Source of the DNA: Candidatus Eiseniibacteriota bacterium | GTDB taxonomy: Bacteria > Eisenbacteria > RBG-16-71-46 > SZUA-252 | Length of the DNA: 64,000 bases | Direction: 5' to 3' | NCBI GenBank assembly: GCA_036505295.1 | Contig: DASXTQ010000019.1 | Location: 4,446-68,445, forward strand | Part shown: one piece after another, positions 1 to 64,000 of the stretch | How the letters are laid out: each line of letters opens with the position of its first letter | Position numbering within the stretch: the first letter of the stretch is position 1 | Program-made: the position numbers and the translations under genes | The notes under the pieces: generated by a model | What the model was told of the DNA's origin: nothing | What the model saw: only the letters and a program-made list of their open reading frames with translations | The model's database searches: none

Positions 1-2531
1 CGGGCGCTCCGATTTCCATGCCCGGGATGATGGACACGGTTCTGAACCTGGGCCTGAACGACCAAACGGTCGAGGGGCTCGCGAGCAAGAGCCGGAACCC
101 TCGCTTCGCGTTCGACAGCTACCGCCGATTCATCCAGATGTTCTCCGACGTCGTGCTCGGAATCCCGCGAGAGATCTTCGAGGAGGAGCTGACTCTCGCC
201 AAGAAGCGCGCCCGCGTCACGGACGACACCGGCCTCGATGAGAAGCGCCTCCGGGGCTTGGTCGAGCGCATGAAGCATCTCGTGCGCCGCGAGATCGGTC
301 ACGATTTTCCGCAACAGGCGCGGGAGCAGCTCGCTCGGGCGCGCGATGCCGTATTTCGCTCCTGGCACACCGAGCGAGCGGTGCACTACAGGCGGCTGAA
401 CAACATCCCGGAGCACCTCGGCACGGCGGTCACGGTCCAGGCGATGGTCTTCGGAAACCTCGGTCCCCGGTCCGCGACGGGGGTGGGGTTCACCCGCGAT
501 CCCGCCACCGGGGAGCCGCGCTTCTACGGCGAATATCTCCTGAACGCCCAGGGCGAGGACGTCGTCGCCGGAATCCGCACGCCCCGTCCCATCGACGAGG
601 TGGAGCGCGAGCTGCCGGAAGCCTACGCGGCCCTCCGCGAGATCACATCCCGGCTCGAGCAGCACTACCGCGATGTCCAGGATTTCGAGTTCACGATCGA
701 AGAGGGGCGCCTCTTCATGCTCCAGACGCGGCGCGCGGCGCGCACCGGGCAAGCCGCGCTGAGGATCGCGGTCGACATGGTGGACGAGGGGCTGCTTACC
801 AAGAGGGAGGCGATCGAGCGCGTGGACCCGGAGCATCTCGACCAGGTGCTCCACCCCGTGCTCGACCCGGCCGAACGCAAGAAGCACGCGCTGCTCGCCC
901 GCGGCCTTCCCGCTTCCCCCGGCGCCGCGGCGGGCGCGATCGTGTTCACGTCCGAGGAGGCGGTTCGCCGGGGACTGGCCGAGCGCGTGATCTTAGTCCG
1001 CGCGGAGACCTCCCCCGACGACATCGCGGGGATGAGCTCGGCCCGTGGAATTCTGACCGCGACCGGAGGGATGACGTCGCACGCCGCCGTCGTCGCCCGC
1101 GGCATGGGCAAGTGCTGCGTGGCCGGCTGCACGGCGCTATCGATCGACGAGGGAAGGCGGGTCCTGCGCGTCGGCGGCCGGACGCTGCGCGAGGGGACCT
1201 TCGTTTCGCTCGACGGCTCCACGGGGGAGGTGCTCCTTGGAGATGCGCCCACGACTGATTCCGAGGTGGTCCGCGTGCTGAGGGGAAAGCTCAAGCCCGA
1301 GGGGGCGCCGCTGTACCAGCGCTTCGAGCGGCTCACCCAGTGGTGCGACGAGGTGCGGCGGCTTCGCGTGCGCGCGAACGCCGACGTGCCCCACGACGCG
1401 CGGCTCGCCCGACAGCTCGGCGCCGAGGGAATCGGTTTATGCCGGACCGAGCACATGTTCTTCGCGGAGGAGCGGATTCCGTACGTCGTGACGATGATCC
1501 TGAACGCGCAGGAGGCACGGCAGGCGAAGCTCACGATCGAGCGGCTTTCCGGGGAGCTGAAGGACGCGGCTCGGTCGGAGCGTCCGCGCCTGAAGCGCGA
1601 GCTGGCCGAATCCCAGCGCACGGGTAGAGGGCCGATCCGCGCGTTCGAAGGGGCGCTGAAGAAGCTCCTCCCGCTCCAGCGGGCGGATTTCCGAGGCCTC
1701 TTCCTCGCGATGGAGGGTTGCCCGGTCACGATCCGGACGCTCGATCCGCCGCTCCACGAGTTTCTGCCGAAGCGCGAGCACCTCCTGCGCGAGCTCGCGG
1801 GGTTGAAGCCCGGCGCCCGCTCCCGCGCGCGACGGAAGCTCCTCGAAGCCACGCTCACGCGGGTCGAGGAGCTTCACGAGTTCAACCCGATGCTCGGGTT
1901 CCGCGGGTGCAGGCTGGGGATCCTCCACCCCGAGATCACGCGAATGCAGGCACGCGCCATCTTCGAAGCCGCGGCCAGCGTGATCCGGCTCGGGAAGAGG
2001 GTGATTCCCGAGATCATGATCCCCCTCGTAGGCGACCCGGAGGAGCTGGGCCGGCAGCGAGCCGAGGTGGAATCGGTCGCCGCGGAGGTGACACGGCGCC
2101 TCGGCGTCGATGTGCCGCATACGATCGGCACGATGATCGAGGTTCCGCGCGCGGCGGTGCTGGCGGGGGAGATCGCGGCCAAGGCGGATTTCTTCTCCTT
2201 CGGCACGAATGACCTGACCCAGATGACCTTCGGCTACTCCCGCGACGATTCCGGGCGCTTCCTGCCCGAGTACGTGCGCGCGGGGATCCTCCCGAACGAC
2301 CCCTTCGTCTCGATCGACGTGCCCGGCGTGGGCGCTTTGGTCCGGCGCGCCACGTTCGCGGGGCGGAAAAGCAAGCCCGGGCTCAAGGTCGGCGTCTGCG
2401 GCGAGCACGGCGGCGATCCGGCGTCGATCGATCTCTTCGAGGAGATCGGGCTCGATTACGTCTCATGCAGCCCGTTTCGGGTTCCGCTCGCGCGTCTTGC
2501 CGCGGCCCGCGCCGCCTTGAACCGGAAATGA
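1..2531 (+). CDS. ppdK: Pyruvate, phosphate dikinase (5'-truncated at window edge)
   Basis: Translation from the window start matches PPDK nucleotide-binding/His and C-terminal PEP-utilising TIM-barrel regions (MDTVLNLGLND..., GGMTSHAAVVARGMGKCCVAGC, ...FSFGTNDLTQMTFGYSRDD...). The ORF is open to the window edge and the stop TGA is at 2529-2531. Confidence 0.9.
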   Translation, partial: GAPISMPGMMDTVLNLGLNDQTVEGLASKSRNPRFAFDSYRRFIQMFSDVVLGIPREIFEEELTLAKKRARVTDDTGLDEKRLRGLVERMKHLVRREIGHDFPQQAREQLARARDAVFRSWHTERAVHYRRLNNIPEHLGTAVTVQAMVFGNLGPRSATGVGFTRDPATGEPRFYGEYLLNAQGEDVVAGIRTPRPIDEVERELPEAYAALREITSRLEQHYRDVQDFEFTIEEGRLFMLQTRRAARTGQAALRIAVDMVDEGLLTKREAIERVDPEHLDQVLHPVLDPAERKKHALLARGLPASPGAAAGAIVFTSEEAVRRGLAERVILVRAETSPDDIAGMSSARGILTATGGMTSHAAVVARGMGKCCVAGCTALSIDEGRRVLRVGGRTLREGTFVSLDGSTGEVLLGDAPTTDSEVVRVLRGKLKPEGAPLYQRFERLTQWCDEVRRLRVRANADVPHDARLARQLGAEGIGLCRTEHMFFAEERIPYVVTMILNAQEARQAKLTIERLSGELKDAARSERPRLKRELAESQRTGRGPIRAFEGALKKLLPLQRADFRGLFLAMEGCPVTIRTLDPPLHEFLPKREHLLRELAGLKPGARSRARRKLLEATLTRVEELHEFNPMLGFRGCRLGILHPEITRMQARAIFEAAASVIRLGKRVIPEIMIPLVGDPEELGRQRAEVESVAAEVTRRLGVDVPHTIGTMIEVPRAAVLAGEIAAKADFFSFGTNDLTQMTFGYSRDDSGRFLPEYVRAGILPNDPFVSIDVPGVGALVRRATFAGRKSKPGLKVGVCGEHGGDPASIDLFEEIGLDYVSCSPFRVPLARLAAARAALNRK

Positions 2532-3289
2532 TCACCCCGCTCCGCGTCGACGCGATCATCCCCGCGCTGAATGAGGCGGAATCTCTGGGAAGAGTGCTCG
2601 ACCTGCTCCCCTCGCCGCCGGTGCGCCGCGTCATCGTGGCCGATAACGGCTCGACCGATTCGACCTCCCGTATCGCCCGCGACCACGGCGCCACGGCGGT
2701 CCTCGAGCCGCGTCGTGGCTATGGTGCCGCCTGCCTCAAGGGGATCGAGGCGCTCGCTCATGATCCCCCCGACGTGGTCCTCTTCCTGGACGCTGATTTG
2801 AGCGACGACCCCACCGAGGCCGGAACCCTGCTCGGCCCGATTCTCGAAGGGCGCGCGGATCTCGTGATCGGATCCAGGACCTCGGGGGTGCGGGAGCCGC
2901 GGGCCCTCACGCCGCACGCCCGGTTCGGGAATTGGCTCGCGACGCGCCTGCTGAGGGCGCTCTACGGGGCTCGCTATACCGACCTGGGACCGTTCCGGGC
3001 CATCCGGTACGATTCGCTGAGGAAGCTCGGCATGGCGGATCGCGATTTCGGCTGGACGATCGAGATGCAAGTCAAGGCGGCGCGCATGGGACTACGCCAC
3101 GTCGAGGTCCCGGTCCGTTACCGCAGGCGCGTGGGGCGGTCGAAGATTTCCGGCACGTTGGGTGGGTCGCTCCGGGCAGGCTGGAAGATCCTGGGAACCA
3201 TCGTCGCCGACTACGTCTCCCATGGACCCCCTGTCGCGGGGGGCCCGGGTCGACCTGGCGGCACTCCTCGCCCGGGCGCACCATCTTGA
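2528..3289 (+). CDS. Family 2 glycosyltransferase (polyprenol-phosphate sugar transferase-like)
   Basis: MITPLRVDAIIPALNEAESL...VADNGSTDST...LFLDADLSDDP (GT2 DxD). The ATG overlaps the ppdK stop in an ATGA arrangement, which suggests translational coupling. Confidence 0.8.
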   Translation: MITPLRVDAIIPALNEAESLGRVLDLLPSPPVRRVIVADNGSTDSTSRIARDHGATAVLEPRRGYGAACLKGIEALAHDPPDVVLFLDADLSDDPTEAGTLLGPILEGRADLVIGSRTSGVREPRALTPHARFGNWLATRLLRALYGARYTDLGPFRAIRYDSLRKLGMADRDFGWTIEMQVKAARMGLRHVEVPVRYRRRVGRSKISGTLGGSLRAGWKILGTIVADYVSHGPPVAGGPGRPGGTPRPGAPS

Positions 3290-3324
3290 CCCCCCTTCGG
3301 GCGCCGGGGTACCATGGCTGCACC

Positions 3325-4518
3325 TTGGCCCGCTCTCGCGCGACCCCGATCCTCCATCGGTTTGCTCTCGTTGCCTTTGCCCTCGCGGCCTCGGCCTACA
3401 CGCCTCCGCCGCTCCTCCACACGGACATTAATTTGCAGTCCGGGCTAACCTGCCGCGGATGCCATGTCGACATCACCGAGCAGTGGACGACCTCCGCGCA
3501 CGCCTCGGCCGACCGAAAATCCAATCCCCTCTTCGGGCGGATGTACTTTACCTCGCTCAAGGAGACCCGCGGCGCGACCATGGTGAAATGCGGCCCATGT
3601 CACGAGACGGCTTCGTTCGTGTCGAACGACTTTGAAAAACTCCGTGACGTAAGTGCCGAGGGCGTGACCTGCGTCTACTGTCATGCCATCGCCGGGACCG
3701 GGCCGCCCGCGGCGGTTCCGCCCTTCACGCTCGAGCTAGGCCCCTATCAGGGGCCGATCCGCCAGCCGGTGAAGGTGAAGGATCATGCGTCCAGCTACAG
3801 CGATTTCATCACCAAATCGGACTACTGCGGCGGGTGCCACCAATACCAAAATCAAAACGGCGTCCTCATCAGCGACACGTTCGGAGAGTGGAAGCGCTCG
3901 AAGTATGCGAAGCAGGGCGTCACGTGCCAGCAGTGCCACATGCCCGGCGGTCCGGGACGGGTCTCATCGATGGGCCCGGTCCGGCCGCGGGTCGCGGATC
4001 ACTCCTTCCCGGGCCCGGCACAGAACCGAGCCCTCCGGGAAGCGGCGACCCTCGCGCTGCGCTTGGGGAAGCGGAGCGGGGATACGCTCCGGTTCTTCGC
4101 GGTCGTGACCAACGTCGGCGCGGGGCACGCCATTCCGACCGGGAACGACCAGCACCTGCTTCTGCTTCGCTTGCGCCTTACCGACTCGGGCGATCATATC
4201 GTATGGGAGAATGACCCGTTCCTGGACTGGAACAGCTCGGTCTTCGGGCTCCTGCTCGCGAATGACCTGGGCGTTTACCCCGCCGAGACCTGGAACGCAA
4301 GCAAGGTGCTTTCGGATCGGCGTATCCAGGCCGGTGCCACGGCGCAATCGCGGTTCGAGATCCCGATTCCGGACGCGAAGGGTACGCTGCGCCTTGAGGC
4401 GCAGCTCCTCTATCGTCGCGCCCGCCCCGAGACCATCCAAGCCTACGGCCTGCCCGAGGACACTTACGGCGACGAGCGGCTCGTGGCGCAGGCTACCCTC
4501 CAAGTCCAGAATCCCTAG
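3325..4518 (+). CDS. Secreted multiheme cytochrome c (5 CxxCH motifs)
   Basis: Five CxxCH motifs: CRGCH, CGPCH, CVYCH, CGGCH, CQQCH. The signal-peptide-like N-terminus (RSRATPILHRFALVAFALAASA) has no in-frame ATG after the upstream stop, so a TTG start at 3325 is inferred. Confidence 0.65.
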   Translation: MARSRATPILHRFALVAFALAASAYTPPPLLHTDINLQSGLTCRGCHVDITEQWTTSAHASADRKSNPLFGRMYFTSLKETRGATMVKCGPCHETASFVSNDFEKLRDVSAEGVTCVYCHAIAGTGPPAAVPPFTLELGPYQGPIRQPVKVKDHASSYSDFITKSDYCGGCHQYQNQNGVLISDTFGEWKRSKYAKQGVTCQQCHMPGGPGRVSSMGPVRPRVADHSFPGPAQNRALREAATLALRLGKRSGDTLRFFAVVTNVGAGHAIPTGNDQHLLLLRLRLTDSGDHIVWENDPFLDWNSSVFGLLLANDLGVYPAETWNASKVLSDRRIQAGATAQSRFEIPIPDAKGTLRLEAQLLYRRARPETIQAYGLPEDTYGDERLVAQATLQVQNP

Positions 4519-4552
4519 ACAAGGCACGCTCGAAAACCCTACCGTAGCAGCC

Positions 4553-5506
4553 ATGCCGCCCTCCGATCTGCTGCGCGAAATCCGCAGGGAAGGCTACACC
4601 TTGGGCGCGATCTGGCGTTTTTTCCGCGTGAGCCTTGCCCGAGTCTCGCGCGGCCTTCCCCAGCACCCCGAGCTGGTGCGGCCGATCGCCGCGACGGCGC
4701 TCGGCCTCTTCGTCCTGCAGTTTGTGACCGCCGTCTTGCTGTCGGTCCATGTCGGGCGCGACGTGGGGGGGGATTACCTCATCGCCTCGAGCGTGATGCT
4801 CCTATTCATTTCGTTTTGGGTTCTCACACACGTCGGTCTCCTGCTGGGCTCGCGCGATGGGCAGCGGGTGATCCGGATGCCGCTTCCCATCGCGATCACG
4901 ATGCTGCGGTTCGTATCGATCCCCGCGATCGTGCTGCTCATCTTGAACCGACGCTGGGAGGCGGTCGTCTGGCTCTTCGCGGCGAGCGCGCTCACGGACG
5001 TCCTGGACGGCGTCCTTGCGCGTGCGCTTCACGTTGAGACGCGGGTCGGGGCGCTCCTGGATCCGCTGACCGACGTGACGTTCAACTCCGCGATCTTCAT
5101 CGCACTCCTGGCGGTGCAGGTCGTTCCGTGGTGGGTCACCGCCCTCATGCTCACGCGCTACGCGCTCCTCGTCGGGGGGACGGTGTATTTGTATTTCTTC
5201 TACGGCCCCGTGCTCATCAAGCCGACCCTGTTCGGAAAACTAACCGGGGTCTTGACCTCGGTTTTGGTCGGCTTCTTGCTGCTCGGCCTGTCGTGGTGGA
5301 ATGAGGCGACACGCCGCAGCTTGAAGGAAGTGTTCGACGTGGGCCTCGGGGTCATGGGGCTGGCTACGATCATTCAGGTTGTGTTCATCGGGCTCGCGAA
5401 CCGGAACCTCGCACCCGAGGTCGAAGAAGTTTTTCCCGCCGAGATGCTCCGCGCACCAGAAGGGCTCCCCGCCAAGGTCGTCGGCGAGATTCGGGGCCCC
5501 CGGTAA
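4553..5506 (+). CDS. CDP-alcohol phosphatidyltransferase family membrane protein
   Basis: Polytopic membrane protein with the D-G-x2-A-R...G-x3-D-x3-D motif (DVLDGVLARALHVETRVGALLDPLTDV). ATG at 4553. Confidence 0.75.
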   Translation: MPPSDLLREIRREGYTLGAIWRFFRVSLARVSRGLPQHPELVRPIAATALGLFVLQFVTAVLLSVHVGRDVGGDYLIASSVMLLFISFWVLTHVGLLLGSRDGQRVIRMPLPIAITMLRFVSIPAIVLLILNRRWEAVVWLFAASALTDVLDGVLARALHVETRVGALLDPLTDVTFNSAIFIALLAVQVVPWWVTALMLTRYALLVGGTVYLYFFYGPVLIKPTLFGKLTGVLTSVLVGFLLLGLSWWNEATRRSLKEVFDVGLGVMGLATIIQVVFIGLANRNLAPEVEEVFPAEMLRAPEGLPAKVVGEIRGPR

Positions 5507-5792
5507 CACCCCCCGGCTGAGTCTCGACCGGCCGGCTCGAATCCGGCCATTCCCGCAGGGCAAATTCGATTCTGGGTTGCAATCTGCATGACGCCCCCAC
5601 CTTCCGCGTGGGCGCTGCAAGGTGCGGCGATCGACGCGTTTGCAAACGGGTCCGGCTTGCCGAGTTAGTGGGACGGCGTGGTGCGAGCGCGGGGCCCATC
5701 CGTGGCATGCCTCTTGCGGTCCAAGCCCGCGCTAAGTCTCTGCGATTCAAGGGAAGAGCGCAGCGCCGAGACATCTCATCGATCCGAGGCCC

Positions 5793-8700
5793 ATGCAGGA
5801 AACAACCCAGCCACGCAGGAGCCGCGCGAAGGCAAAGCGCCGACGCACCCGTGCGCCCGCTTTCCGCGGCACGGTCGTCGCGATGGCGTTGCTTGGATCC
5901 GTTCTGGCCCCGCCCGCGATCGCGGGGCCCGGGACCGGCACGGCGATCATTCTGGGACCGAGCCCCATCGCGGTAACGGACAGCAGTATCTGGACGATTC
6001 AATACGCGCCGACCGAGGATTTCTCCGCCACCGGTGGGTTGGTCGACGTGGTCATTCCTTCCGGTTGGACACCGCCGCAGACCTCGAGTCCCATCTCGCC
6101 GGGTTATGTCAGCTGGACCGACGACAACTACGTGAACTCGGTGGTCACCGTCGGCGACACGATTCGTCTTTTTCTGGGCGCGCCGCCCAAAGACCCGTTT
6201 CAGGCCGGCGGGTCGGTCAGCGTCCTCTACGGGGCGGGCGGCGGCCACGCATCGGCGCACCCCCAGACAACGGCGCAGGACACCGTCTACTTTCGCGTCC
6301 GGAGCGATCCCACGCTCACCGGATCGCCGGCGGCCATTCAGTTCTCCCCGTGGGTTTCGGTGGTTCCGGGCCGGGTCGCCTCCGCGAAGGTCGTGGACGG
6401 AGCCAACACGGTGGTGGGCACCCTGACCCGCACGACCGATCAGGACTCGACGCAGCTCTTCCTGCGCGGTTACGACAAGTACGGGAACCTCACGCGCCTG
6501 ATCCGGGCGAACTGGACTCTGACCGGCGGAGTCGGAGCGCCCGTGCCGAGCAACGGCACCGGCACGGTGCTCAAGCTCGACACGCCTGGTACGGCGTACG
6601 CCATCGCGGACAGCGCCGGGGTGTGGTCCGATTCGACGGGAGCGATCACGGTGGTCCACGGGGCCTACGCGGGGCTTGCGATGACCGCGCCCGGGTCCGT
6701 CGCCGCGGGAACCGCGTTCCCGGTCACCGCGGGCTCGCGGGACGCGGACGGCAACACGATCACCGGCGGCCCGGGATCGGCCGCATCCCTGACCTACATC
6801 GCGTTCGCCGATTCCGTGGGTCCCACGCCCGCCGATCCGAATCTCGTGAGCGCGGGCGCCATTCTTTCGAGCGGCGTCTACTCGGGATCGCTCATCGCGC
6901 GGAAGGCAGGAGCGTTCTACTTTTCCGTGATCGACTCGACGGCGGGATACCTCTCGAGCAGACATGGCGTCGCCGTTTCCCCAGGAGGCCCCGACCGGAT
7001 CGCGCTTACGCCCGACACCTTGAGGCTCACCGCCGGCGTGCCCGACACGGTCACCGTGCGCGTTGTGGACGCATTCGGGAATCGTTCTCCAGTCCCGGCT
7101 CCGGAGACGCTCACGCTCTGGACCGATCGCCCCGCGGGCACCTTCCAGAACGTCGCGGGCACGACCACGATCTTCGAGATCACGATTCCTGCGTTCGCCG
7201 ACTCCGCGCGCTTTCGCTTCCGAGACACCCAGAGGACGACGGCCGAGGGGCGCGTCCGCGCCATCGACGCGAACGGTACCTCCCCCTTTCTCGGGACGGC
7301 CGGCGCGCCTGTCTTCACCCAGCCGAACGTACCCGCAGCGGTCGTGCTGACCGCGACGCCCGACACGCTCGTCGCGAACGGCGTCGATTCGGTTCTCGTA
7401 TCGGGCGCGGCCCTCGATTCGTTCGGGAACGCCGTCGCGCAGGGGGAGCGCTTCGCGTTCGACGGGGGCGCCCTGCTCACCGAGGTCACCGATCAGGATC
7501 CGGGGACCCCGGGCGCGCAGCTGCTCGCCGACTCCACGGGTGCCGTGCGCGGCTTCGTCAGGGTCGGAGTCACGGCCGGCCTGGGTGGGGCTACGGTTCA
7601 ATCCGAGCGGGGAAGCGCGACCGGCGCCGCTCCGATTCGTCTTCTCGCCGGTGCACCCTCCGGCGCGATCACCCTCTCCGCTTCCCCGGACTCGCTCGCA
7701 GCGGACAGCCTGGCGACGCTGACCCTCGGTGCGGCGGGCCTCCACGACGCGAACGGCAACCAGGTGGAGAACGGCGAGAAATACACGGTCTCGACCACGC
7801 TCGGCGCGATTCAGAACGCCGACGCCGATCCGGCGCCCGGTATCCAGATCCCCGCATCCGGCGGCGGGATCTCGCTCTCGCTCTTCGGAGGCGATTCGTT
7901 GGGGACGGCGCAGGTCACCGCGACCGCGCTGCGCAACGGCTCCTCGACCGGGACCCTGGGTATCCGGCTCGTACCGGGGGCCGTGAGCGCGTCGCGTTCG
8001 ACCGTCACCGCGGATTCGCCCGTTCCGGTCGGCGCTTCCGGGAGCGTGGTGGCGATTACCCTCCGGGATGGCCAGGACCATCCTCTCGGCGGCGTCCAGG
8101 CGGCTTCGGTCGTGGTCACGGTGGTTGGCGCATCGGCAAGCACCACGCCGCTCGCCTCCGCGACCGATTCCGGAGGCAGGATCGATTTCCGCGCCACGGC
8201 CACGATCCCGGACACCGGTTCCGTCCGCGTCACGGCACGGGGGATCCCCCTTGCCGCAGAGCCCGGGATCGTCTTCCAGCCGGGACCGCTCGATCACTAC
8301 ACCGTCGCGGGCCCGGCGCCACCTTTGACGGCCGGATCCGGCATCATTTTGACGATTAACGCGCATGATTCGTTCGGGAACTCCCTGCCCGGGCAGAACG
8401 GGAACGTGCTCCGGCCCACAGTGACCTCGGGCGGCGCGACCGTCCCCGACTCGGTCATCCTCGCGGGCGGCGCCGCCTCGATTCCCGTGACCCCGACGCT
8501 TGCGAGCCCCCTCACGATTGTCGTGAGCGACGGCCCGCGCTCGGTGACCTACGGGCCGGTCGCGGTGAACCCGCCGGCGGGCCTCACGATGTCCCCCGAC
8601 TCGCTCTCGCTCACCCCTGCACAAGCCGGAACCGTGACCGTCACGGCACGCGACGGCCAGGGCAACCCGATCTCCGGACTCGCGCTCACCGTGTTCCTCG

Positions 8701-11700
8701 GGGGGCCGAGCGCTATGGGTTCTCTCGAATCGCTCGGGTCAACCTCCGGGGGTCCGGGGTCACAAGGCGGCATCACTAACGGCTCGGGCCAGCTCGCGGT
8801 CCGCTACCGGGCGCCGAACGCGGCCCCTGCCGCGGATTCGATCTTCGCGAGCGGCGGCTCGCTCGGTCCGGTCGGGATCCGCGCCGCGACGGCTCCCGGC
8901 GCGACCGTCGCGCTGCGCGTGTCGCCCAAGTCGCTGAGCTGGACGGCCGGCGTGCCGGAGAGCGTGCTCGTGGAGGCCGTCGATTCGTTCGGGAACGTTG
9001 TCGTGACGGACGGCGCGCCGGTCACGATGCGCGGAGCGGGCTCGGTCGTGTGGGGCCCGGCCTCGGGCCCGCTCGTCGCGGGCCGGTTCGTGTCCACCGG
9101 ACGGGACACCGTGGCGGAGTCTGTCGCGATCGCGGCGGACCGCACAGGCGGCAGCAGCGGAACCGGCGGCACGGCGACGGTGTCTCCCGCCTCGCCCTCC
9201 GGCGCGATCCCCATCGCGGCCACCCGCGACAGCTTGACGGCCGACGGCAGGAGCGCGTCCACCGTCGTGCTCGGGCCGGTGCGGGACGCGTTCGGGAACC
9301 TCGTCAGCGCTGGAACGCTCGTGGGCGTGAGCGCGCAGGCGGGGACCCTGCTCGCCTCGGACGCCAGCGCGCTCTTCCCGGGCCTCGACTTGGCGACGGC
9401 CGCGGACGGCAGGGCATCCTTGATCCTGATCGCTCCGGGCGCGCCCGGTCCCGATACCCTCACCGCCGCATCCCGCGCCGGGTCCGCCACAGGAAGCCAC
9501 GCCTTCACCTACGTGCCGCCTCCTTCGCTGGCCTACGTCGCGGGCTCGCTGGCGCCGGGAGCCGTGATCCCCGGGGGAAGCGTCTCGTTCGCGCTCCAGG
9601 TGCGGAACACGGGCGCGGGCGCGATCCAGCTCGGGACCGGATCCCTCTTCTCGTTCGGCGCGGGCGCGACCACCTTCACGGCGGCGCTCGGCTCACCGGC
9701 CGCGGTTGGTGCGGGCGCTACGACGACGCTGACGTTCGCAGCGGGAACCGTCCCCGCCGCGCTGACCCCCGGCGCGTACGCGCCCAGCTTTCAGGCGGCC
9801 GGCACGGGTGCCACCGGGGACGCCTTCGACTTCTACCTGAGCCTCGCCGGGTCGCAGGTGAGCGTGCTCGGGCTGAGCGTCGCCGCGGTCAGCGCCTCAC
9901 CTGATCCCGCGCCGCTCGGATATCAGAATCTTTCGCTGGTCTTCGACGTCGCGAATCTATCCGGGACGCCGGGCGACCTCACGGGCGGCAGCCTGAGCTA
10001 CTCGACCGGGGCCTTCATCAGCGGCGCGCCGACACCTTCCCTCGGAACGACAATCCCGGCCGGCGGAACCACCCGGTTCACGTTTCCGGTCGCCGTGCCG
10101 TCGGGCGGGATCCCTTCCGGGACGATGATCAACTCGACGCTCCAGGCGACGGTCACCTTCGCGGGCACGCCGGTGGTTGCGTCGAGCTCCATCCCGCTCA
10201 GCTTCCGCGTGATCTCGGCCGCTCGCGTCGTCGCGGTCGCGGGCAGCGGGACGCCGCAGCGTCTCCTGCGCGGGCGGACGTTCGCTCCCACCTTGCGCGT
10301 CGCGAACACGGGCGCGGCGGCGGTCACCCTCAATCGAAATACCACGCGGCTCGAGCTCGACGCGGGCGGAACGACGCTTACGACGGCGCTATCCGCGAAC
10401 ACCGCCGTCCTCGCTTCCGACCAGGCGACCCTCGCGTTCGACTCGCTCGCGGTCCCGGCGGGCGGCGTGCCCAAGGGGCGCTACCGCGCGCGTGTCTTCC
10501 TCGACGGCACGGAATCCGGACAGGCCTTTGCCGACACCGTTCCCTCGGCGCCCGACAGCATCGACGTTCTCGACCCCGCGCTCCTCACGGTCCTTGCCGG
10601 GTCGCTCGCTCCGGGCACCGTGAGCGCGGGGCAATCGCGTTCCGTGTCGCTCACGCTCCGGAACGACGGTGACGTGCCCTTCGCGCTCGACCCCGCAACA
10701 GCGCTCAGGCTCGGCGCCCCGGTGTCGGTCACGCGCACGCTGAGCGCCTCGCCCACCCTGAACGCCGGCCAGTCGCTCAACCTTGCCTTCACCGGCGGAC
10801 CTCTGGGCTCTTCCGCCGCGCCTGGGGACGCCGCGGCGACGCTCGACGTGTTCGGCATGGAAGACGGCGTCGCACGCGCCCAGAGCCTCCCCGGGGGCAC
10901 GCTCCACGCGATGCCGCCGGCGCTGCTTCAGTACGTCGGGCGCTCGACCGCGCCGAGCCACATACGTCCGGGCCAGACGGTGGACCTCACCCTCGATGTT
11001 CAGAACAGGGGCGGGTCCCCCTTCGTGATCGATCCCGCCCAGACGCGCTTCACCTTGAGCGACGGCAGCGAGGTCATGACCGGCCTCGCCTCCGGCCCCG
11101 CCTTTCTGCTCGCACCGAGCACCCAGGCCGCGCTCGTGTTCCCGGGCGTTCTCGTCCCCGCGGCGATGGCGAGCCAGCCCTATCGGGTGGACCTCGCGAT
11201 CGGCGGGACCGAATGGGCGCTGGCCGCGAGCGCCGCCGCGACCTCTCCCGACAGCGAGCTCACCGTGCTCGGGCAGCTCGCCGCGATCCAGGTCCGCGGC
11301 GTCGACGCGGCCGTGCCGGTCCAGCTCGTGCGGGGCGGGCCGCCGATCCGCGCATGGGGGCTCGAGCTCTTGCCGCTCGTCCAGACCGGCGTTTCGACGA
11401 AGGATTCCCTGACGTCGGTCGCGATCACCATCGTCGCCGACGGCTCCACCGGCCTCCCGCCCGCGTCCTCGGTGTCCTCGATCTCGCTCCGCGATCGCGT
11501 GGGTGCGCTCCTCGCGCAAGGGGCGCCGCCTCCGGGCGCGCCGAATCCCTTCACCCTCAGCCTGACCCAGCCGCTCATCATGACGAACGGGCCGGAATCG
11601 CTCTTCGTCGATGTCGCGTTCCGCCCAGGCTCGTCCGCCGTCCGTGTCGCGCTCCAGGTCGCGCAGGCGAACGACCTCGTGGCCCTCGACGCGCTCACCG

Positions 11701-12065
11701 GCACCCGCGTGCCCATCGTGGGGGGCGGCGGGCTTCCATTCGCGGCGCTCGCCTCGCGCGAGATCACGTTCTTCGACCGGGCGCACGGCTATCCGAATCC
11801 CTTCCACGCCGGGAGCGAAGCGGTCCTTCTCTCCTACGTTCTTGGCCAGGACGCTTCGGTCAAGGTTTCCATCTACACGCTCCTGGGCGACCTGGTGCGG
11901 GAGCTGTCGCTCCCTTCGGGAGGCGTCGGTGGCGCGAGCGGCTTGAACGAAGTGCGTTGGGACGGACGGAACGGCAAAGGAGAGATCGTGCGCCCCGGTG
12001 TCTACGTCGCCCGGATCGAAGGACCGGGGGTGAGCGAGCAGGTCAAGGTGGGGGTGCTGCGATGA
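5793..12065 (+). CDS. Giant (2090 aa) Ig-like repeat cell-surface protein with type-A T9SS/FlgD-Ig C-terminal sorting domain
   Basis: The N-terminus carries a signal peptide. Most of the protein is Thr/Ser/Gly/Ala-rich beta-repeat (BIG/Ig-like). The C-terminal ~90 aa (NPFHAGSEAVLLSYVL...VSIYTLLGDLVRELSL...EVRWDGRNGKGEIVRPGVYVARIEG...KVGVLR) matches the T9SS CTD / FlgD_ig pattern. Confidence 0.8.
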   Translation: MQETTQPRRSRAKAKRRRTRAPAFRGTVVAMALLGSVLAPPAIAGPGTGTAIILGPSPIAVTDSSIWTIQYAPTEDFSATGGLVDVVIPSGWTPPQTSSPISPGYVSWTDDNYVNSVVTVGDTIRLFLGAPPKDPFQAGGSVSVLYGAGGGHASAHPQTTAQDTVYFRVRSDPTLTGSPAAIQFSPWVSVVPGRVASAKVVDGANTVVGTLTRTTDQDSTQLFLRGYDKYGNLTRLIRANWTLTGGVGAPVPSNGTGTVLKLDTPGTAYAIADSAGVWSDSTGAITVVHGAYAGLAMTAPGSVAAGTAFPVTAGSRDADGNTITGGPGSAASLTYIAFADSVGPTPADPNLVSAGAILSSGVYSGSLIARKAGAFYFSVIDSTAGYLSSRHGVAVSPGGPDRIALTPDTLRLTAGVPDTVTVRVVDAFGNRSPVPAPETLTLWTDRPAGTFQNVAGTTTIFEITIPAFADSARFRFRDTQRTTAEGRVRAIDANGTSPFLGTAGAPVFTQPNVPAAVVLTATPDTLVANGVDSVLVSGAALDSFGNAVAQGERFAFDGGALLTEVTDQDPGTPGAQLLADSTGAVRGFVRVGVTAGLGGATVQSERGSATGAAPIRLLAGAPSGAITLSASPDSLAADSLATLTLGAAGLHDANGNQVENGEKYTVSTTLGAIQNADADPAPGIQIPASGGGISLSLFGGDSLGTAQVTATALRNGSSTGTLGIRLVPGAVSASRSTVTADSPVPVGASGSVVAITLRDGQDHPLGGVQAASVVVTVVGASASTTPLASATDSGGRIDFRATATIPDTGSVRVTARGIPLAAEPGIVFQPGPLDHYTVAGPAPPLTAGSGIILTINAHDSFGNSLPGQNGNVLRPTVTSGGATVPDSVILAGGAASIPVTPTLASPLTIVVSDGPRSVTYGPVAVNPPAGLTMSPDSLSLTPAQAGTVTVTARDGQGNPISGLALTVFLGGPSAMGSLESLGSTSGGPGSQGGITNGSGQLAVRYRAPNAAPAADSIFASGGSLGPVGIRAATAPGATVALRVSPKSLSWTAGVPESVLVEAVDSFGNVVVTDGAPVTMRGAGSVVWGPASGPLVAGRFVSTGRDTVAESVAIAADRTGGSSGTGGTATVSPASPSGAIPIAATRDSLTADGRSASTVVLGPVRDAFGNLVSAGTLVGVSAQAGTLLASDASALFPGLDLATAADGRASLILIAPGAPGPDTLTAASRAGSATGSHAFTYVPPPSLAYVAGSLAPGAVIPGGSVSFALQVRNTGAGAIQLGTGSLFSFGAGATTFTAALGSPAAVGAGATTTLTFAAGTVPAALTPGAYAPSFQAAGTGATGDAFDFYLSLAGSQVSVLGLSVAAVSASPDPAPLGYQNLSLVFDVANLSGTPGDLTGGSLSYSTGAFISGAPTPSLGTTIPAGGTTRFTFPVAVPSGGIPSGTMINSTLQATVTFAGTPVVASSSIPLSFRVISAARVVAVAGSGTPQRLLRGRTFAPTLRVANTGAAAVTLNRNTTRLELDAGGTTLTTALSANTAVLASDQATLAFDSLAVPAGGVPKGRYRARVFLDGTESGQAFADTVPSAPDSIDVLDPALLTVLAGSLAPGTVSAGQSRSVSLTLRNDGDVPFALDPATALRLGAPVSVTRTLSASPTLNAGQSLNLAFTGGPLGSSAAPGDAAATLDVFGMEDGVARAQSLPGGTLHAMPPALLQYVGRSTAPSHIRPGQTVDLTLDVQNRGGSPFVIDPAQTRFTLSDGSEVMTGLASGPAFLLAPSTQAALVFPGVLVPAAMASQPYRVDLAIGGTEWALAASAAATSPDSELTVLGQLAAIQVRGVDAAVPVQLVRGGPPIRAWGLELLPLVQTGVSTKDSLTSVAITIVADGSTGLPPASSVSSISLRDRVGALLAQGAPPPGAPNPFTLSLTQPLIMTNGPESLFVDVAFRPGSSAVRVALQVAQANDLVALDALTGTRVPIVGGGGLPFAALASREITFFDRAHGYPNPFHAGSEAVLLSYVLGQDASVKVSIYTLLGDLVRELSLPSGGVGGASGLNEVRWDGRNGKGEIVRPGVYVARIEGPGVSEQVKVGVLR

Positions 12066-14005
12066 GAATGCGGCGATGCTTCCGTAACCGGCGCGTCCTG
12101 CGCCGCCAACTTCGCCGGGTCAACGCCCGGCGCCTGGTCCGCGCCATCTGCGCCGCGTCGCTTCTCCTCGCCGCGTTTTTCGGAACGCGGGCGCGCGCCT
12201 CGGGCCAGACCGCGGGGACGTCGGACCTTCTTTCGACGCCGGCGGGCTGGCCGAGCACGGGCGCCGCGAGCGGCTTCACAGGCGTGGCGCTCGATCCGCT
12301 CGCGATCTACATGAATCCGGCCGGCCTGGCGGCGCAGGATGAGCGCTCCTTCCTGGTCCACCACGGAATGCTCCAGTTCTCCACGACCTGGGACCTTGCC
12401 GCCGTCTCCTATCCCGTTCCCGGTCTTGGAGGCGTCGGCCTCGGCTTCGTGCGGATCGGAACCGGCGGGATCGACGCCTACGACGCGGGGAACCGGCCGC
12501 TGGGCTCGATCGTCTACCGCGAGACGGCGGCGGCCGTCAGCGTCGCGCGACGCGTGCGCGGGCCGATCTGGGGCGGGCTCACCTTCAAGATCTTGGGGCA
12601 GTCGCTCGGCGACGTCTCGGCATCGGCCCCCGCGCTCGACGTGGGTTTCCTCTACCGCCCGGCCGTGCTGCGCGGTGGTCAAATCGGCGTGTCGGCGCAA
12701 AACGTCGTCGCGGGCTCGCTGGACCTCGGCGGCGCGTCTTCGGTGCTTGACCGATCGTTCCGCCTCGGGCTCGGAAGCCCGGAATGGCGCCTGAACCCAA
12801 TGAGCGCAGGAAGGGTCGTGCTCGACGTCGGGACCCGCGGGAAGGAAGGGATGAAGCCGCGCGTCGGCCTCGAGTTCACGCGCGCGGGACTGGGCGCCGT
12901 TCGCGCCGGGATTTCGAACGGGGACCCCATTTTCGGCGTGGGGCTCCGCTTCCGGCGCTACGGCTTCGATTACGCCTACCAGAGCGGAAGCGTCGAGGCG
13001 ACCCAGCAGTTCGCGTTACGCATGGCGTGGGGCGAGCCGATCAGCAAGTACGAATCGCGCCGCATGGCCGAGCTTCGGCGGGCGGCGGAGGATTCCATCC
13101 GCGCGGAACGCGCGGGCGAGATCGCACGCGACCGCAAGAAGGCGGAGATCTCGGAGAGCTCGGGTGACTGGGAGACCGCGCTTGTGCTCTGGGAGGTTCT
13201 CCAACGCGCGGATCCCGGCGAGCCGAGCTACACCCAGCGTGCCGGGCGGGCGCGTGTCGAGATCGAGCGGAACGCCCAGGCCGCGATTGCCTCGGAGAGC
13301 GTGCGCCGCCTCAGGTCCACGCTGGCGGAGATGGCCCGCCAGGCGCTCTCGCGGGGGGACGTCGAAGAAGCGGCGGGTCTCGTGCGCGGGATTTCAACCG
13401 GGGGCGGCTCGGATGGCGCGTCCCAGGACACCCTCGCCGCCCTTGTCCGGGACGTCGCCGCCGCGCGCGATCGTGCCGCCGCGCGCGCTCTCTCCCGCGC
13501 CGACTCGCTTGAAGAGCGGGGACGACTCCTCGACGCCGCGGGCCAGGTGGCGCTCGCGCTGAGGCTCAAGCCCGACGATCCGCGCGCACGCGCGCTGTGG
13601 GACGCCCTCCAGGGCTCGCTCGGCAAGAGCGCCTCGGAAGCGCAGACCCTGAGCCGCAAGCTGGCCGCTCTCGGCGCACTGAATGAAGTGGCGCGGGCGT
13701 TCGCGGAAGGACGGTATGCGGAGGCGAAGGCGGCGGTCGAGCGGTCGCTCGCGCTCGATCCCACGAGCCCCGAAGCGCGGGACTGGCGCGACCGAATCCA
13801 GCGCAGGCTCACGACGCCGAAGCCCGAGCTCGATGCGCGGATCAAGCAGCTCTACATCAAGGGCATGGAGGCGTTCACCGCGGGCGACTACCGCGAGGCG
13901 CTCCGGAACTGGGAGCAGATCCTCCTGCTCGATCCTCTGAACGAGAGCGCCCGTCGGAACGTTCTCGAAGCGAGGGAGCGGATGAAGTCGGAGGCGCGCC
14001 GATGA
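12062..14005 (+). CDS. Outer-membrane beta-barrel-like protein (PorV/PorP-like region) with C-terminal TPR repeats
   Basis: The ATG overlaps the stop of the giant gene (ATGA). A signal peptide is followed by alternating hydrophobic beta-strand patterns in the first ~330 aa. TPR-like helical repeats follow in the C-terminal half (e.g. YREALRNWEQILLLDPLNESARRNVLEARER). Confidence 0.65.
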   Translation: MRMRRCFRNRRVLRRQLRRVNARRLVRAICAASLLLAAFFGTRARASGQTAGTSDLLSTPAGWPSTGAASGFTGVALDPLAIYMNPAGLAAQDERSFLVHHGMLQFSTTWDLAAVSYPVPGLGGVGLGFVRIGTGGIDAYDAGNRPLGSIVYRETAAAVSVARRVRGPIWGGLTFKILGQSLGDVSASAPALDVGFLYRPAVLRGGQIGVSAQNVVAGSLDLGGASSVLDRSFRLGLGSPEWRLNPMSAGRVVLDVGTRGKEGMKPRVGLEFTRAGLGAVRAGISNGDPIFGVGLRFRRYGFDYAYQSGSVEATQQFALRMAWGEPISKYESRRMAELRRAAEDSIRAERAGEIARDRKKAEISESSGDWETALVLWEVLQRADPGEPSYTQRAGRARVEIERNAQAAIASESVRRLRSTLAEMARQALSRGDVEEAAGLVRGISTGGGSDGASQDTLAALVRDVAAARDRAAARALSRADSLEERGRLLDAAGQVALALRLKPDDPRARALWDALQGSLGKSASEAQTLSRKLAALGALNEVARAFAEGRYAEAKAAVERSLALDPTSPEARDWRDRIQRRLTTPKPELDARIKQLYIKGMEAFTAGDYREALRNWEQILLLDPLNESARRNVLEARERMKSEARR

Positions 14006-14030
14006 CCGCACGCGGCGACGAGACGCGTCG

Positions 14031-16496
14031 ATGAGTCCCAGGGCTGGACCGACCCGCCGCTTCCAGCTTCGAGTCCCAGCCGAGGACCGCCATCTCGCCG
14101 AGATCCGCGACTTCATCCAGGACGTCGGCGAGAAGATTCAGATACCCGGAAAGATCCTCGCCAACACGAAACTCGCGGTAGACGAAGCCTGCACCAACAT
14201 CGTGAAGCACGGTTACAAGGGGAAGACCGGCTTCATCGAAGTCGTGGTGACGGGAAACCAGCGCGAGTTCTCCATGGAGATCCGGGACCAGGGCGAAAGC
14301 TTCGACCTCCGCAACGTCAAGAGCCCCGATCTCAAGATGTACGTGGAGACGAGGAAGCGCGGCGGGCTCGGCGTCTTCCTGATGAATCAGCTCATGGACG
14401 ACGTCCGCTATCGCGGGGGCCCGGACGGCAACGTCCTCACGATGTCGAAGCATCTCGGGCGACGGCGTCGGGGGGTGGGAAAAGAGGGCGGGCGTCCCCG
14501 CTCGCTCCGTTTCGCGTACACCCTTCAGGCGTTCGGCGCGATGACGTTCCTCGTCGCGGTCGCCTTCGGCGTGATCCACACGCGGCAGATGCAAAGCATC
14601 CGCGGAGAAGCGATGTCCCACGCCCGAAGCGTCGCGCGCGGGCTCGCGCTTCCGGCGGCGGAGGTGCTCTCGCGGCCCGAGCCGATGTCGATCGAGCAGA
14701 CGCTCCTGAATCAGTCCATCCGCGCCGCGCTCCGGGCAAACCCGGAATACGTGTCGGCGCGCGTCCTCGATACGGCCGGGCGCGTGTGGGGCAGCAACCG
14801 ATTCGAGGAGCTCTTCACCACGGAGCGAAGCGGGCTGAGGCAAGGATCCGGAGCGGGCCTCGGCAACCAGTGGGCGCCCCCCCGCTACCTCGTGAGCAAC
14901 GGCGTCGGCACGATCGTCGAGCCAGTGCGGGCAGGCGCGACGGGGAAGGCGCTGGCCACCGTGCTCGGCTACGTGCAGATCGGCATCAGCGAGCAGGCGA
15001 TCGGCGCACGAATCGTGGCGGCGCGCGCCGAGCTTGCGGGGATCGCGCTTCTCACGCTGTTTCTCGGCTGCCTTCTCTCGATGCTCCTGATCGGAATCTT
15101 CGTGCGGCCGATCCAGGCGCTCTCCGACAGCGTGCGCGCGATCGGCGAAGGAACGATGGTGGCCGACGTCGGCGCTTCCGGGAACGAGGAGATCGACGAG
15201 ATCGCGCGCGCGTTCAACGAGATCACGGCCAAGTTCCGCGCGGCCCAGGGCAATCTCGTCGAACAGGAGCGCCTTCAGAAGGAGATGCAGGTCGCGCAGG
15301 AGATCCAGCAGAGCCTCCTTCCCCGGCGGGTGCCGGAGCTGGAGGGCTACGAGATCGGAGCGCTCTACCGCGCGGCCAAGGAGGTCGGAGGGGACTATTA
15401 CGATTTCGTGCAAGTCGACGAGCGGACGGTGGGCGTCGTGGTCGCGGACGTGTCGGGCAAGGGAGTCCCTGGCTCGCTCGTCATGACGATGATCCGGACC
15501 GCGCTTCGCATGGAGGCGCGCGGGAATCGGTCGGCCTCGGACGTCATGGCCCGAATGAACACGTTCGTCACCGAGGACATGAAGAAGGGGATGTTCGTGA
15601 CGATGTTCTATGTGGTGCTGGATTCGGTGAACCGCGTCGTGACCTACGCCAGCGCGGGGCACAATCCGATGATCCTCTACCGCGGCGAGACGGACTCGAC
15701 CTACTTCCTGAAACCGAAAGGGATTCCCGTGGGGATCGACGCGCCGGACGCGGATCTCTTCCGCCGCACCATCAGCGTCGAACGGCTCACGCTCAAGCAG
15801 GAAGATATGATCGTGATCTACACCGACGGAATCACGGAGGCCATGAATCCCATGCGGGAGCAGTTTGGCGAGGCGAGGCTTCTCGGCGCGATCAAGAGGC
15901 ACGCGCATCTCAGCGCGCAGGGGTTCTCGGAGGCGTTGGACCGGGAGATCCATGAGTTCACCGCGGGCGCGCTCCAGAACGACGACATCACGCTGGTCGC
16001 GATCAAAGAAAAGGTGCAGCCCGAGGAGCGCATCGAATCGAAGCGGCGCGAGCTTTTCCGGCTCGTCGAGCAGGAGGGGGTGCCCGTCGGGGAAGCGTGT
16101 GACCGGCTGCAGGTCGCACCGTCGACCTACTACCGCTATCGCCGCCGGGTGGCCGAAGTGGGAGGGGAGGAAGGCCTGAAGAGCATTCGCCCGCGCTCAG
16201 GGCTCGCGAAGGCGAGCCTCGAGGAAGAGGCGGCCATCCTTTCGCTCGTGAAAGCGGAGCCTCTCATGGGGGCCAAACGGGTCGCGGAGCTGCTCCGGGC
16301 GACGGGCCGCTCGAGCCCTAATTTGACCCCGGCCGCGGTCTACGCAACCCTAAGGCGTCACGGACTTAACACGAAGGAAAAAAGGCTCGAGTTCGCCCAA
16401 AACGGAACCGATAGACGTATGGCAAGGCTGGCCCAGGCGCTTTCGGGGGCTACCCGGGCCGACCGCGCCCCAGAAGAACAAGGAGGGGGAGAATGA
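14031..16496 (+). CDS. Partner-switching fusion protein: RsbW-like anti-sigma Ser kinase (HATPase_c_2) + 2 TM/HAMP + PP2C/SpoIIE phosphatase + C-terminal IS481/IS3-type HTH domain
   Basis: N-terminal KLAVDEACTNIVKHGY...GGLGVFLMNQLMDDVRY (GHKL anti-sigma kinase). Two TM segments flank a HAMP-like linker. GGDYYDFV...VVVADVSGKGVPGSL (PP2C). The C-terminus APSTYYRYRRRVAE..GLKSIRPRS...AKRVAELLRATG...AAVYATLRRHGL resembles the transposase N-terminal HTH (HTH_23/HTH_21). Confidence 0.8.
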   Translation: MSPRAGPTRRFQLRVPAEDRHLAEIRDFIQDVGEKIQIPGKILANTKLAVDEACTNIVKHGYKGKTGFIEVVVTGNQREFSMEIRDQGESFDLRNVKSPDLKMYVETRKRGGLGVFLMNQLMDDVRYRGGPDGNVLTMSKHLGRRRRGVGKEGGRPRSLRFAYTLQAFGAMTFLVAVAFGVIHTRQMQSIRGEAMSHARSVARGLALPAAEVLSRPEPMSIEQTLLNQSIRAALRANPEYVSARVLDTAGRVWGSNRFEELFTTERSGLRQGSGAGLGNQWAPPRYLVSNGVGTIVEPVRAGATGKALATVLGYVQIGISEQAIGARIVAARAELAGIALLTLFLGCLLSMLLIGIFVRPIQALSDSVRAIGEGTMVADVGASGNEEIDEIARAFNEITAKFRAAQGNLVEQERLQKEMQVAQEIQQSLLPRRVPELEGYEIGALYRAAKEVGGDYYDFVQVDERTVGVVVADVSGKGVPGSLVMTMIRTALRMEARGNRSASDVMARMNTFVTEDMKKGMFVTMFYVVLDSVNRVVTYASAGHNPMILYRGETDSTYFLKPKGIPVGIDAPDADLFRRTISVERLTLKQEDMIVIYTDGITEAMNPMREQFGEARLLGAIKRHAHLSAQGFSEALDREIHEFTAGALQNDDITLVAIKEKVQPEERIESKRRELFRLVEQEGVPVGEACDRLQVAPSTYYRYRRRVAEVGGEEGLKSIRPRSGLAKASLEEEAAILSLVKAEPLMGAKRVAELLRATGRSSPNLTPAAVYATLRRHGLNTKEKRLEFAQNGTDRRMARLAQALSGATRADRAPEEQGGGE

Positions 16497-17170
16497 AGGG
16501 AATCGACGTCTACGTCGAAGAGGCGTCCCAAAACCAAGGTGTGTCGATTCTGCGCGTCTCCGGCTACGTGGACACCACGACGAGCCCCGATCTGGAGCGG
16601 CGTCTCCAAGCGCTGCTCCGCGAGAAGCGCTACCATGTGGTGGTGGACCTCGCGCGCGTGGAATACATCTCGAGCGCCGGCTGGGGAATATTCATCAGCG
16701 AAATCCGCGAAATCCGCGAGCACGGCGGCGACCTGAAGCTCGCCGGGATGGCTCCCGACGTCAAGGAGGTCTTCGACCTTCTCGAGTTCGAGAACATCTT
16801 GCAGGCGTATACGGACGCCGACCTCGCGGTCGCCTCCTTTGGGCCGATCGTGCCGGCGAATACCACCACGATTCCGGGCTCTGGGGCCGGCGGGGCGCCT
16901 CATTCGGCATCCGAAGCCCATGGCCCGCAACGCAGCGAGACGGTCCTCTCCGACGAGGACCTCGTGCGCGAGATCGTGCGCCAGCACCCCGATTACGGCC
17001 TCATGAGGATCCAGAAAGATCTCCGGAAACCGGAGCGCGGCGGGCGCGAGATGAACCCTGTGCAGCTCTACGTGCTCCTCCGCAGGCTCGAGCTCGACAC
17101 GCGCGAGCGCCGCGAAGCGTTCGCCAAGGGAGACGCCCCGGCGGCCAGTTCGAGCCCAACGAGAAGCTGA
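16493..17170 (+). CDS. STAS-domain anti-sigma-factor antagonist with C-terminal HTH_21-like (integrase-type) extension
   Basis: The start overlaps the upstream stop (ATGA). SILRVSGYVDTTTSPDLERRLQALL...VVVDLARVEYISSAGWGIF (SpoIIAA-like STAS). The C-terminus DLVREIVRQHPDYGLMRIQKDLRK...NPVQLYVLLRRLEL resembles the IS3/IS481 HTH-like domain. Confidence 0.8.
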   Translation: MKGIDVYVEEASQNQGVSILRVSGYVDTTTSPDLERRLQALLREKRYHVVVDLARVEYISSAGWGIFISEIREIREHGGDLKLAGMAPDVKEVFDLLEFENILQAYTDADLAVASFGPIVPANTTTIPGSGAGGAPHSASEAHGPQRSETVLSDEDLVREIVRQHPDYGLMRIQKDLRKPERGGREMNPVQLYVLLRRLELDTRERREAFAKGDAPAASSSPTRS

Positions 17171-17184
17171 CACTCGAGTTTCTC

Positions 17185-17222
17185 GGCCCCGCCTCTTCGA
17201 GACGCGGGGCCCTCACTTTTTC
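17185..17222 (+). terminator. Rho-independent terminator downstream of the partner-switching operon
   Basis: GGCCCCGC-(11 nt loop)-GCGGGGCC followed by CTCACTTTTTC, located 15 nt after the STAS gene stop. Confidence 0.6.
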
Positions 17223-17367
17223 GGCTTGACCGGAAACGCTCGACACGCTACCTTCGAGTCACGGCCTCCTGCAGCACAGCCGCATCTCCCGTGACTCGAC
17301 CCCGCCCTCACAACGCAGAGCCCGTTAGGGAACCTATCGGGATTACGATCCTCCCGAGACTCGACTC

Positions 17368-19530
17368 TTGAATTTCTCATTCTCGTCATCCCCCAGCATC
17401 ATCGCGCTGGTACTCCTGGCCGCGGCCTTTGCCCTCGGGATCTCGCTCTATCTCACGCGATACCCGGCGCTGGCCCCGCGACGCCGCGCGATTCTCACGG
17501 CCGTCCGCACCGCCACGCTGCTGGCGCTTCTCTTCGCGTCGCTCGCACCGGTCGTGCGGTATTCCAGCGCGGCGCGCGAACGGAACCGGCTGCTCATCCT
17601 GGTCGACCATTCCGGAAGCATGGAGGTCCGGGACGGCGACTCGGCGGGACGAACGCGGCGCGAGGTCGTGGACAGCGCGGCGACCGCGATCGCGAGTGGG
17701 TTCTCGGGACGGTACGACGTACGGCTGGCGTCCTTCGACGCCTCGTTGGGGCCGATCGGCAAACCCTCGTCGTGGAAGACCGCGACCCAAACGCGCGGTG
17801 CGGGGGAGACCGCGCTTGGGGACGCGATCCGGGAGGCGCTCGACCGCGTGGATCCGGATTCGCTCGCGGCGCTGCTCGTCTTGAGCGACGGCGCGGTGAA
17901 TCGCGGGGAGGACCCGGAGCGCGCGTTGACATCGACCGTACCCGCCTTCGCGCTCGTTGTGGGCTCCACGGGCGATCCTCCCACGACCGGTATCGGCGGA
18001 ATCGATGCTCCTAGCGAGGTCGTCATCGGTCGGTCCGCGATCCTCTCCGTGACGGTCCGTCACGGGACTCGCCCCGCGACGCGCGGCGTTGCGCGCCTGA
18101 GCGAGGGTGCGCGGGAGCTGGGCCGGGCTTCCTTCGCGTTGGAGCGACCCGGCTCCGTGAGCCGCGTCACGATTCCCTTCACCCTCGGAGAACGCGGCAA
18201 GCATTTCCTCGCGGTGAAGCTCGACAGCTTGCCCGGGGATCCCATCACGCAGAACAAGCGGAGGCTGATCGCGGTCACCGCACGCCCGGCGAAACGCCTG
18301 GTGCCGCTTGTGGCGACGGCATGGGACTGGGACCTTCGCTCCTTCGCGCGCGGTGTGGAGGAGGATACGTCCTGGGCGATCCAACGATGGGCCCCGTCCG
18401 GATCGTCCTCCGTTGCGGCCCCCGGCGGCGCACCGCAGAGTTTCGCCCAGGTGCTGCGCGACGCTGACGTCCTTGTCCTTCGATACGATTCCCGCACGCT
18501 CCCCTCGGAGCGGAGCGCGGAAGTTCTCAGCTTTCTCAATCGCGGAGGGGGCGTGCTGTTCTGGACCGACCCGGTGAACCGGCCCCCGGCCGCGGGTCCT
18601 CTCACGAACGCTCTCGGGCTCGCGTGGCGCGACTTCGGCAGAGCGACCGGGCCCAGCACGGGCGTGGAGCTGTCTCCAGCCGGCAGGGCGCACGAAGTCT
18701 CGCTTCTTGGGGGGGATGCCGCCACCGCGACCGCCACCTGGCGCTCGCTCCCGCCGATTCAGACGCCGTACATCCTGAGCCTCAAGGGCAACGCGCTCAC
18801 CCCGCTCCTCGAGGCGCGCTACGGAACCGAGACCACACCGCTTCTCCTGGCGGGGAGGGTCGGCGCCGGCCGCGTCGCCGTATTGAACGCGGCGGGCGTC
18901 TATCGATGGGGCCTGACGGCGGCCGGGCTGGGGGGCGGGGCCGGCATCGAGCCATCCTTCTTCGGCGGGCTCAACGCCTGGCTCTCGCAGAGCGCGGACG
19001 ACCGGCCGGTTCGGATCTCCGCCCCCGACCTCACGCCGGCCGAGCGGGCGGTCCCGGTGCGGCTCGCGCTCGCGAACGGCGCCGTCGGCACCGGAGCGCG
19101 GGCGACCGTACGAGCGCGGCGGAGCGCCGGCGGCGTCGCCGGCGAATCGCGCCTCATAGGCTCGAACCAGGGCGATTTTGCGGGCTCGATCGCGCTTCCG
19201 GAGGGGATCTATTGGCTCGTGGGGCGCGTGGAGCGCGCGGGACGATTGGTGGGCACGGACAGCCTTCGGGTCGCGGTCGGTGAGCAGGGCGTCGAATTTG
19301 AATCGCTTGGCGCGGAGCCTTCCGTGCTCGAGCGGCTGGCTTCGCGCTCGGGAGGCGTCGCGGCACCTCTGGTCCATCCGGGACCGGTTCTCGCGAGGCT
19401 GCGCTCGCCCGATATCGCCAGGGCTCGCATCATCGAGCTGGATATTTTCCACAACGTCCCGCTTTTCATTGTGCTCGTCCTCGGCGCGACCGCGGAGTGG
19501 ATTTTACGGAAGAGGTTCCATTTGCTTTAG
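17368..19530 (+). CDS. BatA/VWA-like transmembrane protein (N-terminal double-TM anchor, VWA-like ILVDHSGSM motif, C-terminal TM)
   Basis: Hydrophobic N-terminus (IIALVLLAAAFALGISLYL...), a VWA MIDAS-like LLILVDHSGSM, and a C-terminal TM FIVLVLGATAEWIL. The overlapping -strand 688-aa ORF is Arg-rich and taken as artefact. Confidence 0.65.
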   Translation: MNFSFSSSPSIIALVLLAAAFALGISLYLTRYPALAPRRRAILTAVRTATLLALLFASLAPVVRYSSAARERNRLLILVDHSGSMEVRDGDSAGRTRREVVDSAATAIASGFSGRYDVRLASFDASLGPIGKPSSWKTATQTRGAGETALGDAIREALDRVDPDSLAALLVLSDGAVNRGEDPERALTSTVPAFALVVGSTGDPPTTGIGGIDAPSEVVIGRSAILSVTVRHGTRPATRGVARLSEGARELGRASFALERPGSVSRVTIPFTLGERGKHFLAVKLDSLPGDPITQNKRRLIAVTARPAKRLVPLVATAWDWDLRSFARGVEEDTSWAIQRWAPSGSSSVAAPGGAPQSFAQVLRDADVLVLRYDSRTLPSERSAEVLSFLNRGGGVLFWTDPVNRPPAAGPLTNALGLAWRDFGRATGPSTGVELSPAGRAHEVSLLGGDAATATATWRSLPPIQTPYILSLKGNALTPLLEARYGTETTPLLLAGRVGAGRVAVLNAAGVYRWGLTAAGLGGGAGIEPSFFGGLNAWLSQSADDRPVRISAPDLTPAERAVPVRLALANGAVGTGARATVRARRSAGGVAGESRLIGSNQGDFAGSIALPEGIYWLVGRVERAGRLVGTDSLRVAVGEQGVEFESLGAEPSVLERLASRSGGVAAPLVHPGPVLARLRSPDIARARIIELDIFHNVPLFIVLVLGATAEWILRKRFHLL

Positions 19531-19638
19531 GGCGCCCACTCGAGCCGCCGGCATCCAACACCCCGAGAGCAAAGGCGCTCCCCGAGCGCCGCCGATCCTA
19601 CCGACAGCTCCCCCCGCCTCCTCTAAAGGGGGAATCCC

Positions 19639-21390
19639 ATGCCGCTCATTCTCGGGCGCAAGCCCGCGTACTGTCTCGCCACCCTCGTCTTGCTCGCCGC
19701 GCACGTTTCGCGTTCGGACGCCGAAATTCTCCTGAACGAAGTGTTGTACGACCCCGAGGGGGCCGATGAGGGATCGGAGTTCGTGGAACTTTGGAATCCG
19801 GACACCGCCGCCATTTCGCTCCGTGGGATCGTCGTGGAGTCGGGCGATGGCTCGCGGCCCGGGGTTTGGACCCCGGTGTACGTGGGAACGGACGGCGACT
19901 CGGTGTCTCCCCGGCACGCGTTTCTGATCCCGGGGTCTGTCCTTCTCGCTCCCCTCCAGAACGGTCCCGACGCGATTCGTCTGACCCGCGCGGGCGTCGT
20001 GCTCGACCTCTTGGGTTACGGGGCGCTCACGGCAAGCGAGCTCTTTGAGGGCGCGCCCGCCGCGGACGCGCCATCCGGACAATCCCTCTCCCGTGCCGGC
20101 GATGGTGTGGACACCCAATGGAACGCAGCGGACTGGGCGCCCGAACCAAGCCCCACGCCGGGGCGCGCGAACCACCCCGACGTCCGGCTCTCCTTCACGC
20201 GCGGAAGCGCCCGTCTCGTGCCGGATGTCCCCTGGCCGGGGGATGTCGCGACCCTGCGCGCGACCGTGAAGAATCTCGGGCGCCTGGCGGTCCCGGCGGC
20301 TCGATGGCAAGCCGAGGTCGTCGTGCGTGTCGGAGATGGACCGGATCGCCCGTGGTCCGCCGCGCCGGTGGGGATCAGCCCAGGCTCGACCGTCGCTCCG
20401 GGAGAAAGCGCGAGCGTTCAATGCGCGCTCTTCGCGCCTCCGCCCGGGAGGTTCGGTCTCCGGCTTTCCCTGCGCGATCTCGGCGTCGAGCCCTTGACAG
20501 ATGGGTCCGCGGTCACGGATACCGCGCTCCTTGAGACGCGGTCGACGGCCGGCCCGCTCGTCGTGAACGAAATCGCGTTCCGGGATCGAGGGGCGGGGGA
20601 ATGGGTCGAGCTGATGGCGCGGGAGGAAGTCGCGGACGTGGGCCTCTTCGCTCTTTCCGACGCGGGCGGCCGCGCCTATTCGATCGATCGGGGGCCGACA
20701 CCGCGCCCCGCTCACGCGGGGGCGATCTTTGTGCTCGCGCAGTCGCCCGAGATAGTGCGCACGACCTATTCGCTTCCGGACAGCGCGGTCCTGGGATGCC
20801 TCGGCGGCTGGGTGGCCCTCAACGACGCCGATGGGGATGACGGTTTCGCCGACCGTGTGCGCGTCGTCGATGCGTCCGGCGCACCGTCGGATGTCGTCCC
20901 CTATCGCGCGGGATACACCGCGCGGGACGGATCGCTCGAGCGCCTCGGAACGATGCTCCCCAGCGCGTCGGCGAGCTCTTGGACGGAATCGATCGACCCT
21001 CGAGCAGGAACGCCGGCTCGGCCGAACTCGATTCAGGCCCCCGGGAAGGGAGCGGGTGACCGGGGCGCGCTTCTCATCGCGAGCGCCCGGGTGGTTCGGA
21101 GGGCGCCCGGACTGGCGGTCGCCCCGGTCGTGCTGCGATTCAGCGAGGAGGCGCGCGGGAGCCGAGTCCGCGTCTTCGTGCACGACCTCCTGGGCCGTCC
21201 GCGGCGGCTCCTCGTCGACGGGCAGCGAATCCTGGGTGAAGGAGCGTTTCTCTGGGACGGGCGCGACGACCAGGGTGCTCCCGTGCCGGCCGGGATCTAC
21301 ATCGTGCGGGCCGAAACGATTCCGGAAGACCGCGAGCCCATCAGGAGCGCAGCCCTCACGCTCTCCGTGGTGGATCGGTGGACGCGATGA
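19639..21390 (+). CDS. Secreted lamin-tail-domain (LTD) protein with two LTDs and a FlgD-Ig/T9SS-like C-terminal domain
   Basis: A strong RBS (AAGGGGGAA) is followed by a signal peptide. ILLNEVLYDPEG.DEGSEFVELWNP and LVVNEIAFRDRGAGEWVELM are LTD signatures. The C-terminus (RVFVHDLLGRPRRLL...FLWDGRDDQGAPVPAGIYIVRAE) is sorting-domain-like. Confidence 0.8.
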   Translation: MPLILGRKPAYCLATLVLLAAHVSRSDAEILLNEVLYDPEGADEGSEFVELWNPDTAAISLRGIVVESGDGSRPGVWTPVYVGTDGDSVSPRHAFLIPGSVLLAPLQNGPDAIRLTRAGVVLDLLGYGALTASELFEGAPAADAPSGQSLSRAGDGVDTQWNAADWAPEPSPTPGRANHPDVRLSFTRGSARLVPDVPWPGDVATLRATVKNLGRLAVPAARWQAEVVVRVGDGPDRPWSAAPVGISPGSTVAPGESASVQCALFAPPPGRFGLRLSLRDLGVEPLTDGSAVTDTALLETRSTAGPLVVNEIAFRDRGAGEWVELMAREEVADVGLFALSDAGGRAYSIDRGPTPRPAHAGAIFVLAQSPEIVRTTYSLPDSAVLGCLGGWVALNDADGDDGFADRVRVVDASGAPSDVVPYRAGYTARDGSLERLGTMLPSASASSWTESIDPRAGTPARPNSIQAPGKGAGDRGALLIASARVVRRAPGLAVAPVVLRFSEEARGSRVRVFVHDLLGRPRRLLVDGQRILGEGAFLWDGRDDQGAPVPAGIYIVRAETIPEDREPIRSAALTLSVVDRWTR

Positions 21391-22220
21391 GGGCCGTCGC
21401 GGTCTTTCTCCTGTGGAGCGCGGCGGCGCCGACGCCGCACGCCTGGGCCGCATTCGAGCTCCGGGACGCGAGCCCGGACGCTTTGGGTGCCGCTTCCACC
21501 GATGGCGCATGGCACCCTTTCGATGATGGATCCGGCCCGATGCCATCAGGGGATCCCGGAGACTCTGCGTCGGCCGGCATGACCGCTCTTGCGTGGCGTG
21601 CTGGGGCAACCCGCGCGTCCCCCTTCGGCGCCGATGCGCTGTCGCTGAACCAGCTCGACCTCTCCCTGCAGCGAAACACCCACGCGTTCCGCCTTGAATA
21701 CACCGCGCTCTCCGGCCCTGGGACAGGCGAGTCGTCGGTCCGTCTCGAGGTCCGGGAACGTGCCCCACGCCCGATCGCCCTGGCCCTCCGCGTGGAGCGG
21801 CTCGATCTTCTCCCCGACGACGCGGAAGCCTGGGGCGGCTGGGCGCTCGGCGGTTGCGCCCGGGGCGCATGGGGCGGACGGGTGGACGTGTGGATCGGCG
21901 GCGACCGGCTCTTGAGAACTCGAGCGCTGGAGCGGGGGGCCGTCCCCGCCACCCTGGAGCTGGGCGCGTCGCTGAGCGCGGGGTCAGCGCGCGCGGCGAT
22001 CCTGGACCGTTGGCAGCCGGACGGGACCCATAGCCCGCGCATGGCGCTCGAGGTCCCGCTCGGGGACGCCTTGCGCCTATGGCTGGGACGCGCCTCCGCG
22101 CCAGGCAGGATTGGAGCGGCGCTCGAAGTCAGGACAGGGAACCTCGAGGCGTCCTGGGGGAGGCTCGACTATGCGTTCGGAGGAACGATCACGGGCATCC
22201 GTTTAGGGCTCGCGTCCGGG
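21387..22220 (+). CDS. Hypothetical secreted beta-rich protein, with no in-frame stop before the convergent terminator (possible frameshift/pseudogene; 3' end uncertain)
   Basis: The ATG overlaps the LTD gene stop (ATGA). The signal peptide is MRAVAVFLLWSAAAPTPHAWA|AFE, and alternating beta-strand-like sequence follows to about 22.2 kb. The frame stays open to 27032, straight through the terminator and the antisense of the next gene, so the true end is not resolvable from sequence. Confidence 0.3.
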
Positions 22221-22255
22221 AAAAAAGGGCGGCCCGCCGTGAAGGCGGGCCGCCG
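22221..22255 (-). terminator. Rho-independent terminator of the minus-strand T9SS-cargo gene
   Basis: On the plus strand it reads AAAAAA-GGGCGGCCCGCC-GTGAA-GGCGGGCCGCC. On the minus strand this is an 11-bp GC stem followed by TTTTTT, 35 nt after the minus-strand gene stop. Confidence 0.6.
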
Positions 22256-22289
22256 CGAGTCTTCGAAGCTCCACCGCGAGCGAGGCGCG

Positions 22290-25139
22290 CTAACGGAGGA
22301 GGATCAGCTTCTTCGAAGCCCTGAATCCCTTCGTATCGAGCACGTAGAAGTAGGCTCCGCTCGGGAGCTGGTGCCCCTGATCATCCGCCCCGTTCCAGCG
22401 CGCAACGTACTCGCCGGGAGGCTGGACGTGACTCACCAGCGTGCGGACCAAGGCCCCGCTTACGTTGTAGATGCGGATATCGACCTGGCCCGCTTGTGCC
22501 ACAGAGTAGCGGATCGCGGTCTCGGGATTGAACGGGTTCGGCATGTTTTGCCCGAGGCTGCTCCGGAACGTCGGAGCTTCCTCGCCCGATCCCTCCTCCA
22601 CCCCCGAAGCCACGTAGCAGGCGTTTTCCTTGAAGTAGTTGTGGACGATCGCGTTCGCGAGCTGGAGCCTTTCGCCCCCTTCCTCGATGGCGTTGAAGCT
22701 GAAGCCGAAGAAGACGGACTTCGCGCTGTCCGCCGGGCTGAACGTGTTGTAATCGGTGGCGTAACGCGTCGCGGCGGGGAAACTGTTGGGATACGTGAGC
22801 AGGTTGCCCGACTTGCCCTGGTTCGCGGCCGGGGAAAGGGTGACCAGGTCAAACTGATTGATGATGGGGCAGCCCCCGTTCAGGTGCATGAACCGCCCCG
22901 CCGCGGGACCCCCGTTCACCCCTTTCACGACAGGATGGAGCGTGTCCTGAGGGGAGTTTTCCCAGTTATTCCGCAGCCAGGTCACGCCGCACGTGAAGGC
23001 GAGGAAGCCGTTGTAGTTGTTCGCGCCGCTGTTTGCCATGAGATCGTAGCCAACGTCGTCCCCGCTGATCCAGAAATTGCGGTTCTTCCCCGGCTGCTGG
23101 ATCCAGGATTGGATCACCGCCTGATCCTGAGGCGTGATGGTGAACGTGGAGAGATCCCCCGAGTGCCAGATGATCGTGGTGTACTGAAGCAGCTTGCCGA
23201 CGTCCGTCACCGGCCAGTGGTACTGGATATCGGCCGGGTCGGAGCCGCCGAGGCAGTTTCCAATTCCGCTCGTCGGACCGTTCACATCCCATGTGTCGTA
23301 CTTGAACCCGAGCCCGGTGAGCGCGGAGGCGATGTACGGTTGCGGCTCGCGCCCCGAGAAGTGATTCACGAAGAGGATCGACGCGAGGCTGTCGCTGCAC
23401 CCCATGGGCAGGTTGATGGCGGTCTTCACGGGCAGGATCGAAGCCGAGCGATAGTTCTGGTTCGTGATCGCGTCGACCGGGAAATAGGCGGTGACGTTCT
23501 GGCTGTCCGTCGCCGCGAAGTAGTACTCCAGCTTCGTATTCGCCGGGTAGCTTCCGGGGGGGACGTCGGCGAAGAAATGGGTCGGGAGCGCCGGCGCCAC
23601 GTGTTGGAGCGGGACCGAGTTGAACGACCCGCCGTTCAATCTGTAGAACATGAAGCCGTTCTTGTACCCGTGGGACGTGCTGACCTGCACGACGGTGCTG
23701 TCGCCGAGCGGGCTGTTGAAGTTATCGTCTCGGAAGAACGGGGTCGTCTCGAACGTGTCGTTGAAAAGGTCTATATCGCGCACGATGAAGCCGGGACCGG
23801 TCTGGCCGATGACTCCGATTGCGACGTTGTCGAACAACCCATACGTGTTCGAGGGAGACGAATTGCCGCCACAAAAGATGTCGGCGTAATCTCGGAGGCC
23901 CAACTCCACCTGCACGGAATCCTTTCCGCCCGCTCCAGGCAGCGTGATGGCCTGGCGGATCCAGTCTTTGTTCCCCCCGTAATAAACAAAGAAGGTCGGG
24001 TCGATCCAATTTCCCCACTGGGCGTCACCGATGTTCTTGGTCCGAAAATTCGTGTGGTAGAAGAAGCACGAGTTGAGCGGAAGGTTTCGGTAGACATCGA
24101 AATTGAGAAAGACGGTGCTGGCCCGGTTGGTCGCGACCGGCTTGGTCACGACGAAGTTGTCCAGATGGGGAACCAAGGTCAGGGTGGCCTGGTTCCAGTC
24201 GGTCCAGACCTTCGATTGATTCGTGGAACATATGTCCTCGGTCAGGACGTTGCTTTGGAGATAGAAGAAGTCGCCCGCGCCGAGGAACGTGGACCGCGTC
24301 CAATTTCCCATCCCGTTTTCCACGTTGTCAGAGAAAAGGACGTTCTGCCCCGTCTTGACGGTGATGTTGTCGATGATCCAGCCATCTCCATCGTAAAGTC
24401 CATCTGCGGAGGAGTAACCGACATCGCTGACAAACGTGAATCGGAACGGCACCGGAAGAGGATTGTTGCCGGTGCCGTCGTTTCCCGCGCGCCATTTCGA
24501 GATGATGGAATCGGGAATGATCACCGAGAAGGTGTCGCAAAGGGAGCTATTCGGGACTTTCCCCGTAAAGAAGGCGAGCTGGGTCCAGTTGTTTATGAGG
24601 TCGTTCACTTCGACATACCCATAGTCATAAAGGGGCTCGGCGTCGAAATGATGCCTGAAGCTGAGCGTCGCGGACGACCCCGATGGGACGGAGCCCGTGG
24701 GGAAAGAGTTCGTGAGGTATTGGGTCCAGTCGTTGTCGTACCCAGCGCGATTCGAGTCGTAGATCCAGGAAGAATCGACGGTCCCGCACCACCACGAATG
24801 GTTCTGGCACCCGAGGAAGGTATCGATGTGCCATGCGGTCGGCTTCGCGGAGGCGTCGTAGTGGGTCCACCCTCCCTCGTTGTTCGGGCTGGTGTGCGTC
24901 TCGAGACTGTCGATGAACACCCAGACCGTCTCTCCCGCGGCCGCGGTGCGCATCGATCGCCCGGCGCGGGCCGGGGGCGATCCCACATCGGGCCCCGCCT
25001 CGGGGATCTGCGTCGGGACGACACCCGGGAGGATCGTCTCACCGGTCGCCGCGGGCGCGTTCGAAGAGGCCGCAGAGCTGCCGTAAAGGGATGCCGAGAG
25101 AATGAGACACACAATCAACGCGGTAGCACTACGTCGCAT
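22290..25139 (-). CDS. Large secreted protein (950 aa) with type-A T9SS/FlgD-Ig C-terminal sorting domain
   Basis: Start at internal Met (MRRSATALIVCLILSASLYG signal peptide). The C-terminus NPFNPETAIRYSVAQAGQVDIRIYNVSGALVRTL...ARWNGADDQGHQLPSGAYFYVLDTKGFRASKKLILLR matches the T9SS CTD. The body is Trp/Asn/Gly-rich beta-rich, and no HExxH was seen. Confidence 0.8.
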   Translation of the reverse strand: MRRSATALIVCLILSASLYGSSAASSNAPAATGETILPGVVPTQIPEAGPDVGSPPARAGRSMRTAAAGETVWVFIDSLETHTSPNNEGGWTHYDASAKPTAWHIDTFLGCQNHSWWCGTVDSSWIYDSNRAGYDNDWTQYLTNSFPTGSVPSGSSATLSFRHHFDAEPLYDYGYVEVNDLINNWTQLAFFTGKVPNSSLCDTFSVIIPDSIISKWRAGNDGTGNNPLPVPFRFTFVSDVGYSSADGLYDGDGWIIDNITVKTGQNVLFSDNVENGMGNWTRSTFLGAGDFFYLQSNVLTEDICSTNQSKVWTDWNQATLTLVPHLDNFVVTKPVATNRASTVFLNFDVYRNLPLNSCFFYHTNFRTKNIGDAQWGNWIDPTFFVYYGGNKDWIRQAITLPGAGGKDSVQVELGLRDYADIFCGGNSSPSNTYGLFDNVAIGVIGQTGPGFIVRDIDLFNDTFETTPFFRDDNFNSPLGDSTVVQVSTSHGYKNGFMFYRLNGGSFNSVPLQHVAPALPTHFFADVPPGSYPANTKLEYYFAATDSQNVTAYFPVDAITNQNYRSASILPVKTAINLPMGCSDSLASILFVNHFSGREPQPYIASALTGLGFKYDTWDVNGPTSGIGNCLGGSDPADIQYHWPVTDVGKLLQYTTIIWHSGDLSTFTITPQDQAVIQSWIQQPGKNRNFWISGDDVGYDLMANSGANNYNGFLAFTCGVTWLRNNWENSPQDTLHPVVKGVNGGPAAGRFMHLNGGCPIINQFDLVTLSPAANQGKSGNLLTYPNSFPAATRYATDYNTFSPADSAKSVFFGFSFNAIEEGGERLQLANAIVHNYFKENACYVASGVEEGSGEEAPTFRSSLGQNMPNPFNPETAIRYSVAQAGQVDIRIYNVSGALVRTLVSHVQPPGEYVARWNGADDQGHQLPSGAYFYVLDTKGFRASKKLILLR

Positions 25140-25499
25140 GGGGGAGCTCCTTCTGGATCGATCGACTGGTGCGGAAAGAAGGTGGATTCGAATCGATGCC
25201 CGATCTCGAGGGCGCTCCGGGGCGAAGGACAAGCCTGGCACGGCGGGACATCTAACGGCAGACCGGCACGGGCTGGGCATGTCGCCTCGGGGAGACCTCG
25301 CATGCTGGATAGTTGCGACATCCGCTCCCCGACCGCGACAGCCATTCGGAAGCGGCGTGCAGTATTATACTCGATCAGGGACCTCACTTCCACCGAAATC
25401 GGCTGGGCTGTTGGGTTTGTCGCATCCTTGCGAGGCTCGCGCCGGGCTCGATCGCGCTGGTCCAGGGCGGCGTTGTTGCCCCTGGGACCCTCTGCTATC

Positions 25500-27032
25500 A
25501 TGCGCCGGCACACTCGGCTGGCGCTGTTTTCACGGCCTCTGTGCCTCTTGTTCGCCGTGGGCCTGCCCTCGGTGGCGGCGCCGGCGAGATGCGGGGCGGT
25601 GGATGGGACGGCGGTGAATGCGGCGGCTTTGGATGGGGCGAGCCAAGCACCGGCGGAGCAGGATTCCACCGACGGCGGCGATACGTGGTTGCCGGTCCCG
25701 GAAGAGGATCTCGAGACCACAGAGCCCTTGGAGGAGGACCCGGCGCCTGTCCGGCCCGGCGCGCTGCTCCGCGGCGTGGTCATGCGCGGGCAGTTTCGGC
25801 TGCGGCGGATCGGCGTGCTGGACGAGCGCCGTGGCGCGCGCGGTGAGCTTGGCTTCCTCGTGGACGAGCGGCGGTTCAGGCCGGGCGCGCGCTTGACGGT
25901 CGGCGGCGAGCGCCTCGTGTTGGCCGGAGGCCGGGTGAGCGTGACGCAGGGCCCCGCGCTATTCGCGGAAGCAATGCGCGTCACGAGGGGCGGACGCCGC
26001 GTGCGGGGGCCAAGGACGAGCGCGGCGCGCGCACAGCCCTCGCTTGGCGCCTCGGCCGGAGCGCTCGACGGAGGCGCATTCACGTGGAACGGGCCCCAGG
26101 CGATCTGGGCGTTCGCCGGGTTCCGAAGCGAGACCCGCGAGCCGATCGGGGGGGTGGGGCTAGGGGTTTCGCGTGGAAGAATTCGCGCCGCGGCAGCGCT
26201 CGGCGCGGAGCTGCGCGCCCGGGCCGCGGGCGCGGAGACGGGAGGCGGAGCGTCGTCGGCCCCACCTTCACGCTGCGGCTCGATCACCGTCGTGCGACGG
26301 GCCCAAGGCGGGAGCGTGGCGCTGGAAGCGCTCGGGTGCCGCGAGGGACGCGCGCTCCTCGCGGAAGTCGGGAGACGGGGTGGGGACGTGCTCCTCTCCG
26401 CGCGGTGGCGGTATCGCTCCTGGACGGCGAGGCAGGTCGCCGCCGAGTTGATCGCGGAAACGATCGGCTCCGCCTCGCGCGCCCGCGTGACGTGGCGTTC
26501 CTGGTCGGGCAACGCGACGGCCGACGACGGGCTCCTGGAGCTGGAGGTGACGAGGTCGCGAGGCGGCGGCGCGCCCCTGCGGCTGCGGGTGGGGACCGCC
26601 GGGTTCGGTCGCGAGGGCAATCGGCTCCCGGCGCTCGAGTCCTACGGGCTCGCCGATGCGACCCTGGCCCGCGATGACCGGCGCAGCCTCGCCGTGCACG
26701 TGCTGAGACGCGGTTCCAGGAATGCCGGATCGAGCGCGTCGAGCACGACATTCGGTTCGAGGCTCGACCTGCGCATGAGAACGCTCGGCAGGCACTCGGT
26801 GCTGGTCGAGGCGACGCGGATCCGGAAGGGCGCATCGGCATGGGGCGTCGAGCTCACGCCGTCCGGTGAGACCACGTTGCGGACGCGATCGAAGCCGGGC
26901 CTCTGGGTCTCCGCGCGCGGTGGGTTCGGGCCACGGCTCTGGCGCTTCGGATATGCGCTCGAGCGCGGTGAAGATTCGGGCGGCGCCAGACCCTGGAGCG
27001 GAACCCTCTGGCTCAGGTTGACTCGGTCATAG
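25500..27032 (+). CDS. Hypothetical secreted protein (Arg/Gly/Ala-rich, signal peptide)
   Basis: It shares the frame of the 1884-aa artefactual ORF but has its own ATG and a signal peptide MRRHTRLALFSRPLCLLFAVGLPSVAAPA. It sits in a divergent intergenic region. The competing -strand ORF is low-complexity RS-rich. Confidence 0.4.
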   Translation: MRRHTRLALFSRPLCLLFAVGLPSVAAPARCGAVDGTAVNAAALDGASQAPAEQDSTDGGDTWLPVPEEDLETTEPLEEDPAPVRPGALLRGVVMRGQFRLRRIGVLDERRGARGELGFLVDERRFRPGARLTVGGERLVLAGGRVSVTQGPALFAEAMRVTRGGRRVRGPRTSAARAQPSLGASAGALDGGAFTWNGPQAIWAFAGFRSETREPIGGVGLGVSRGRIRAAAALGAELRARAAGAETGGGASSAPPSRCGSITVVRRAQGGSVALEALGCREGRALLAEVGRRGGDVLLSARWRYRSWTARQVAAELIAETIGSASRARVTWRSWSGNATADDGLLELEVTRSRGGGAPLRLRVGTAGFGREGNRLPALESYGLADATLARDDRRSLAVHVLRRGSRNAGSSASSTTFGSRLDLRMRTLGRHSVLVEATRIRKGASAWGVELTPSGETTLRTRSKPGLWVSARGGFGPRLWRFGYALERGEDSGGARPWSGTLWLRLTRS

Positions 27033-27040
27033 GAGACACC

Positions 27041-28219
27041 ATGCGATATGCGGACCGGATGAATCAGCTCGGTACCGAGACGGCCTTCGAGGTCCTCGCG
27101 AAGGCGAGGGCCCTGGAGGCACAGGGCCGCTCGATCGTGCACCTCGAAATCGGAGAGCCCGACTTCGATACCCCGGCTCCGATCCGCGCCGCGGCGGCGC
27201 GTGCTCTCGACGAGGGATTCACGCACTATGGCCCCTCGGCGGGGCTGCCCGAGGTGCGCGAGGCGATCGCGGCCTTCATCACCCGCGACCGGGGTCTCAG
27301 GACCACCCCGGCCCAGGTGGTCGTGACCCCGGGAGGAAAACCGGTGCTCACGTTCGCGATCATGGCGTGCGTGAACCCGGGGGACGAAGTCGTCGTGCCG
27401 AATCCGGGCTTTCCCATCTACGAATCGGTGGTCCGGTTCATCGGCGCGAGGCCGGTTCCCATGGTGTTGCGCGAAGACCGCGGATTCCGGGTCGGCGCCG
27501 CGGATCTGGAGCCCCTGCTCACGCCGAAGACGCGGATGGTGGTGCTCAACTCGCCCCACAACCCGACCGGCTCCGTCCTCACGCCCAAGGATCTCGACGA
27601 GATCGCAGCGCTGCTCCGCGACCGCGAGATCTTCGTTCTATCCGACGAGATCTATTCGAAGATACTCTACGATGGGGTCCACGAGTCGATCGCCACCCGT
27701 CCGGGAATGGCCGAGAAGACGATCCTCCTCGACGGATTCTCGAAGACCTACGCGATGACCGGCTGGCGCCTCGGATACGGGATCATGAATCCGACGCTCG
27801 CGAAGCACGTCGCGCGGCTCGCCACGAACGTCTACTCCTGCGCGACCTCGTTCGTGCAGCGGGCGGCGATCGTGGCACTGGGCGGGGCCCAGACTGAAGT
27901 CGGAAGCATGATCACCGAGTTCCATCGGCGGCGGGACGCGATCGTCCAGGGCTTGAACGCGATCCCGGGTATCCGATGTTCGAAGCCGGCGGGTGCCTTC
28001 TACGTGTTCCCGAATATCCAGGCGCTCCAGGTGACGAGCGCCGACGCGGAGCGGATCCTCCTCGAGGAGGCCGGCGTCGCAGCGCTCTCCGGGACCGCGT
28101 TCGGCTCGCACGGCGAGGGCTACATGCGCTTCTCGTACGCCAACTCGATCGAGAACATTCGCGAGGCGCTCCGCCGCATCGGCGCCTGGGTCCAGAGCCA
28201 GGTTCGGGCCGCGCGCTGA
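27041..28219 (+). CDS. Class I/II PLP-dependent aminotransferase (aspartate aminotransferase-like)
   Basis: HLEIGEPDFDTP, ...SKTYAMTGWRLGY (PLP-Lys region), and 392 aa of typical AAT fold-I sequence. Confidence 0.85.
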   Translation: MRYADRMNQLGTETAFEVLAKARALEAQGRSIVHLEIGEPDFDTPAPIRAAAARALDEGFTHYGPSAGLPEVREAIAAFITRDRGLRTTPAQVVVTPGGKPVLTFAIMACVNPGDEVVVPNPGFPIYESVVRFIGARPVPMVLREDRGFRVGAADLEPLLTPKTRMVVLNSPHNPTGSVLTPKDLDEIAALLRDREIFVLSDEIYSKILYDGVHESIATRPGMAEKTILLDGFSKTYAMTGWRLGYGIMNPTLAKHVARLATNVYSCATSFVQRAAIVALGGAQTEVGSMITEFHRRRDAIVQGLNAIPGIRCSKPAGAFYVFPNIQALQVTSADAERILLEEAGVAALSGTAFGSHGEGYMRFSYANSIENIREALRRIGAWVQSQVRAAR

Positions 28220-28222
28220 CGG

Positions 28223-29203
28223 ATGACGCCGCGCGAAGTCGAGCCGCGCGCAAACAGGCTTCCTCGGTCCGCCGTGATCACGCTCGGCGGCAATGCCATT
28301 CTGCCCGCCCGAGGGACGGGCACGTTCGAGGAGCAGCTTGCGATAACGCGCGTGACGATGCAGCCGATTGCGCAGCTGATCCACGAGGGGGTCACCGTGG
28401 TGCTGAGCCACGGGAATGGGCCGATCGTGGGAAACATTCTGATCCGAAACGAGGCGGCGCGGGATCAAATCCCCCCGATGCCGCTCGACGTATGCGGAGC
28501 CGATTCGCAGGGCGGCATCGGCTACATGATGCAGCAGACGCTCCAGAACGAGCTTCATCGGATCGGCATCGACCGCCCGGTCGTCACGATGGTGACGCAG
28601 GTGATCGTGGACGAGCGGGATCCGGCGTTCCGGCGCCCCACGAAGCCGATCGGTCCCTTCTATTCCCACGAGCGCGCGCGAACCCTGGCGAAGGAAAAAG
28701 GGTGGACCGTGGTGGAGGATGCGGGGCGGGGTTACCGGCGCGTCGTTCCTTCCCCGAAGCCGCTCGAGATCGTGGAGATCGCCGCGATCCGGAAGCTCGT
28801 GCAGGATGGAAACGTCGTCATCGCAGCCGGGGGAGGCGGGATCCCGGTCTCGCGCCAGTGGGACGGAACGCTCCACGGCGTCGAGGCGGTCATCGACAAG
28901 GACCTTGCGTCCTCGCTCCTGGGGAGACTGCTCGAATCGGAGGCGCTCCTGATCGTGACCGGAGTGGACCGCGTCGCCGTCAATTTCGGAAAGCCCGACC
29001 AGCGGGACCTGACGACCGCCACCGCATCGGAGCTTGAACGATTCATGGCCGAGGGGCATTTTCCTCAGGGGAGCATGGGTCCGAAGATCCAGGCCGCGAT
29101 CGAGTTCGTGCGAAGTGGTGGAGGCTCGGTTTTCATCACCTCGCCGGAGAGGATCCGCGAGGCTTTGGAAGGGACGGCAGGAACCCGGATCGTTCGGGAC
29201 TGA
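28223..29203 (+). CDS. arcC: Carbamate kinase
   Basis: ITLGGNAILP...VVLSHGNGPIVGNIL...CGADSQGGIGYMMQQ...VIAAGGGGIPV are carbamate/amino-acid kinase family signatures. Confidence 0.8.
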   Translation: MTPREVEPRANRLPRSAVITLGGNAILPARGTGTFEEQLAITRVTMQPIAQLIHEGVTVVLSHGNGPIVGNILIRNEAARDQIPPMPLDVCGADSQGGIGYMMQQTLQNELHRIGIDRPVVTMVTQVIVDERDPAFRRPTKPIGPFYSHERARTLAKEKGWTVVEDAGRGYRRVVPSPKPLEIVEIAAIRKLVQDGNVVIAAGGGGIPVSRQWDGTLHGVEAVIDKDLASSLLGRLLESEALLIVTGVDRVAVNFGKPDQRDLTTATASELERFMAEGHFPQGSMGPKIQAAIEFVRSGGGSVFITSPERIREALEGTAGTRIVRD

Positions 29204-29257
29204 CGGGCGCCCAGTTCGCGGGCAGGGTCGGGCAGGGACGCGGGAAGGGGGACGGGA

Positions 29258-30763
29258 GTGAGCGGGAGAAGCGCCGGACTCAGGGTGAAGGGCCTCACCG
29301 TGCCCGATGGATCGCGGTGGCTTGTGCGCGACCTCGACTTTGAAGTGAAACCCGGGACCGTGCACATGATCCTGGGAGAGCGCGATACGGGGAAGACCGC
29401 GTTGCTCGAGACCATGGCCGGGCTGCGCCGCGAGGAACGCGGCACGGTCAGGCTCGGCGAGGACGATGCCTCCCTGCGCGATCGGCGGCGCGGCACGCGA
29501 TTCCTGCCCCGTGAGCTCGACGGGACGCAACTGTCGATCCGCGAGCGGTTGCTCGTCGCTCGACCTCCGCGGCGGTTCGGGATCGCGATCCACGGTCGCA
29601 AGGCGGAGGAGTACGCCCGAGCGCTCGCGAAGCGCGTGGGGCTCGAGGCTCTGCTGGACGTCGCGGTCGAGGCGCTGCGTCCGCTCGAACGGAGGCTCCT
29701 CGAGCTCGCCGCGGCGTTCAGCGAATCCCCCCGCGCCGTGTTTCTCGATGAGCCGACGAGCGAGCTGGGCCCCCATGAGGCACGCCATTTACTGGGGGTG
29801 ATCCACGCGATCGCGCGGGACGACGGGGTCCCGGTCGTATTCACGAGCACGTGGGCTCGTGACGGCTACCCTGACGCGGACGCGGTGACGATCCTCTGGC
29901 GGGGCCAGGCGGCCGCCACTGTTTCGACCGCCGACGTCACCGAGTCCGCTTTGGTTGATCGCTGGACCGGGGGCGGGCTCCGCAGGGCGCCGACAGGACC
30001 CCACTCGGCGGGGGATGCGCTGCTTCGCATCGAGAACATCGTTATAGCGGGACGCGGCCGCGAAACCTCGCTCGCGGGCGTCGCGTTCGAGGTGCGTGCA
30101 GGTGAAGTCCTGGCGATCGTGGGAGCCCCGGCGGACGGCCTTGATCTGCTCCACGCCGTGCTGCTCGGCCATCGCACACCGGATCGCGGGTCGATCCAGT
30201 TTCTGGGAAAGGAGCTGGCGGGCACCGACCGCCGCCAGCGAGTCGAGGCAGGCGTGAGCTTCGTAAGCCCACCGCACGCGCGCGATCAGTCGCTGGGGAA
30301 TTTCTCCGTCGAGGAAAATCTCATCTTGGGTCAGACCCGCCGCGGCCCGTTCGCGAGGCGCGGCTGGCTCAAATTCGAGTCGATCCGAGGGAACGCGGTC
30401 CGCTCCCTCAGCGATTTCGAGGTGCCGGACGCCAAGCCGCGCGACCGATTCGCCCGCTTGAGCCTGGGCGCGCGGCAGCGGATCGTGATCGCGCGAGAGG
30501 TGCTGCGCGATCCGGTGCTCCTCGTCGCACGGTCCCCCGCGCAGGGGCTGAGCCTCGAGGCTCAGGAGTATCTGCGTAAAGCGCTGGTGCTGCAATGCGA
30601 ACGACGGAGCGGCCTTCTCTGGCTCTCCGAGGATCCCGAGGAGGCGCTTCGGGTGGCCGATCGGCTCGCGGTCCTTGCGGCGGGCAGGCTCGTATGGCTT
30701 CCCGTGACCGAGACGCTCACGCGCGAGGCGATCATCGACGAAATGTCGGGAACGGCGGCGTGA
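29258..30763 (+). CDS. ABC transporter ATP-binding protein with two tandem ATPase domains
   Basis: GERDTGKTALLETMAGL (degenerate Walker A), a second domain with LSLGARQRIVIAREVLRDPVLLV (signature/Walker B). GTG start follows a purine-rich RBS. Confidence 0.7.
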   Translation: MSGRSAGLRVKGLTVPDGSRWLVRDLDFEVKPGTVHMILGERDTGKTALLETMAGLRREERGTVRLGEDDASLRDRRRGTRFLPRELDGTQLSIRERLLVARPPRRFGIAIHGRKAEEYARALAKRVGLEALLDVAVEALRPLERRLLELAAAFSESPRAVFLDEPTSELGPHEARHLLGVIHAIARDDGVPVVFTSTWARDGYPDADAVTILWRGQAAATVSTADVTESALVDRWTGGGLRRAPTGPHSAGDALLRIENIVIAGRGRETSLAGVAFEVRAGEVLAIVGAPADGLDLLHAVLLGHRTPDRGSIQFLGKELAGTDRRQRVEAGVSFVSPPHARDQSLGNFSVEENLILGQTRRGPFARRGWLKFESIRGNAVRSLSDFEVPDAKPRDRFARLSLGARQRIVIAREVLRDPVLLVARSPAQGLSLEAQEYLRKALVLQCERRSGLLWLSEDPEEALRVADRLAVLAAGRLVWLPVTETLTREAIIDEMSGTAA

Positions 30764-30785
30764 TCGGCACGGGCGTATTGCGGGG

Positions 30786-31847
30786 GTGTCTGTGATCCCG
30801 GGTCGCTGTCGAGGCGGCGCATGGTCTCTCCTCGCCAATGTGGCCGCATTTGTCCTGCTGGCCGCCGGCACCCAGTTCCTTGCGCGCCAAGGTTCGCCGT
30901 GGAATCCCGCCGCGTGGGCCGCTCCGTGGGCCGGCGATTTCGTTTTCGTCGCGGCGGGGCTTCTTTTCTTGGGACTTGGTTTTCTCATGCCGCTCCACGC
31001 CGGTGTCCTGAACCTTGGAATCCACGCGCAGTTTCTCGCCGGGTTCGCCGTGGCCGCGGCGATCGTTCGGACTCCCTCGATTGATCCCGCCGCCCGGGCG
31101 GGGCTCGCGCTCGTCGCGGGTGCGGGTGCGGGTGCGCTCGTGGGAGCCGCCATGCTTTGGTTGCGCTGGCGGTTTGCGGTTCACGAGGTCATGAGCGGGC
31201 TTTTGCTCGGAGGCGCGATGGTTCCAATCGCGCAGGCGGTTTCCCTCATGCCGGCCGCGCTCCCCGCGCTCACGTTCGAGCTGAGCCATGCTCCCGTTCT
31301 CCTCCGGTGGACCCCGGGCCTCGGTCTCGGGAATACCTTCCTCCTGACGTGGGGGATTCTGGTCCTCGCGCTCGGCCTTCTTATCGCGCTTGCCTTCGCG
31401 CACGTTCTGCGCAGGTCCGCTCACGGATTCGATCTCAGGACGGTCGGCTCGAACCCGCTCGCTGCCGTGGCGGCCGGCGTGGACGTGGTCTTGGTTCAGC
31501 TCTGGATGCTGGCCGCCGGCGGAGCCTGCGCGGGGCTGACCGGGGCGCTCCAACTCTGGACGCACCCGGCCGTGGCGCTCGAACGCTGGCCTTTCCCGCT
31601 CGCATTTGCCGGGATCACGATCGCGCTGTACGGCTCGGGAAGCGTCCGCGGCGTCCTCGTGGCGTCGGTTGCTTTCGCCCTTTGGCTGAACGCGCCGGGG
31701 ACCCTCGTCTCGCTTGGCGATCCCCGGTGGGGCACGGCGGTTTCGTTGCTGCTCGTGCTTCCGGTTTTGTGGAATCTGCCCCGTCTTCTCCCCGATCAAG
31801 GAGCCCCCCGCGCCCTCTGGCGTACTCGGCATCGCGAAACGTTCTGA
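30786..31847 (+). CDS. ABC transporter permease (polytopic membrane protein)
   Basis: About 10 predicted hydrophobic segments, immediately downstream of the ABC ATPase. Confidence 0.55.
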   Translation: MSVIPGRCRGGAWSLLANVAAFVLLAAGTQFLARQGSPWNPAAWAAPWAGDFVFVAAGLLFLGLGFLMPLHAGVLNLGIHAQFLAGFAVAAAIVRTPSIDPAARAGLALVAGAGAGALVGAAMLWLRWRFAVHEVMSGLLLGGAMVPIAQAVSLMPAALPALTFELSHAPVLLRWTPGLGLGNTFLLTWGILVLALGLLIALAFAHVLRRSAHGFDLRTVGSNPLAAVAAGVDVVLVQLWMLAAGGACAGLTGALQLWTHPAVALERWPFPLAFAGITIALYGSGSVRGVLVASVAFALWLNAPGTLVSLGDPRWGTAVSLLLVLPVLWNLPRLLPDQGAPRALWRTRHRETF

Positions 31848-31910
31848 TCGTCCGTTCCACCCGATGGTTCCAAAGACGCCCCGACGAAACCGCGCTACGG
31901 CGCAAGGAGA

Positions 31911-32579
31911 ATGCACATGGTTCGTTGGGGAGGTGTCGTGTGGGCGCTCGTGACTGCCGTCGCCGCGGCGGTCGCGATCGAGGCGGTATCGGTGCGTGAT
32001 GCGGAGGGAGACGGGCGGGCCGGGGCCGGGCTCAGGCTCAATGAGATCCTCGCGGCTCCGGCGCGCGATTGGGACGGGGACGGGCTCTACGATTCGAAGG
32101 ACGACGAGTGGGTCGAGATCCAAAACGTGGGCCCGGACGTGCTCGCGATCGACGAGTACCGGCTTGGCGACGGCGTCAGGACGGTGCGTTTCGGCTTCTC
32201 GGGAACGATTGCCCCGGGCGAGGTGAAGCTCGTCGCGGGGAGCGCGGCGGTGGCGTGGCAGCGCTCGCGGGGGCTCACGACGGCAGGCTTGAGCCTCAAC
32301 AATTCCGGAGACCAGGTGTACCTGTTGCGCGTGACGGGACCCGACACGACCACCATCGATACCCACGCGTACGGAAGCATCGAGGGTGGAAGCGACCGGT
32401 CCGTGGGTCGTGCGAGCACGGGGAGCGAGGACTGGATTCTCTTCGACTCACTGAATCGCTACACCGGGACCGGGACGCCGGCGGGAACGGGCTGTTCGCC
32501 CACTCCGGGAGGCGTGAACGGGTGCACGACGGACGTGAGCTCCAAGACCTGGGGGGCGATCAAGAGGCTGTATCAGTGA
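31911..32579 (+). CDS. Secreted lamin-tail-domain (LTD) protein
   Basis: AAGGAGA RBS, then a signal peptide. LRLNEILAAP...DEWVEIQNVGPDVLAIDEYRLGDG is the LTD signature. Confidence 0.75.
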   Translation: MHMVRWGGVVWALVTAVAAAVAIEAVSVRDAEGDGRAGAGLRLNEILAAPARDWDGDGLYDSKDDEWVEIQNVGPDVLAIDEYRLGDGVRTVRFGFSGTIAPGEVKLVAGSAAVAWQRSRGLTTAGLSLNNSGDQVYLLRVTGPDTTTIDTHAYGSIEGGSDRSVGRASTGSEDWILFDSLNRYTGTGTPAGTGCSPTPGGVNGCTTDVSSKTWGAIKRLYQ

Positions 32580-32760
32580 TGCGGGACTCCTTGACTCCCT
32601 TGCGGGCCGGGCGTACCATAATAATGTCAAAGTGTGCCGCAATCGGGACCCCCGCAATGATATAGCGTCCTGGCACAATCGATGGACCACCAGGCGCTTA
32701 TATCATCCCACCCATTGGAAGCTTGGTATCGTCGCACCTCTGGTGGCCGATGGTGTACCA

Positions 32761-33915
32761 ATGAGAGGGGGTCCTGTGCCACGTGAGAGACGGGATCGCG
32801 CCATGCAGCAGGAACGTAGGGATTCGAACTCGGGCTCGAAGGTGACGCTGAGCCGCCCCGAACTGAGCGGCGATCGGTACCGGGTTATCTTCGAGAAGCT
32901 CCCGCACCCCGCATGGGTTCTCGATCTCGCCACGCTGCGCTTCCTCGCGGCAAACGAAGCGGCGGTTTCCAAGTATCGCTACTCGTTGGATGAATTCCGC
33001 AACATGTGCTACCTCGATATTCATCTTCCAGGGGACGCGCCAATCGTGAAGGAGAGATTGACCAACGGGCAATCGCCTTCGCCCGGGACCTGCGTCTGGC
33101 GCCATAAGACAAAAAGGGGAGTCCTGGTCGATGTTGTCGCGGCATGGAGCCCCATCCCATTCGACGGTGTGCGCGCGATTCTCCTCACAGCCGATTCCGC
33201 GCACGAGGGCCCGGAGCAGGAAACGGGGAACGACCGGGAACGCCTCGGAGCCCTCTCGCGGCGGCTCGTGGAGCTCCAGGAGACCGAACGAGCCGAGATC
33301 GCGCGCGAGCTTCACGACGAGATAGGGCAGCTCTTGACGGGACTCAAGCTCATGCTCAGCGCGGAGGAGACGGAGCCTCGGTCCGGCGGCGGGCTGACGG
33401 ACCCAGGGGGATCACGCCGCGATCAGATGCTGCAGGTCGTCAACGAGTTGATGGGACTCACCCGAAGCATATCGATGGATTTGCGGCCGCCGATGCTGGA
33501 TCAGCTGGGGCTCCTCCCGGCCCTCGCCTGGCATTTTGAGCGCTTCACCGAACAGACCCGGGTACGCGTCTCGTTCAGCCATAGAGGCATCGATACCCGA
33601 TTCCCCAGAGCCTCAGAGACCGCTTCATTTCGCATCATTCAGGAGGCCCTCACCAATGCGGCTCGCCATGCCGGCATCGAGACCCTTGAGGTGGAGGTCA
33701 GGGCCGATTCGGCATCCTTGATGCTAAGGGTTTCGGACAGGGGGTCGGGGTTTGATCTGGAAGCGGCGTCTGCCACCTCCTCGCCGGGCCTGACCGGCAT
33801 GCAGGAGCGGGCGCTCCTGGTCGGAGGGCATCTCAGAATCGAATCTTCACCCGGGGCGGGCACCCAGGTCACGGCGGAGCTGCCGCTTCGGAAACGCTCG
33901 GAGTCGGGAGATTGA
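32761..33915 (+). CDS. Sensor histidine kinase, NarL-type (PAS + HisKA_3 + HATPase_c)
   Basis: PAS-like N-terminus. ELHDEIGQLLTGLKLML is the His box and GSGFDLE...G.GL..MQERALLVGGHLRIESSPGAGT the ATPase. The start is assigned to an internal ATG (MRGGPVPRE...), which is uncertain. Confidence 0.75.
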   Translation: MRGGPVPRERRDRAMQQERRDSNSGSKVTLSRPELSGDRYRVIFEKLPHPAWVLDLATLRFLAANEAAVSKYRYSLDEFRNMCYLDIHLPGDAPIVKERLTNGQSPSPGTCVWRHKTKRGVLVDVVAAWSPIPFDGVRAILLTADSAHEGPEQETGNDRERLGALSRRLVELQETERAEIARELHDEIGQLLTGLKLMLSAEETEPRSGGGLTDPGGSRRDQMLQVVNELMGLTRSISMDLRPPMLDQLGLLPALAWHFERFTEQTRVRVSFSHRGIDTRFPRASETASFRIIQEALTNAARHAGIETLEVEVRADSASLMLRVSDRGSGFDLEAASATSSPGLTGMQERALLVGGHLRIESSPGAGTQVTAELPLRKRSESGD

Positions 33916-33919
33916 TCGT

Positions 33920-34603
33920 ATGAACCTTGGGAGCTCACCCACGACGATCGTTTTGGGAGACGATCACAAGATCGTTCTCCGGGGGCTACGGGCGTTTCTG
34001 GAGGCCGAGCCCGGATTCGCCGTAATCGGCGAAGCCGCGGACGGGCTCAGGGTCCTTAGTCTGGTCGAGCGACTGAAACCGGATGTTTTGGTTTTGGACC
34101 TCATGATGCCCGGTCTTGGCGGGTTTGATGTAACCCGGCGCGTGGTGAAGCGGTTCTCCAAGACGCGCGTCATCATCCTGTCCATGTATTCGAGCGAGGC
34201 GCACGTCGTCGAGGCTCTACGGAGCGGGGCTTCGGGGTACGTCCTCAAGGATGCGAGCGCAGAGGAGCTCACGATGGCGATTCACGAGGCAGCCGCCGGC
34301 CGACGCTACCTGAGCGCCCCTTTCTCCAATGACAGGATCGATTCCTACCTCAAGCGCCCTATTGCCATCGATCCATACGGCACCCTCACGGCGCGCGAAC
34401 GCGAGGTGCTCCACCTGGTCGCGGAGGGCCTCACCAGCGGCGACATCGCGCGGCGCCTGTTCATCAGCCCTCGCACGGCCGAGAGTCACCGCGCGAATCT
34501 CATGCGCAAGCTCGGTCTCCGGAGCCGCACCGATCTTGTGCGATTCGCCCTCCAACGTGGCATCGTGCCCCTGGAAATGTTTGAAGTCACCGGCCCGCGG
34601 TGA
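33920..34603 (+). CDS. Response regulator, NarL/LuxR family
   Basis: REC (VLVLDLMMPGLGG) plus LuxR HTH (LTAREREVLHLVAEGLTSGDIARRLFISPRTAESH). Confidence 0.85.
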   Translation: MNLGSSPTTIVLGDDHKIVLRGLRAFLEAEPGFAVIGEAADGLRVLSLVERLKPDVLVLDLMMPGLGGFDVTRRVVKRFSKTRVIILSMYSSEAHVVEALRSGASGYVLKDASAEELTMAIHEAAAGRRYLSAPFSNDRIDSYLKRPIAIDPYGTLTAREREVLHLVAEGLTSGDIARRLFISPRTAESHRANLMRKLGLRSRTDLVRFALQRGIVPLEMFEVTGPR

Positions 34604-34647
34604 GCTGAGCGCCGTCCATCCCTGAACAAATCGCGTAAAAAATCGAA

Positions 34648-34685
34648 GACGCCCCTGGCTGCTTGCTGCCCTTCCAGAGGCGTCC
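34648..34685 (+). terminator. Hairpin downstream of the two-component operon (possible terminator, no T-tract)
   Basis: GACGCCCCTGG-N16-CCAGAGGCGTC imperfect inverted repeat 45 nt after the stop. No U-run follows. Confidence 0.3.
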
Positions 34686-35149
34686 TTATCTAGCGTCCCC
34701 TCGCTCTCGTCGAAGAGACATCTATGTCAACCGGCTCGGCCCACATGGCAGCGGTCCCGTGAGTCCGTTCACATGGTGGCTGTCCCGTAGACCGTCCCGG
34801 GCTGATATTGGGGCTCGATGGGACTCGGGCCTCCGAACCGGTGCTCCCGCAGGGAGCGTGCCAGGGGAGACCCTGGGAGGGTCCCCGGCTCCCAAAGTGC
34901 CAGCCCCATATGGTTCTACGCGCCGGAACGCGAGCGTGGCTCGCGCCGGAATCGTCGCCTCTTGAGCCTCGAGGGACGCACAGATGAGGGCACGTCGTGT
35001 GTCTCCCGGTACGGTGCGGTAGGCAATAACCCTGAGATTTCGCCGGATGGTCATTTCGCCCTCTGCCTGAGAATTGCCTGGGCGTAAAATTTTCTTCGTC
35101 CCCGCTCGATCCGCGCGTTGATCCTCGTCCCGATCGCGCTCTACGGCGC

Positions 35150-35677
35150 ATGGGTCGAATTCCTTCCCAAGGGCTAACCACGGAGGGTACAGTCTTGGCT
35201 TTAGACGAGCCGCTTCGGAAACACCTGACGAAGCTCCTCGATTGGGAAGATGCGCACCTCGGGTTCGAAGCCGTGGTGGAAGGGGTCGACGCCGCCCTCC
35301 GAGGCGAGGTACCGCACGGCATGCCCCACTCCCCGTGGCAGCTTCTCGAGCCCTTGCGTCTCACGCAGCACGACATCCTCGATTTCTGTCGGAACCCGGC
35401 GTATTCGGAGCGCGCGTGGCCGAAGGATTACTGGCCGTCGAGCGCGGCCCCGCCTACGGCGGCGGCGTGGGATGAAAGCATCACGGCTTTTCGCCGGGAG
35501 CGGGAAGAGCTGAAGCAGCTGGCCCAAGACCCCGCTTTGGACCTCTTCGCACGCATCCCGCATGGCACGGGGCAGACGTATCTACGCGAGCTGCTGCTCG
35601 TCGCCGACCACAACGCCTACCACATAGGTCAGCTGGTACTCGTCCGGCGCTCCCTGGGAATATGGCCGCCGAAATAG
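35150..35677 (+). CDS. DinB_2/DinB-like family protein (paralog 1)
   Basis: About 170 aa, with a C-terminal ADHNAYHIGQLVLVRRSLG motif typical of the DinB/YfiT four-helix bundle. Confidence 0.6.
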   Translation: MGRIPSQGLTTEGTVLALDEPLRKHLTKLLDWEDAHLGFEAVVEGVDAALRGEVPHGMPHSPWQLLEPLRLTQHDILDFCRNPAYSERAWPKDYWPSSAAPPTAAAWDESITAFRREREELKQLAQDPALDLFARIPHGTGQTYLRELLLVADHNAYHIGQLVLVRRSLGIWPPK

Positions 35678-35693
35678 CCGGGGGCGGCCCTCT

Positions 35694-36023
35694 ATGACCG
35701 CCGCGGACTCCAGCCACCCCATCGCGTGCAATCTCCACGCATTTTCCGCGCGGGAGCGGGAGCGGCATGCATCCTTACTGCAAGGGGTGAGCGCAAGGAT
35801 TCTCGAAACGCGCGAGCTTTCGGACGGCTTCGCATTCCGATTCGCGGCGGAGGGCGAAACGATTGCCGAGCTGGCGGAGTGGATTGGCCTCGAGCGAATG
35901 TGCTGTCCCTTCCTGCGATTCTCGATCGAGGTTGAGGCGAACGCGGGCCCGGTGTGGCTTCGGTTGACGGGGAGCGCCCAGGTCAAAGCCTTCGTCGGGT
36001 CGGCCTTCCACACGCAACGCTAA
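35694..36023 (+). CDS. Hypothetical protein
   Basis: Compact ORF with non-repetitive composition. No recognisable family. Confidence 0.4.
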   Translation: MTAADSSHPIACNLHAFSARERERHASLLQGVSARILETRELSDGFAFRFAAEGETIAELAEWIGLERMCCPFLRFSIEVEANAGPVWLRLTGSAQVKAFVGSAFHTQR

Positions 36024-36028
36024 CCCCC

Positions 36029-36481
36029 ATGAGCCTCAAACGAACAGCCCTCCTATCGGCGGCGTCGGGTTGTGCATGGGGGGCGATTGCCTATCTGCTC
36101 GCGGGTCGTATGGTAGGAAAGGGCATCTGGGGCGGCGTGCTGGTCTCGCCCTTGATCGGGGTCCTCGTGGGCCTGACTGCGGCAAGGCTTCGCAAGCTGC
36201 CGGCCGGCGGCCGTGCCTTCGTCTCGCTCGTGGGTCTCTACGGCGCCACCTTCCTGTTCGGCCTCGCAGTCGGGCTGGGCGGCCTCGCGACAGGCGTGAA
36301 CCGCGGCGAGGGCTCGCACCGTATCCCAAGCGCGGTAATCATGCAGTCGGCGGTGGGATTCCTGTGGGGACTCACATTCATGGGTTACATTCTCGTCCTC
36401 TGGCCTCTCTCGTACCTGAACTGCTGGCTGATCTGGAAACAAGCCGATGCGCGGAATGAGCCCATCGAGTCAGGGGGGTAA
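36029..36481 (+). CDS. Small polytopic membrane protein
   Basis: Four hydrophobic segments. ATG at 36029. Confidence 0.55.
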   Translation: MSLKRTALLSAASGCAWGAIAYLLAGRMVGKGIWGGVLVSPLIGVLVGLTAARLRKLPAGGRAFVSLVGLYGATFLFGLAVGLGGLATGVNRGEGSHRIPSAVIMQSAVGFLWGLTFMGYILVLWPLSYLNCWLIWKQADARNEPIESGG

Positions 36482-36484
36482 TCC

Positions 36485-36997
36485 ATGAGCCGTTCTCTGC
36501 CAGCGATTCTTCTCGTGGCGCTGTTCGCAACGTGCCCACCCGCGCGGGCCGCGGAGCAGTCGACGCCGGCGGGGCACGACGCGGGGGATGCTCGAGAACG
36601 CGACAGCCCCTCCGACGGACGCACGCTTGTGCGCCTCGAGAATGACTGGGCCAGAGCTCTGGTACGGCGTGACGCCGCGACGTTTCGCCGGCTCCTCGCG
36701 AAGGGGTTCGTGTACACGGAGAACGACCGCGTGATGGGACGTGACGCGGTCGTGCGTGAATTGACCGCCGGGGCCGACAGTATCCAGTACGCACGCAACA
36801 AGAACATGCGCGTTCGTTCGTTCGGCACGACCGCGGTGGTCACCGGCTGGCTGGTCGTGCGCGGGCGTAACGCGGGTGTTCTGTTCCATCGCCGGTACCG
36901 CTTCACCGACACGTGGGTCCGTGGCCAGGATGGGTGGCAGATTGTGGCCGCGCACGACTACCTCGCGCCGAGGGGCGCTCGATCGAAATCCGACTGA
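36485..36997 (+). CDS. Secreted SnoaL-like/DUF4440 (NTF2-fold) protein
   Basis: Signal peptide. LENDWARALVRRDAATFRRLLAKGFVYTENDRVMGRDAVV is typical of the NTF2-like DUF4440. Confidence 0.65.
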   Translation: MSRSLPAILLVALFATCPPARAAEQSTPAGHDAGDARERDSPSDGRTLVRLENDWARALVRRDAATFRRLLAKGFVYTENDRVMGRDAVVRELTAGADSIQYARNKNMRVRSFGTTAVVTGWLVVRGRNAGVLFHRRYRFTDTWVRGQDGWQIVAAHDYLAPRGARSKSD

Positions 36998-37011
36998 AGC
37001 GGGCGGATCGC

Positions 37012-37635
37012 GTGCCGAGGCTCTCGCGCCGTCGAGTCGCGTTGGTGCTCCTCCTTGCCGTTGCGACGCTCTCATGCGCCAGGTCGCAGGAGGAGGGCCG
37101 GTGGGGCCGTGGACGGGAACCGGGGAGGCTCAATCGGCTCGACCGGACCACGCTTGCCGCCCTGCGCGACTCCTTCAATGCCGCGATCGATCGCCCGAGG
37201 ATCCTCGTGATGCTGTCGCCGACCTGAGGGACGTGTCTGCGGGGGGCCTCCGCGGTGGCGGCGATTCTCAAGACCCGTGCGGGCACGCCGGTCCGCGCCT
37301 TCGTCGTGTGGGAGCCGGTCCTCTGGACCGATGCCTTCCGCCCGTCCGATGGCGTCCTGTCACGGTACGTCTCCGACGCGCGAGCCACCCACTGGTGGGA
37401 CCCGGACCGGAGCCTGTCCGAAGAGATTCTTCGATCCCCGTGGACGAGGAAGTACCCCGTTCGAGGGGGACCGCTGAAGACCGTGTGGGACTGGGTGGCG
37501 TGCTACCCTCCTGGTGCACGGTGGGAGGCGGACTTCCCCGAGCCGATCGTCCAGGATTTCCCTGTCGTCGATTCCGCCGATCGCGTGGGCGATTGGCTCG
37601 GCGGCGCTGCAGCCGCCGTGGGACCAGATCCATAA
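37012..37635 (+). CDS. Candidate selenoprotein: secreted thioredoxin-fold-like protein with in-frame UGA (37225-37227) in a U-G-T-C redox motif
   Basis: GTG start plus signal peptide (MPRLSRRRVALVLLLAVATLSCA). The single frame continues through a TGA in the context ILVMLSPT-U-GTCLRG (a thioredoxin-like xxCxxC position). A GC hairpin with a GG-containing loop begins 10 nt after the UGA. The two halves are otherwise separate sub-100-aa ORFs. Confidence 0.4.
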
Positions 37636-37651
37636 AACGGGAGTGATCAGG

Positions 37652-39145
37652 GTGAATCAGAAGCTCGACCAGAACCCCCGGCTGGAAGAAGAAGAATCGC
37701 TCGATCCGCAAGACTGGAGCGACATGCGCCGCCTGGGCCATTGCATGGTGGACGACGTCATGGATTATCTGGAGCGTGTCCGCGAGCGTCCGGTATGGCG
37801 ACCTGTTCCGGAAAACGTCAAGGCCGCGCTGCGCTCTCCGCTTCCCGTCGAGGGACAGGGTGCCGGGGCGGTGTATGAGGATTTCCGCCGCACGGTGTTC
37901 CCGCACGGAATGGGGAACGTCCACCCTCGTTTCTGGGGCTGGGTGATCGGGACGGGGACGCCGCTCGGCGCTCTCGCCGACATGTTGGGTGCCGCCATGA
38001 ACCCGAACATCGGGGGCGGCGACCAGGCCCCGAACTATGTCGAGCTCCAAGTTCTGACCTGGCTCAAAGAGATGCTCGGCTATCCGGCAGCCGCGAGCGG
38101 GCTCTTGGTCAGCGGCGGCTCGATGGCGAATCTGGTCGGCCTCGCGGTGGCGAGGAACGCAAAGGCAGAGGTGGATATCGCGCAGGAGGGGGTCGCCGCA
38201 GCGGGGCGCACCATGACGCTTTACGCGTCGGCGGAGACCCACAACTCGGTGAGGAAAAGCGTTTCGCTCCTCGGGCTCGGGCGCGCAGCATTGCGGGAGA
38301 TCCCGGTGGACGATGCCTACCGGATCGATCTCGCGGCGCTGCGCCGGGCGATCGACGAGGACCGCAAGGCCGGACGGCATCCGTTCTGCGTTGTGGGCAA
38401 CGCAGGCACGGTCAACACCGGCGCGATCGACGATCTATCCGCGATCGCCGAGATCTGCGCGGCTGAGAATCTCTGGTTCCACGTCGACGGCGCGTTCGGC
38501 GCGCTCGCCGCTCTCTCGCCGCGACTGAAGCCGCTCGTCCGAGGGATGGAGCGTGCCGACTCGCTGGCGTTCGACCTCCACAAATGGATGTACATGCCCT
38601 ACGAGGTCGGATGCGCTCTCGTTCGTTGGCCCGAGCAACATCGTGCGGCGTTCATCTCACCCGCCGATTACCTCGCCCACTTGGACCGCGGCCTTCCCGC
38701 CGGCCCGATCTGGTTCAGCGAGTATGGCGTGCAGCTCTCGCGCGGCTTCCGGGCGCTCAAGGTGTGGATGTCGCTCAAGGAGCACGGCATCTCGAAGTAC
38801 GGGCGTCTGGTGGCGCAGAATTGCGAGCAGGCGCAGTATCTCTCCGCGCTCGTGACCGCAAGTCCGGAGCTGGAGCTGATGGCGCCCGTACTCCTCAACA
38901 TCGTGTGCTTTCGCTTCGCGCCTCGGGGAACGGACGGCGACCGCCTCGACAGGGCAAACGAGGAGATCCTCTTCGGTCTGCAGGAGAGCGGGACTGCGGT
39001 TCCCAGCTCGACCCGCTTGGGCGGACGGCTCGCGCTCCGGGTCTGCATTTGCAACCACCGTACCCGTCGCGAGGACCTCGAGCTGCTCGTGCGCGAGGTC
39101 ATCGAGCGAGGGCACAAGACCATGAGCGAATCCGTCCGTCGATAA
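37652..39145 (+). CDS. PLP-dependent group II amino-acid decarboxylase
   Basis: SGGSMANLVGLAVARN, DLHKWMYMPYEVGCALVR (PLP-Lys in HKW). GTG start after a GGGAG RBS. Confidence 0.8.
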   Translation: MNQKLDQNPRLEEEESLDPQDWSDMRRLGHCMVDDVMDYLERVRERPVWRPVPENVKAALRSPLPVEGQGAGAVYEDFRRTVFPHGMGNVHPRFWGWVIGTGTPLGALADMLGAAMNPNIGGGDQAPNYVELQVLTWLKEMLGYPAAASGLLVSGGSMANLVGLAVARNAKAEVDIAQEGVAAAGRTMTLYASAETHNSVRKSVSLLGLGRAALREIPVDDAYRIDLAALRRAIDEDRKAGRHPFCVVGNAGTVNTGAIDDLSAIAEICAAENLWFHVDGAFGALAALSPRLKPLVRGMERADSLAFDLHKWMYMPYEVGCALVRWPEQHRAAFISPADYLAHLDRGLPAGPIWFSEYGVQLSRGFRALKVWMSLKEHGISKYGRLVAQNCEQAQYLSALVTASPELELMAPVLLNIVCFRFAPRGTDGDRLDRANEEILFGLQESGTAVPSSTRLGGRLALRVCICNHRTRREDLELLVREVIERGHKTMSESVRR

Positions 39146-39150
39146 CGCAA

Positions 39151-39708
39151 ATGAGCCCGAGCGAAGTCCATTCCCCGCCTCGCCGCCGCTGGTTCGATCG
39201 CCGATTCGAGCTCGGGCTCCCGCGGGAGGCGTTCCTGGATATTCTCGAGCGCGTTCGCGGCACCCCCGCGCGTCTCGAAGAGCGCGTTCGCGGTCTGACG
39301 GCGAGTGTGCTGGTACAGAGGATCGGCGAGGCGTGGTCGATTCAAGAGAACATCGGACATCTGCTTGATCTCGAGGAGTTGTGGGCTGGCCGGCTCGATG
39401 ACTTTCTGCATGGAGCCAAGCAGCTCCGCCCCGCGGATCTTCAGAATCGGAAAACACACGAGGCTCGGCACAACGATCGGCCGCTCGAGGACCTCCTGAC
39501 CGCGTTCCGAAGCGCTCGCCTCACCACGGTCGAGCGACTCGAGGCACTGGGGCCGGCCGACCTGGATCGCACCGCCCTTCATCCACGTCTGGCCCAGCCC
39601 ATGAGCGTGATCGACCACTTCTTCTTCGTCGCCGAGCACGACGATCATCACCTCGCGGCCATTGGCGGGCTCATCCGCGCCCATCGGTCGCGAGGAGTGG
39701 GAGCCTAA
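39151..39708 (+). CDS. DinB_2/DinB-like family protein (paralog 2)
   Basis: GHLLDLEELWAGRL...IDHFFFVAEHDDHHLAAIGGLI. Confidence 0.65.
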   Translation: MSPSEVHSPPRRRWFDRRFELGLPREAFLDILERVRGTPARLEERVRGLTASVLVQRIGEAWSIQENIGHLLDLEELWAGRLDDFLHGAKQLRPADLQNRKTHEARHNDRPLEDLLTAFRSARLTTVERLEALGPADLDRTALHPRLAQPMSVIDHFFFVAEHDDHHLAAIGGLIRAHRSRGVGA

Positions 39709-39761
39709 CGCAGGGATTCGTCCGGCCCGAAACGCATCAACCAACCTAGGAGATCGCGTCC

Positions 39762-40727
39762 GTGTTCATCGGTCACTACGGTGTGAGCTTCGCCACAAAG
39801 AGCGGCGATCGGTCGATCCCTCTCTGGGTTCTTTTCATCGCGGTCCAGCTGCTCGATGTCGCCTGGGCTCCTTTCGTGCTTCTCGGGATCGAGAAGGTGC
39901 GCATCGTGCCGGGGTTCACCGCGACGAATCCGCTCGATCTCTATTACATGCCTTTCACCCACAGCCTGGTCGCCGCGCTGCTCTGGTCCGCGGCAGCGTT
40001 TGCCGTGTATCGACTGGTCGCACCAGGCAAGAGGGCTTCGTCGGCGCTCCTCGTCGGCGCGGCCGTTTTCTCGCACTGGGTTCTCGACCTTCTCGTTCAC
40101 AGGCCGGACCTGCCACTCTACGACAACACCGCGAAGGTGGGCCTCGGGCTCTGGAATTTCCCCGCCCTGGCCCTCGGCCTGGAAGCCGTCCTTCTCTTCG
40201 GCGGAATGTGGCTGTACTTCCGGAGCGGGGCGGTGCGGCGGACCGCGATCGTCGTGTTCGGCCTGATCATGCTCGGTGTGCAGGTGTACGTGTTCTTCGG
40301 CCCGCCTCCTCCCTCGGGCAAAGCGGCCGCGGTCATGGCGCTGGTGGCCTACGCGGTCTTCGCATTGGTGATTCGAATGCTGGAGCGGCCGCCGCGCCTG
40401 AGACAGGCAACGGCCATTTCCGCCCTCCTGGTCACGGCGTGTGTCGTCGCCGGCTGTGCGGCCGGCACCGGGCTTCACCCCGCGATCGATGCTCCGACCC
40501 ATTTTCTGGTGCGGGGGCCCGACGGGCGGGCTGTGGAGCCCACTCCAGGCGCCGGCTGCCACACTCCAATGATTGATCCGCGGGACGGCGCTCCTCTGAT
40601 CCTGATCCGGTCCGCGGGCGGGCAAGGCGACTATCAGGTTCCCGTCGCCCGATACGGTGTTCGCAAGGGAGAGCTTCTGCGACTGGACTGCGCCACAGGG
40701 AACGTGATCGGGATCATCCGACGCTGA
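39762..40727 (+). CDS. Membrane-bound metal-dependent hydrolase-like protein (YdjM/DUF457-like) with soluble C-terminal extension
   Basis: N-terminus FIGHYGVSFA..., six hydrophobic segments with conserved His/Asp. Family assignment is tentative. Confidence 0.55.
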   Translation: MFIGHYGVSFATKSGDRSIPLWVLFIAVQLLDVAWAPFVLLGIEKVRIVPGFTATNPLDLYYMPFTHSLVAALLWSAAAFAVYRLVAPGKRASSALLVGAAVFSHWVLDLLVHRPDLPLYDNTAKVGLGLWNFPALALGLEAVLLFGGMWLYFRSGAVRRTAIVVFGLIMLGVQVYVFFGPPPPSGKAAAVMALVAYAVFALVIRMLERPPRLRQATAISALLVTACVVAGCAAGTGLHPAIDAPTHFLVRGPDGRAVEPTPGAGCHTPMIDPRDGAPLILIRSAGGQGDYQVPVARYGVRKGELLRLDCATGNVIGIIRR

Positions 40728-40818
40728 TGTCGGGAAGTCGGATTCCGCGTGGCGCGGGCCGCCGCCGAACTAGCGCCCGCCATTGATCGCGGGCCCAAGG
40801 CCGCGTAGAGTGCCGCGA

Positions 40819-41100
40819 ATGCCCGAGACCCTGTACATGGTGGTCGAACACTTCAAGAACAAGGACCCGAAACCGATCTATCGTCGCTTTCGTGATCAGG
40901 GCCGGATGGCCCCGGACGGGCTCGCCTACGTCGCAAGCTGGATCGACGACAAGCTCGAGCGATGTTTTCAGCTGATGCGGACCAACGATCGAGCGCTGCT
41001 GGATACATGGATGGCCCGCTGGAGCGACCTGGTGGATTTCGAGGTGTATCCCGTCATCACCTCGCCAGAGGCCGTCGAGCGGGTTGGGCCGTCGCTCTGA
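40819..41100 (+). CDS. DUF3303-family small protein
   Basis: MPETLYMVVEHFKNKDPKPIYRRFRDQGRMAPDGLAYVASWID...RCFQLMRTND is characteristic of DUF3303. Confidence 0.6.
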   Translation: MPETLYMVVEHFKNKDPKPIYRRFRDQGRMAPDGLAYVASWIDDKLERCFQLMRTNDRALLDTWMARWSDLVDFEVYPVITSPEAVERVGPSL

Positions 41101-41116
41101 GCTCCAGGAGACCAGA

Positions 41117-41680
41117 ATGAGGCGGTTCGTCCTTGCGATTGCCGGCCTTCTCGTCATTGTCATGGCGCTTTTCCCCCCATGGGAGCGCGTCGCCACGACG
41201 GCACCGGGGGTCGTCGTCGTCCGCCCGGCGGGTTACCAATGGATCTTCACGCCGCCCGAGCCGGCTCCTCCCGAGCCCGCTCGTTCCGAGATCCGCTGGT
41301 TTGACTATGAGTCCGCCCGCGATGAGGGCCACACCGACGACGAAATCGCGCGGTTTCTCTCCGAGGCTCAGCAAGTGCACAAAGGGGTCTACATTTCGAA
41401 GGAAGATTACGCCGCCTATTCGGTGAAGGCGAACGACCCGACCTCCAATCCCGCGGCCATCGCGCCTTTTGTAAAGCCTCGCCCGCTCGAGGAAAATATC
41501 GCCGCGTCCTCGATCCGCAAGAGCGGGGATCTTCTGGGTCAAAAAGGAGTGCGCCTCGATGTCGTTCGCCTGCTGGTCCAGCTGCTCGGAGCGGTGGGCG
41601 TCGCGTTCTTGGGCTTCGCGTTGCCGGCCGGTGGCAGGTCGGGGATTGAAGAAGACGCGAGCGGACGGCGGCGCCTCTAG
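41117..41680 (+). CDS. Hypothetical membrane-anchored protein
   Basis: N-terminal TM (MRRFVLAIAGLLVIVMALF) and a C-terminal hydrophobic segment. Confidence 0.5.
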   Translation: MRRFVLAIAGLLVIVMALFPPWERVATTAPGVVVVRPAGYQWIFTPPEPAPPEPARSEIRWFDYESARDEGHTDDEIARFLSEAQQVHKGVYISKEDYAAYSVKANDPTSNPAAIAPFVKPRPLEENIAASSIRKSGDLLGQKGVRLDVVRLLVQLLGAVGVAFLGFALPAGGRSGIEEDASGRRRL

Positions 41681-41717
41681 GTCCGTTCGGCGGCGCTCCC
41701 GCGTAACCGCCCTCGAA

Positions 41718-42929
41718 CTACAGCGTCTTTAGAAACGCGATTACCGCCTCTCGCTCTTTCGGGGTGAGCGCTTTGAAGCGGTCCCGCGCGCCCGATCCTT
41801 CGCCCCCATGCAGCTCGATCGCCTGGTCGAGCGTGGCGGCGCGGCCATCGTGGAGGAAATGGTGTGCGAGACGCACGCCGACGAGAGGCTCGGTCCTGAA
41901 TTCGGACGGGGCCGCGAGGCCGAGGCAAATGTCCGCCAGGTCCGGGCCCATGTCGTGGACGAGAAGGTCGGTATAGGCAAAGAATCGCTTCCGATCGAGC
42001 GCCTGTATGGGGTTTTCCCCCGTGCGAAGCGTCGGAAAATGGCACGAAGCGCACCCGATTCGATCGAATAGATAACGGCCGTTTCCGGCCGCCCCCGTCT
42101 GTCGCAGGGGCGAGGGCGGGGCCAGGAAGCGCACGAAGTCGTTCGTGAGATCGAGCGCCTCTTGGTTGATCTCAGGGTCGGGGGTGGGATCGACCCCGTC
42201 AGGAATTGGCGCTCCACCGATCGATTCCTCGGTCGGGACGGCTGGATTCGTGATGCCCTGCTCGATGACGAATGCGCCCGCGTTGAATTCGCTCAGCGTC
42301 GGCACGAATGCCTTGCGCCCGAACCGCCCGATGCGCCCATCCACGAAGCGGTTCAAGCGCCCGGAAATCCCATCGTGGTTCCTGTCGTCGGGATCGGCGT
42401 AAGAGACGAGGTCCGAGTCGGGCACGGCATCGAGCAGACCACGACCGAAAATCGCCAGCGAGGTTCGTAGGCCACGCCCGGTGGCCTCTTTGGGGAGGGG
42501 TTCCTTGTCGAGTCCCAAGGCAGCCTTGAGCGCGGGCGTTGCGTCCTGCTGGATGACCGGGCCACCTTCGCCCGCGAGCGGATCGCAGTTCCCGTCGGCG
42601 TGGAATGCCGTGGCGTGCACCTCCACCTCATCGCCGCTTCCCCCCGACACGGGATCCTCGTGGCACTCCCCGCAGGCGGTGGAGTTGAAGAGCGGGCCAA
42701 GTCCCGTTTCGGGCGTGAAGACACTGTCGAAGACCGCCCGGCCGCGCCGGAACCGGTCGCGTTGCTCGGCGGTCAGACCGGAGATGGGATCGCCTGGGTG
42801 CACGGGCTTCGCGCAACCGCTCGCGACGAGGGCGACGAGAAGGAGGACCGATGCGGCCGGCGCCAGCCTCAACGCGGGCCAACCTTCTCGATGCGATCCG
42901 CGATGAGCTGTTTGCCGGAATAATGGCAT
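41718..42929 (-). CDS. Di-haem cytochrome c oxidoreductase (DUF1111/'thiol oxidoreductase'-like lipoprotein)
   Basis: Lipoprotein signal (LLLVALVASGCA) and two CxxCH motifs (CGECH, CASCH) in a DUF1111-like arrangement. The annotated 5' end overlaps the upstream small gene by 61 nt, so the true start may be an internal CTG/TTG. Confidence 0.7.
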   Translation of the reverse strand: MPLFRQTAHRGSHREGWPALRLAPAASVLLLVALVASGCAKPVHPGDPISGLTAEQRDRFRRGRAVFDSVFTPETGLGPLFNSTACGECHEDPVSGGSGDEVEVHATAFHADGNCDPLAGEGGPVIQQDATPALKAALGLDKEPLPKEATGRGLRTSLAIFGRGLLDAVPDSDLVSYADPDDRNHDGISGRLNRFVDGRIGRFGRKAFVPTLSEFNAGAFVIEQGITNPAVPTEESIGGAPIPDGVDPTPDPEINQEALDLTNDFVRFLAPPSPLRQTGAAGNGRYLFDRIGCASCHFPTLRTGENPIQALDRKRFFAYTDLLVHDMGPDLADICLGLAAPSEFRTEPLVGVRLAHHFLHDGRAATLDQAIELHGGEGSGARDRFKALTPKEREAVIAFLKTL

Positions 42930-43189
42930 TGCACACGCACGATGTCGCCGCGCTTCAGCGCGCTCATCGAAACCGCGGCGCCTCCGCTCGCGAGGGTGGG
43001 CGGGACCGAGAGGTGCACGAGCCGCAGGGCCATGCCGACCCCGGTGACCACATCGAGGGATCCGCTCTTCGGCTGTAAGGCGTGGACGGTGCCTTGAATC
43101 GAGGTATAGGCAGGTTGTTGCTGCGCGGCGACGGCAACGAGAGTGGATGCCAGAACGAGAAGGAGCGCTGCGCTCGCGATCCGCTTCAT
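42869..43189 (-). CDS. Small secreted beta-rich protein
   Basis: Signal peptide MKRIASAALLLVLASTLVAVAA, 106 aa. Confidence 0.5.
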   Translation of the reverse strand: MKRIASAALLLVLASTLVAVAAQQQPAYTSIQGTVHALQPKSGSLDVVTGVGMALRLVHLSVPPTLASGGAAVSMSALKRGDIVRVQCHYSGKQLIADRIEKVGPR

Positions 43190-43544
43190 GTGAGGCCTCC
43201 CTTCAGGAAACCACCCGTACCAATCCTACCCCCGCACGCGAGTTGAGGATCCGCCAATATATCACCAAGCCAGCGGCGTGGCTTGGATCGACCACGCCGC
43301 CGCGTCCGTCAGGGTTTCCCCTACCCATTTTGGAGGATTCCCCCGATGGCGCATTGCGGTCACCTCAACGACCATCCGCAACAAGTGGCAGGCACGCTGG
43401 CATCTCGGTAAGCGCTCGCTGGCGACCTAAACCTAAACAGATCCCCCCAATTGCCTCGGGTCCACTACGAGCGGCGACCGGAGGGCCGGCACCTGCCACT
43501 TGCTCCTCTTTTACGCATCCGCCCCCGTTGGTATGCTCCCCCGA

Positions 43545-43820
43545 ATGACCCGCTTTGTCCTTTCGGTGTATCTCGCGCTCGTGGCGGTAGCGGGCGTCGC
43601 AGCCGCGTTCCGACTGAGCCAGTCAAGCGACATGCCCGGACTTGCAGCGATTGAGCTCGTCCTCCTAGCCATGCCGTGGAGCTTCGCGCTTGGCGTGGAA
43701 CCGATGTCGCGTCTGGGCTGGGCAGGCATGGCCGGCATCGTCATCGGCGGCATCGCCCTCAATGCGCTGCTGATACGATCGGCGGCCGCCTGGGCGCAAC
43801 GACGTTGGCAGCGGCGCTGA
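43545..43820 (+). CDS. Small membrane protein
   Basis: Two or three TM helices (MTRFVLSVYLALVAVAGVAAA...). Confidence 0.4.
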   Translation: MTRFVLSVYLALVAVAGVAAAFRLSQSSDMPGLAAIELVLLAMPWSFALGVEPMSRLGWAGMAGIVIGGIALNALLIRSAAAWAQRRWQRR

Positions 43821-43843
43821 TCGCGCCGAGGGCACGGTCTTCA

Positions 43844-44353
43844 ATGATTGCTACGTGGAAGCCAATCCTCTGGCAGCAGTTCGGGGCCTCCATCGACATG
43901 TTGGAGAATGCGCTGCTCGCTTGTCCCGAGGAGCTGTGGAACGACCGCTCGCGGCAACCGGAGTACTGGTATGTCGTTTTTCACACGCTCTTCTTTCTCG
44001 ACTTCTATTTATCGGACTCGTCCGAGGGCTTCACTCCGCCGGCCCCTTTCACGCTCGACGAGCTGGACCCAGCGGGGTTGCTTCCCGAACGGGTGTACAC
44101 GAAGGACGAGCTTCGAACCTACCTCGCGCACGGGCGAAGAAAGTGCCGAGCAAGGATCGAAGCTCTGACGGAGGAAAGCGTCGGCCAACGCTGCGGGTTC
44201 GAACGGCCGGATGTTACGGTCTCGGAGTTGCTCCTCTACAATATGCGCCACGTTCAGCACCATGCCGCACAGTTGAACCTGATCTTGCGCCAAACCATCG
44301 ACTCTGCCCCCACCTGGGTCTCCAAGACGAAGATCAAGCTCCGTGGTGACTAG
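43844..44353 (+). CDS. DinB_2/DinB-like family protein (paralog 3)
   Basis: WQQFGASIDMLENALLACPEELW...LYNMRHVQHHAAQLNLIL. Confidence 0.65.
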   Translation: MIATWKPILWQQFGASIDMLENALLACPEELWNDRSRQPEYWYVVFHTLFFLDFYLSDSSEGFTPPAPFTLDELDPAGLLPERVYTKDELRTYLAHGRRKCRARIEALTEESVGQRCGFERPDVTVSELLLYNMRHVQHHAAQLNLILRQTIDSAPTWVSKTKIKLRGD

Positions 44354-44406
44354 ACGCTCGGGCGACTGCATCCACTCCCGGTTTCAACGGAAGCGAGGCA
44401 CTCGAC

Positions 44407-44781
44407 ATGCCGGTCACGTATGCCCTGGTAGGGGCTCTCCTCAAATTGGATCTTGAGGGCCGTTACCGTCCCAAGGACATCGTCGCGCAGTTTCTTGCGG
44501 GGCTGGCTGATCCGAGATGCCCCGACAGGGTCGCTCTGTTGCTGGACGTGACACGTTCGGAATCGCTGGAGACGCGAGAACCGCATGAGATCCGGCGCAT
44601 CGCTCAGTTCTTGGGCCCGTATCACGCGCGAATTGGTGGCCGCTGCGCCGTGGTAGCGAGAACGGACGTGCACTTCGGTCTGAGCAAAATGGGGAGCGTC
44701 TACAGCGAGTCTGTCGGAGTAAGGGCCGCAGTTTTTCGCGACTCCAAATCAGCGCTCGATTGGCTAGGGGTCCCATCCTGA
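44407..44781 (+). CDS. Hypothetical protein (possible STAS-like fold)
   Basis: Non-repetitive 124-aa ORF ending ...SKSALDWLGV. No firm family. Confidence 0.4.
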   Translation: MPVTYALVGALLKLDLEGRYRPKDIVAQFLAGLADPRCPDRVALLLDVTRSESLETREPHEIRRIAQFLGPYHARIGGRCAVVARTDVHFGLSKMGSVYSESVGVRAAVFRDSKSALDWLGVPS

Positions 44782-45113
44782 GCGGTTCGCAACGCGAGGA
44801 CAGCCTGCTCCGCCAGATCAGGGCCATCGCCGCGATGCTCGCCCGCATTGCCGGTTTGCGAATGGCCGGCCAGATCGAGGAAGCCAAGGCTGAGCTGGAG
44901 CGGGCGTACACCCTGCTGCTCGGGTCACAGACCGACCTGGTCCGACGGGTCGATTCATCGACGGCCGCCAAACTTCTCGGCTCTTCGGATCGGATTCAAG
45001 CGCTCGTCCAACTGCTTGACGAGGAAGCTGCGCTGGAAGGAGACGCGACCCGGGCGGCGCGTCTGAGGGTGCGCGCAGCAGAGCTCAGCGCTGAGGCGGC
45101 GCGCCGCGCGTGA
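44760..45113 (+). CDS. Hypothetical coiled-coil protein
   Basis: Helical Ala/Leu/Glu-rich ORF. The start is uncertain: a TTG at 44760 or the ATG at 44835. Confidence 0.3.
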   Translation: MARGPILSGSQREDSLLRQIRAIAAMLARIAGLRMAGQIEEAKAELERAYTLLLGSQTDLVRRVDSSTAAKLLGSSDRIQALVQLLDEEAALEGDATRAARLRVRAAELSAEAARRA

Positions 45114-45333
45114 TGGGGGAGGTCGATGGAGCTACGAAGCAGAGGCTCTATCACGCCTAAGCGTTCCACGCGGCCGGACCGGATGAACGTCTCATGCTAC
45201 AATGATCATCGTGTGGGTGAGTCGGGTAACCGCTTCCTTGCCCGGCATTTTGCCCTCGGTGTTCTGAAGGGGAGGTGGCGGTGACCGAGGCCTTGCTGTT
45301 TGTCCATGTTGCGCTCGCCCAGGAGGCGGAATC

Positions 45334-45966
45334 GTGATTCGTGCCCTCATCGCTGATGATCATGCCGTCCTTCGGCGGGGCCTGGCCGACGTGTTGAGCG
45401 AGGAGCGCGACATCGTCGTTCGAGGCGAGGCGGGGAGTTGCCGGGAGGTCTTGGCAAAGCTCCGGCAAGGCGAGTGGGATGTGGTCGTGCTCGATCTCAA
45501 CTTTCCCGACGGGAACGGCCTCGACTTGCTCCGCGAAATCAAGCGCGAGCGCCCGAAGCTCCCGATCCTCATCCTGACCATTGCCTCCGAGGACCAATAC
45601 GCGGTTCGCGCGCTCCGGTCCGGAGCCTCCGGATACCTCACCAAAGAGAGCGCGCCGGAGGAGCTGGTCCAGGCGGTCCGGAAGGTCGTGGCGGGGGGGC
45701 GCTATGTGAGTCCCAAGCTGGCGGAACGTCTCGCAGTCATGATCGACCGCGACGCCGAACAGCCACCGCACGACCAGCTTTCCGAGCGGGAATTCCAGGT
45801 ATTCCGGCTCATCGCATCCGGCCGCGCCGTCTCGCAAGTTGCCGAAGAGCTGCACCTGAGCGTGAAAACCGTCAGCACCTATCGCGCGCGCGTCCTCGAG
45901 AAGATGAATCTCCGCACGAACGCCGAGCTGACCGTATACGCGGTCCGTAACCACCTCGTCGAATAG
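45334..45966 (+). CDS. Response regulator, NarL/FixJ family (orphan)
   Basis: REC (ALIADDHAVLRRGL...VVVLDLNFPDGNG) plus LuxR HTH (LSEREFQVFRLIASGRAVSQVAEELHLSVKTVSTYR). Confidence 0.85.
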   Translation: MIRALIADDHAVLRRGLADVLSEERDIVVRGEAGSCREVLAKLRQGEWDVVVLDLNFPDGNGLDLLREIKRERPKLPILILTIASEDQYAVRALRSGASGYLTKESAPEELVQAVRKVVAGGRYVSPKLAERLAVMIDRDAEQPPHDQLSEREFQVFRLIASGRAVSQVAEELHLSVKTVSTYRARVLEKMNLRTNAELTVYAVRNHLVE

Positions 45967-46166
45967 CTGACCGGCTCCGTCGCTTCGCTCTCATAGCCGC
46001 CCTCTGTCCGATTTCGTCCGACACAAAATTCAGTGGAACGCCGATTTTCGCGATCCGCACGTTTTCGTATCATTCCTAGGTAGAGAACTACATTGGGGGG
46101 TCTGCCCACCAACGGTCCCATTGCGATGAGCACCGAACCCTCCCCAAGGGGCCGTATTGGGTGGTT

Positions 46167-46196
46167 GGGGACTCGGCGCCTCCGGGCGCCGAGTCC
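46167..46196. repeat. Perfect 13-bp inverted repeat with 4-nt loop (GGGACTCGGCGCC-TCCG-GGCGCCGAGTCCC)
   Basis: Read directly from sequence, in the non-coding stretch downstream of the orphan response regulator. Confidence 0.8.
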
Positions 46197-46476
46197 CACA
46201 TACAACGCGCGCCTCAGCCCAGGCTTGGGCGAAGGTCGAGGCGGGCGACGGTAACGAGGAGTGGGGACCCGCCGGGCTCACGGAGAGTTCGGCAGGTTCG
46301 AGCTTCGATTCGAGCAGACGGCGCGCTCTGGGTGTTCCAGCGCTCCGACTCAGTCCCCCCGGCTGATCGGGCGCGTTCTTCTTGGCTGACATCGCGCGCG
46401 ATCTCTCGATCCGGCTCGATCCCACTCCTCGTTCTATTCTCAGCCTACACCCCAGAAATCCTCTGTTACGCTGCAG

Positions 46477-46811
46477 CGGTGCCGACCAAGGCTATCGTCG
46501 TCAATCGTTCTCCCGTCTTGACGCTCTGGGCGAGTATCGTTGCCGAGCGGCTTGGTTACGCTCGGCCGACCGCGTTGACACTTGGCAAAGCAGTTGCCGG
46601 GCTCAACGCCCAGTCCAAGGGGCGTCGGCTCGGGATCTACGAAGAGGGTCCATCGAAGGCGCCCGGGCGGAAGCCCAGGAATCCTTCGAAGCCGGTCTCG
46701 GGAACGGTCCTGCTTCTCGGCCGCGCCGTGCCCGTGGTCGAGACCCCGGAGGGCCCGCTGGCAGCAGCGAACAACCGCGTCGAGAGCCCGGACAGTGTGC
46801 GGCGGTACTAG
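46477..46811 (+). CDS. Hypothetical protein fragment, terminated by an in-frame TAG with the same frame continuing open to 47029
   Basis: Protein-like sequence (PTKAIVVNRSPVLTLWASIVAERLGYARPTALTLGKAVAGLN...), then TAG at 46809-46811, then more in-frame protein-like sequence (EQKFGAALPEVEAAMRALAKSYPPQQLESIGFSLYEEFRPEVP...). The start is uncertain. Confidence 0.3.
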
Positions 46812-47026
46812 GAGCAGAAGTTCGGCGCGGCCCTGCCGGAAGTCGAGGCCGCGATGCGCGCGCTCGCCAAGTCCTATCCTCCGCAGCAGCTGGAGTCGAT
46901 CGGCTTTTCTCTCTACGAGGAGTTCCGCCCCGAAGTGCCTCGAGGGGTGAAAGGATGGGGCGCCAAGGGACGCCTGGATTTGAATCGTCTACGAGAGCTC
47001 GCCCGTTCGGCGCGGGATCACAAGGC

Positions 47027-47383
47027 ATGAACAAGGTGGTTGAAATACGTTCCTATAACTTGAAGCCCGGGAGCCGCGGCGAATTTCATCGCTTGGTGGT
47101 GGAGGTCTCTTTACCCATGCTGCAGCGTTGGGGTGTTGATGTGGTCGCCTTTGGTCCTTCCCCTCACGACGACAGCTCCTACTATCTCATGCGAGCTTAT
47201 GACAGCCTCGAGCACCGTCAATCCAGCCAGGACGCCTTCTACGGAAGCTCCGAATGGCGGCAAGGCCCACGTGAGAAAATCGTTTCTCTAATCGACAGCC
47301 ATACGTCGATTGTCATCGAGCTGGATTCGTCGGCAGTGGATTCCCTTCGCAAGAGTGCTCCGCCCATGGAGGATCGACCGTGA
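47027..47383 (+). CDS. NIPSNAP-family protein (dimeric alpha/beta-barrel)
   Basis: MNKVVEIRSYNLKPGSRGEFHRLVVEVSLPMLQRWGVDVVAFGPS...YYLMRAYDSLEHRQ...FYGSSEWRQG. Confidence 0.6.
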   Translation: MNKVVEIRSYNLKPGSRGEFHRLVVEVSLPMLQRWGVDVVAFGPSPHDDSSYYLMRAYDSLEHRQSSQDAFYGSSEWRQGPREKIVSLIDSHTSIVIELDSSAVDSLRKSAPPMEDRP

Positions 47384-47775
47384 AGGATCTAACCATCGCG
47401 CTGGAGAATCGCCCCGGCGCGCTGGCCGAGATGGGTGAGGCGTTGGGCCGCGCTGGGGTGAGCGTCGAGGGCGGGGGCGCTTTCGTCGTCAACGGCGCGG
47501 GTGTTGGCCACTTCCTCTTCGCGGACGGAGCCGCGGCCCGCAGGGCTCTCGAGGCAGCCGGCATCCGCGTCCTCGAGGAACGCGAGGTCCTGGTGCAGCG
47601 GCTACGCCAGGGGGAGCCCGGCCAGCTGGGCAAGATCTGCCGCCGGATGGCCGAGGCGGGCGTCAATATCGAGGTCCAATACAGCGATCATGACCACCAG
47701 CTCATCCTGGTGGTGGACGACCTCGAGAAAGGACGGGCGGTTTCCGAGGCGTGGACACGCGAGCGCCGGTCCTGA
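47380..47775 (+). CDS. ACT-domain protein (tandem ACT-like)
   Basis: GTG start overlaps the upstream stop. LTIALENRPGALAEMGEALGRAGVSVEG... and ...GQLGKICRRMAEAGVNIEV. Confidence 0.6.
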   Translation: MKDLTIALENRPGALAEMGEALGRAGVSVEGGGAFVVNGAGVGHFLFADGAAARRALEAAGIRVLEEREVLVQRLRQGEPGQLGKICRRMAEAGVNIEVQYSDHDHQLILVVDDLEKGRAVSEAWTRERRS

Positions 47776-47856
47776 TGCCCGTTGAAGCATCGGCCGGGAA
47801 AATGCGAGGGGGGCGGACTCTGGTCCGCCCCCCTCAAGCAAATGAACCGATCGACC

Positions 47857-48177
47857 TTAGACCGGTAGTGCAGCCGCGATCTTGTGGAACGTCGAGTTGG
47901 AGACCTCGTAGGTATCGATCCGAGGCGTCCCCTCAACGAACTTCGCCAGAAGCTTCACGACTTCCGGGTACGTCTCGCGGTTGTAGGTATCGGCGTTCTC
48001 CGACTTGTCCCACAGGCTGATTCCGAATGCCTTGGCGCCGCCCGTGGCGACGAAGGTGATCTCATCCTGGAAACCCTTCTGCTTCCGAAGCATCGGGATG
48101 ACTTCCGTCTCGAGCTTCTGCGTCAACTCCAAGGAGCTATTGGGCTTAAGTTCCATGGAGACTCTGCGTGCAAACAT
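47857..48177 (-). CDS. Antibiotic-biosynthesis-monooxygenase (ABM)/Dabb-like small protein
   Basis: 106 aa ferredoxin-like stress protein. Perfect AGGAGG RBS 8 nt upstream of the ATG. Confidence 0.65.
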   Translation of the reverse strand: MFARRVSMELKPNSSLELTQKLETEVIPMLRKQKGFQDEITFVATGGAKAFGISLWDKSENADTYNRETYPEVVKLLAKFVEGTPRIDTYEVSNSTFHKIAAALPV

Positions 48178-48276
48178 GGCAACCTCCTAGGTTGTCTGGC
48201 CAAGGGGGGTTGTTTCAGATAACCCAAGCTAGTTTAGCCCGCCTGAAGACTCCCTTCGTCCATTAACTAAGATAGG

Positions 48277-48344
48277 TGAATTATTCTGTATTGTCAAGTG
48301 ACACAGAGAATTATTTTGACTACTTAATCATTTTGAGTTAATCA
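48277..48344. promoter_or_regulatory. AT-rich operator/promoter region: GAATTATT direct repeats flanking a TGTCA-AG-TGACA palindrome, plus TTAATCA direct repeats, upstream of the XRE regulator
   Basis: GAATTATTC (48277), TGTCAAGTGACA (48292-48303), GAATTATTT (48307), TTAATCA x2 (48324, 48338). Local GC is far below the window average. Confidence 0.5.
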
Positions 48345-48366
48345 AGCGGAGGGTACTCAGTTAGGG

Positions 48367-49320
48367 GTGCGTCGCGGTGGCAAGGCAGCCCCCAATTCTC
48401 TGGACGCCCAGGACTTGATCCAGTGGAGGCATTCTGTGGACGTTTCCCTAGCGATCCGACAGCGGCTCGACGAATTGGGGCTTGATCAGAAAGGTTTGGC
48501 GGCTGCCGCTGAAGTCACGGAATCCTACATTTCCCAGGTGCTGACTCGGAAGAAAATGCCCCCCGCGCCAGACCGAACCGACATCTATGCGAAGATGGAG
48601 AGATTCTTGAAGGTACCCGGCGGTTCGCTTTCGAAGCTGGCGGACCTTCAGCGCAAGGACGAATGGAAGAGAACCTTTGGCGACCCACCGTTGCCTCTGT
48701 TGCGAGAAGTCCGCGAGTTGATCCTTCGCAAGTGTTCGCCCGCTAAGGAAAAACAGGTACGCGCCATCTTTGAGAAGGAGCCCTTCGGTGAGGTCGAACG
48801 CCTCGTCACACAAAAGCTTTTGGACGTGGTCAAGAGGGTTGCCAAGGAAGAGCTGGAGAGCGAAAACTGGCTCCACTTGATCGCCAGGCTCAGCGGGCGC
48901 AGCTATAAGCAGATGCGGGTCCTCGTCCTCGAGTTCCTGGACGCCGATGTCTTCAACCTGTCGGCTGAGAATTGCGTCTCCTTTCTGGACCCTCTGATTG
49001 AATCCTGGGATATCGACCTCGCCAGCTTCGGCATGGAAATCGTCCTGAACCGGCGACTGGCCCCAGGGAATCCTCATAAATTTGAGTTTGTTGAGAGAGA
49101 GCCTGACCAACCGCTCGAGGAAGAGGCGGGGCTCAAGGAGTTTCTTCGTGACCGTTCCCTCAGCGGGGATGCTGCCGAGGACGAAATCGAGTTCCTCAAG
49201 AAACTGAGGTTCAAGAAAAAGAGGCCAACCGCACTCTATTACTATCGGGAATTGCAGAACCTCAGAGATCCGCTCCACTTTCGCAGGCCGGCCCCGGGAG
49301 CGGGGAAACGAGGGGATTGA
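48367..49320 (+). CDS. XRE-family HTH transcriptional regulator with uncharacterised ~230-aa C-terminal domain
   Basis: LAIRQRLDELGLDQKGLAAAAEVTESYISQVLTRKK is a Cro/C1-type HTH. GTG start at 48367 (alternative GTG at 48433). Confidence 0.6.
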   Translation: MRRGGKAAPNSLDAQDLIQWRHSVDVSLAIRQRLDELGLDQKGLAAAAEVTESYISQVLTRKKMPPAPDRTDIYAKMERFLKVPGGSLSKLADLQRKDEWKRTFGDPPLPLLREVRELILRKCSPAKEKQVRAIFEKEPFGEVERLVTQKLLDVVKRVAKEELESENWLHLIARLSGRSYKQMRVLVLEFLDADVFNLSAENCVSFLDPLIESWDIDLASFGMEIVLNRRLAPGNPHKFEFVEREPDQPLEEEAGLKEFLRDRSLSGDAAEDEIEFLKKLRFKKKRPTALYYYRELQNLRDPLHFRRPAPGAGKRGD

Positions 49321-49348
49321 ACAGCCAGCGCGGCAAGAGAGCGAAGCC

Positions 49349-50797
49349 ATGAAAGCAGCGGTCAGGGTAATCCTCAGCCTTCTCCTCATGTGCGGCTTGG
49401 CAGCATCCGCTCATGCGCAGGGTACTGAGTTGGAGACCCTCAATCGAGAGATCAAGTCGCTCTACCGCGCCGGCGACTACGGCCGTGCGGTGATCGTCGC
49501 CAAGAAGGCGCTGGAGGTCGCGGAGAAGAGCGTGGGCCCCGATCATCCCACTGTCGCTGCGAGCCTGAGCGAGCTGGCGGCGCTGTATAGGATCCAGGGC
49601 CAGTATGCGCAGGCCGAGCCGCTTTATAAACGCTCGCTGGCGATCCGCGAGAAAGCGCTTGGCCCCGACCATCTCGATGTGGCCGTGAGCCTGAACAGCC
49701 TCGCATTGGTTTACGACCGCCAAGGCCAGTACACGCAGGCAGAGCCGCTCTACAAGCGCGCGCTCGCCATCCGGGAGAAAAATCTCGGCTCCGACCATCC
49801 GGAAGTGGCCACGAGCCTGAACAACCTCGCGGGTCTCTACCACGCGCAGGGCCGGTACGCGGAGGCCGAGCCGCTCTACAAACGCTCGCTCGCGATCCGC
49901 GAGAAAGCGCTTGGTCCCGACAATCCCAATGTGGCCTCGAGCCTGAACAATTTGGGCGGGCTCTACTACACACAGGGCCGGTACGCACAGGTCGAGCCGC
50001 TCTACAAGCGCTCGCTGGCGATCCGCGAGAAGGCGCTCGGCCCCGACCATCCCGACGTGGCCTCGAGCCTGATCAATCTCGCGGGGCTCTATCAAATCCA
50101 AGGTCGGTACCCGCAGGCCGAGCCGCTCTACAAGCGCGCGTTGGCGATCCAGGAGAAATCCCTCGGCCCCAACCATCCAGAAGTGGCCACGAGCCTGAAC
50201 AACTTGGCGGCGCTTTATACGTACCAAGCCCAGTACGCTCTGGCCGAGTCGCTCTACGGGCGCTCGTTGGAGATCCGGGAGAAATCGCTCGGCCCTGACC
50301 ACCCCGATGTGGCGATGAGCCTGAACAACCTGGCAGAGCTTTATAGAACACAAGGCCAGTACGCGCGGGCTGAGCCGCTCTACAAGCGCTCGCTCGCGAT
50401 TCGGGAAAAGGCCCTAGGTCCGGACCATCCCGACGTGGCGATGAGCCTGAACAACCTGGCGGGGCTCTGCCACAGCCAGGGCCGGTACGCGCAGGCCGAG
50501 TCGCTCTACAAGCGCTCGCTGGCAATCAAGGAGAAAGCCCTGGGTCCCGACCATCCCGATGTAGCCACGAGCCTGAACAACCTCGCGGAGCTTTATAGGG
50601 ACCAGGGTCAGTACGCGCAGGCCGAGCCGCTCTATGTGCGGTCCCTGGCGATCATGGAGAAGGCTCTTGGCCCCGACCATCCCGATGTGGCCACGAGCCT
50701 TGAGAACATGGCAACGCTCTACCGAGCCACGAATCGCGCTGAAGAGGCGGAAGTGCTCATGAAGCAGGTGGCACGCATTCGCGCCATCAAACGATAG
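49349..50797 (+). CDS. Secreted tetratricopeptide-repeat protein (10 x 42-aa TPR_12-like repeats)
   Basis: Signal peptide, then ten tandem repeats of consensus [42 protein letters not shown]. Confidence 0.85.
   Translation: [482 protein letters not shown]
49537..50712 (+). repeat. Tandem ~126-bp coding repeats (TPR units) inside the TPR gene
   Basis: Near-identical 126-nt periodicity is visible at the DNA level (e.g. gccgagccgctctacaagcgctcgctggcgatccgcgagaa recurring). Confidence 0.8.
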
Positions 50798-51053
50798 TGG
50801 AGGCCAACTCTCCGGGTCGAAGTCATGGACCTGGGTCAACATCCAGACAGGCGACACCGAACCGGGAGGGAGCTTCTTACGCGATCACCGCGATTGGTGA
50901 GCTCCTCCTCGCTTGGGATGGGTACACCACCCAGACATTGGCGTTAGTAGGCGACGACCACCTCGATGGGCGAAGCAGTCGTGCCGACTTCGCCGGCGTT
51001 GGCCTCCTCCTGAAATGACGTACAGGCGGGGACGCCAAAAGTTGGAGACGGAG

Positions 51054-51401
51054 TCAAACGGACCCCTCCTCGACGAGCTTTTGGAGCCGGCGCAGAGCGA
51101 CGTCCCACCGCTTCGAGATCAGATCGAGGTACCGGTGAGCCACGATGAGCTGATGGGGCTCGAGTTCCCAACGGCTCTCGCGGCCCAGCCGCCTTCCGCG
51201 CACCAAGCCGGCATCGGCGAGGACGCGCAGATGTTTCGTAATCCCCTGGCGCGTCAGAGGGGTGCCCCGAGTCAATCGCGCGATGGACTGGGGCCCGCCC
51301 TGACAGAGGCGAGCCACCAGTTTGAGGCGCGTCGCGTCCCCCAACGCTGCGAAGATCGGAGCAGAGCTCTCGAGCCCGGCAGGTTCGCGATCAGGCGTCA
51401 C
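51054..51401 (-). CDS. ArsR/SmtB-family transcriptional regulator
   Basis: IFAALGDATRLKLVARLCQGGPQSIARLTRGTPLTRQGITKHLRVLADAGLV is a winged HTH. Confidence 0.8.
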   Translation of the reverse strand: MTPDREPAGLESSAPIFAALGDATRLKLVARLCQGGPQSIARLTRGTPLTRQGITKHLRVLADAGLVRGRRLGRESRWELEPHQLIVAHRYLDLISKRWDVALRRLQKLVEEGSV

Positions 51402-51868
51402 GGGTTCCGGCGCAGATAGGTCTCAATGGCGACCATCTGCTCGGCCCAGCCGCCCTCGTTCGCCTTCAATGCGTCAGCTCGGCGAGCGAGCGGGATCCCG
51501 TCGAAACCCGACTCCACGAGTTTAAGGAGTGTGCCTCCTTCCACTTCTTCGAGCGTGAACTCCACGAGCGTCGTGGGCTCCTTCGAGTAATCCAGGCTCG
51601 GATCCACGGCGTTGGGGTGCCACCGAAAGGAGAAGAGCCGCTCCGGCTCCATTTTCTCGATGACGAGTTCGAACTTGAGGTGCTCGTAGCCGGGATAGGT
51701 GATCCGACCATTGAGCCGGGCGCCGGGCCGAAACGGTTCCGTAAAGACCGACTGAAACCAGGTGCCGAATTCCTTCGAGTCAGTCAGTGCGCGCCACACG
51801 CGGCTCCGTGGCGCTTTAAGCAAGATCTCCTTCGTGATGCGATCGGTGGTTGTCGTGCTCATCGTCAT
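51398..51868 (-). CDS. SRPBCC/AHSA1 (activator of Hsp90 ATPase homolog 1-like) domain protein
   Basis: ITKEILLKAPRSRVWRALTDSKEFGTWF...FSFRWHP... This is the typical ArsR-AHSA1 pair, and the stop overlaps the ArsR start. Confidence 0.75.
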   Translation of the reverse strand: MTMSTTTTDRITKEILLKAPRSRVWRALTDSKEFGTWFQSVFTEPFRPGARLNGRITYPGYEHLKFELVIEKMEPERLFSFRWHPNAVDPSLDYSKEPTTLVEFTLEEVEGGTLLKLVESGFDGIPLARRADALKANEGGWAEQMVAIETYLRRNP

Positions 51869-51957
51869 TCTCCCTGTCGGGCTCCGCACCATGCGCAACC
51901 CAATGGTTGCATATTAAATGGGGTGCACCCGGAAGTCAATGGACAAAGGAGGGCTTA

Positions 51958-52236
51958 TCAGCCCCTTGGAACCCAGATCTTCCCCGCTTCGACCACTTCG
52001 CAGGTGCCGGGGAGCAGGAGTGGCTCTCGGGACCTCGCGTAGAAGGCGAGGCCTTTGTAGCTCGTTAGATAGCGGTGGCCGCGAACAAAGAAGCCGCCCC
52101 GAGCATGAACGACGACAGCTTCCGGATTGTGATTCAAGAGCTTCACGAACTCTCCCGCCTCGACGCGGACTATGGCGCCCGATGCCTTGATCGCCCGCAC
52201 AAGAGCTGCTGCTGCTGCCGCTGCGCCTCCATTCAC
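51958..52236 (-). CDS. Hypothetical small protein
   Basis: 92-aa ORF of non-repetitive composition. No family recognised. Confidence 0.35.
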   Translation of the reverse strand: MNGGAAAAAAALVRAIKASGAIVRVEAGEFVKLLNHNPEAVVVHARGGFFVRGHRYLTSYKGLAFYARSREPLLLPGTCEVVEAGKIWVPRG

Positions 52237-52456
52237 TTTAGGGGTCCTCCAGTTTAATCAACGACGACTAGACTGAAGCGGGTGTCAGAATATCCTGATT
52301 AGCCTACTCTAGTCGGCGTCTACTCGGCCGGGAATCCAGCAGGCGGGGCAAGGAGGGGGCGGTTGTCTAACGCAAGCTTTCAGCTGGTGGGCGCGGCCGA
52401 GTAGGTTGCGTCTGCCGGGCGGGCCACCAGTGGGCGCCCGACGAGGGAAACCGACC

Positions 52457-52864
52457 GTGGATGTTCGCTTCGCCGCGAATGCTCCTGTCAATGGGGAGGA
52501 CCTGAACGCCCTATTCTCGGCGGCCTGGCCGGATCACAGGTCTCGCGACTTCGGTCCTGTTCTGGCGCGAAGCCTTACATACGTCTGCGCTTTTGCTGGC
52601 GATCGCCTGGTAGGTTTTGTCAACCTCGCGTGGGATGGCGGAGCGCACGCGTTTCTCTTGGATCCGACGGTCCATCCAGAATTCCGTCGTCAGGGAATCG
52701 GCAGCGGGATAGTCAACAAGGCGGTCTCGGAGTGCCGTGAACGCGGAGTCGAATGGGTGCACGTGGATTATGAGCCCGCGCTTGCCGTCTTCTATCGGCG
52801 TTGTGGCTTTCGGTCGACATCTGCGGGCCTGATCAGGTTGGCGGGCCCGCGCGCCCTCCGTTGA
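52457..52864 (+). CDS. GNAT-family N-acetyltransferase
   Basis: LVGFVNLAWDGGAHAFLLDPTVHPEFRRQGIGSGIVNKAV is the acetyl-CoA binding motif (Q/R-x-x-G-x-G/A). GTG start after a GAGGGAAA RBS. Confidence 0.7.
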   Translation: MDVRFAANAPVNGEDLNALFSAAWPDHRSRDFGPVLARSLTYVCAFAGDRLVGFVNLAWDGGAHAFLLDPTVHPEFRRQGIGSGIVNKAVSECRERGVEWVHVDYEPALAVFYRRCGFRSTSAGLIRLAGPRALR

Positions 52865-53535
52865 TATGGTGCGGAAGGGGGGAGACCATTTGTGGGGGTT
52901 TCGGGGGGTTCCGGGGAACCTCCGAAACGACAAGTAGTTTGCCCGGAATGCGGTGCGGTGATTGACGTTCCGGCGACCGAGGCGAGCGATCACAAGTAAC
53001 CCCTCCTGATCGCGTTTGCGCCCTGCTGTAGTCCCGATTTGATCCCGATGGGTGCGCTGCTACCGCGCCGGGGAGCGCCATCGTTGACGCCCGGCGCGAT
53101 GCCACATAGAGTGCCGACACTGGATCGCTGCCGACCGAGCGCAGGGCAGATCCTGATTATGCTGGTCAGCGTATTCGCTTACGTGGTTCCGTCGATTATT
53201 TGCCGTGAATGACGTGATGCTGGCGCCCGATAGACGGCTCGCATACGAGGTACCCGCTGACCATCGGAGTCCGGCTTACAAGGTTCCCCGCACCTTCGAC
53301 GAAATCGCCCACGACAGGTACTGGAATTTGTGGTTCGACGACAACGTGGGCTCATTCCTGGTGATCGTGCGAAAGGCGGACTGATCACGGCACAGATCAA
53401 ATCACCGCAACCGCATGACATCCGGCTGAATCCGCCGGTCAGTACTGTGACGCGCATTGCGATGGCAATGCGCGGGCCGTTCCGCCCGCGGGTTAGCCGA
53501 GCGTTGGGCAGCTTTCTTGTCGGAGGCCGTAAGAT

Positions 53536-54052
53536 GCCGTTCAATGAGAAGACTTATGCGATCGCGATTGTCCATCCAGACGGCCGAAAGCATCTGTTCG
53601 GTCGCGTCCGCCGATCCGCGAAAGGTGACGTCTACGTCGTGTGGGCTGAGGATCAGTCTCCCCGCAATCTTGGAAGGGGATCGAACCCTCACGCCTCCTA
53701 CCATGCATCGGGCCGGCTGCATTCGAAGAGCTACAACATTAGTGAGATCGAGAAGAGCCGGCAGGTTCCCGGAGCAAGTTTCAAGGGGACAGAGCCGCAC
53801 GAGGCGACCAACGCCGACCGAGGTCTTTCACCAACGCTTCCTGTGCTCTCAGGAAACTTCGACGGTGTATTCGAGATCGACGCGGCCCAAATTGCAGCGA
53901 GCCGGAACCCGTCTATCACCGTCGACGTAAGCGAACCTGGTGTTCCGCCGATCCGCCAGACGGGAAGGGATCGCGTGATCGCGGACAAGATCTTCAAGGA
54001 CGACACTCCGTGGATCATTGTGAGCCTCGTCGAGCCGCCAACTCGACTCTGA
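53536..54052 (+). CDS. Hypothetical protein
   Basis: 171-aa ORF from an internal ATG (MPFNEKTYAIAIVHPDG...), in the lower-GC region. Confidence 0.45.
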
Positions 54053-54204
54053 GTCGGCCAGGGCCGCGGTCCGGTCACGATCTGGCCACCATTGGGAGTG
54101 TCAGCGGCCGCCTCTTGGGGAAACCATGATTTCAACTGTGTCGGTCAGCGTATTTGGATATTCAGGTCCGCCCAACTGTAGTTCGCCAGACAGACGCAGG
54201 GTGC

Positions 54205-54567
54205 ATGGCTAACCGGCGTCTAAGCGCGACAGAGGTGGCGGAGATCTTTCGTCCTATTCTCGAAGAGGTTCGTGCAAAGCTCCGTGGCACTAGCCGCGGT
54301 GACGAAGCCCTACACTGGGCGCTCCGGCGGAAGCTCACCAAGGAGTTGATGTACGACGAGCGCGGCAAGCCGCTGCACCGCGTGAAGCTCAAGGCTCTCA
54401 AGCGCGGAGAACAGGGCGGGAAGTGCGCGTTGTGCCACTGCGAACTGCCGGAAAGGAACGCCGTCCTCGATCGCCTTGAAGCTATGAAGGGATACACCGC
54501 CGACAACACGCGGCTTCTCTGTCCGGACTGCGATCATAAGGCTCAAGTCGAGCGCGGGTTTGCTTGA
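54205..54567 (+). CDS. Small HNH-motif protein
   Basis: C-terminus GKCALCHCELPERNAVLDRLEAMKGYTADNTRLLCPDCDHKAQ carries C-x2-C...H-N-like...C-x2-C. Confidence 0.55.
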   Translation: MANRRLSATEVAEIFRPILEEVRAKLRGTSRGDEALHWALRRKLTKELMYDERGKPLHRVKLKALKRGEQGGKCALCHCELPERNAVLDRLEAMKGYTADNTRLLCPDCDHKAQVERGFA

Positions 54568-54664
54568 AACCTCACCGCCGTCGAACTTCGCGGTGCACCG
54601 GACCGGGGCTCGCGTCGCTCGCTCCGGCCGGTGACCGCGAGCGTTAGGCGACATAGGGACGCGG

Positions 54665-55354
54665 ATGCCCACGTCGAATAGAGAGTTCATACCGAACCAG
54701 GTGTTCATAGGGCTCCCGTGGAAAAACGTCCGACCGAAGTACGATCGGATCGTCCCGGAGCTCGAGAAGAAATACCCGCTTTACTTCACCATCGTCGGGC
54801 GGGACGACGGGCAGGACGCCAGGGCCCTTTTCGAGGTAATCAAGTCGCGGATCGCGTCGTCGAGCTATGCCGTATTTGATGCGACCGCGGGCAACGCTAA
54901 CGTATCTCTCGAATACGGTTACGCAGAGGGAATCGAGGTGCCGCGGGCAATCTTTCTGAGCGCTCACAAGGCCGCGCAGAGGGTGTCAGCGGGCGACCCG
55001 ATCATCTCGGACCTAACCGGAATGCGAAGGGTGCAGTACAAGACGGAATCAACTCTCGCTGCCGAACTCCACAAGTTATGCCGGGATCACGACTACACGA
55101 AGCGATTCGAGAGAGCCCTGCGCAAGATCCAACGAAGGAAGACCAAAGGGGCGAAGAAACGCGGTAGGGCGCTGGCTCTCAAGGCGCTGAAGGCTCTCGG
55201 GGGTAAGGTCAGGGTACGCCGTGCCGAGCTCGTGCAGCACCTCCAGGCACAGAATTACTCCGAGAAAGAAATCGATGCGATGCTCAAGGGCCTCCATACA
55301 GCAGGAGTATTGAGGTGCACGGTAGGCAAGTACTCGGATGTGTATGTCGCCTAA
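54665..55354 (+). CDS. Nucleoside 2-deoxyribosyltransferase-like (NDT-fold) domain protein with C-terminal winged-helix-like region
   Basis: VFIGLPW...YPLYFTIVGRDDG and AVFDATAGNANVSLEYGYAEGIEVPRAIFL match the NDT family D.sGT.fE.GyA.a.gkPv active-site signature. The basic helical C-terminus is RALRKIQRRKTKGAKKRGRALALKAL... Confidence 0.55.
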   Translation: MPTSNREFIPNQVFIGLPWKNVRPKYDRIVPELEKKYPLYFTIVGRDDGQDARALFEVIKSRIASSSYAVFDATAGNANVSLEYGYAEGIEVPRAIFLSAHKAAQRVSAGDPIISDLTGMRRVQYKTESTLAAELHKLCRDHDYTKRFERALRKIQRRKTKGAKKRGRALALKALKALGGKVRVRRAELVQHLQAQNYSEKEIDAMLKGLHTAGVLRCTVGKYSDVYVA

Positions 55355-55456
55355 CAGCGCCGTGAAGCTGCCGGTCCACGCTGTCATGGGCCGTGCTTCC
55401 GCACGCCCCGCGCCAGCGCGTCCCGCAGCTACGGCGAGGGTTAGCCCGCGAGAGAA

Positions 55457-56116
55457 ATGCAGCTAATCATCTTTGACGTTGACGGCACGCTGACGCGCAG
55501 CACCTCGATTGATGCCACCTGCTACGCGCGTGCCGTGGCGGAACATCTCAGGATGCAGGTCAACACGGACTGGTCCATGTACCGCCATGCAACGGATGCC
55601 GGGATTCTAAGTGAGCTTCTCGAACGGCAAGGTATCCCTGAGACGCGACCCGATGTCGCAGCGGTCCGCGCGCGGTTTCTGGGATTGCTCTCCGCGGCCC
55701 TTACCTTGGACCCCACATTGTGCCGCGAAGTGCCCGGCGCTCGTGCTGCGATCGAATCCCTTCGAGAGGTCCCTGAATTTCAGCTCGCGATCGCCACTGG
55801 TGCTTGGGCGGACTCGGCTCGTTTGAAGCTTCGCCATGCTAGCGTAGGGATCGATCAGATCCCTCTCGCCTCGTCAGACGATTCACCTTCGCGTGAAAAG
55901 ATTCTCGAGATCGCCTTCGAGCGGGCGGCCGCCCGGTCGGGACAGCGACCTGACGCCGTCACCTATTTTGGCGATGCCCCGTGGGACGTATCCGCGGCCC
56001 ACTCATTGGGCTTCCGTTTCATCGGTATCGCGTGCGAAGGTGACATGGGTCAGCTCCGGTCAGCCGGAGCTTCGGTCATTCTTCCGGACTTCACCGATGA
56101 ACTCTTCGCGGGCTAA
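55457..56116 (+). CDS. HAD-superfamily hydrolase/phosphatase
   Basis: MQLIIFDVDGTLT (motif I DxDGT), motif IV FGDAPWDV. Confidence 0.8.
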   Translation: MQLIIFDVDGTLTRSTSIDATCYARAVAEHLRMQVNTDWSMYRHATDAGILSELLERQGIPETRPDVAAVRARFLGLLSAALTLDPTLCREVPGARAAIESLREVPEFQLAIATGAWADSARLKLRHASVGIDQIPLASSDDSPSREKILEIAFERAAARSGQRPDAVTYFGDAPWDVSAAHSLGFRFIGIACEGDMGQLRSAGASVILPDFTDELFAG

Positions 56117-56328
56117 CAAGACGTTGGAGCGGACCGATGGGATCGGCGGTTGTTCATGCCATCGTTCACGTTCGCCGGCCGCTCAACGCCGGGTCGATAG
56201 ACCTCGGAGGGTTAGAAAGGAGAGAGCTTTGGCAGCAGACGATCTGAAACTTCATTTTCACCTCACGCTTGGGGGTGGCCCTTCGGAGCGCTCTAAGGCA
56301 TGATGTAAGGCGCAGGTAGGGGAAGCCA

Positions 56329-57039
56329 ATGAACCCAGAGAGAGACACCCAAAGCTTCGAGGAATTCACTCCCGAGGAGCTTCTCGGCCCGCTAAACGAG
56401 GTCGAGAAGAAAAACGCTCCCCGGCGCCTCTTCATTGCAGGGGACCGAGGACTCCTTCACGGTGGGCCGCGCGTCTCCATCGTGGGCTCCAGGAAGGCCT
56501 CGGCAGGGGGGATTTCGGGGGCCCGCGGTCTCGCAAAGGGCCTCGTCGCTCGTGGTGCGGTCGTGGTGAGTGGCCTGGCCGAGGGGATCGACACGGCCGC
56601 CCACGAAGGAGCGATCGAAGCCGGGGGACGCACCATCGCGGTCTTGGGCACCCCCCTCGATGAGGCGTTTCCCGCGAAGAATCGAGCACTACAGGCGCTA
56701 ATCATGCGCGAGCACCTGGCGGTCTCTCAGTTCGCCTCCGGCGTCCCCTCGCAGCGGGGGAATTTCCCGATGCGAAACCGCACCATGGCGCTCCTCTCGG
56801 ATGCGACGGCCATCGTCGAGGCAGGGGAGGGTAGCGGGTCCCTTCACCAGGGTTGGGAAGCCCTCCGGCTCGGGCGGCCGCTTTTTCTGAGCGAGGCGCT
56901 GCTCGGAGACGCCTCGCTTTCGTGGCCGGGTGAAATGGAGCGCTACGGTGCGCAAGGTCTCGCCCTTGAGAACCTGGAGCTCCTCTTCGAGTTCCTTCCT
57001 GAGAGGGCACGTGGCGGGTCCCCCGAGCTTGCTTTCTGA
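56329..57039 (+). CDS. DprA/Smf-like (SLOG superfamily) Rossmann-fold protein
   Basis: VSIVGSRKASAGGISGARGLAKGLVARGAVVVSGLAEGIDTAAHEGAIEAGGRTIAVLGTPLDEAFPAKNRAL...RNRTMALLSDATAIVEAGEGSGSL matches the DprA core. It lacks the SAM/DML1 extensions of canonical DprA. Confidence 0.7.
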   Translation: MNPERDTQSFEEFTPEELLGPLNEVEKKNAPRRLFIAGDRGLLHGGPRVSIVGSRKASAGGISGARGLAKGLVARGAVVVSGLAEGIDTAAHEGAIEAGGRTIAVLGTPLDEAFPAKNRALQALIMREHLAVSQFASGVPSQRGNFPMRNRTMALLSDATAIVEAGEGSGSLHQGWEALRLGRPLFLSEALLGDASLSWPGEMERYGAQGLALENLELLFEFLPERARGGSPELAF

Positions 57040-57106
57040 GGTTCGGTTCGGCGCCTTCCTCGTTTACTCCCCCCGCGGTTCCTCCGAAGTCTCGAGGCGC
57101 TCGCGC

Positions 57107-57658
57107 GTGTGGCGTGATGCCATCAAATACGATCGGCCTCCTGGAATCGCTCATGCCGTCGAGCAGCTCTCGCACGAGTTCGCAAGCACGCAGCTAGGTG
57201 AGATCCTCGGGGCCGGAGTCACGCTCGTGCCGGCCCCCAAGAGTTCGCCGCTCGTCGAGGGTGCGCTCTGGCCGGCGAAGCGTATCGCTGACGAGCTCCT
57301 CGCGAGGGGTCTCGGAAGGGAAGTGATTCCGTGTGTTCGGCGGGCCGTCCGTGTCCCGAAGTCGGCGTTCGCCGCAGCGGGAGAAAGGCCGACCGCGAAG
57401 ACCCACCTCGAATCCTTGACGGCCGAGGGCGAGCTCGCGCGCCCGGCGCGCATAGCTGTGGTTGATGACGTGGTGACGAAGGGGGCGACACTCCTGGCCG
57501 TCGCTTCGCTTGTTCAGGACCTCTTCCCCGAGGCGGACGTGCGCGCGTTCGCGATGCTGCGGACCATGGGGCTTCAACCTGAGGTCGATCGGATTCTAGA
57601 GCCGTGCGTAGGAACGATTCATCTCACGGTGTGGGGAGAAGCCGACCGGCAGCCCTAA
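57107..57658 (+). CDS. Phosphoribosyltransferase-fold protein (ComF-like, no Zn-finger)
   Basis: RIAVVDDVVTKGATLLAV is the PRPP-binding motif. A GTG start at 57107 is inferred and is uncertain. Confidence 0.6.
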   Translation: MWRDAIKYDRPPGIAHAVEQLSHEFASTQLGEILGAGVTLVPAPKSSPLVEGALWPAKRIADELLARGLGREVIPCVRRAVRVPKSAFAAAGERPTAKTHLESLTAEGELARPARIAVVDDVVTKGATLLAVASLVQDLFPEADVRAFAMLRTMGLQPEVDRILEPCVGTIHLTVWGEADRQP

Positions 57659-57712
57659 AATGCCGAGAGGGTCGCAGGTCGTCGAGCGCTTCTGGTCGAG
57701 GGCAGGCCGCGA

Positions 57713-58657
57713 ATGAACCGGGCAGGGATTCTTCAGTTGCTCGAGCAGTTCCCCGAAAGGCACCTATCGGCACTTGCGTGGTTCGAGCAGCATGCGGGCC
57801 AGGAGGTTGCGTGGCCGAAGCCGCTGCCGGACGGGACCCTCCTGGCGGCGAAGGCGAAGGGTATTTACAAGCCCGCTTGGTCGAAGTACGCGCTCTCTGT
57901 GCGACAGTCTCTTGGCGGTCCCTATCCCGACCGCGAGATCGAGATGCGACCCGATGGGGGCTGGCGACTCGAGTACTTTCAAGAGGATCTCGATCCCGGA
58001 CGCCGTGATTCGCAGTTCACCAACGTTGGACTGATGGAGTGCTGGAAGGATGTCGTACCGGTGGGGGTCTTGGTTCAAAGTGTCGCCAGGCCGGGCCCTC
58101 GGTACCGCGTCTACGGCCTAGCGCTTGTGACGGGCTGGGACGGCGGGTACTTCTACCTTGAGGGCCTTGCCCGCGGGGATCGCGGCTGGTCTCTCAAGGT
58201 GGTGCCGACGGCGACGACCCGTGCGGATCTCCTCGCGGAGGACTTCGAGCCGACCTCGCTTGAGGACCGCCGGCGCGAGACGAACCGGATGATCGTCCTT
58301 CGTCAGGGTCAACAAGGCTTCCGTCGGGCGCTGCTCTTGGCTTACCAAGGGCGATGCGCAATTACAGGCTGCGATGGGGTGCAAGCCCTCGAGGCCGCGC
58401 ACATCGTACCCTACCGCGGGCTCGTGACGAACCACCCCACGAACGGACTTCTCCTTCGTGCCGACATCCACAACCTGTTCGACCTGGGACTGCTCGCCAT
58501 TGACCCGGCGAACCTCAAAGTGTTGTGGAGCAGCGAGCTTGATGGCACTTCCTACGTGCCGGTGTTGAGAGGGGCGACGGTCCGACGGCCGGTCGACTCG
58601 GGCCTGGCACCGAGCCAGGCTGCGCTGCGAATCCACCGGGAATGGGCTTGTCTATGA
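57713..58657 (+). CDS. HNH_2-family endonuclease with ~230-aa N-terminal putative recognition domain (candidate modification-dependent/Type IV restriction enzyme)
   Basis: C-terminus CAITGCDGVQALEAAHIVPYRG...NGLLLRADIHNLFDLGLLAID is HNH_2. The fold of the N-terminal domain is unassigned. Confidence 0.7.
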   Translation: MNRAGILQLLEQFPERHLSALAWFEQHAGQEVAWPKPLPDGTLLAAKAKGIYKPAWSKYALSVRQSLGGPYPDREIEMRPDGGWRLEYFQEDLDPGRRDSQFTNVGLMECWKDVVPVGVLVQSVARPGPRYRVYGLALVTGWDGGYFYLEGLARGDRGWSLKVVPTATTRADLLAEDFEPTSLEDRRRETNRMIVLRQGQQGFRRALLLAYQGRCAITGCDGVQALEAAHIVPYRGLVTNHPTNGLLLRADIHNLFDLGLLAIDPANLKVLWSSELDGTSYVPVLRGATVRRPVDSGLAPSQAALRIHREWACL

Positions 58658-58660
58658 CGG

Positions 58661-59128
58661 TTAGTGAGAGCATTTCCGCAACCGGGCTTTCGACGAGCAA
58701 ACTTGGCGGATGAGCGCTGAAGCCGCTGCTTCAGGGTCTCGCACGATGTCGGTCTCCCACAGGCGCGTCACCGTCCACCCGAGGTCGCGGAGCATTTTGG
58801 TCACCCGCCTATCGCGAGCACGGTTCGCTAGGATCTTGGGGATCCAATAGTAAGGATTGGAGCCACGCGCGAGCTTTCGCCGCCGCGAGGGCCATCGGTT
58901 GCCGTGCCAGAAGTCCCCGTCGCAGAACACAGCCACCTTGGCGGAGACGAACACGATGTCGGGGCGGCCGGGAAGCGCCTTCGCGTGAAGGCGGAAACGT
59001 GCCCCGAGGCGCCAGAGGGCCCTGCGGAGGAGAATCTCCTGGCGAGTGCCTCTCGCGACGTTCCGGCGCTTGAGGGCCGAGGCCCCCTGCGACGACGATA
59101 CGAAAGCAGCAAATGAAGGAACCTTCAC
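58661..59128 (-). CDS. vsr: Very-short-patch-repair endonuclease
   Basis: ...RRALWRLGARFRLHAKALPGRPDIVFVSAKVAVFCDGDFWHG...LGWTVTRLWE matches the Vsr family. Confidence 0.85.
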   Translation of the reverse strand: MKVPSFAAFVSSSQGASALKRRNVARGTRQEILLRRALWRLGARFRLHAKALPGRPDIVFVSAKVAVFCDGDFWHGNRWPSRRRKLARGSNPYYWIPKILANRARDRRVTKMLRDLGWTVTRLWETDIVRDPEAAASALIRQVCSSKARLRKCSH

Positions 59129-60150
59129 CGGTGTGGCCTCTCGTGCGTCGGAGGCAGGCTGGCCAGCAGCTGATCCTCGCTGCCGCGGATGAGATCCCGA
59201 GGCCTTACCGGCCGCGATGCTCCGAGGTCGGAGCGGAACCGCACGTCAGTCACCCCGAAAGGGGGCGCCTCTTGGAGGCTCGGCACATCCTCTGCGCGGA
59301 AGTAAGCGAGTGACCCGCGCGCGGCTTCGCGATCGAACCGCTCGCCGATTGCCGCACGAAAAGTCGAGCCGAGTGTCGCTGTGACGATCGACTCAGCTTT
59401 GAGCATCAACTCAGGCGAGGGAGCCAGCGTCGCGCGAAGCTCGGCGAGGAGATCCTCCACGGATGTGCCTCCGCCCGCCCGCTCCACCAACACGGAAGCG
59501 ATCAACGCACGAACTCCGGCCGGTGGACGGAGCTGGTCGAGCGAGAAATGGTGAACACGCTCCCCGCCGCTTGCGCTCTTCACCTCGACACGTGCCATGC
59601 GTGAGCTGAAGTCAAAGCGATCGTCGGTCGCAACATGCCAGGCGGTCACGAGGTCTGCAGATCGCGGGGATTCCGCGATGAGCAGCACCTCCGCCCACAG
59701 GCCCTGAACCGACTCCCGCGGTGGAGCCTGAAGGGCGCGAAACAACTCGGCCATCGTCTCGACGGCGGAACCTATCGACCCGGGGTGTGGCGGCGAGGGG
59801 CTCGCCGCGATCAGAGTCCCAGCGACGAGAAGAAAGTGGTCCTGCAGAATGGTGTCCACGCTCATACAGGAGAAGATCGTGAAGACACCTTCCAGGGTTG
59901 TGCCGTCAGGGTGTCGCACGCGACACGGCCGAGCGTGCTCGATCCGAATGTGTTCCAAGGCCAGCGGGGGCAGGGAACTGGTCGTCCCGTCGCTCTCAAG
60001 GAGCACAAGCGCATGGTTTCGAGAGTCACGGGCGACCCGGAATCCGGGGCGTCCGGGCACCTGGTGGGCCACGAGAACAGGAGAGTCCAGGGGAGAAGGA
60101 GGGGGACTCGGCAAGCTCGCAAACAGGGGGCGAAGGTCCAGCATAACCAC
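59125..60150 (-). CDS. PD-(D/E)xK nuclease-like protein (restriction endonuclease-fold)
   Basis: WHVATDDRFDFSSRMARVEVKSAS is a D...(E)VK catalytic signature. The gene is embedded in the Z1/GHKL operon and its stop overlaps the vsr start. Confidence 0.5.
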   Translation of the reverse strand: MVMLDLRPLFASLPSPPPSPLDSPVLVAHQVPGRPGFRVARDSRNHALVLLESDGTTSSLPPLALEHIRIEHARPCRVRHPDGTTLEGVFTIFSCMSVDTILQDHFLLVAGTLIAASPSPPHPGSIGSAVETMAELFRALQAPPRESVQGLWAEVLLIAESPRSADLVTAWHVATDDRFDFSSRMARVEVKSASGGERVHHFSLDQLRPPAGVRALIASVLVERAGGGTSVEDLLAELRATLAPSPELMLKAESIVTATLGSTFRAAIGERFDREAARGSLAYFRAEDVPSLQEAPPFGVTDVRFRSDLGASRPVRPRDLIRGSEDQLLASLPPTHERPHR

Positions 60151-62376
60151 TCACACAGGTGAGTCTGTCTGGACCACCCATTCCTCCGCCATAGCTCTCG
60201 GGACCCAGACCGCAAGCGCGGGGACCTCGCGAGCCACGACCTCGCCAGCGTCACTCGAGAGGGTCACCCAGTGGACCTGCACCGTGAGCATCTCGCGCAC
60301 GCAGATCTCACGGTCGCCGGGATATACGACGGGGCCCGTCCTCGGGTTCTTGCCTTGGAAGAGTTGGAGAATCTCGCCTCGGCCATTTAGGGAGCGATCG
60401 CGCTTCTGACCGCTGCTCATGATGAAGACAGTACATTGAGCGTCACGATTGCGGGCGAGGAAATCCTCCACTTGGAGCTGAAGACCGAGGTAGGGGTACT
60501 GGTCAAACTGACTTGTGACCATGAAAGGAACGAGCAGATCTTCGTAGGCACGGCGGAGAGGTATCGTGGCAACCAGGTGCCGCTGAATTGGCGTGCGGTC
60601 CGGGTGGCCGTCGTTCTCAGTCAGAGCGAGCGGGGCAATAAACCTTTGCACCACCCCGCGGTTGTTGAGCACGCCGTCGTCAGAATGATGGGGGGCTTTG
60701 GGCTCGAACCACTTGTCTGAGAAGCTGCCTTGCTCGTGGACGAGGTCAAGTACCTGAACCCGAGTAGGACGCAGTGCGCCGTCGAGGAAGAATCGCCGGC
60801 GCCAGTCCGAGAGAGGCAGGGACCGGTGCTCGAGATCCTCGAGTTGACGGCGGATGTCCTCCTCATGACGAACGTAGCGGCCGTAAACACGCAAAACATC
60901 TGCCTCCAGAAACACTCTGCAGTACCCGACGTAGGACAGCTTGTACCCGAGGAAGCGCGCCCGCTGCTGAATCGTGTCGGCATTGCCGACTCCCAAGGAC
61001 CTCGGCATATAGGTGACGGTGAGGCCCTCCACGGTGAATCCTCGGTCCATGGCCTGGCCCCCAACGAGGATGAACGGGTAGGCCTGCCGCCACTCGACCT
61101 GCGGTGTGGCGCCGGCTCTGGTATTGACTTCCTGAACAACAGTGCTTCTGAGCACCCGCGGGAGGGCGCGGCAGAGGTCCACAAAAGGGGGCAGGTCTGG
61201 AACGGTCCGGCTGAGGTCGTCGTTCGCGTGGGCAAAAACGGCGATTAGATCCTGCCTGTCCGGATCCACCTCCGGGAGGCTGAGAATGCGCTCCCACTCA
61301 CGCTTGGCTTGGCTCACCCAATGGAAGTACTCCCCGTGGGAGAGCACCTGCTGCGATGGGTGCACCAGCATTGTGCGGCTGCCCCAGGGAGGGCCGGGAA
61401 TGTGGCCAGCAGCCGCGCCGAGGAAAAACAACCGCATCGCGAAGAGCAGGGTTGGCGGAGGCTGATGGAGTGGGGCCAGCGGTGTGGGTATTTCGCTGAG
61501 AGGGATCTCCCGAATCTGGCCGGGGCGCTCGAGGAAGAGTTCGCGACCACCTATGTACTCGGGGCCGGACGTCAGGAGCTTCGCAAAGCGCGGCGATAGA
61601 ACGTCAATGAGGTTGATGAGAAGTGGCGCCTGCGGCGTTGCCGTGTACTGCAGGTATGAGTGGTGGGGGAGGGCTGCACGCAGGTCCAGCAGCTGTCTGT
61701 ATGTAGAGCTTTGCTCAGCTTGGCGAATCCGCGTATTGAGGCCCGCCTGGTCCGCCTCGTCGTCGATGATGAGAGCCGGGACTGCCTCGAGGTCAAGGGC
61801 CCTCAACAAGGCAATCAGGTTCGTCAGGTGCCGGTGGTTCTTCATGACGGTTACGAGGATCGTCTGACGCTCGGCAGCAGGGACTGTGTCGTCGTGCCAT
61901 TCGGCAAGACGCGCCCGCATTACCTGCAACTCCACGACACCCGGCCCGGGATTGGAGAAGAACTGCCACTGCCGGTCCGGGCGCGAATCGAGACGAAGGT
62001 CTCGTCGGAGGCGGTCGGTGGACTGACGAAAGAGGGGTTTGGAGACTCCTGTGATGACGATCACAAGGCGGTAGCCATTGTCCCTTGCCAAGGCGGTCAC
62101 TGTCGTGAACGACATTGTCTTTCCGCTCTGGATGTGACCGATGACAAGCCCGGTCTGAGAATCGCCCCGTTCGGCGGGGGGTGTGCACCTGCCGAGCACC
62201 GTCGCCGCCTCGCTAAGTAGGCGCTGCTTACTTTCTAGAGATAGCTGTGCGAGGTTGTGGAGAAGTTCACGCGTCTCGCGACCCTGCGTAGGCCGCCAGC
62301 GGCACCCCTGCGGGACATCCGGGGACAATTCGATTAGCTCCGCGGGCTCTAGGCTGGGCGTTACTGAATCATGCAT
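60151..62376 (-). CDS. Z1-domain P-loop ATPase (741 aa)
   Basis: Walker A GHIQSGKTMSFTT, Walker B/DEAD-like LIIDDEADQAG. Size and order match Z1-family proteins of methylase-associated defence cassettes. Confidence 0.7.
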   Translation of the reverse strand: MHDSVTPSLEPAELIELSPDVPQGCRWRPTQGRETRELLHNLAQLSLESKQRLLSEAATVLGRCTPPAERGDSQTGLVIGHIQSGKTMSFTTVTALARDNGYRLVIVITGVSKPLFRQSTDRLRRDLRLDSRPDRQWQFFSNPGPGVVELQVMRARLAEWHDDTVPAAERQTILVTVMKNHRHLTNLIALLRALDLEAVPALIIDDEADQAGLNTRIRQAEQSSTYRQLLDLRAALPHHSYLQYTATPQAPLLINLIDVLSPRFAKLLTSGPEYIGGRELFLERPGQIREIPLSEIPTPLAPLHQPPPTLLFAMRLFFLGAAAGHIPGPPWGSRTMLVHPSQQVLSHGEYFHWVSQAKREWERILSLPEVDPDRQDLIAVFAHANDDLSRTVPDLPPFVDLCRALPRVLRSTVVQEVNTRAGATPQVEWRQAYPFILVGGQAMDRGFTVEGLTVTYMPRSLGVGNADTIQQRARFLGYKLSYVGYCRVFLEADVLRVYGRYVRHEEDIRRQLEDLEHRSLPLSDWRRRFFLDGALRPTRVQVLDLVHEQGSFSDKWFEPKAPHHSDDGVLNNRGVVQRFIAPLALTENDGHPDRTPIQRHLVATIPLRRAYEDLLVPFMVTSQFDQYPYLGLQLQVEDFLARNRDAQCTVFIMSSGQKRDRSLNGRGEILQLFQGKNPRTGPVVYPGDREICVREMLTVQVHWVTLSSDAGEVVAREVPALAVWVPRAMAEEWVVQTDSPV

Positions 62377-62397
62377 TGGCTCACTCTGCTCCTATGG

Positions 62398-63945
62398 TCA
62401 GGATTCGGAAAGGGCATGACGCAGCAGCTCATTGACGTTCCGGCGGAAAGTCCCAGCCATCTGGACTCCACTGTCCCGCGCGGCTACCTCGGACAGCCCG
62501 ATAGCAGCGCCGAGGCGAATGAGAGGCTCGAGCTGCTCGGCATCGCTCCCGGCGAATCGCAGCATAAAGGGATGACTCAGAGCGACCCTGAGCCCCAGCC
62601 GGCGCCTGATCGGCTGCGAGGGCGTTCCGGGTAGCGCGGAAGTGTCGGAGATCACAAGCCACTCATCCACAGCGGGGTCGTTGGTCATCTCGAGGTGGAT
62701 CTCCCATGGCACGCCATTAAGCTCGACGTTGATCTGCCTGCGCGTGATGAGGGGGGCGATAGCGAGGGCGCCGGGAGGATCGGCTCGGTCCGGCGAGGCC
62801 TCCAACTCCTGAAGAACAGGGCCCGCGTGCTCCTCGAGGGCATGAGCCGTGCGCTCCGTCGCGGCCTCGGCGGCGGCTTGGATCTCGTTTCGAGCTCGAA
62901 GAGCCCGATACTCCTCGGCCTGCTCAAGAAGGGCCAGCGGCTCTTTGTCCAAGTGCTCCCGAAGAAGCTCAAGAAATGTCTCTTCGTTCTCATCCCATGC
63001 GAAGCCGTCCTTGGTGTGGGTGACGGCAAAGCCCTCCAGTTCAAGCTCTCCGAAGAGCCGCTGGTAGCGGTAGCTGTTGGGGCGTCCGAAGATCTGCTCC
63101 GGCCGGTAGCCTTCGTCGGCGCTACCCTGGATGAGGCGTCGACGACGAAAGAGGGCAAACCCGGCCTCCGAGGTGCTCGCACGCTCACGGAGGGCGGCAA
63201 AGCCGCGGACGCCGAGTCCACCTCCAAGATCGAAGTCGATCTCCTTCCGCCAGGTTACGGCAGGCCCGCTGAGGTCCGCGTAATGTGGAGCATGAAGTAT
63301 CCGCGGCTCCGAGTAGATGAGCAACTCCCCGTTAAAGGTGAGGCGAAGGGAGCCGTCGCGAGTGAACATTCGGTAGATCCCGGCCAGATGGTTCTTCACT
63401 TTTCCTAGCGTTCGGCCCTGGGGAACCCGGTAGAGCCCCTCCATGACGATCTCCGTGAAATGCAGTCCTGGCGGGGCTGGGCGGGAGTGGACGCTAAGCT
63501 CCTCAATGCTGTCGCGCACGATCGAGGAGATGTCGAACTCCACCGTCTTCTCGGTCGGCTCACCAAGGGCCGAGGTGCGGACTCGCCACCGGGGAGTAAA
63601 CCAGCAGGCTGCGCTTTTCATGCCCATGCCGAACTCAGAGAGGCCGGATCGATCGGCTGGAATCTCCGCAGGCCGGAATGCCCGCGGGTAGACAGCGTCT
63701 TCGATGCCGGCGGCATTATCTCTGACGATTAGACTGCCCGGCGGCTCAGGGTCGAGGGCGATCTCCACCGCCAGAATGGCCTGGTCCCCGCCAAGCTCAG
63801 CGCGCTTAGGCATGAAGCTCTGAAGGGCGTTGTCAACAAACTCGGCAAGGGCGAACCAGGGTTTATAGTTCAGGTGCCGAAGCACCGAAAGGACGGTAAC
63901 GCCCGGACGGATGTTGACTGTGGTTGGAGTAGTGGCCGTACTCAT
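62398..63945 (-). CDS. GHKL-type ATPase (HATPase_c_3, MutL/MORC-like)
   Basis: ALAEFVDNALQSF...LIVRDNAAGI...SEFGMGMKSA is the Bergerat-fold N-terminus. Confidence 0.8.
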   Translation of the reverse strand: MSTATTPTTVNIRPGVTVLSVLRHLNYKPWFALAEFVDNALQSFMPKRAELGGDQAILAVEIALDPEPPGSLIVRDNAAGIEDAVYPRAFRPAEIPADRSGLSEFGMGMKSAACWFTPRWRVRTSALGEPTEKTVEFDISSIVRDSIEELSVHSRPAPPGLHFTEIVMEGLYRVPQGRTLGKVKNHLAGIYRMFTRDGSLRLTFNGELLIYSEPRILHAPHYADLSGPAVTWRKEIDFDLGGGLGVRGFAALRERASTSEAGFALFRRRRLIQGSADEGYRPEQIFGRPNSYRYQRLFGELELEGFAVTHTKDGFAWDENEETFLELLREHLDKEPLALLEQAEEYRALRARNEIQAAAEAATERTAHALEEHAGPVLQELEASPDRADPPGALAIAPLITRRQINVELNGVPWEIHLEMTNDPAVDEWLVISDTSALPGTPSQPIRRRLGLRVALSHPFMLRFAGSDAEQLEPLIRLGAAIGLSEVAARDSGVQMAGTFRRNVNELLRHALSES

Positions 63946-64000
63946 GCGCTAGTCCCCGGGTGCTCCTCAAGCGTCGCGATCCATGCCTCCAGGTCGCCCT
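63942..64000 (-). CDS. 3' end of upstream gene of the Z1/GHKL operon (truncated by window edge; plausibly the associated DNA methyltransferase)
   Basis: The minus-strand frame is open from the window edge to a TGA that overlaps the GHKL ATG (ATGA). The identity is inference from operon context only. Confidence 0.3.
   Translation of the reverse strand, partial: GDLEAWIATLEEHPGTSA

Follow-up and report, generated by a model that had tools for sequence, protein, structure and literature searches.

Candidatus Eisenbacteria carry a predicted sigma-factor-less partner-switching pair with HTH-type tails on both the membrane kinase/phosphatase and the STAS antagonist

In the HsbR/HsbA(/HsbD) system of Pseudomonas aeruginosa, a bifunctional protein which combines PP2C with an RsbW-type kinase governs a STAS protein, and the phosphorylation state of HsbA selects partners other than sigma factors, including a diguanylate cyclase. 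HsbR is soluble, has the domain order REC-PP2C-kinase and contains no HTH domains. In the RsbW-RsbV-RsbU and SpoIIAB-SpoIIAA-SpoIIE systems of Bacillus, the partner-switch proteins are separate and the output is the release of a sigma factor. Rv1364c of Mycobacterium tuberculosis unites PP2C, an RsbW-like kinase and STAS in one chain with a cytoplasmic PAS input. In the biofilm polysaccharide locus of Vibrio fischeri, SypE consists of an N-terminal RsbW-like kinase and a C-terminal PP2C domain around a cytoplasmic receiver as input, and acts on a single STAS substrate, SypA, with no sigma factor (PMC10120452, PMC4517449). Neither SypE nor SypA is known to have an HTH tail.

The window analysed here, the whole stretch of 64,000 nucleotides, contains two overlapping genes whose products, ORF A (821 aa) and ORF B (225 aa), are by their domain content a probable sigma-factor-less partner-switching pair, with A as the predicted two-TM membrane sensor. 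The stop codon of A and the start codon of B share ATGA; A ends 16 aa past its conserved tail and B begins at once. The features of the locus are as follows.

12122..14005, + strand, upstream gene of the conserved three-gene unit (start codon approximate)
14031..16496, + strand, ORF A, bifunctional kinase/phosphatase and membrane sensor, bipartite HTH at the C-terminus (ORF, Pfam, NCBIfam, orthologs)
14073..14450, + strand, RsbW-like GHKL serine kinase domain, aa 15-140 (HATPase_c_2, E 1.9e-31)
14511..15101, + strand, TM helix 1 (aa 161-183), periplasmic sensor (aa 184-334) and TM helix 2 (aa 335-357) (hydropathy windows)
15084..15221, + strand, HAMP domain, aa 352-397 (PF00672, 30 bits)
15420..16007, + strand, PP2C/SpoIIE serine phosphatase, aa 464-659 (SpoIIE, E 1.4e-49)
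16020..16196, + strand, A-tail subdomain 1, aa 664-722, three-helix HTH of HTH_23/HTH_28 type (Pfam, invariant columns, AF2)
16182..16217, + strand, basic flexible linker between the HTH subdomains, aa 718-729, IRPRSGLAKAS (low pLDDT, no secondary structure)
16206..16445, + strand, A-tail subdomain 2 (aa 726-779, HTH_32/HTH_21 type) with basic C-terminal helices (HTH_32, IS481 model, B-tail homology)
16493..17170, + strand, ORF B, STAS antagonist with a C-terminal HTH_21-like tail (ORF, orthologs)
16523..16813, + strand, STAS domain, aa 11-107 (STAS, E 2.2e-19)
16673-16675, + strand, predicted phospho-acceptor Ser61 in DLARVEYISSAGWG (alignment to SpoIIAA)
16847..16930, + strand, disordered Pro/Ala/Ser/Gly-rich linker of B, aa 119-146 (alignment, pLDDT)
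16931..17128, + strand, helical HTH_21-like tail of B, aa 147-212 (HTH_21, hhalign, predicted helices)
17185..17221, + strand, terminator-like hairpin 3' of B: GGCCCCGC, 11-nt loop, GCGGGGCC, then CTCACTTTTT (direct sequence reading)
17226..17254, + strand, promoter-like element for the downstream gene, TTGACC, 17 nt, TACCTT (conserved intergenic columns)

A and B show the same three folds as the Bacillus proteins, with matching motifs and phospho-serine position. In contrast to these, A fuses kinase and phosphatase in a membrane sensor, both partners have an HTH, and no sigma factor gene adjoins the pair, either in the window or in relatives; a weak sigma-r4-like match lies 28 kb away, at 45268-45963. 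The third partner of the switch could be encoded elsewhere, or could be the HTH tails themselves. The arrangement of kinase and PP2C around an input domain, the single STAS substrate, the apparent lack of a sigma factor and the envelope/polysaccharide setting are shared with SypE/SypA as described in the sources above, whereas the input of A is made up of a TM helix, a periplasmic sensor, a second TM helix and HAMP. The module has envelope/c-di-GMP genes as neighbours. GGDEF and TPR proteins adjoin it in other phyla, and the GGDEF cyclases found immediately 3' in relatives parallel the HsbR/HsbA/HsbD system. Rv1364c (PDB relative 3ke6) differs from A in domain order, input and the absence of an HTH module.

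The kinase domain of A contains the N box DEACTNIVKHG (aa 51), G1 RDQGESFD (aa 85) and G2 GGLGVFLM (aa 111), and its PDB matches are RsbW (6m36) and SpoIIAB. The most variable part of A is the periplasmic sensor region (dN/dS 0.35), which gives an sCache_3_2 match that is faint in the window protein and clearer in relatives. The PP2C domain (dN/dS 0.10, block 481-500 100% conserved) has the motifs GGDYYD (aa 453), ADVSGKG (aa 472), YTDGITEA (aa 597) and NDDITL (aa 650); its PDB relatives are RssB, Rv1364c and SiaA. In B, the counterpart of Ser61 in SpoIIAA is the serine that the 1tid chain has as Ala. Ser61 is invariant among orthologs, and the STAS domain as a whole is nearly invariant (dN/dS 0.06). 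Since A possesses the full set of catalytic motifs, its kinase and phosphatase should phosphorylate and dephosphorylate Ser61, as predicted.

The initial annotation had likened residues 660-821 of A to the N-terminal HTH region of IS481/IS3 transposases and had assigned a second, HTH_21-like tail to residues 140-225 of B. Both ranges proved right, the folded parts being 664-805 and 147-212, respectively. On the isolated A segment 654-821, Pfam scores exceeded gathering for HTH_23 (36.6 bits, gathering 24.6), HTH_29 (32.9 bits, gathering 28.1) and HTH_28 (26.8 bits, gathering 25), and HTH_32 reached 28.6 bits, under its gathering threshold of 33.7. The NCBIfam IS481 transposase model is matched over positions 1-114 of 284 (E 1.2e-16) and the N-terminal regions of the IS630 (8e-10) and IS3 (7e-9) models more weakly; the order HTH_23/28/29 followed by HTH_32 is that of these transposases. 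The model of the A tail shows a complete bipartite HTH of paired-like type, in which a basic linker connects two three-helix bundles, a layout which transposases and Pax proteins use for reading DNA. The AF2 helices span 3-20, 25-32 and 36-49, then 69-81, 87-97 and 106-115 (tail numbering), and the linker has pLDDT <70. In subdomain 1 (helices at pLDDT 83-91, dN/dS 0.18), the third helix STYYRY(K/R)RR is invariant. The conserved basic C-terminal helices occupy aa 780-805, LNTKEKRLEFAQNGTDRRMARLA (conservation 0.86 in the 781-800 block). The best fold matches, TnsB, Pax6, Pax5, Mos1 and Tc3, are all bipartite DNA-binding domains, with weak E-values (0.07-0.5) and probabilities of 0.9-0.99.

The B tail follows a hypervariable linker (identity 0.28 with gaps, pLDDT <40, dN/dS 0.44). 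It has helices at 154-164, 170-177, 189-198 and 204-211 (pLDDT about 80), terminates in the basic helix LELDTRERREAFAK and shows 35 invariant columns, a dN/dS of 0.17 and a net charge of +2. HTH_21 scores 20-21 bits on the window protein (E 4e-4 to 8e-4), under the gathering threshold of 28.1, and matches 16/16 diverse orthologous B tails (best E 2.8e-6). Despite the sub-threshold Pfam score, profile and sequence comparison indicate that the B tail is homologous to A subdomain 2: hhalign aligned the two profiles over 65 columns with 96.5% probability (E 8e-10), and BLASTP of the B tail against the A tail gave 33% identity over 61 aa (E 5e-9). To our knowledge, HTH_21 has no experimentally defined role.

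The suggestion that transposase domains had been recruited twice into one operon is not supported in that form. The B tail is homologous to A subdomain 2, so two independent captures are unnecessary, and the architecture is old and widespread. The survey of relatives found full-length orthologs of A in >120 clusters (67-99% identity) and of B in at least 120 (77-100% identity, the 100% match being a protein from a Candidatus Eisenbacteria MAG). Each fusion is present at full length in >100 Candidatus Eisenbacteria clusters, with synteny kept. The gene at 12122..14005 belongs to the same unit. Its product is a secreted protein whose N-terminal half resembles a beta-barrel and whose C-terminal half is coiled-coil/TPR (TPR matches). 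Full-length homologs lie directly 5' of the A homolog in an Ignavibacteriales locus (L046, E 1e-45) and in a second locus (L041, E 2e-36), and an Eisenbacteria relative has a homolog in the same position at 70% identity. STAS-plus-tail proteins were found in MAGs labelled Eisenbacteria, Zixibacteria, Ignavibacteriales, FCPU426, Firestonebacteria, WOR-3, Cloacimonadota and Gemmatimonadota. The PP2C-HTH plus STAS-tail arrangement is real, old, found widely in the FCB group and unstudied. Both tails are folded, conserved and under selection as components of an ancient FCB-group module, to which the upstream barrel/TPR gene also belongs.

The B tail is more widespread than the A tail and is found without it. 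A tailed B stands beside a tail-less A at 3 loci; at 7 further loci with a tail-less A, the B tail is reachable via a frame change at an adenine run (see below), and 18 loci have a tailed STAS without A within 6 kb upstream. In one lineage, three STAS domains are fused behind the HTH in one chain, PP2C-HTH1-HTH2-STASx3, a variant which the Rv1364c fusion parallels.

One alternative takes the tails for the decaying remains of an IS that a local frameshift or assembly error has joined to the signalling genes, or for a very recent neutral capture without function. For this reading speak the JGI auto-annotation, which labels several fragments of the family 'transposase', and a nanopore-derived Eisenbacteria chromosome (L002/L034) in which a 1-nt insertion splits the B tail from STAS. 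Against it, each protein is represented by >100 independent full-length clusters, and the module is found at the same syntenic position not only in relatives at 70% identity but in other phyla as well. Moreover, the tails are under purifying selection (dN/dS 0.17-0.24, equal to the RsbW and HAMP domains, against 0.31-0.44 in linkers), and GC3 is like that of the catalytic domains in HTH1 (0.83) and the B tail (0.91); in HTH2 it is lower, at 0.73, and the C-terminal end of A has 0.57. The initial annotation had seen neither a DDE core nor terminal inverted repeats, and this was borne out. No rve/DDE family matched A or B at E up to 10 in Pfam, none of 199 inverted-repeat pairs flanks 14-17.3 kb in IS-like fashion (the closest were long-range chance matches), and the window holds no second copy. 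A and B thus differ from IS481, IS630 and IS3 elements in being a single syntenic copy fused to signalling domains. Conservation refutes the IS-remnant and frameshift-artefact reading, which we regard as hardly credible. In the exhaustive A-tail profile search, PP2C directly preceded the HTH module in ~55 of the 147 best 50%-identity representatives, and transposase-like proteins with HTH and rve appeared only from about E 1e-12, after these fusions and many tandem-HTH proteins. A transposase could be ancestral to the tails, or tails and transposases could share an HTH ancestor; either would account for their likeness.

The tails probably let the switch act without a sigma factor. Our main, still tentative reading (probability roughly 0.45) is that they are nucleic-acid-binding outputs, most probably for DNA. 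B would then be a serine-phosphorylated analogue of a response regulator, with STAS as the phosphorylatable receiver and the HTH_21-like tail as the effector. The access of B to DNA would depend on its STAS domain, which would be free when phosphorylated but held on the kinase domain of A at the membrane when unphosphorylated. The bipartite HTH of A may bind the same or neighbouring sites, or may be masked by its own kinase domain until STAS displaces it, and the periplasmic/HAMP input would tune the balance between kinase and phosphatase. Envelope or biofilm-type genes would be the likely target. STAS is nearly always joined to an HTH2-type domain, as STAS-tail, trans-frame STAS-tail or PP2C-HTH1-HTH2-STASx3, which is as expected if the HTH is a STAS-controlled effector. 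Several points argue against a DNA output: B has a single HTH-like subdomain with a low net charge and a sub-threshold HTH_21 score, and A is membrane-anchored and therefore limited in its access to DNA. No DNA target site was found by the repeat search of the window and the intergenic alignment 3' of B.

The low net charge of the B tail would also suit a protein-protein docking module, a function which we consider rather unlikely. The B tail would hold STAS on A, by pairing with subdomain 2 or another part of A and making the kinase/phosphatase reaction quasi-intramolecular, or would bring in a third partner, for instance a TPR protein or a diguanylate cyclase; GGDEF and TPR proteins are indeed neighbours of the module in other phyla. 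Nearly the whole B-tail surface is invariant, beyond a recognition helix, and the most conserved element common to the homologous B tail and A subdomain 2 is the C-terminal helix L(N/D)T(K/R)E(K/R)R.(E/A)FA. The lineage with STAS domains in cis behind the HTH likewise shows a preference for having STAS near A. However, tail-to-tail binding is weakened because the B tail exists without the A tail, at the 3, 7 and 18 loci given above. A subdomain 1 has an invariant third helix and a linker, both of them basic, as is typical of DNA readers.

In other phyla the tail end is very basic (...GWWxVFxILRRxxLLxRRSRFRxARR). This is consistent with a B-type tail whose Arg-rich C-terminal helix contacts RNA, the ribosome or the membrane and which acts post-transcriptionally, its HTH likeness being structural only. 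Such action has been proposed for some outputs that consist of STAS alone; a STAS output acting after transcription is known for SypA. Nevertheless, the Eisenbacteria helix is much less basic (DTRERREAFAK), all 16 orthologs match HTH_21 and A bears a complete bipartite module of DNA-binding type, which makes such a role improbable.

In Ignavibacteria and Zixibacteria relatives, the tail sits past a conserved run of A9-A11, usually in the -1 frame, an arrangement not seen in the window. The run is present at 8/8 GTDB loci and at 61 of the 74 evaluable metagenome loci, often as A_AAA_AAG in frame with the 0-frame stop 2-8 codons further, and loci with an in-frame tail retain the run as well (20 loci; L055). 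Across the 0-frame stop, the -1 frame has the consensus KKK-S-x-x-[VIL]-T-[RK]-[LV]-T-V-V-D at 35 distinct loci. No ATG, GTG or TTG lies between the run and the domain at 14 of these loci, and at the remaining ones no such codon recurs at a consistent position. In the IS3 family, the HTH_21 domain follows the frameshift site in OrfB, and the B tail matches HTH_21. IS elements are known to use runs of >=9 A for slippage (PMC1088944), and it is typical of IS3 that frameshifting fuses an upstream DNA-binding ORF to the downstream ORF (PMC5009743). From its sequence, the junction looks like IS3-style programmed slippage with a predicted STAS-tail product. The joining of the STAS and tail ORFs solely via A9-A11 resembles the A-runs of IS3-family orfA-orfB and Thermus-type dnaX, which serve programmed -1 frameshifting or transcriptional slippage. 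The junction differs from these in that the gene encodes a signalling protein rather than a transposase or replication factor, and the trans-frame part is a small HTH-like domain.

A more far-reaching proposal, which we hold to be unlikely, is that STAS-HTH_21 is a DNA-binding output controlled by serine phosphorylation whose tail and slippage signal were both exapted from an IS3/IS481-type orfA/orfB junction. If so, the A10-run relatives in Ignavibacteria, Zixibacteria and Calditrichaeota would still use the signal to produce two isoforms, STAS-only and STAS-HTH, at a fixed ratio. In Eisenbacteria, the window included, the STAS-tail fusion would have become hard-wired, and the sensor kinase/phosphatase would have gained an entire bipartite HTH of transposase type. 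The output of a phylum-spanning signalling system would then be a transposase front end, domesticated together with its recoding signal.

The region 3' of B contains two further elements. The hairpin at 17185..17221 is absent from the terminator consensus scan, its 11-nt loop and stem-to-T-run distance lying outside the stated limits of the tool; equivalent G+C hairpins occur in several orthologous loci. The sigma-70 consensus scan did not pick up the element at 17226..17254. The intergenic alignment drew on 29 Eisenbacteria loci; in its first 14 rows, which were inspected, the TTGAC and TA-C-T blocks of the element are the sole conserved columns, and the element looks like an ordinary promoter.

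Partner switching is usually viewed as the control of a sigma factor, and more recently also of enzymes, by a bare STAS domain via protein-protein contacts. Here, domains of the DNA-binding type were found on both the sensor kinase/phosphatase (A) and the STAS protein (B), and the arrangement extends across the FCB group, a large and mostly uncultured set of bacterial phyla. The two genes and the domains detected in their products are as follows.

14031-16496, plus strand: A, 821 aa
A, aa 15-140: RsbW-type HATPase_c_2 (Pfam/NCBIfam, E 1.9e-31)
A, aa 161-183 and 335-357: two membrane segments (hydropathy)
A, aa 352-397: HAMP (Pfam/NCBIfam)
A, aa 464-659: SpoIIE/PP2C (Pfam/NCBIfam, E 1.4e-49)
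16493-17170, plus strand: B, 225 aa, overlapping A at ATGA
B, aa 11-107: STAS (E 2.2e-19)

The two membrane segments of A flank a variable stretch, about 150 aa long, that gives a faint single-Cache signal, so that the sensor would be periplasmic and the kinase, HAMP, phosphatase and C-terminal tail would be cytoplasmic. The N, G1 and G2 boxes of the kinase and all four metal-site motifs of the PP2C domain are present according to motif inspection, and the relatives of A by sequence in the PDB are RsbW, SpoIIAB and the PP2C domains of RssB, Rv1364c and SiaA. Ser61 of B aligns with the phospho-acceptor serine of SpoIIAA. At the sequence level, A and B were shown to hold every part that reversible phosphorylation of B by A on serine would require. 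This enzymatic core resembles SypE/SypA, HsbR/HsbA and the Bacillus Rsb and SpoIIA systems, whose defining features at the sequence level are present in A and B. No description of HTH-bearing STAS or PP2C partner-switching proteins was found in the searched literature; the HTH-tailed partner switch is widespread, unstudied and directly testable.

When the last 160 aa of A were searched alone against Pfam, HTH_23 (36.6 bits, gathering threshold 24.6), HTH_29 (32.9 bits, threshold 28.1) and HTH_28 were above their thresholds and HTH_32 was slightly under. Positions 1-114 of the 284 positions of the NCBIfam IS481 transposase model matched the tail at E 1.2e-16, and the corresponding region of the IS630 and IS3 models matched more weakly. 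The similarity to transposase front ends proposed in the initial annotation is therefore real. The profile check suggested there gave a clear result for the A tail; HTH_21 in the B tail scored 20-21 bits, which is under the Pfam threshold, yet it was matched by all 16 diverse orthologous B tails (best E 2.8e-6). The B-tail profile aligned to the second half of the A-tail profile (96.5% probability, E 8e-10, 65 columns), and the two tails of the window share 33% identity across 61 aa (E 5e-9). As the annotation had also stated, a catalytic core and terminal repeats are absent: no DDE family of Pfam matched A or B, and no inverted repeats of IS type flank the genes. No further copy of the module was found in the 64-kb window. 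The module lacks three of the four defining features of a transposase (DDE domain, terminal repeats and mobility) and is not one. A word-indexed homolog search with the isolated A tail returned 24 fragments of the A family and no transposases, and is silent on origin.

An AlphaFold2 model of the A tail, built from an alignment of 16 A tails, had a mean pLDDT of 80.5 and consisted of two three-helix bundles (HTH1 and HTH2), a low-confidence basic linker IRPRSGLAKAS and two more C-terminal helices. The third helix of HTH1, STYYRY(K/R)RR, is invariant. The top fold matches in a Foldseek search of the PDB were all bipartite DNA-binding domains, namely those of TnsB of the type V-K CAST, the Pax6/Pax5 paired domains, Mos1 and Tc3, with probabilities of 0.75-0.99; their weak E-values (0.07-0.5) are expected because the two subdomains are flexibly linked. 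The model of B (overall pLDDT only 65.5) showed a STAS fold, a disordered linker with pLDDT below 40 and four helices at aa 154-211 with pLDDT of about 80.

Both tails were shown to be folded and under selection. Full-length homologs of A fell into more than 120 clusters (67-99% identity), almost all of which have a precomputed HTH_23 match, and those of B into at least 120 clusters (77-100% identity); one B homolog, named from a Candidatus Eisenbacteria MAG, is identical to the B of the window. Along the proteins, the tails are free of gaps and retain an identity of 0.6-0.9, and the B linker (aa 121-140) falls to 0.28. The dN/dS ratios computed against ten orthologous loci were 0.18 and 0.24 for subdomains 1 and 2 of the A tail and 0.17 for the B tail, those of RsbW, HAMP, PP2C and STAS being 0.16, 0.16, 0.10 and 0.06, respectively, and those of the linkers 0.31-0.44. 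In HTH1 (0.83) and the B tail (0.91), GC3 is comparable with the 0.84-0.89 of the catalytic domains; HTH2 (0.73) and the C-terminal end of A (0.57) have lower values. A relative at 70% identity, represented by a 3.1-Mb contig, has retained the gene order around A and B. An IS remnant or a frameshift artefact, the latter named as a possible refutation in the initial annotation, was ruled out by the conservation in full-length clusters, the selection and the absence of DDE domains, inverted repeats and extra copies. GC3 also speaks against a remnant over most of the tails, although not at the end of A.

An exhaustive HMMER search of 1.84 billion representatives with the A-tail profile gave 883 matches at E ≤1e-3 and 140 at E ≤1e-10. 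The top 147 matches were classified with HMMs built from the A/B family. The HTH module directly followed PP2C in about 55 of these 147, the complete order RsbW-HAMP-PP2C-HTH1-HTH2 was present in 19, and three STAS domains followed the module in 8; according to Pfam checks, some of the PP2C-HTH proteins run on into TPR repeats. The clearest transposase-like protein (P0373, HTH + rve_3) came only at about E 5e-12. In a second large group among the 147, two tandem copies of the module are located N-terminally in large proteins, several of which are family-2 glycosyltransferases reaching 2949 aa. Here, too, the module is used outside transposases. The tandem-module proteins include P0329 (2949 aa), P0316 (2000 aa), P0321 (1140 aa), P0305 (726 aa), P0276 and P0288. 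The only one with an organism name is P0276 from Candidatus Microgenomates, a short protein with no GT2 domain detected; since the window holds no such copy either, tandem-HTH glycosyltransferases as partners or outputs in the same organism were dropped. Several short-contig C-terminal fragments of A (P0241, P0243, P0244, P0246, P0252-P0254 and P0257) were named "transposase" automatically by the source pipeline because only the tail was present, and such names inflate the mobile-element counts of metagenomes.

The GTDB species genomes were scanned with the B alignment, and the resulting 80 loci were dissected with the family HMMs and a jackhmmer-iterated tail model.

Classes of the GTDB loci by tail
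A tailed, B tailed: 35 loci
A tailed, stand-alone tail-less STAS: 7 loci
A tail-less, B with fused tail: 3 loci
A tail-less, short STAS ORF: 8 loci
Tailed STAS, A absent within 6 kb upstream: 18 loci
Bare STAS, A not detected within 6 kb upstream: 11 loci

The double-tail loci take in every complete Eisenbacteria locus and others labelled Zixibacteria, Gemmatimonadota, FCPU426 and Firestonebacteria. Five of the seven loci with a stand-alone tail-less STAS belong to a lineage whose A continues into three STAS domains, and the other two to one Eisenbacteria genome, in which 1 nt is inserted in the linker. A tail-less A together with a fused B tail occurs in three loci, labelled Zixibacteria, WOR-3 and Cloacimonadota; among the short-STAS loci, 7 of 8 have the tail in another frame and the remaining one is cut by the contig end. 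The B tail is close to universal for STAS proteins adjacent to A, and the A tail is found in a subset. The survey of relatives revealed the fusions across several phyla, and the proposal that the domains were recruited twice into one operon is too local: one subdomain is common to both tails, and the fusions are older than the separation of several FCB phyla.

The giant proteins RsbW-sCache-HAMP-PP2C-HTH1-HTH2 with three STAS domains (L036:61-3963, L037, L038, L063 and L065; P0271, P0275 and P0269) occur in a lineage that includes a MAG labelled Krumholzibacteriota, and about 2 kb downstream of the giant protein there are two stand-alone STAS genes without a tail. The Eisenbacteria genome with the linker insertion is a nanopore-derived chromosome (L002/L034). 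A single inserted C (CCAAG-GAGCC against CCAAGCGAGCC) puts the B tail out of frame (split B at L002:12475-13182, also in L034), and a near-identical contig from another sample is intact (L001:12475-13137). This split is probably an assembly error; the insertion lies away from any homopolymer and differs in this from the A-run cases described below.

The reading we prefer, at a probability of about 0.45, is that the tails would be the output of the switch and bind nucleic acid, with B as a functional analogue of a response regulator in which STAS would serve as the receiver and the HTH_21-like domain as the effector. The strongest comparative argument for it is the nearly constant physical linkage of STAS to a domain of the HTH2 type in whatever order, as STAS-tail, as STAS-tail in trans-frame or as HTH1-HTH2-STASx3. 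Unphosphorylated B might be held on the kinase domain of A at the membrane, leaving phosphorylated B free for DNA, or the reverse. In another variant, the kinase domain of A would mask its own HTH until displaced by STAS, and the HTH would then replace the missing sigma factor, no gene for which was found in the neighbourhood of A and B. The main rival, that the tails are protein-docking modules, is in our opinion less likely: the near-total invariance of the B-tail surface and its low net charge (+2) would suit docking, which fits the co-occurrence data less well because the B tail is independent of the A tail. The homology of the tails also prompted the idea of tail-to-tail docking as a general role, which is weakened by the many loci with a B tail and no A tail. 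In a minor rival reading, the tail as found in other phyla would bind RNA or the membrane through its arginine-rich end. If the tails bind DNA, the switch would be a third wiring of an envelope signal to transcription besides two-component and sigma/anti-sigma systems, and would clearly exemplify the reuse of a transposase DNA-binding front end in cellular signalling.

A search for a DNA target of the HTH domains, comprising a window-wide repeat search and an alignment of the B-downstream intergenic region from 29 Eisenbacteria loci (14 rows inspected), gave nothing assignable, and DNA binding therefore stays a prediction. The only elements it yielded were a promoter-like TTGAC-N17-TAnCnT and, in particular lineages, inverted repeats around the −10. 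The former, TTGAC(C)-~17 nt-TAnCnT(T), lies at window 17226-17254 and at the same position in L003-L016, and is probably the promoter of the downstream gene for a 720-aa membrane protein. In L008-L015, a 10-13-bp inverted repeat (GGGGAGCCCGTAC...GTACGGCTCCCC), whose arm sequences vary between loci, brackets the −10 and could be an operator.

In eight GTDB loci labelled Ignavibacteriales, Zixibacteria and Calditrichaeota, the STAS ORF adjoins a tail-less A and stops 3-6 codons past a conserved KKK. The KKK codons form a run of A9-A11, often GGA AAA AAA AAG (A_AAA_AAG in frame). Seven loci continue with the tail in the −1 frame and one with it in the +1 frame. The runs are located as follows.

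L046:6369, L047:6369, L049:6373, L052:2748, L058:657, L061:6369, L066:6372, L072:6368: A-run between STAS and tail

A metagenome scan with the STAS sequences of these loci provided 80 more (L083-L162), of which 74 were evaluable; an A9-A10 run was present at the junction in 61 of them. A −1-frame tail was present in 38 loci and a +1-frame tail in 1; the tail was in frame with the run kept in 20 and without a run in 13. Right after the run, the −1-frame peptide KKK-S-x-x-[VIL]-T-[RK]-[LV]-T-V-V-D is conserved in the 35 distinct −1 loci and extends across the 0-frame stop, and in 14 of these loci the stretch from the run to the tail domain lacks any possible start codon. Since the homopolymer A10 occurs in shifted and in-frame classes alike, the frame is set by the flanks and not by the run length, which argues against sequencing error and simple phase variation. 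Both are also unlikely in view of the eight GTDB MAGs from different projects and the 38 metagenome contigs. The junction is a probable site of programmed slippage or −1 frameshifting in a signalling gene.

In OrfB of IS3, HTH_21 comes after the frameshift site. Runs of at least nine A are established transcriptional slippage sites which are used by IS elements (PMC1088944), and a frameshift fusing an upstream ORF to a downstream one is a hallmark of IS3 (PMC5009743). Together with the A-run junction, these habits of IS elements lend indirect support to a possible IS-type origin of the B tail. No mention of STAS proteins or anti-sigma antagonists was found in the surveys of slippage and frameshifting (PMC1088944, PMC5009743) or in a genome-wide frameshift census, and no description of STAS recoding was found in the searched literature. 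With the poly-A junction, a signalling gene would join the few non-mobile bacterial genes on record with programmed slippage, and one gene giving two isoforms would be a simple experimental handle. In the B of the window, STAS and tail are fused in frame, and no lysine run was seen in the linker at the protein level.

The genes surrounding A and B in the window are the following.

12122-14005: gene directly upstream of A, with a signal peptide, a barrel-like half and a coiled-coil/TPR half
5793-12065, 19639-21390 and 21378-27032: very large predicted surface proteins

The A homologs of an Ignavibacteriales locus (E 1e-45) and of a further relative at phylum level (E 2e-36) have the upstream gene beside them at full length, and the conserved unit therefore comprises three genes. 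The barrel/TPR product of the upstream gene is a likely third component and possibly a periplasmic or outer-membrane partner of the A sensor. In Eisenbacteria, the unit is set among giant Ig-like/FlgD_ig surface proteins. One of those near A and B (2090 aa) carries Invasin_D3/Big_1 and a C-terminal FlgD_ig, another a lamin-tail domain and FlgD_ig, and a third (1884 aa) has no Pfam match. The genes next downstream in other phyla encode GGDEF cyclases, TPR proteins or a ParA/BcsQ-like ATPase, and the cyclases suggest a link to c-di-GMP or biofilm-type control. Such GGDEF and ATPase genes lie at L041:6675-7673, L046:6751-8382 and L041:4914-5669, the ATPase gene of L041 being located between A and B.

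Two observations concern more distant parts of the window. An ORF of about 210 aa at 45268-45963 (plus strand), 28 kb from A and B, matched the HTH1 model weakly (E 0.004); this may be an HTH of the sigma-70 region-4 type, i.e. an ECF sigma factor. A tandem array of 126-nt units (42 codons) occupies 49509-50816, where the repeat tool listed nine overlapping 300-nt copies with 63-76% identity to the reference; the array falls within the plus-strand ORF 49349-50797 and so probably codes for a repeat protein.

What the first reader, a model, noticed from the sequence alone, without database searches (positions are those of the whole stretch)
37012..37635. Candidate UxxC selenoprotein: thioredoxin-like secreted protein with in-frame TGA and SECIS-like hairpin
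One reading frame runs from a GTG start with a clear signal peptide, through a TGA at 37225-37227, to a stop at 37635. The TGA sits in the context RILVMLSPT-U-GTC, exactly where a thioredoxin-fold protein has its first redox Cys (WC-G-P-C becomes U-G-T-C). Ten nucleotides downstream begins a GC stem-loop (CUGCGGG-GGGCC-UCCGCGG) with G residues in the apical loop, resembling a bacterial SECIS. Read conventionally, this would be two unusually short, signal-less ORFs.
Basis: partly seen in the sequence, partly recalled or inferred. Interest (0 to 1): 0.7.

Follow-up and report, generated by a model that had tools for sequence, protein, structure and literature searches.

The report
Exported thioredoxin-fold selenoprotein gene, unannotated family
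The in-frame TGA at 37225 is almost certainly a selenocysteine codon in an exported thioredoxin-fold protein. The protein belongs to a large family from soil bacteria that databases list only as truncated "hypothetical proteins" and that usually sits beside mercury-transporter-like genes.

Summary

**The gene.** Window 37012-37635 (+) is one gene of 207 codons. It has a lipoprotein-type signal peptide, then beta1-(U72-G-T-C75)-alpha1 of a thioredoxin fold.

**Evidence that the TGA is read as Sec:**
- The TGA sits at the same column in 149 of 150 related loci, from Ca. Eisenbacteria, many Acidobacteriota and others. Protein conservation runs on both sides of it.
- Rarer full-length homologues carry Cys there (LSPT-C-xx-C).
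- The hairpin at 37237-37255 meets all four published bacterial SECIS constraints.
- Its stem covaries perfectly. Arg CGG pairs with Ser TCC and Gln CAG pairs with Ser TCU, giving GC 95, AU 43 and 1 mismatch.
- Its synonymous sites are frozen in TGA forms but free in the three old Cys forms I could read.

**What family it is.** No Pfam or NCBIfam model matches, and no family in a 2026 catalogue of prokaryotic selenoproteins matches. Public records call the fragments "hypothetical protein".

**Likely function.** In about two thirds of relatives the domain is fused to, or follows, a MerT-like membrane protein. A MerR-family regulator and a DF-family protein lie upstream, and no MerA is nearby. 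This points to periplasmic soft-metal or thiol handling. The window copy is a stand-alone lipoprotein, so its function is only inferred.

**Not verified.** No selA, selB, selC or selD could be checked in the same genome.

The parts
37012..37635 (+). Complete selenoprotein gene: 207 codons including Sec72, plus a TAA stop. The GTG start lies 15 nt after the stop of the upstream DUF4440 gene.
   Evidence: Searches give the frame. Searches show the full-length frame conserved across relatives. One search shows that the closest relative, L015, starts at an equivalent ATG.
37012..37077 (+). Signal peptide ending at Cys22 (37075-37077). It has a lipoprotein-type L-S-C site. The mature protein is predicted to be tethered outside the cytoplasmic membrane.
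   Evidence: Read directly from the sequence. The L-S-C site is conserved in L001, L012, L014, L015 and L016. More distant relatives have an N-in TM anchor or a MerT-like 3-TM domain here. No signal-peptide predictor was available.
37225..37227 (+). UGA read as selenocysteine (residue 72). It is the first position of the U-G-T-C redox or metal-binding motif.
   Evidence: TGA is at this column in 149 of 150 related loci. Cys is there in full-length homologues. TGA is otherwise the ordinary stop in this window, used by 22 of 31 genes.
37234..37236 (+). Cys75, the resolving or second ligand residue of the UxxC motif.
   Evidence: Invariant in all 70 loci and in the Cys forms.
37237..37255 (+). 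Bacterial-type SECIS hairpin. It has a 7-bp stem (CUGCGGG / UCCGCGG) and a GGGCC apical loop, and it lies inside the codons L-R-G-A-S-A-V.
   Evidence: - 95-98% of cells pair, against 30-73% in slid controls.
- Pair 5 is GC 95, AU 43 and 1 mismatch.
- Synonymous sites are frozen.
- Three old Cys forms lack the hairpin.
- It meets the bSECIS model: loop 5 nt, GG at the loop start, 16-nt spacing, -10.8 kcal/mol.
37228..37632 (+). C-terminal 135 residues of the thioredoxin-like domain: alpha1, beta2 (FVVWEP), a helical insert, the WD motif, and the conserved Pro184 (FPVVD). This is the part public databases list as a stand-alone 126-132 aa hypothetical protein.
   Evidence: A profile of this part finds 1,699 cluster representatives at E<=1e-3.

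Best explanation
**What it is.** Window 37012-37635 is a single, intact gene for an exported, lipoprotein-type, thioredoxin-fold selenoprotein.

**How the codon is read.**
- UGA72 is recoded to selenocysteine by the SECIS hairpin that begins 10 nt downstream (37237-37255).
- The agent is presumably a SelB-type elongation factor carrying Sec-tRNA(Sec).
- Sec72 and Cys75 form a U-x-x-C centre at the N-terminus of helix alpha1, the position of the CxxC in TlpA, ResA and CcmG-type oxidoreductases.
- The domain faces the periplasm.

**Family.** It belongs to a large, unnamed family found in Ca. Eisenbacteria, Acidobacteriota and a few others. In that family the Sec form is the rule.

**Genomic partners in relatives.**
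- In most relatives the domain is fused to, or encoded just after, a MerT-like membrane protein with a vicinal Cys-Cys in TM1.
- A cytoplasmic DF-family thioredoxin-like protein and a MerR-family metal sensor lie upstream.

**Most likely role.**
- I take it to be the periplasmic selenol/thiol partner of such membrane Cys relays.
- It would either capture soft metal ions (Hg(II)-type) MerP-fashion, or keep exposed thiols reduced under metal stress.
- The window copy is a stand-alone variant of this domain.

**Shown:** a single conserved frame, Sec/Cys alignment, a structured SECIS, the Trx fold (on a homologue), and the gene linkage in relatives.

**Inferred:** SelB dependence, lipidation, periplasmic location, and biochemical activity.

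**My probabilities:** genuine Sec-encoding gene about 0.93; soft-metal-related role for the family about 0.5; the same role for the window copy about 0.35.
For: **One conserved frame through the TGA.**
- Frame and motif.
- TGA at the same column in 8 of 8 first loci, 62 of 62 GTDB species genomes and 79 of 80 metagenome loci.
- Invariant residues lie on both sides of the TGA: L43, F55, N56, R63, S69, P70 and T71 upstream; C75, R77, G78, A79 and S80 downstream.
- Cys homologues carry LSPT-C-xx-C.

**The hairpin.**
- 2-3 covarying pairs, and 0 of 500 shuffles reach the observed score.
- Pooled pair 5 is GC 95, AU 43 and 1 mismatch, and 138 of 139 loops start with GG.
- Synonymous entropy is 0-0.26 bit at the hairpin codons. 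It is 1.1-1.9 bit at equally conserved codons elsewhere.
- Cys forms L081-L083 encode the same peptide with other codons and no hairpin.
- L137 is TGT with the hairpin still intact, which suggests a recent Sec-to-Cys change.
- All four bSECIS constraints are met.

**TGA is not reassigned.** It is the normal stop in 22 of 31 window genes.

**Fold.**
- AF2 model pLDDT 90.9, with C72 just before H73-88.
- The window protein is 42% identical to the modelled homologue over its full length.

**Genomic context in relatives.**
- A MerT-like domain is upstream or fused in 50 of 70 and 50 of 64 loci. MerR is present in about 27 and 32 loci. DF family is present in 20 and 32 loci.
- Fusions to HMA (P0133) and to MerT-like (P0149, L010) occur.

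**Sec trait in the main host phylum.** It is documented in Acidobacteria (PMC1794560 Table 2, PMC12013277 Table 2).
Against: - No selA, selB, selD or tRNA-Sec could be shown for this genome or any relative. None is in the window or in 60 loci. No paper in the searchable library mentions selenocysteine together with Eisenbacteria.
- The hairpin's folding energy alone is unremarkable for this GC content.
- No Rfam family matches.
- The structure model is of a Cys homologue, not the window protein.
- The functional inference rests on relatives. The window has no MerT, MerR or DF genes anywhere in its 64 kb. Its own conserved neighbour is a PLP-dependent decarboxylase.
- No MerA-type reductase lies within about 10 kb in any locus, so these are not canonical mer operons.
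- A selenolate would bind Hg(II) so tightly that hand-off to thiols is chemically awkward. This favours a redox or sequestering role over a MerP-like shuttle.
Confidence: 0.85

Rival explanations
1. It is a genuine selenoprotein, but it acts purely as an extracytoplasmic thiol-disulfide reductase or peroxidase of the TlpA, ResA or GPx type. It would have no direct role in metal binding. The MerT-like protein and the DF protein would then form a CcdA/DsbD-like electron relay that re-reduces it.
For: - The closest structures are ResA, CcmG, DsbE, TlpA, YkuV and GPx7/8.
- UxxC at the alpha1 N-cap is the classic redox geometry.
- A conserved Pro184 lies where Trx-fold enzymes have the cis-Pro.
- Sec is normally selected for catalysis.
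- No MerA is nearby.
- The layout of cytoplasmic Trx-like protein, Cys-bearing membrane protein and periplasmic Trx-like protein mirrors the Trx-CcdA-ResA system.
- The window copy has no metal genes around it.
Against: - The regulator is a MerR-family metal sensor with the Cys82, Cys117 and Cys132 pattern.
- The membrane partner matches MerT, MerTP and MerC models, not CcdA or DsbD.
- HMA fusions occur, and a subgroup carries an extra vicinal CC.
- Czc, CopZ and ars genes are neighbours.
Confidence: 0.35
2. The TGA is a true stop. The locus would encode two separate small proteins: a 71-aa lipoprotein or anchor peptide and a ~126-aa cytoplasmic protein. The hairpin would serve translational coupling or mRNA stability.
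For: - This is how every public annotation reads it.
- A GTG lies 10 codons after the TGA.
- No Sec machinery has been demonstrated.
Against: - The residues between the TGA and the first possible start (xxC[LV][RQ]GAS) are the most conserved in the family. They would be untranslated in 63 of 70 loci.
- Cys homologues are single full-length proteins with Cys at the TGA column.
- The fold needs beta1 from the upstream part and alpha1 from the downstream part.
- L137 converted TGA to TGT, not to another stop.
Confidence: 0.03
3. The UGA is read through, but not as selenocysteine. Near-cognate Trp or Cys would be inserted, stimulated by the downstream hairpin.
For: - One homologue has Trp (TGG) at the position (P0046).
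- Sec machinery is not verified in these genomes.
Against: - The position is the nucleophilic Cys of a CxxC motif in homologues. Trp would destroy it.
- The hairpin matches the SelB-type bSECIS model in spacing, loop size and GG loop start.
- The main host phylum is documented to decode Sec.
- Holding TGA in 149 of 150 loci, when TGC or TGT is one mutation away, implies TGA encodes something Cys cannot replace.
Confidence: 0.04
4. The locus is a pseudogene, or the TGA is an assembly or sequencing error.
For: None beyond the presence of an in-frame stop.
Against: The identical TGA appears in 149 independently assembled loci from different phyla and projects. Purifying selection is visible on both sides of it.
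Confidence: 0.01

Closest known systems
Extracytoplasmic thioredoxin-fold oxidoreductases of the TlpA / ResA / CcmG (DsbE) / YkuV type
   Same: - The redox motif sits at the alpha1 N-cap.
- Both are tethered outside the membrane by a lipoprotein signal or a TM anchor.
   Different: - No detectable sequence membership. There is no Pfam AhpC-TSA, Redoxin or Thioredoxin hit, even at E<=10. The best PDB sequence match has E 0.39. Structural alignments show about 10% identity.
- It has its own signature: FNAA...LSPT-U-xx-C-[LV]-[RQ]-GAS ... FVVWEP ... WD ... P-V-V.
- Sec replaces the first Cys in nearly all members.
Known thioredoxin-like UxxC selenoprotein families: Sec-Trx, Sec-Grx, DsbA-like, DsbG-like, thiol:disulfide interchange protein, Redoxin family, SaoT, and the HUIPC-motif family. 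These are listed in Table 1 of PMC13188914.
   Same: - Same logic: Sec replaces the attacking Cys of a CxxC in a Trx fold.
- A SECIS hairpin lies directly after the UGA.
- Cys-containing homologues exist.
   Different: - None of the Pfam or NCBIfam models that define those families matches this protein.
- Here Sec forms far outnumber Cys forms: 149 of 150 sampled loci, and about 130 of the top 150 cluster representatives. In most families Cys forms dominate (statement in PMC12013277).
- The hosts are mainly soil Acidobacteriota and Eisenbacteria.
MerP and MerT-MerP fusions of mercury-resistance operons
   Same: - It is a periplasmic two-thiol(ate) protein encoded next to, or fused C-terminally to, a MerT-type membrane protein with a CC pair in TM1.
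- It is under a MerR-family regulator.
- NF033556 MerTP_fusion matches the membrane part weakly.
   Different: - The fold is thioredoxin, not the HMA ferredoxin-like fold.
- The MerT-like partners score below the curated cut-offs of all NCBIfam MerT models.
- No MerA lies nearby.
- The window copy has no MerT or MerR at all.
Heavy-metal-associated selenoproteins already catalogued: putative mercuric transport protein PF02411, the MerT/CopZ fusion-like selenoprotein NF045683, the SAO system, HgcA/B, and the DF family NF049942.
   Same: - The theme is the same: Sec within Cys-rich metal-trafficking systems.
- The DF-family protein is a direct operon neighbour in many Acidobacteria.
   Different: - In those families the Sec is in the transporter, the chaperone or the DF protein itself.
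- Here those partners are Cys forms, and the Sec is in a separate Trx-fold domain that has no model in those libraries.

Membership tests
Bacterial selenoprotein gene (UGA-Sec recoding) | An in-frame UGA conserved at the same column in orthologues, with coding conservation on both sides | tested here: met
   149 of 150 loci carry the TGA. Invariant residues flank it on both sides.
Bacterial selenoprotein gene (UGA-Sec recoding) | Homologues with Cys aligned to the UGA | tested here: met
   P0027, P0037, P0054, P0063, P0070, P0101, P0130, P0144, P0146 and P0152 have LSPT-C-xx-C. L137 has TGT.
Bacterial selenoprotein gene (UGA-Sec recoding) | A bSECIS hairpin immediately downstream: loop 3-9 nt, stem 4-16 bp, G in the first two loop positions, 16-37 nt from the UGA to the loop, and MFE <= -7.5 kcal/mol (PMC13188914 Fig. 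2) | tested here: met
   Loop GGGCC, 7-bp stem, 16-nt spacing, -10.8 kcal/mol. Covariation and frozen synonymous sites support it.
Bacterial selenoprotein gene (UGA-Sec recoding) | selA, selB, selC (tRNA-Sec) and selD present in the same genome | not testable with these tools
   None is in the 64-kb window or in 60 fetched loci. Whole genomes could not be scanned. The Sec trait is documented only for the phylum Acidobacteria.
Bacterial selenoprotein gene (UGA-Sec recoding) | Selenium physically present in the protein (75Se labelling or MS) | not testable with these tools
   This needs an experiment.
Thioredoxin-fold thiol-disulfide oxidoreductases (TlpA/ResA/CcmG-like) | A thioredoxin fold with the CxxC at the N-terminus of alpha1 following beta1 | tested here: met
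   - AF2 model of the 42%-identical Cys homologue P0070: pLDDT 90.9, E63-68, C72/C75, H73-88.
- The window protein itself could not be modelled.
Thioredoxin-fold thiol-disulfide oxidoreductases (TlpA/ResA/CcmG-like) | Sequence membership in Pfam AhpC-TSA, Redoxin, Thioredoxin_2 or Thioredoxin_8, or similarity to solved members | tested here: not met
   No Pfam hit. The profile against PDB sequences gives a best E of 0.39.
Thioredoxin-fold thiol-disulfide oxidoreductases (TlpA/ResA/CcmG-like) | A cis-proline loop facing the active site | tested here: inconclusive
   An invariant Pro (P184, FPVVD) precedes the strand at the expected place. Model coordinates could not be inspected.
MerP-type periplasmic mercury-binding protein | HMA (beta-alpha-beta-beta-alpha-beta) fold with GMTCxxC | tested here: not met
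   The fold is thioredoxin-like. There is no HMA Pfam hit except in the separate C-terminal domain of the fusion P0133.
MerP-type periplasmic mercury-binding protein | Encoded in a mer operon with merR, merT and merA | tested here: not met
   - The window has no merR, merT or merA.
- Relatives have MerR-family and MerT-like genes.
- No MerA motif lies within about 10 kb.
Catalogued Trx-like selenoprotein families with NCBIfam models (SaoT NF040730, HUIPC NF047660, VPGUxxT NF041383, DsbG-like NF041057 and others) | A match to the family HMM | tested here: not met
   NCBIfam release 20 scan of 8 full-length members at E<=1. The only hit for the Trx-like domain is noise: GrdB-type models at E 0.06-0.3. 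MerTP_fusion hits the fused membrane part of L010.

The most novel reading that the evidence does not exclude
This gene would represent a previously unrecognised, almost obligately selenocysteine-containing protein family, with about 1,700 clusters at 50% identity. That would make it one of the commonest selenoproteins of soil Acidobacteriota and Eisenbacteria.

It would be the periplasmic component of a MerA-less relay controlled by a MerR-family sensor. The other components are the DF-family protein and a MerT-like protein. The relay would be selenium-dependent and would handle soft metals such as Hg(II), or metal-damaged thiols, at the cell envelope.

If so, selenium use in aerobic soil bacteria would be substantially under-counted, because every gene caller splits the gene.
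Probability: 0.4. Interest if true: 0.72.

Novelty: new member of a known kind. Interest (0 to 1): 0.58.

Why it matters
- **Annotation.** The locus, and more than a thousand relatives, are mis-annotated in every public source I looked at. They appear as one or two short hypothetical proteins. Recognising the Sec codon restores a complete exported redox or metal-binding protein.
- **Selenium biology.** It adds a family to the prokaryotic selenoproteome in phyla regarded as selenoprotein-poor. The 2006 survey counted 3 families in Acidobacteria. Sec is almost never replaced by Cys here, which argues that selenium is functionally required.
- **Metal biology.** The recurrent link to a MerR-family sensor, a DF-family (seleno)protein and a MerT-like membrane protein defines a testable new envelope system for soft-metal or thiol stress. 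At least one carrier is cultured (Acidobacteriaceae bacterium KBS 96).
- **RNA.** The SECIS shows textbook covariation between an amino-acid-changing site (Arg/Gln) and a synonymous site (Ser TCC/TCU). It is a useful positive control for SECIS predictors.

Tried and rejected
- **Single-sequence folding.** Folding the TGA-proximal region gave non-significant z-scores, so energy alone does not establish the hairpin.
- **Rfam.** No family matched at gathering threshold over the window, or at E<=10 over 37100-37400. The only match was a spurious miRNA.
- **ARAGORN.** Its only window hit is a 92-nt "tRNA-Arg(CCT)" at 58520-58611. It lies inside an HNH-endonuclease ORF and Rfam does not support it, so I rejected it as tRNA-Sec. 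No tRNA-Sec was found in 60 related loci.
- **Sec machinery by Pfam.** About 40 window ORFs gave no SelA, SelB or SelD. The weak SepSecS/SpcS match of the downstream PLP decarboxylase (E 1e-4, below cut-off) is generic similarity to other PLP-dependent enzymes: the same protein also weakly matches aminotransferase class-V and cysteine-desulfurase models. I rejected it.
- **Structure prediction.** I used a Cys homologue instead. The afdb50 fold library was unavailable.
- **Plasmid search.** A search with the MerT-like domain found nothing.
- **MerA search.** A regex for the MerA-type redox-active site found none in any locus. The pattern would match the canonical GGTCVNVGCVPSK, but it is not an HMM.
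- **Neighbouring small ORFs.** I checked whether 35694-36023 (CC motif) and 35954-36481 belong to the system. The first has no homologue in related loci. The second is conserved only in L015 and weakly in L003. NCBIfam and Pfam are silent on both.
- **Literature.** Searches for a prior description found none. The terms covered selenoprotein with mer operon, MerT, Acidobacteria or Eisenbacteria. Only open-access literature is covered.
Full report
**1. The observation.**
Reading the window directly confirms the finding.
- A GTG at 37012 lies 15 nt after the stop of the upstream DUF4440 gene. It opens a frame that passes a single TGA at 37225-37227 and ends at TAA 37633-37635.
- The peptide around the TGA is ...DRPRILVMLSPT-*-GTCLRGASAVAAILK...
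- The sequence CUGCGGG-GGGCC-UCCGCGG occupies 37237-37255, beginning at the 10th nucleotide after the UGA.
- The N-terminus (PRLSRRRVALVLLLAVATLS-C22) has the layout of a lipoprotein signal peptide.

On this one sequence the hairpin is not energetically exceptional for a 66% GC genome. The z-scores are +0.85, -0.56 and -1.7, depending on the span folded. The case therefore rests on comparison.

**2. All relatives share the TGA, and the frame is conserved across it.**
- A search with the U-to-C protein returned only fragments: about 120-aa C-terminal pieces, plus one N-terminal piece ending ...MLSPT.
- I fetched the DNA of eight distinct homologues at 39-95% identity. Every one is preceded in the same frame by a ~70-aa ORF ending in a TGA at the identical column.
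- Invariant residues lie upstream of the TGA (L43, F55, N56, R63, S69, P70, T71) and downstream (C75, R77, G78, A79, S80).
- A scan of one genome per GTDB species gave 66 loci. All 62 in which the motif could be located have TGA there.
- A metagenome scan seeded with a profile of Cys forms still gave TGA in 79 of the 80 best loci. The exception (L137) is TGT.
- Only 7 of 70 loci have any start codon at +1 to +3 that could place the invariant Cys+3 in a separately initiated protein.
- TGA is the ordinary stop of 22 of 31 Pfam-supported genes in the window, so the genetic code is standard.

**3. Cys homologues exist.**
- An exhaustive HMMER search with the C-terminal profile found 1,699 cluster representatives at E<=1e-3, and 485 at E<=1e-10.
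- Most top hits start at MRGAS, VRGAS or MCLRGAS, which means they were truncated after the TGA.
- A minority are full-length proteins of 180-260 aa with LSPT-C-xx-C-[LV]-x-GAS. Cys aligns with the TGA, which is the classical criterion.

**4. The hairpin is a real, selected RNA structure.**
- On 67 distinct sequences, 95% of cells pair. With the partner slid by 1-3 columns, 30-73% pair. None of 500 shuffles reaches the observed covariation score.
- Pooled over 139 distinct TGA sequences, stem pair 5 is G-C in 95, A-U in 43 and mismatched in 1.
  - This pair links the second base of the Arg/Gln codon (CGG or CAG) to the synonymous third base of the Ser codon (TCC or TCU).
- Pairs 1 and 3 also show compensatory changes.
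- The loop is GGGCC in 117 of 139 sequences and starts with GG in 138 of 139.
- Synonymous-site entropy is 0-0.26 bit at the hairpin codons. Gly is GGG in 70 of 70, and Ala is GCC in 65 of 68.
- Equally conserved Ser, Pro and Thr codons just upstream, and Val, Val and Pro codons downstream, have 1.1-1.9 bit.
- Three Cys-form genes encode the same CL[RQ]GAS peptide with other codons and have no such hairpin: CTT CGC GGC GCG..., CTA CGC GGC GCT TCG and TTG CAA GGG GCT TCC.
- L137 (TGT) still has the hairpin, as expected for a recent Sec-to-Cys change.
- The element meets all four constraints of the published bacterial SECIS model: 3-9 nt loop, 4-16 bp stem, G in the first two loop positions, 16-37 nt from UGA to loop, and MFE <= -7.5 kcal/mol (PMC13188914 Fig. 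2). Here the values are a 5-nt loop, a 7-bp stem, GG at the loop start, 16 nt and -10.8 kcal/mol.

**5. The fold.**
I therefore modelled the Cys homologue P0070, which is 42% identical to the window protein over its full length, using an 18-sequence alignment.
- The model has pLDDT 90.9. It shows an N-terminal TM helix, then beta1 (63-68), C72-x-x-C75 at the N-cap of alpha1 (73-88), beta2 (94-99) and so on.
- At the sequence level the family is orphan. There is no Pfam or NCBIfam hit, and the best PDB sequence match has E 0.39.

**6. Who has it, and what is next to it.**
- The window is about 84% identical at this gene to a Ca. Eisenbacteria MAG (L015). Its nearest public proteins are 126-132 aa "hypothetical proteins" of Eisenbacteria.
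- Most other carriers are Acidobacteriota (Bryobacterales, Terriglobia, Blastocatellia). They include the isolate Acidobacteriaceae bacterium KBS 96. A Polyangiaceae MAG and a MAG labelled Omnitrophota also carry it.
- Three N-terminal architectures occur. All place the domain outside the cytoplasmic membrane:
  - a lipoprotein signal in the Eisenbacteria clade, which includes the window;
  - a single N-in TM anchor of about 66 aa before U;
  - a fusion to a 3-TM domain with a CC pair in TM1 and a basic Cys-containing loop.
- That membrane domain, fused or encoded immediately upstream, is present in 50 of 70 loci. It is also present in 50 of the 64 metagenome loci that have enough upstream sequence.
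- It matches MerT, MerTP and MerC models weakly (E 1e-4 to 2e-9, below cut-offs). In L007 it matches Pfam MerT above threshold.
- Upstream of the membrane domain lie two more genes:
  - a DF-family (seleno)protein, NF049942 (E 1e-30 in KBS 96);
  - a MerR-family metal sensor with three Cys (C82, C117, C132).
- Other links to metals:
  - a fusion with an HMA domain (P0133);
  - a subgroup with an extra vicinal CC;
  - neighbouring Czc, CopZ-like and ars genes.
- No MerA-type motif occurs within about 10 kb in any locus.
- The window itself has none of these partners anywhere in its 64 kb.
  - Its neighbours are DinB_2, two unannotated small ORFs, DUF4440 and, 17 nt downstream, a group II PLP decarboxylase.
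  - That decarboxylase is syntenic only within the closely related Eisenbacteria clade.

**7. Mechanism.**
- Shown: one conserved reading frame through UGA72, a SECIS-type hairpin under RNA-level selection at the canonical distance, Cys in homologues at that site, a Trx fold with the U/C-x-x-C at the alpha1 N-cap, and an extracytoplasmic address.
- Inferred:
  - SelB with Sec-tRNA(Sec) reads the UGA.
  - The protein is lipidated at Cys22.
  - The selenolate/thiol pair acts on the periplasmic side.
- For the family, I favour a role as the outward-facing partner of a MerT-like Cys relay under a metal-sensing regulator (p about 0.5). That role would be capture or sequestration of soft metals, or repair of metal-blocked or oxidised thiols.
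- A pure TlpA/ResA-like reductase, re-reduced through a DF to MerT-like relay, is a close rival (p about 0.35).
- For the stand-alone window copy, the assignment is weaker still.

**8. Comparison with what is known, and novelty.**
- It works like other UxxC thioredoxin-fold selenoproteins. Structurally it is nearest to TlpA, ResA and CcmG.
- It fails sequence membership in those families and in every selenoprotein family that has a Pfam or NCBIfam model.
- The 2026 catalogue of prokaryotic selenoprotein families (PMC13188914, Table 1) and the 2022 and 2025 discovery papers list nothing that corresponds.
- I therefore rate it a new member (a new family) of a known kind.
- Its unusual features are the near-absence of Cys forms, the abundance in soil phyla, and the MerT-like/DF/MerR linkage.

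**9. Limits.**
- Sec machinery is not verified for any carrier genome.
- The literature search covers open-access text only.
- The structural evidence comes from a homologue.
- Function is inferred from gene neighbourhood in relatives, not in the window.

Noticed in passing
window 58520-58611 (+): ARAGORN calls a 92-nt "tRNA-Arg(CCT)". It lies inside an ORF with an HNH_2 endonuclease domain (57659-58657), and Rfam finds no tRNA there. It is probably a false positive, and it is not a tRNA-Sec.
   Followed up: partly
[not shown]
   Followed up: no
window 5736-12065 (+) and 22290-25364 (-): Two very large secreted-type proteins of 2,109 and 1,024 aa. They have Invasin_D3, Big_1 or MAM-like domains, and C-terminal FlgD_ig/CHU_C (T9SS-like sorting) domains. 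Lamin-tail-domain proteins lie at 19627-21390 and 31848-32579.
   Followed up: no
window 13986-17170 (+): A partner-switching module. It comprises a HATPase_c_2 + HAMP + SpoIIE (PP2C) + HTH protein of 836 aa, followed by a STAS-domain protein.
   Followed up: no
window 35694-36023 (+): A 109-aa ORF with a vicinal Cys pair (LERMCCPFLRF). It lies two genes upstream of the selenoprotein. It has no Pfam or NCBIfam hit and no homologue in the related loci.
   Followed up: partly
window 37652-39145 (+): A group II PLP-dependent decarboxylase lies 17 nt downstream, probably co-transcribed. It is syntenic in all Eisenbacteria-clade loci (L001, L012, L014, L015, L016). Its weak SepSecS/SpcS similarity (E 1e-4) is below cut-off and looks like generic similarity among PLP-dependent enzymes.
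   Followed up: partly
L061 8780-13608 (Acidobacteriaceae bacterium KBS 96): A cultured isolate carries the whole arrangement: a MerR-family gene (8780-9220), a DF-family (seleno)protein NF049942 (9210-9521), a MerT-like gene (9514-9894) and the Sec gene (TGA at 10097). An ArsR-like gene, an ArsM-like methyltransferase and an ACR3/SBF transporter follow.
   Followed up: partly
L137 (metagenome contig Ga0070735_10018288): This is the only TGT (Cys) among the 80 best metagenome loci. It still has the intact SECIS hairpin (CTGCAGGGGGCCTCTGCA), which suggests a very recent Sec-to-Cys replacement.
   Followed up: no
L094 (Ga0209056_10067306): A variant with Ala instead of Arg/Gln (CLAGAS). Its hairpin is rebuilt in a shifted register: GGCGG-GCGCUU-CCGCC. 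It is the single mismatch in the pair-5 count.
   Followed up: no
P0133 (621 aa), P0149 (263 aa), P0046, P0167/P0172: Family variants:
- P0133 is a tandem duplication of the domain plus a C-terminal HMA (GMNCLDC) domain.
- P0149 is a Cys-form fusion to a MerT-like domain.
- P0046 has Trp (TGG) at the Sec column.
- P0167 and P0172 have Ser there (SPT-S-GAC).
- A subgroup carries an additional conserved vicinal CC (PxCC[KT]R).
   Followed up: no

What the first reader, a model, noticed from the sequence alone, without database searches (positions are those of the whole stretch)
57713..58663. HNH_2 nuclease convergent on vsr with only 3 bp between stop codons
A 314-aa protein with a C-terminal HNH_2 catalytic domain (CAITGC...AAHIVPY...LLLRADIHNLFD) and a large unassigned N-terminal domain ends at 58657, while vsr ends at 58661 on the other strand. 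HNH_2 paired with an N-terminal reader domain is the architecture of modification-dependent (Type IV) restriction enzymes. A modified-cytosine-directed nuclease immediately abutting a 5mC-generating/repair cassette would be either an antagonistic pairing or a functionally linked read-out. The tail-to-tail stops imply no terminator between them.
Basis: partly seen in the sequence, partly recalled or inferred. Interest (0 to 1): 0.55.

Follow-up and report, generated by a model that had tools for sequence, protein, structure and literature searches.

The report
Methylcytosine-reader nuclease beside a methylase cassette
The gene encodes a two-domain nuclease whose front half has the fold of proteins that read methylated cytosine. 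Relatives of this gene repeatedly sit next to cytosine-methylase and T:G-repair genes of anti-phage systems, a pairing already seen and left unexplained in one other nuclease family.

Summary
A 314-aa ORF (57713-58657, +) ends 3 bp from the stop codon of a convergent vsr gene (58661-59128, -).

The C-terminal half is an intact HNH_2 nuclease. H230, N244, H253 and D257 are invariant, the same pattern as in TagI. The N-terminal 156 residues have no significant Pfam match. They fold with high confidence into an SRA-like domain: every top structural match is a 5mC-flipping SRA domain or an SRA-type restriction enzyme, and TagI (SRA-HNH) is the best full-length match.

The same domain is fused elsewhere to McrB-like AAA_5, GmrSD, DUF3883, EVE+HNH and paraMORC modules, as expected of a modified-base reader. 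So it has the architecture of a Type IV, modification-dependent nuclease.

The adjacency to the Dcm/paraMORC/Z1/DUF4420/Vsr cassette is probably not chance. Dcm and Vsr are the commonest recurrent neighbours of this family, and Vsr is often replaced by a Mig-like glycosylase. The gene often lies in one operon with them, in MORC-Z1, DISARM-like and Druantia-like systems. About 15-45% of family members show this; the rest stand alone.

This parallels the unexplained MspJI/M.MspJI/V.MspJI association. Substrate specificity, and how self-cleavage is avoided, remain untested.

The parts
57713..58180 (+). N-terminal SRA-like reader domain (residues 1-156). It has two extra N-terminal helices followed by the SRA beta-barrel.
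   Evidence: The AF2 domain model has pLDDT 91.7 and pTM 0.87. In Foldseek against the PDB, ranks 1-11 are SRA or SRA-like domains: KRYPTONITE, SUVH5 (TM 0.50-0.52), SUVH6, AspBHI, LpnPI and AbaSI. Pfam SAD_SRA appears only below threshold (2 of 21 members, best E 0.046). Invariant or near-invariant residues are K49, G50, I51, K53, P54, Y71, D73, W84, Y88, Q90, E91 and N104.
58181..58300 (+). Low-confidence linker (about residues 157-196).
   Evidence: pLDDT is 50-60 over residues 150-200. This region is variable in length and sequence in the family alignment.
58301..58657 (+). C-terminal HNH_2 (beta-beta-alpha-Me) nuclease domain with its stop codon.
   Evidence: Pfam HNH_2 E 1.5e-14. A profile match to the VcaM4I HNH domain (6yex) gives E 1.5e-11. 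Invariant residues are C215, E227, A228, H230, N244, G245, R249, D251, H253 and D257. These match TagI's Ala228/His229, Asn, His254 and Asp258 (PMC6212794).
58658..58660 (.). 3-bp spacer (cgg) between the two convergent stop codons.
   Evidence: Read directly from the sequence.
58661..59128 (-). vsr, the very-short-patch T:G mismatch endonuclease (155 aa).
   Evidence: Pfam Vsr E 7.7e-21. TIGR00632 scores 118.3 bits, above its cutoff. It aligns to E. coli Vsr (1cw0) and keeps the LPGRPD and FWH motifs.
59125..60150 (-). DUF4420 predicted PD-(D/E)XK nuclease (341 aa).
   Evidence: Pfam DUF4420 E 9e-23. Weak NCBIfam MzaD match.
60151..62376 (-). Z1-domain superfamily-2 helicase-like protein (741 aa).
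   Evidence: Pfam Z1 E 3.2e-28. PADLOC Helicase_II E 1.8e-43 and MzaC.
62398..63945 (-). GHKL ATPase of MORC/paraMORC type (HATPase_c_3, 515 aa).
   Evidence: Pfam HATPase_c_3 E 4.4e-10. The operon type is described in PMC2292703.
63942..64000 (-). 3' end of the C5 cytosine methyltransferase gene (460 aa). The rest lies beyond the window end.
   Evidence: It is seen in full on the same contig (L002 9325-10707, Pfam DNA_methylase). Motifs FAGLGG, GFPCQ, ENV and QSRER are intact. It is 57-62% identical over its full length to the Dcm of L123, L064 and L009. The L123 Dcm's best PADLOC match is DruM.

Best explanation
The ORF encodes a two-domain, NTP-independent, modification-dependent (Type IV / IIM-like) endonuclease of the SRA-HNH kind.

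**Proposed mechanism.** The N-terminal SRA-like domain is proposed to flip a modified cytosine out of the duplex into a pocket. The proposed pocket residues are Tyr71 and Tyr88 as stacking walls and Asp73 reading the Watson-Crick edge. This assignment is inferred from a hand alignment to UHRF1 and TagI. The C-terminal HNH_2 domain then cuts nearby DNA, probably as a dimer as in TagI. His230 would be the general base, Asn244 structural, and His253 and Asp257 the metal ligands.

**Relation to the cassette.** The gene is not a random neighbour of the cassette. This family is a recurrent, facultative third member of a 'writer / repairer / reader-nuclease' module: a C5 methyltransferase, a T:G-repair enzyme (Vsr or a Mig-like HhH-GPD glycosylase), and the SRA-HNH nuclease. 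The module is attached to several methylase-bearing anti-phage systems, here the paraMORC/Z1/DUF4420 system.

**Most likely logic (inferred).** The methylase-based system restricts unmodified invaders. The SRA-HNH enzyme restricts DNA that carries cytosine modifications other than the host's own pattern, for example 5hmC or fully or foreign-methylated phage DNA. The two genes travel together because only compatible pairs can coexist in one cell.

**Shown:** the fold, intact catalytic residues, the fusion partners and the recurrent linkage. **Inferred:** base flipping, the pocket residues, the substrate and the compatibility logic.
For: **Fold.**
- The full-length AF2 model (pLDDT 84) matches TagI 6GHS best (E 1.3e-7, 293 columns). 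VcaM4I, ScoMcrA, KYP/SUVH5/SUVH6 SRA domains and AspBHI follow.
- The N-domain model (pLDDT 91.7) matches only SRA-type domains in ranks 1-11.
- SAD_SRA is the top sub-threshold Pfam family.

**Catalysis.**
- HNH_2 E 1.5e-14.
- H230, N244, H253 and D257 are invariant in 35 sequences and in 118-121 of 121 family members. They have the same pattern as TagI's essential His229, His254 and Asp258.

**Reader modularity.** The N-domain profile finds 454 clusters at E<=1e-10. The domain is fused to HNH_2, EVE+HNH_2, AAA_5 (McrB-like), GmrSD_N, NOV_C/DUF3883, T5orf172, HATPase_c_3 and NgoFVII-PLD+B3.

**Linkage.**
- Dcm and Vsr are the top two recurrent neighbour clusters in 67 species-level genome loci.
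- In non-redundant loci, Dcm lies within 3 kb in 6 of 42 genome loci and within 2 kb in 5 of 11 metagenome loci. Of 6 further long contigs chosen by length, 3 show the association.
- Same-strand operons occur: L143 Dcm-HATPase-Z1-DUF4420-Mig-SRA-HNH, L123 DrmA-DrmB-DrmC-Dcm-Vsr-SRA-HNH, and L115 and L078 DruE-DruK-Dcm-Mig-SRA-HNH.
- Convergent junctions with vsr occur in L020, L022 and L077, as in the window.
- Linked copies are intact in 38 of 41 loci. Most complete linked methylase ORFs keep PCQ and ENV.

**Precedent.** MspJI (SRA-like + PD-(D/E)XK) sits next to a C5 methylase and vsr. About half of its family does so. LpnPI coexists with an active GGNCC methylase (PMC2938202).
Against: - There are no biochemical data for any member of this clade.
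- The SRA assignment rests on predicted structure. TM scores are only about 0.5. Sequence profiles do not reach significance against SRA.
- The pocket residue mapping is a hand alignment.
- About 80% of genome-derived family members have no Dcm, Vsr or Mig within 3 kb.
- The window protein's nearest relatives with long flanks (L003, L004) are solitary. The juxtaposition in this window could therefore be secondary.
- In the window the gene is on the opposite strand from the cassette.
- Published surveys found PUA-superfamily-HNH genes rarely near DNA methylases (<6%, PMC6765204). TagI's host appears to avoid conflict by lacking C5 methylases (PMC6212794). How this enzyme tolerates an apparently active neighbouring Dcm is unexplained.
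This does not fit simple sequence-context co-adaptation.
Confidence: 0.62

Rival explanations
1. It is an independent Type IV enzyme that lies beside the cassette only because both sit in a defence island. The SRA-HNH nuclease has no functional or co-adaptive relation to the Dcm/Vsr cassette in this genome.
For: The gene is on the opposite strand. It is flanked on the other side by an unrelated Shosta-like pair (ShosA/ShosT). Most family members are solitary (36 of 42 genome loci). The closest relatives with long flanks (L003, L004) have no Dcm within 10 kb. Defence genes cluster in general.
Against: Dcm and Vsr are the two commonest recurrent neighbours across phyla. Distances are typically under 1.5 kb, and Dcm hits concentrate in the nearest 2.5 kb (4, 0, 1, 0 by distance bin). 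Many same-strand operons have 5-30 bp gaps or overlaps. The same cassette type carries the gene in an operon in L143, L018, L087, L131 and L154. The reader domain is fused to HATPase_c_3 in P0201.
Confidence: 0.22
2. It is the methylation-sensitive restriction subunit of a conventional M-V-R system. It would cut unmethylated target sites and be blocked by the linked Dcm's methylation, with the SRA-like domain sensing the unmethylated state.
For: Dcm-Vsr/Mig-nuclease triads look like ordinary Type II operons (L123, L078, L115). A PADLOC Type II HNH model gives a weak match (PDLC03546). MspJI was first annotated this way (PMC2938202).
Against: About 80% of members have no methylase nearby, which would be lethal for a methylation-blocked nuclease. 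The reader domain's other fusion partners are hallmark modification-dependent modules: McrB-like AAA_5, GmrSD, DUF3883 and EVE. The cassettes already carry their own nuclease candidates: DUF4420, DrmC PLD, DruK and Mrr_cat. All the closest structural relatives read modified cytosine.
Confidence: 0.06
3. It is a repair or maintenance accessory rather than a restriction enzyme. The SRA-like domain would read hemi-methylated or 5mC-flanked sites, and the HNH domain would nick to assist T:G correction by Vsr or Mig. This would be a MutH-like strand-discrimination role, or a way of coupling reading to re-methylation.
For: The tightest neighbour is often the T:G-repair gene itself, with gaps of -16 to +30 bp. 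Vsr is displaced by a non-homologous Mig-like glycosylase while the SRA-HNH gene stays. SRA-HNH+Vsr or +Mig pairs occur with no Dcm within 5-10 kb (L006; the P0026 contig). The cassette contains a MutL-like GHKL ATPase (PMC2292703).
Against: Vsr and Mig need no such partner in characterised systems. Solitary copies are the majority. The domain's fusion partners are restriction modules, not repair modules. The loci are defence islands.
Confidence: 0.07

Closest known systems
SRA-HNH modification-dependent endonucleases (TagI, ScoA3IV/Sco5333, TbiR51I)
   Same: It has the same two-domain order, with an N-terminal SRA-type reader and a C-terminal HNH. TagI is the best full-length structural match. 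The unusual catalytic pattern is shared: Ala before the first His, and a metal-binding Asp four residues after the last His. The size is similar (314 against 285 aa).
   Different: Identity to TagI is only 19%. The reader domain is not recognised by Pfam SAD_SRA and has two extra N-terminal helices. The HNH belongs to HNH_2. TagI-type genes are reported as not linked to C5 methylases, and their hosts may lack them (PMC6212794, PMC6765204). This family is repeatedly linked to them.
MspJI family (MspJI, LpnPI, AspBHI), with M.MspJIP and V.MspJIP neighbours
   Same: It has an SRA-like N-terminal reader; AspBHI and LpnPI are among the structural matches. It shows the same puzzling, facultative neighbourhood of a C5 methylase, vsr and a helicase-like gene (PMC2938202).
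   Different: The nuclease domain is HNH_2, not an Mrr-like PD-(D/E)XK domain. Here the methylases keep their catalytic motifs, whereas M.MspJI was inactive in the published tests. Here the module is embedded in MORC-Z1, DISARM-like and Druantia-like operons.
VcaM4I / TspA15I EVE-HNH endonucleases
   Same: The HNH_2 domain is homologous (profile E 1.5e-11 to 6yex). The overall logic of a reader plus an HNH nuclease is the same.
   Different: Some relatives carry both (SRA-like+EVE+HNH_2: P0221 and P0237).
MORC/paraMORC-Z1 helicase-'novel RE' restriction-modification operons (Iyer et al. 2008) and the MZA system
   Same: The neighbouring cassette (Dcm, HATPase_c_3, Z1, DUF4420, Vsr) matches the 'third type' of operon described there. 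It gives weak MzaC and MzaD matches.
   Different: That description does not mention an SRA-like reader nuclease as a component (no 'SRA' or 'SAD' in the text). NCBIfam scores are far below the MzaC/MzaD cutoffs, so the cassette is not an MZA equivalog.

Membership tests
SRA-HNH modification-dependent endonucleases (TagI type) | N-terminal domain with the SRA fold | tested here: met
   Foldseek gives TagI at E 1.3e-7. For the N-domain model, ranks 1-11 are SRA or SRA-like, with SUVH5 at TM 0.50-0.52 and probability 1.00. This is met at fold level only, on a predicted model.
SRA-HNH modification-dependent endonucleases (TagI type) | Sequence membership in Pfam SAD_SRA (PF02182) | tested here: not met
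   There is no hit at E<=0.01. The best result is E 0.046 in 2 of 21 family members. hhalign against UHRF1 SRA gives probability 17%. A PDB profile search finds no SRA domain.
SRA-HNH modification-dependent endonucleases (TagI type) | C-terminal HNH domain with intact His-Asn-His and a metal-binding acidic residue | tested here: met
   HNH_2 E 1.5e-14. H230, N244, H253 and D257 are invariant. The pattern equals TagI's His229, His254 and Asp258.
SRA-HNH modification-dependent endonucleases (TagI type) | Flipped-base pocket with two aromatic walls and a carboxylate | tested here: inconclusive
   Y71, D73 (D or E) and Y88 are invariant or near-invariant. They align by hand to UHRF1 Y466, D469 and Y478 and to TagI Y55, D58 and Y67. 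No coordinates were available to verify this.
SRA-HNH modification-dependent endonucleases (TagI type) | Cleavage that depends on 5mC or 5hmC | not testable with these tools
   This needs enzyme assays on C, 5mC, 5hmC and g5hmC substrates.
MspJI family | Mrr-like PD-(D/E)XK catalytic domain | tested here: not met
   The C-terminal domain is HNH_2.
MspJI family | Frequent neighbourhood of a C5 methylase and vsr | tested here: met
   compared with PMC2938202.
Conventional Type II restriction endonuclease cognate to the Dcm | Obligatory adjacent methyltransferase in essentially all members | tested here: not met
   Only 6 of 42 non-redundant genome loci have a Dcm within 3 kb. Other methylase classes were not searched systematically in the genome and metagenome loci. 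One of the six extra contigs does carry a Type IIG methylase-endonuclease about 1.3 kb from the gene (P0026 contig).
Phosphorothioate-dependent SBD-HNH endonucleases (NCBIfam NF045808) | Whole-protein score above the curated cutoff, including the sulfur-binding domain | tested here: not met
   It scores 39.4 bits against a cutoff of 180, and only the HNH part (residues 195-308) matches.
EVE-HNH (VcaM4I type) | N-terminal EVE domain | tested here: not met
   There is no EVE hit. Only residues 168-281 align to 6yex.

The most novel reading that the evidence does not exclude
The C5 methylase, the T:G-repair enzyme and the SRA-like reader nuclease form one functional unit. For example, it could distinguish fully, hemi- and un-methylated or mis-patterned DNA, and so license or restrain the restriction module. 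This would make it a bacterial analogue of eukaryotic SRA-methyltransferase coupling, rather than a separate Type IV enzyme. On this reading, SRA-like readers would be a missing self/non-self sensing component of methylase-bearing systems whose mechanisms are unclear (paraMORC-Z1-DUF4420, DISARM class 2-like, Druantia II/IV-like). The fusions of the domain to HATPase_c_3 and to an NgoFVII-type R protein are compatible with this reading but do not demonstrate it.
Probability: 0.13. Interest if true: 0.8.

Novelty: new variant of a known kind. Interest (0 to 1): 0.5.

Why it matters
SRA-HNH enzymes are known, and so is the odd habit of one SRA-type family (MspJI) of sitting next to a cytosine methylase and vsr. 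That habit has been unexplained since 2010.

This locus belongs to a second, large and uncharacterised family with a different nuclease domain and a divergent reader (454 clusters at 50% identity). It shows the same habit, and does so inside operons of MORC-Z1, DISARM-like and Druantia-like systems.

Two unrelated nuclease families converging on the same neighbourhood suggests a general rule: a 5mC writer, a deamination repair enzyme and a modified-cytosine reader-nuclease travel together.

Working out how the nuclease spares its host's own methylation could explain how these defence systems combine. It could also yield new modification-specific enzymes for epigenomic mapping.

Tried and rejected
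- **Sequence searches for the N-domain.** A single sequence and two profiles against PDB sequences gave only the VcaM4I HNH match or noise. Sequence methods therefore could not place the N-domain; structure prediction did.
- **NCBIfam 'PT-DNA_restrict' and PADLOC HNH hits.** These cover only the HNH half, so a phosphorothioate-reader assignment was rejected.
- **Link to the upstream Shosta-like pair.** ShosA-like and ShosT-like genes do not recur near family members; the only other case is one distant ShosA-like gene in L006. This link was rejected.
- **Plasmid collection.** Only 3 full-length matches were found, and most hits cover only the HNH domain. This was not informative.
- **Terminator and promoter scan of 57400-59400.** Nothing was found. 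A hairpin-rich fold of 58600-58720 (z = -2.8) lacks a U-tract and was not pursued.
- **Decay of methylase-linked copies.** This would signal conflict. It was rejected: 3 of 41 linked copies are disrupted, against 16 of 103 unlinked.
- **Inactive linked methylases, as for M.MspJI.** This was rejected for most loci, because the PCQ and ENV motifs are present.
- **Pocket or catalytic residues differing between linked and solitary copies.** No difference was found.
- **Literature searches.** Searches for DUF4420, Z1 or Druantia together with SRA or HNH found no prior description. The library is incomplete, so this is not proof of novelty.
Full report
**1. The observation**

The ORF at 57713-58657 (+) encodes 314 aa with the quoted motifs. 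Its TGA stop is at 58655-58657. The convergent vsr ORF (58661-59128, -) has its stop at 58661-58663, so exactly 3 bp separate the two stops. Pfam assigns HNH_2 to residues 215-264 (E 1.5e-14) and nothing to the N-terminal two-thirds. The neighbour passes the curated Vsr model (TIGR00632, 118 bits against a cutoff of 97.85) and aligns to E. coli Vsr.

The gene is real. More than 2,448 homologues were scored. The identical protein is on record from a Candidatus Eisenbacteria metagenome-assembled genome, and full-length relatives are 50-67% identical.

**2. Surroundings**

On the minus strand, vsr is the last gene of an operon: C5 methyltransferase, HATPase_c_3 GHKL ATPase (62398-63945), Z1-domain helicase-like protein (60151-62376), DUF4420 predicted PD-(D/E)XK nuclease (59125-60150), then Vsr. 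Only the last ~59 bp of the methylase gene are in the window. It is complete on the same contig recovered from two samples (L001 and L002). It keeps motifs I, IV (GFPCQ), VI (ENV) and VIII, and aligns to M.HhaI. This cassette is the third operon type of MORC/paraMORC restriction-modification systems described by Iyer et al. 2008 (PMC2292703).

Upstream on the plus strand lie a DprA-like gene and a phosphoribosyltransferase-like gene. They match PADLOC ShosA (1e-63) and ShosT (9e-17). The region is a defence island.

**3. What the protein is**

*Structure of the full-length protein.* An AlphaFold2 model built from a 35-sequence alignment has mean pLDDT 84, with a disordered linker at about residues 150-200. 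Its best PDB match is TagI, the SRA-HNH modification-dependent endonuclease, aligned over 293 columns (E 1.3e-7). VcaM4I (EVE-HNH), ScoMcrA (SBD-SRA-HNH), the SRA domains of KRYPTONITE, SUVH5 and SUVH6 bound to methylated DNA, and AspBHI follow.

*Structure of the N-terminal domain.* A separate model of residues 1-156 has pLDDT 91.7 and pTM 0.87. It matches only SRA or SRA-like domains in ranks 1-11: SUVH5 at TM 0.50-0.52 over 150 columns, and also AspBHI, LpnPI and AbaSI.

*Sequence methods.* These do not reach significance. SAD_SRA is merely the commonest sub-threshold Pfam family (2 of 21 members, best E 0.046). hhalign against UHRF1 aligns only the 'PV.V' strand. The N-domain is therefore a divergent SRA-like domain, placed by fold.

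*Catalytic residues.* The nuclease half is intact. H230, N244, H253 and D257 are invariant in 35 sequences and are present in 118-121 of 121 non-identical family members. The pattern is Ala before the first His and Asp four residues after the last His, which is that of TagI's essential His229, His254 and Asp258 (PMC6212794).

*Pocket residues.* By hand alignment, the invariant Y71, D73 (D or E) and Y88 correspond to the two aromatic walls and the carboxylate of the SRA 5mC pocket (UHRF1 Y466, D469, Y478; TagI Y55, D58, Y67). This mapping is an inference. I could not inspect coordinates.

**4. Is the N-domain a modification reader?**

A profile of the N-domain, run against 1.84 billion representative proteins, finds 631 clusters at E<=1e-3 and 454 at E<=1e-10. 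Most are ~315-aa SRA-like+HNH_2 proteins. The same domain also occurs fused to:

- EVE+HNH_2 (P0221, P0237; probably also the 515-aa protein of L060, whose middle domain gave no Pfam match);
- a McrB-like AAA_5 module (P0152);
- GmrSD_N (P0206);
- NOV_C/DUF3883 (P0231);
- T5orf172 (P0235);
- HATPase_c_3 (P0201);
- an NgoFVII-type PLD+B3 restriction protein (P0269).

McrB, GmrSD, DUF3883 and EVE-HNH are the standard chassis of modification-dependent enzymes. This combinatorial pattern is what has been described for bacterial SRA domains (PMC4333417). It supports the Type IV reading and argues against a methylation-blocked Type II enzyme.

**5. Is the adjacency to the methylase/repair cassette meaningful?**

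*Samples.* I fetched 67 species-level genome loci and 80 metagenome loci. I searched their six-frame ORFs with iteratively built HMMs seeded from the window's proteins.

*Commonest neighbours.* In an all-against-all clustering of neighbours within 6 kb, the two clusters present in the most genome loci are the C5 methylase (7 loci) and Vsr (5 loci). The loci are phylogenetically diverse: Acidobacteriota, Burkholderiales, Caulobacterales, Dehalococcoidia and Anaerolineales.

*Displacement of Vsr.* In many loci Vsr is replaced by an HhH-GPD/Fe-S glycosylase of Mig type (Pfam; 21 loci). This is a non-homologous displacement by an enzyme family that also includes T:G-mismatch glycosylases.

*Frequencies.* After removing near-identical copies, Dcm lies within 3 kb in 6 of 42 genome loci (7 of 42 counting Vsr or Mig). 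It lies within 2 kb in 5 of 11 metagenome loci with enough flank. Dcm hits concentrate in the nearest 2.5 kb (4, 0, 1, 0 per 2.5-kb bin).

*Independent sample.* Six long contigs were chosen only by length and read with independent gene calls and precomputed Pfam. Three show the association:

- a Vsr overlapping the 3' end of the gene;
- DNA_methylase-GmrSD-SRA-HNH;
- GmrSD_N-Z1-DUF4420-HhH-GPD-SRA-HNH.

*Arrangements.*

| Arrangement | Loci |
|---|---|
| Same-strand operon: Dcm-HATPase-Z1-DUF4420-Mig-SRA-HNH | L142/L143 |
| Same-strand operon: Dcm-Mig-SRA-HNH-HATPase-Z1-DUF4420 | L018 |
| Same-strand operon: Z1-DUF4420-...-Mig-Dcm-SRA-HNH, with about 10 bp between Dcm and the nuclease gene | L024 |
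| Same-strand operon: Dcm-SRA-HNH-Z1-DUF4420 | L105/L106 |
| Convergent with vsr, as in the window | L020 (100 bp), L022 (19 bp), L077 (stop codons overlap) |
| Divergent | also seen |

*Variable restriction module.* The restriction module attached to the Dcm/repair/reader trio varies:

- paraMORC-Z1-DUF4420;
- GmrSD_N-Z1-DUF4420;
- a HATPase_c_3+Mrr_cat fusion (L020);
- DrmA-DrmB-DrmC, DISARM-like (L123);
- DruE with DruK and/or DruF, Druantia II/IV-like (L009 and L115 by PADLOC; L113 by its helicase/MZB Pfam domains; L078 by matching gene layout only).

The window's Dcm is 57-62% identical over its full length, including the target-recognition region, to the Dcm of L123, L064 and L009. The L123 Dcm's best PADLOC match is DruM. 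At least three methylase lineages (GFPCQ, GPPCQ, SFPCQ) are involved.

*Tests for conflict.*

- Linked nuclease genes are intact in 38 of 41 loci, against 87 of 103 unlinked.
- Most complete linked methylase ORFs keep their catalytic motifs.
- Reader-pocket and catalytic residues do not differ between linked and solitary copies.

*Phylogeny.* On a neighbour-joining tree, linked copies are scattered but enriched in one large clade. The window's own small clade is otherwise solitary (L003, L004).

*Conclusion.* This family is a recurrent but facultative partner of C5-methylase/T:G-repair modules. The window shows one (convergent) version of a common theme. For this particular genome I cannot exclude that the juxtaposition is secondary.

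**6. Mechanism**

*Shown:* an SRA-like fold; an intact HNH centre; reader-type domain modularity; recurrent, often operonic linkage to apparently active C5 methylases and T:G-repair genes.

*Inferred:* the SRA-like domain flips a modified cytosine into a Tyr/Tyr/Asp pocket. The HNH domain then cuts nearby without NTP hydrolysis, probably as a dimer as in TagI.

Co-expression with an active Dcm requires that the host's own methylated sites are not substrates. There are three possible routes:

- specificity for another modification (5hmC or similar);
- discrimination by sequence context, as argued for LpnPI with its GGNCC methylase (PMC2938202);
- a requirement for dense or differently spaced modified bases.

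The conservation of the examined reader residues in both linked and solitary copies, against several methylase lineages, fits the first or third route somewhat better than site-by-site co-adaptation. This is an inference. An invariant Glu91 two residues after the stacking Tyr88 might contact the 5-substituent, but that is speculation.

The most economical biological logic is a two-pronged defence. The methylase-based system attacks unmodified invaders. Linkage would be maintained because only compatible pairs can be transferred together.

**7. Comparison with what is known**

*SRA-HNH enzymes.* TagI, ScoA3IV and TbiR51I are characterised 5mC/5hmC-dependent enzymes (PMC4333417, PMC6212794). This protein works like them on present evidence. 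However, it fails sequence membership of SAD_SRA, is only 19% identical to TagI, and belongs to a separate, uncharacterised clade.

*Genomic context.* Published surveys state that PUA-superfamily-HNH genes are rarely near DNA methylases (<6% within 3 kb, PMC6765204). TagI's host appears to lack C5 methylases. This family departs from that.

*MspJI.* The closest parallel in context is the MspJI family (SRA-like + PD-(D/E)XK). MspJI lies next to a C5 methylase, vsr and a putative helicase, and about half of its relatives are next to 5mC methylases. The authors called this association unusual and in need of investigation (PMC2938202).

*Prior description.* I found no paper describing an SRA-like nuclease as a component of DUF4420/Z1 or Druantia systems; DISARM was not searched on its own. 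The searchable library is incomplete.

**8. Verdict**

It is a new variant of a known kind: an SRA-HNH-type modification-dependent nuclease with a divergent reader domain. It shares with the MspJI family a recurrent and still unexplained association with cytosine methylase and T:G-repair genes, here extended to MORC-Z1, DISARM-like and Druantia-like operons.

Interest is moderate. A specialist would not be surprised by the architecture. The convergent evidence for a writer/repairer/reader module, and the self-tolerance question it raises, are directly testable.

Noticed in passing
window 56329-57039 (+) and 56930-57658 (+): A DprA-like protein (PADLOC ShosA 1e-63; Pfam DNA_processg_A) and a phosphoribosyltransferase-like protein (PADLOC ShosT 9e-17) form a Shosta/PsyrTA-type defence pair. 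It ends 54 bp upstream of the SRA-HNH gene. The pairing does not recur in related loci.
   Followed up: partly
window 54154-54567 (+): A 137-aa ORF has a Cys-rich C-terminus (CALCHCELPERNAVLDRLEAMKGYTADNTRLLCPDCDHK) that looks like a small HNH or zinc-ribbon nuclease. It has no Pfam or PADLOC match.
   Followed up: no
window 54665-55354 (+): A 229-aa ORF has no Pfam or PADLOC match. It lies between the small Cys-rich ORF and a HAD hydrolase (55457-56116).
   Followed up: no
window 59125-63945 (-) and L001/L002: The Dcm/HATPase_c_3/Z1/DUF4420/Vsr cassette has tightly packed junctions. The starts and stops of vsr and DUF4420 (59125-59128) and of HATPase and dcm (63942-63945) overlap by 4 bp. On the contig it is preceded by a 61-aa ORF, a 642-aa protein without Pfam matches, and an HTH_17 gene. 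This suggests a mobile island.
   Followed up: partly
L018 9262-9996; L024 7922-8581; L115 5200-5985; L154 4250-4999 and others: In many related loci Vsr is replaced, in the same position, by an HhH-GPD/endonuclease III Fe-S glycosylase (Mig-like). This is a non-homologous displacement, consistent with the T:G-repair function itself being what is needed.
   Followed up: yes
L123 2-6960; L009 7940-20674; L115 3-6936: C5-methylase-bearing DISARM-like (DrmA, DrmB, DrmC) and Druantia II/IV-like (DruE, DruF, DruK) operons end with Dcm-(Vsr or Mig)-SRA-HNH.
   Followed up: yes
L006 9998-10948; contig of P0026: The SRA-HNH gene is paired directly with a Mig-like or Vsr gene, with no C5 methylase within 5-10 kb. 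This is not explained by the writer/repairer/reader model.
   Followed up: no
L060 8456-11530: A 515-aa protein with the SRA-like domain, a middle domain that gave no Pfam match, and HNH_2 lies directly downstream of a CBASS-like pair (SMODS nucleotidyltransferase and Cap15 effector). A Dcm-Vsr-DUF6339 set lies 6 kb upstream.
   Followed up: partly
L154 1-557; L122 9058-10911: In some Z1-DUF4420 cassettes a GmrSD_N (DUF262) protein occupies the position of the GHKL ATPase.
   Followed up: no
L058, L059, L061, L062, L066, L131, L018: Several loci carry truncated, frameshifted or stop-containing copies, or SRA-only remnants. Some of these lie next to Druantia-like helicases whose methylase is absent. 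Some may be assembly errors in long-read MAGs.
   Followed up: partly
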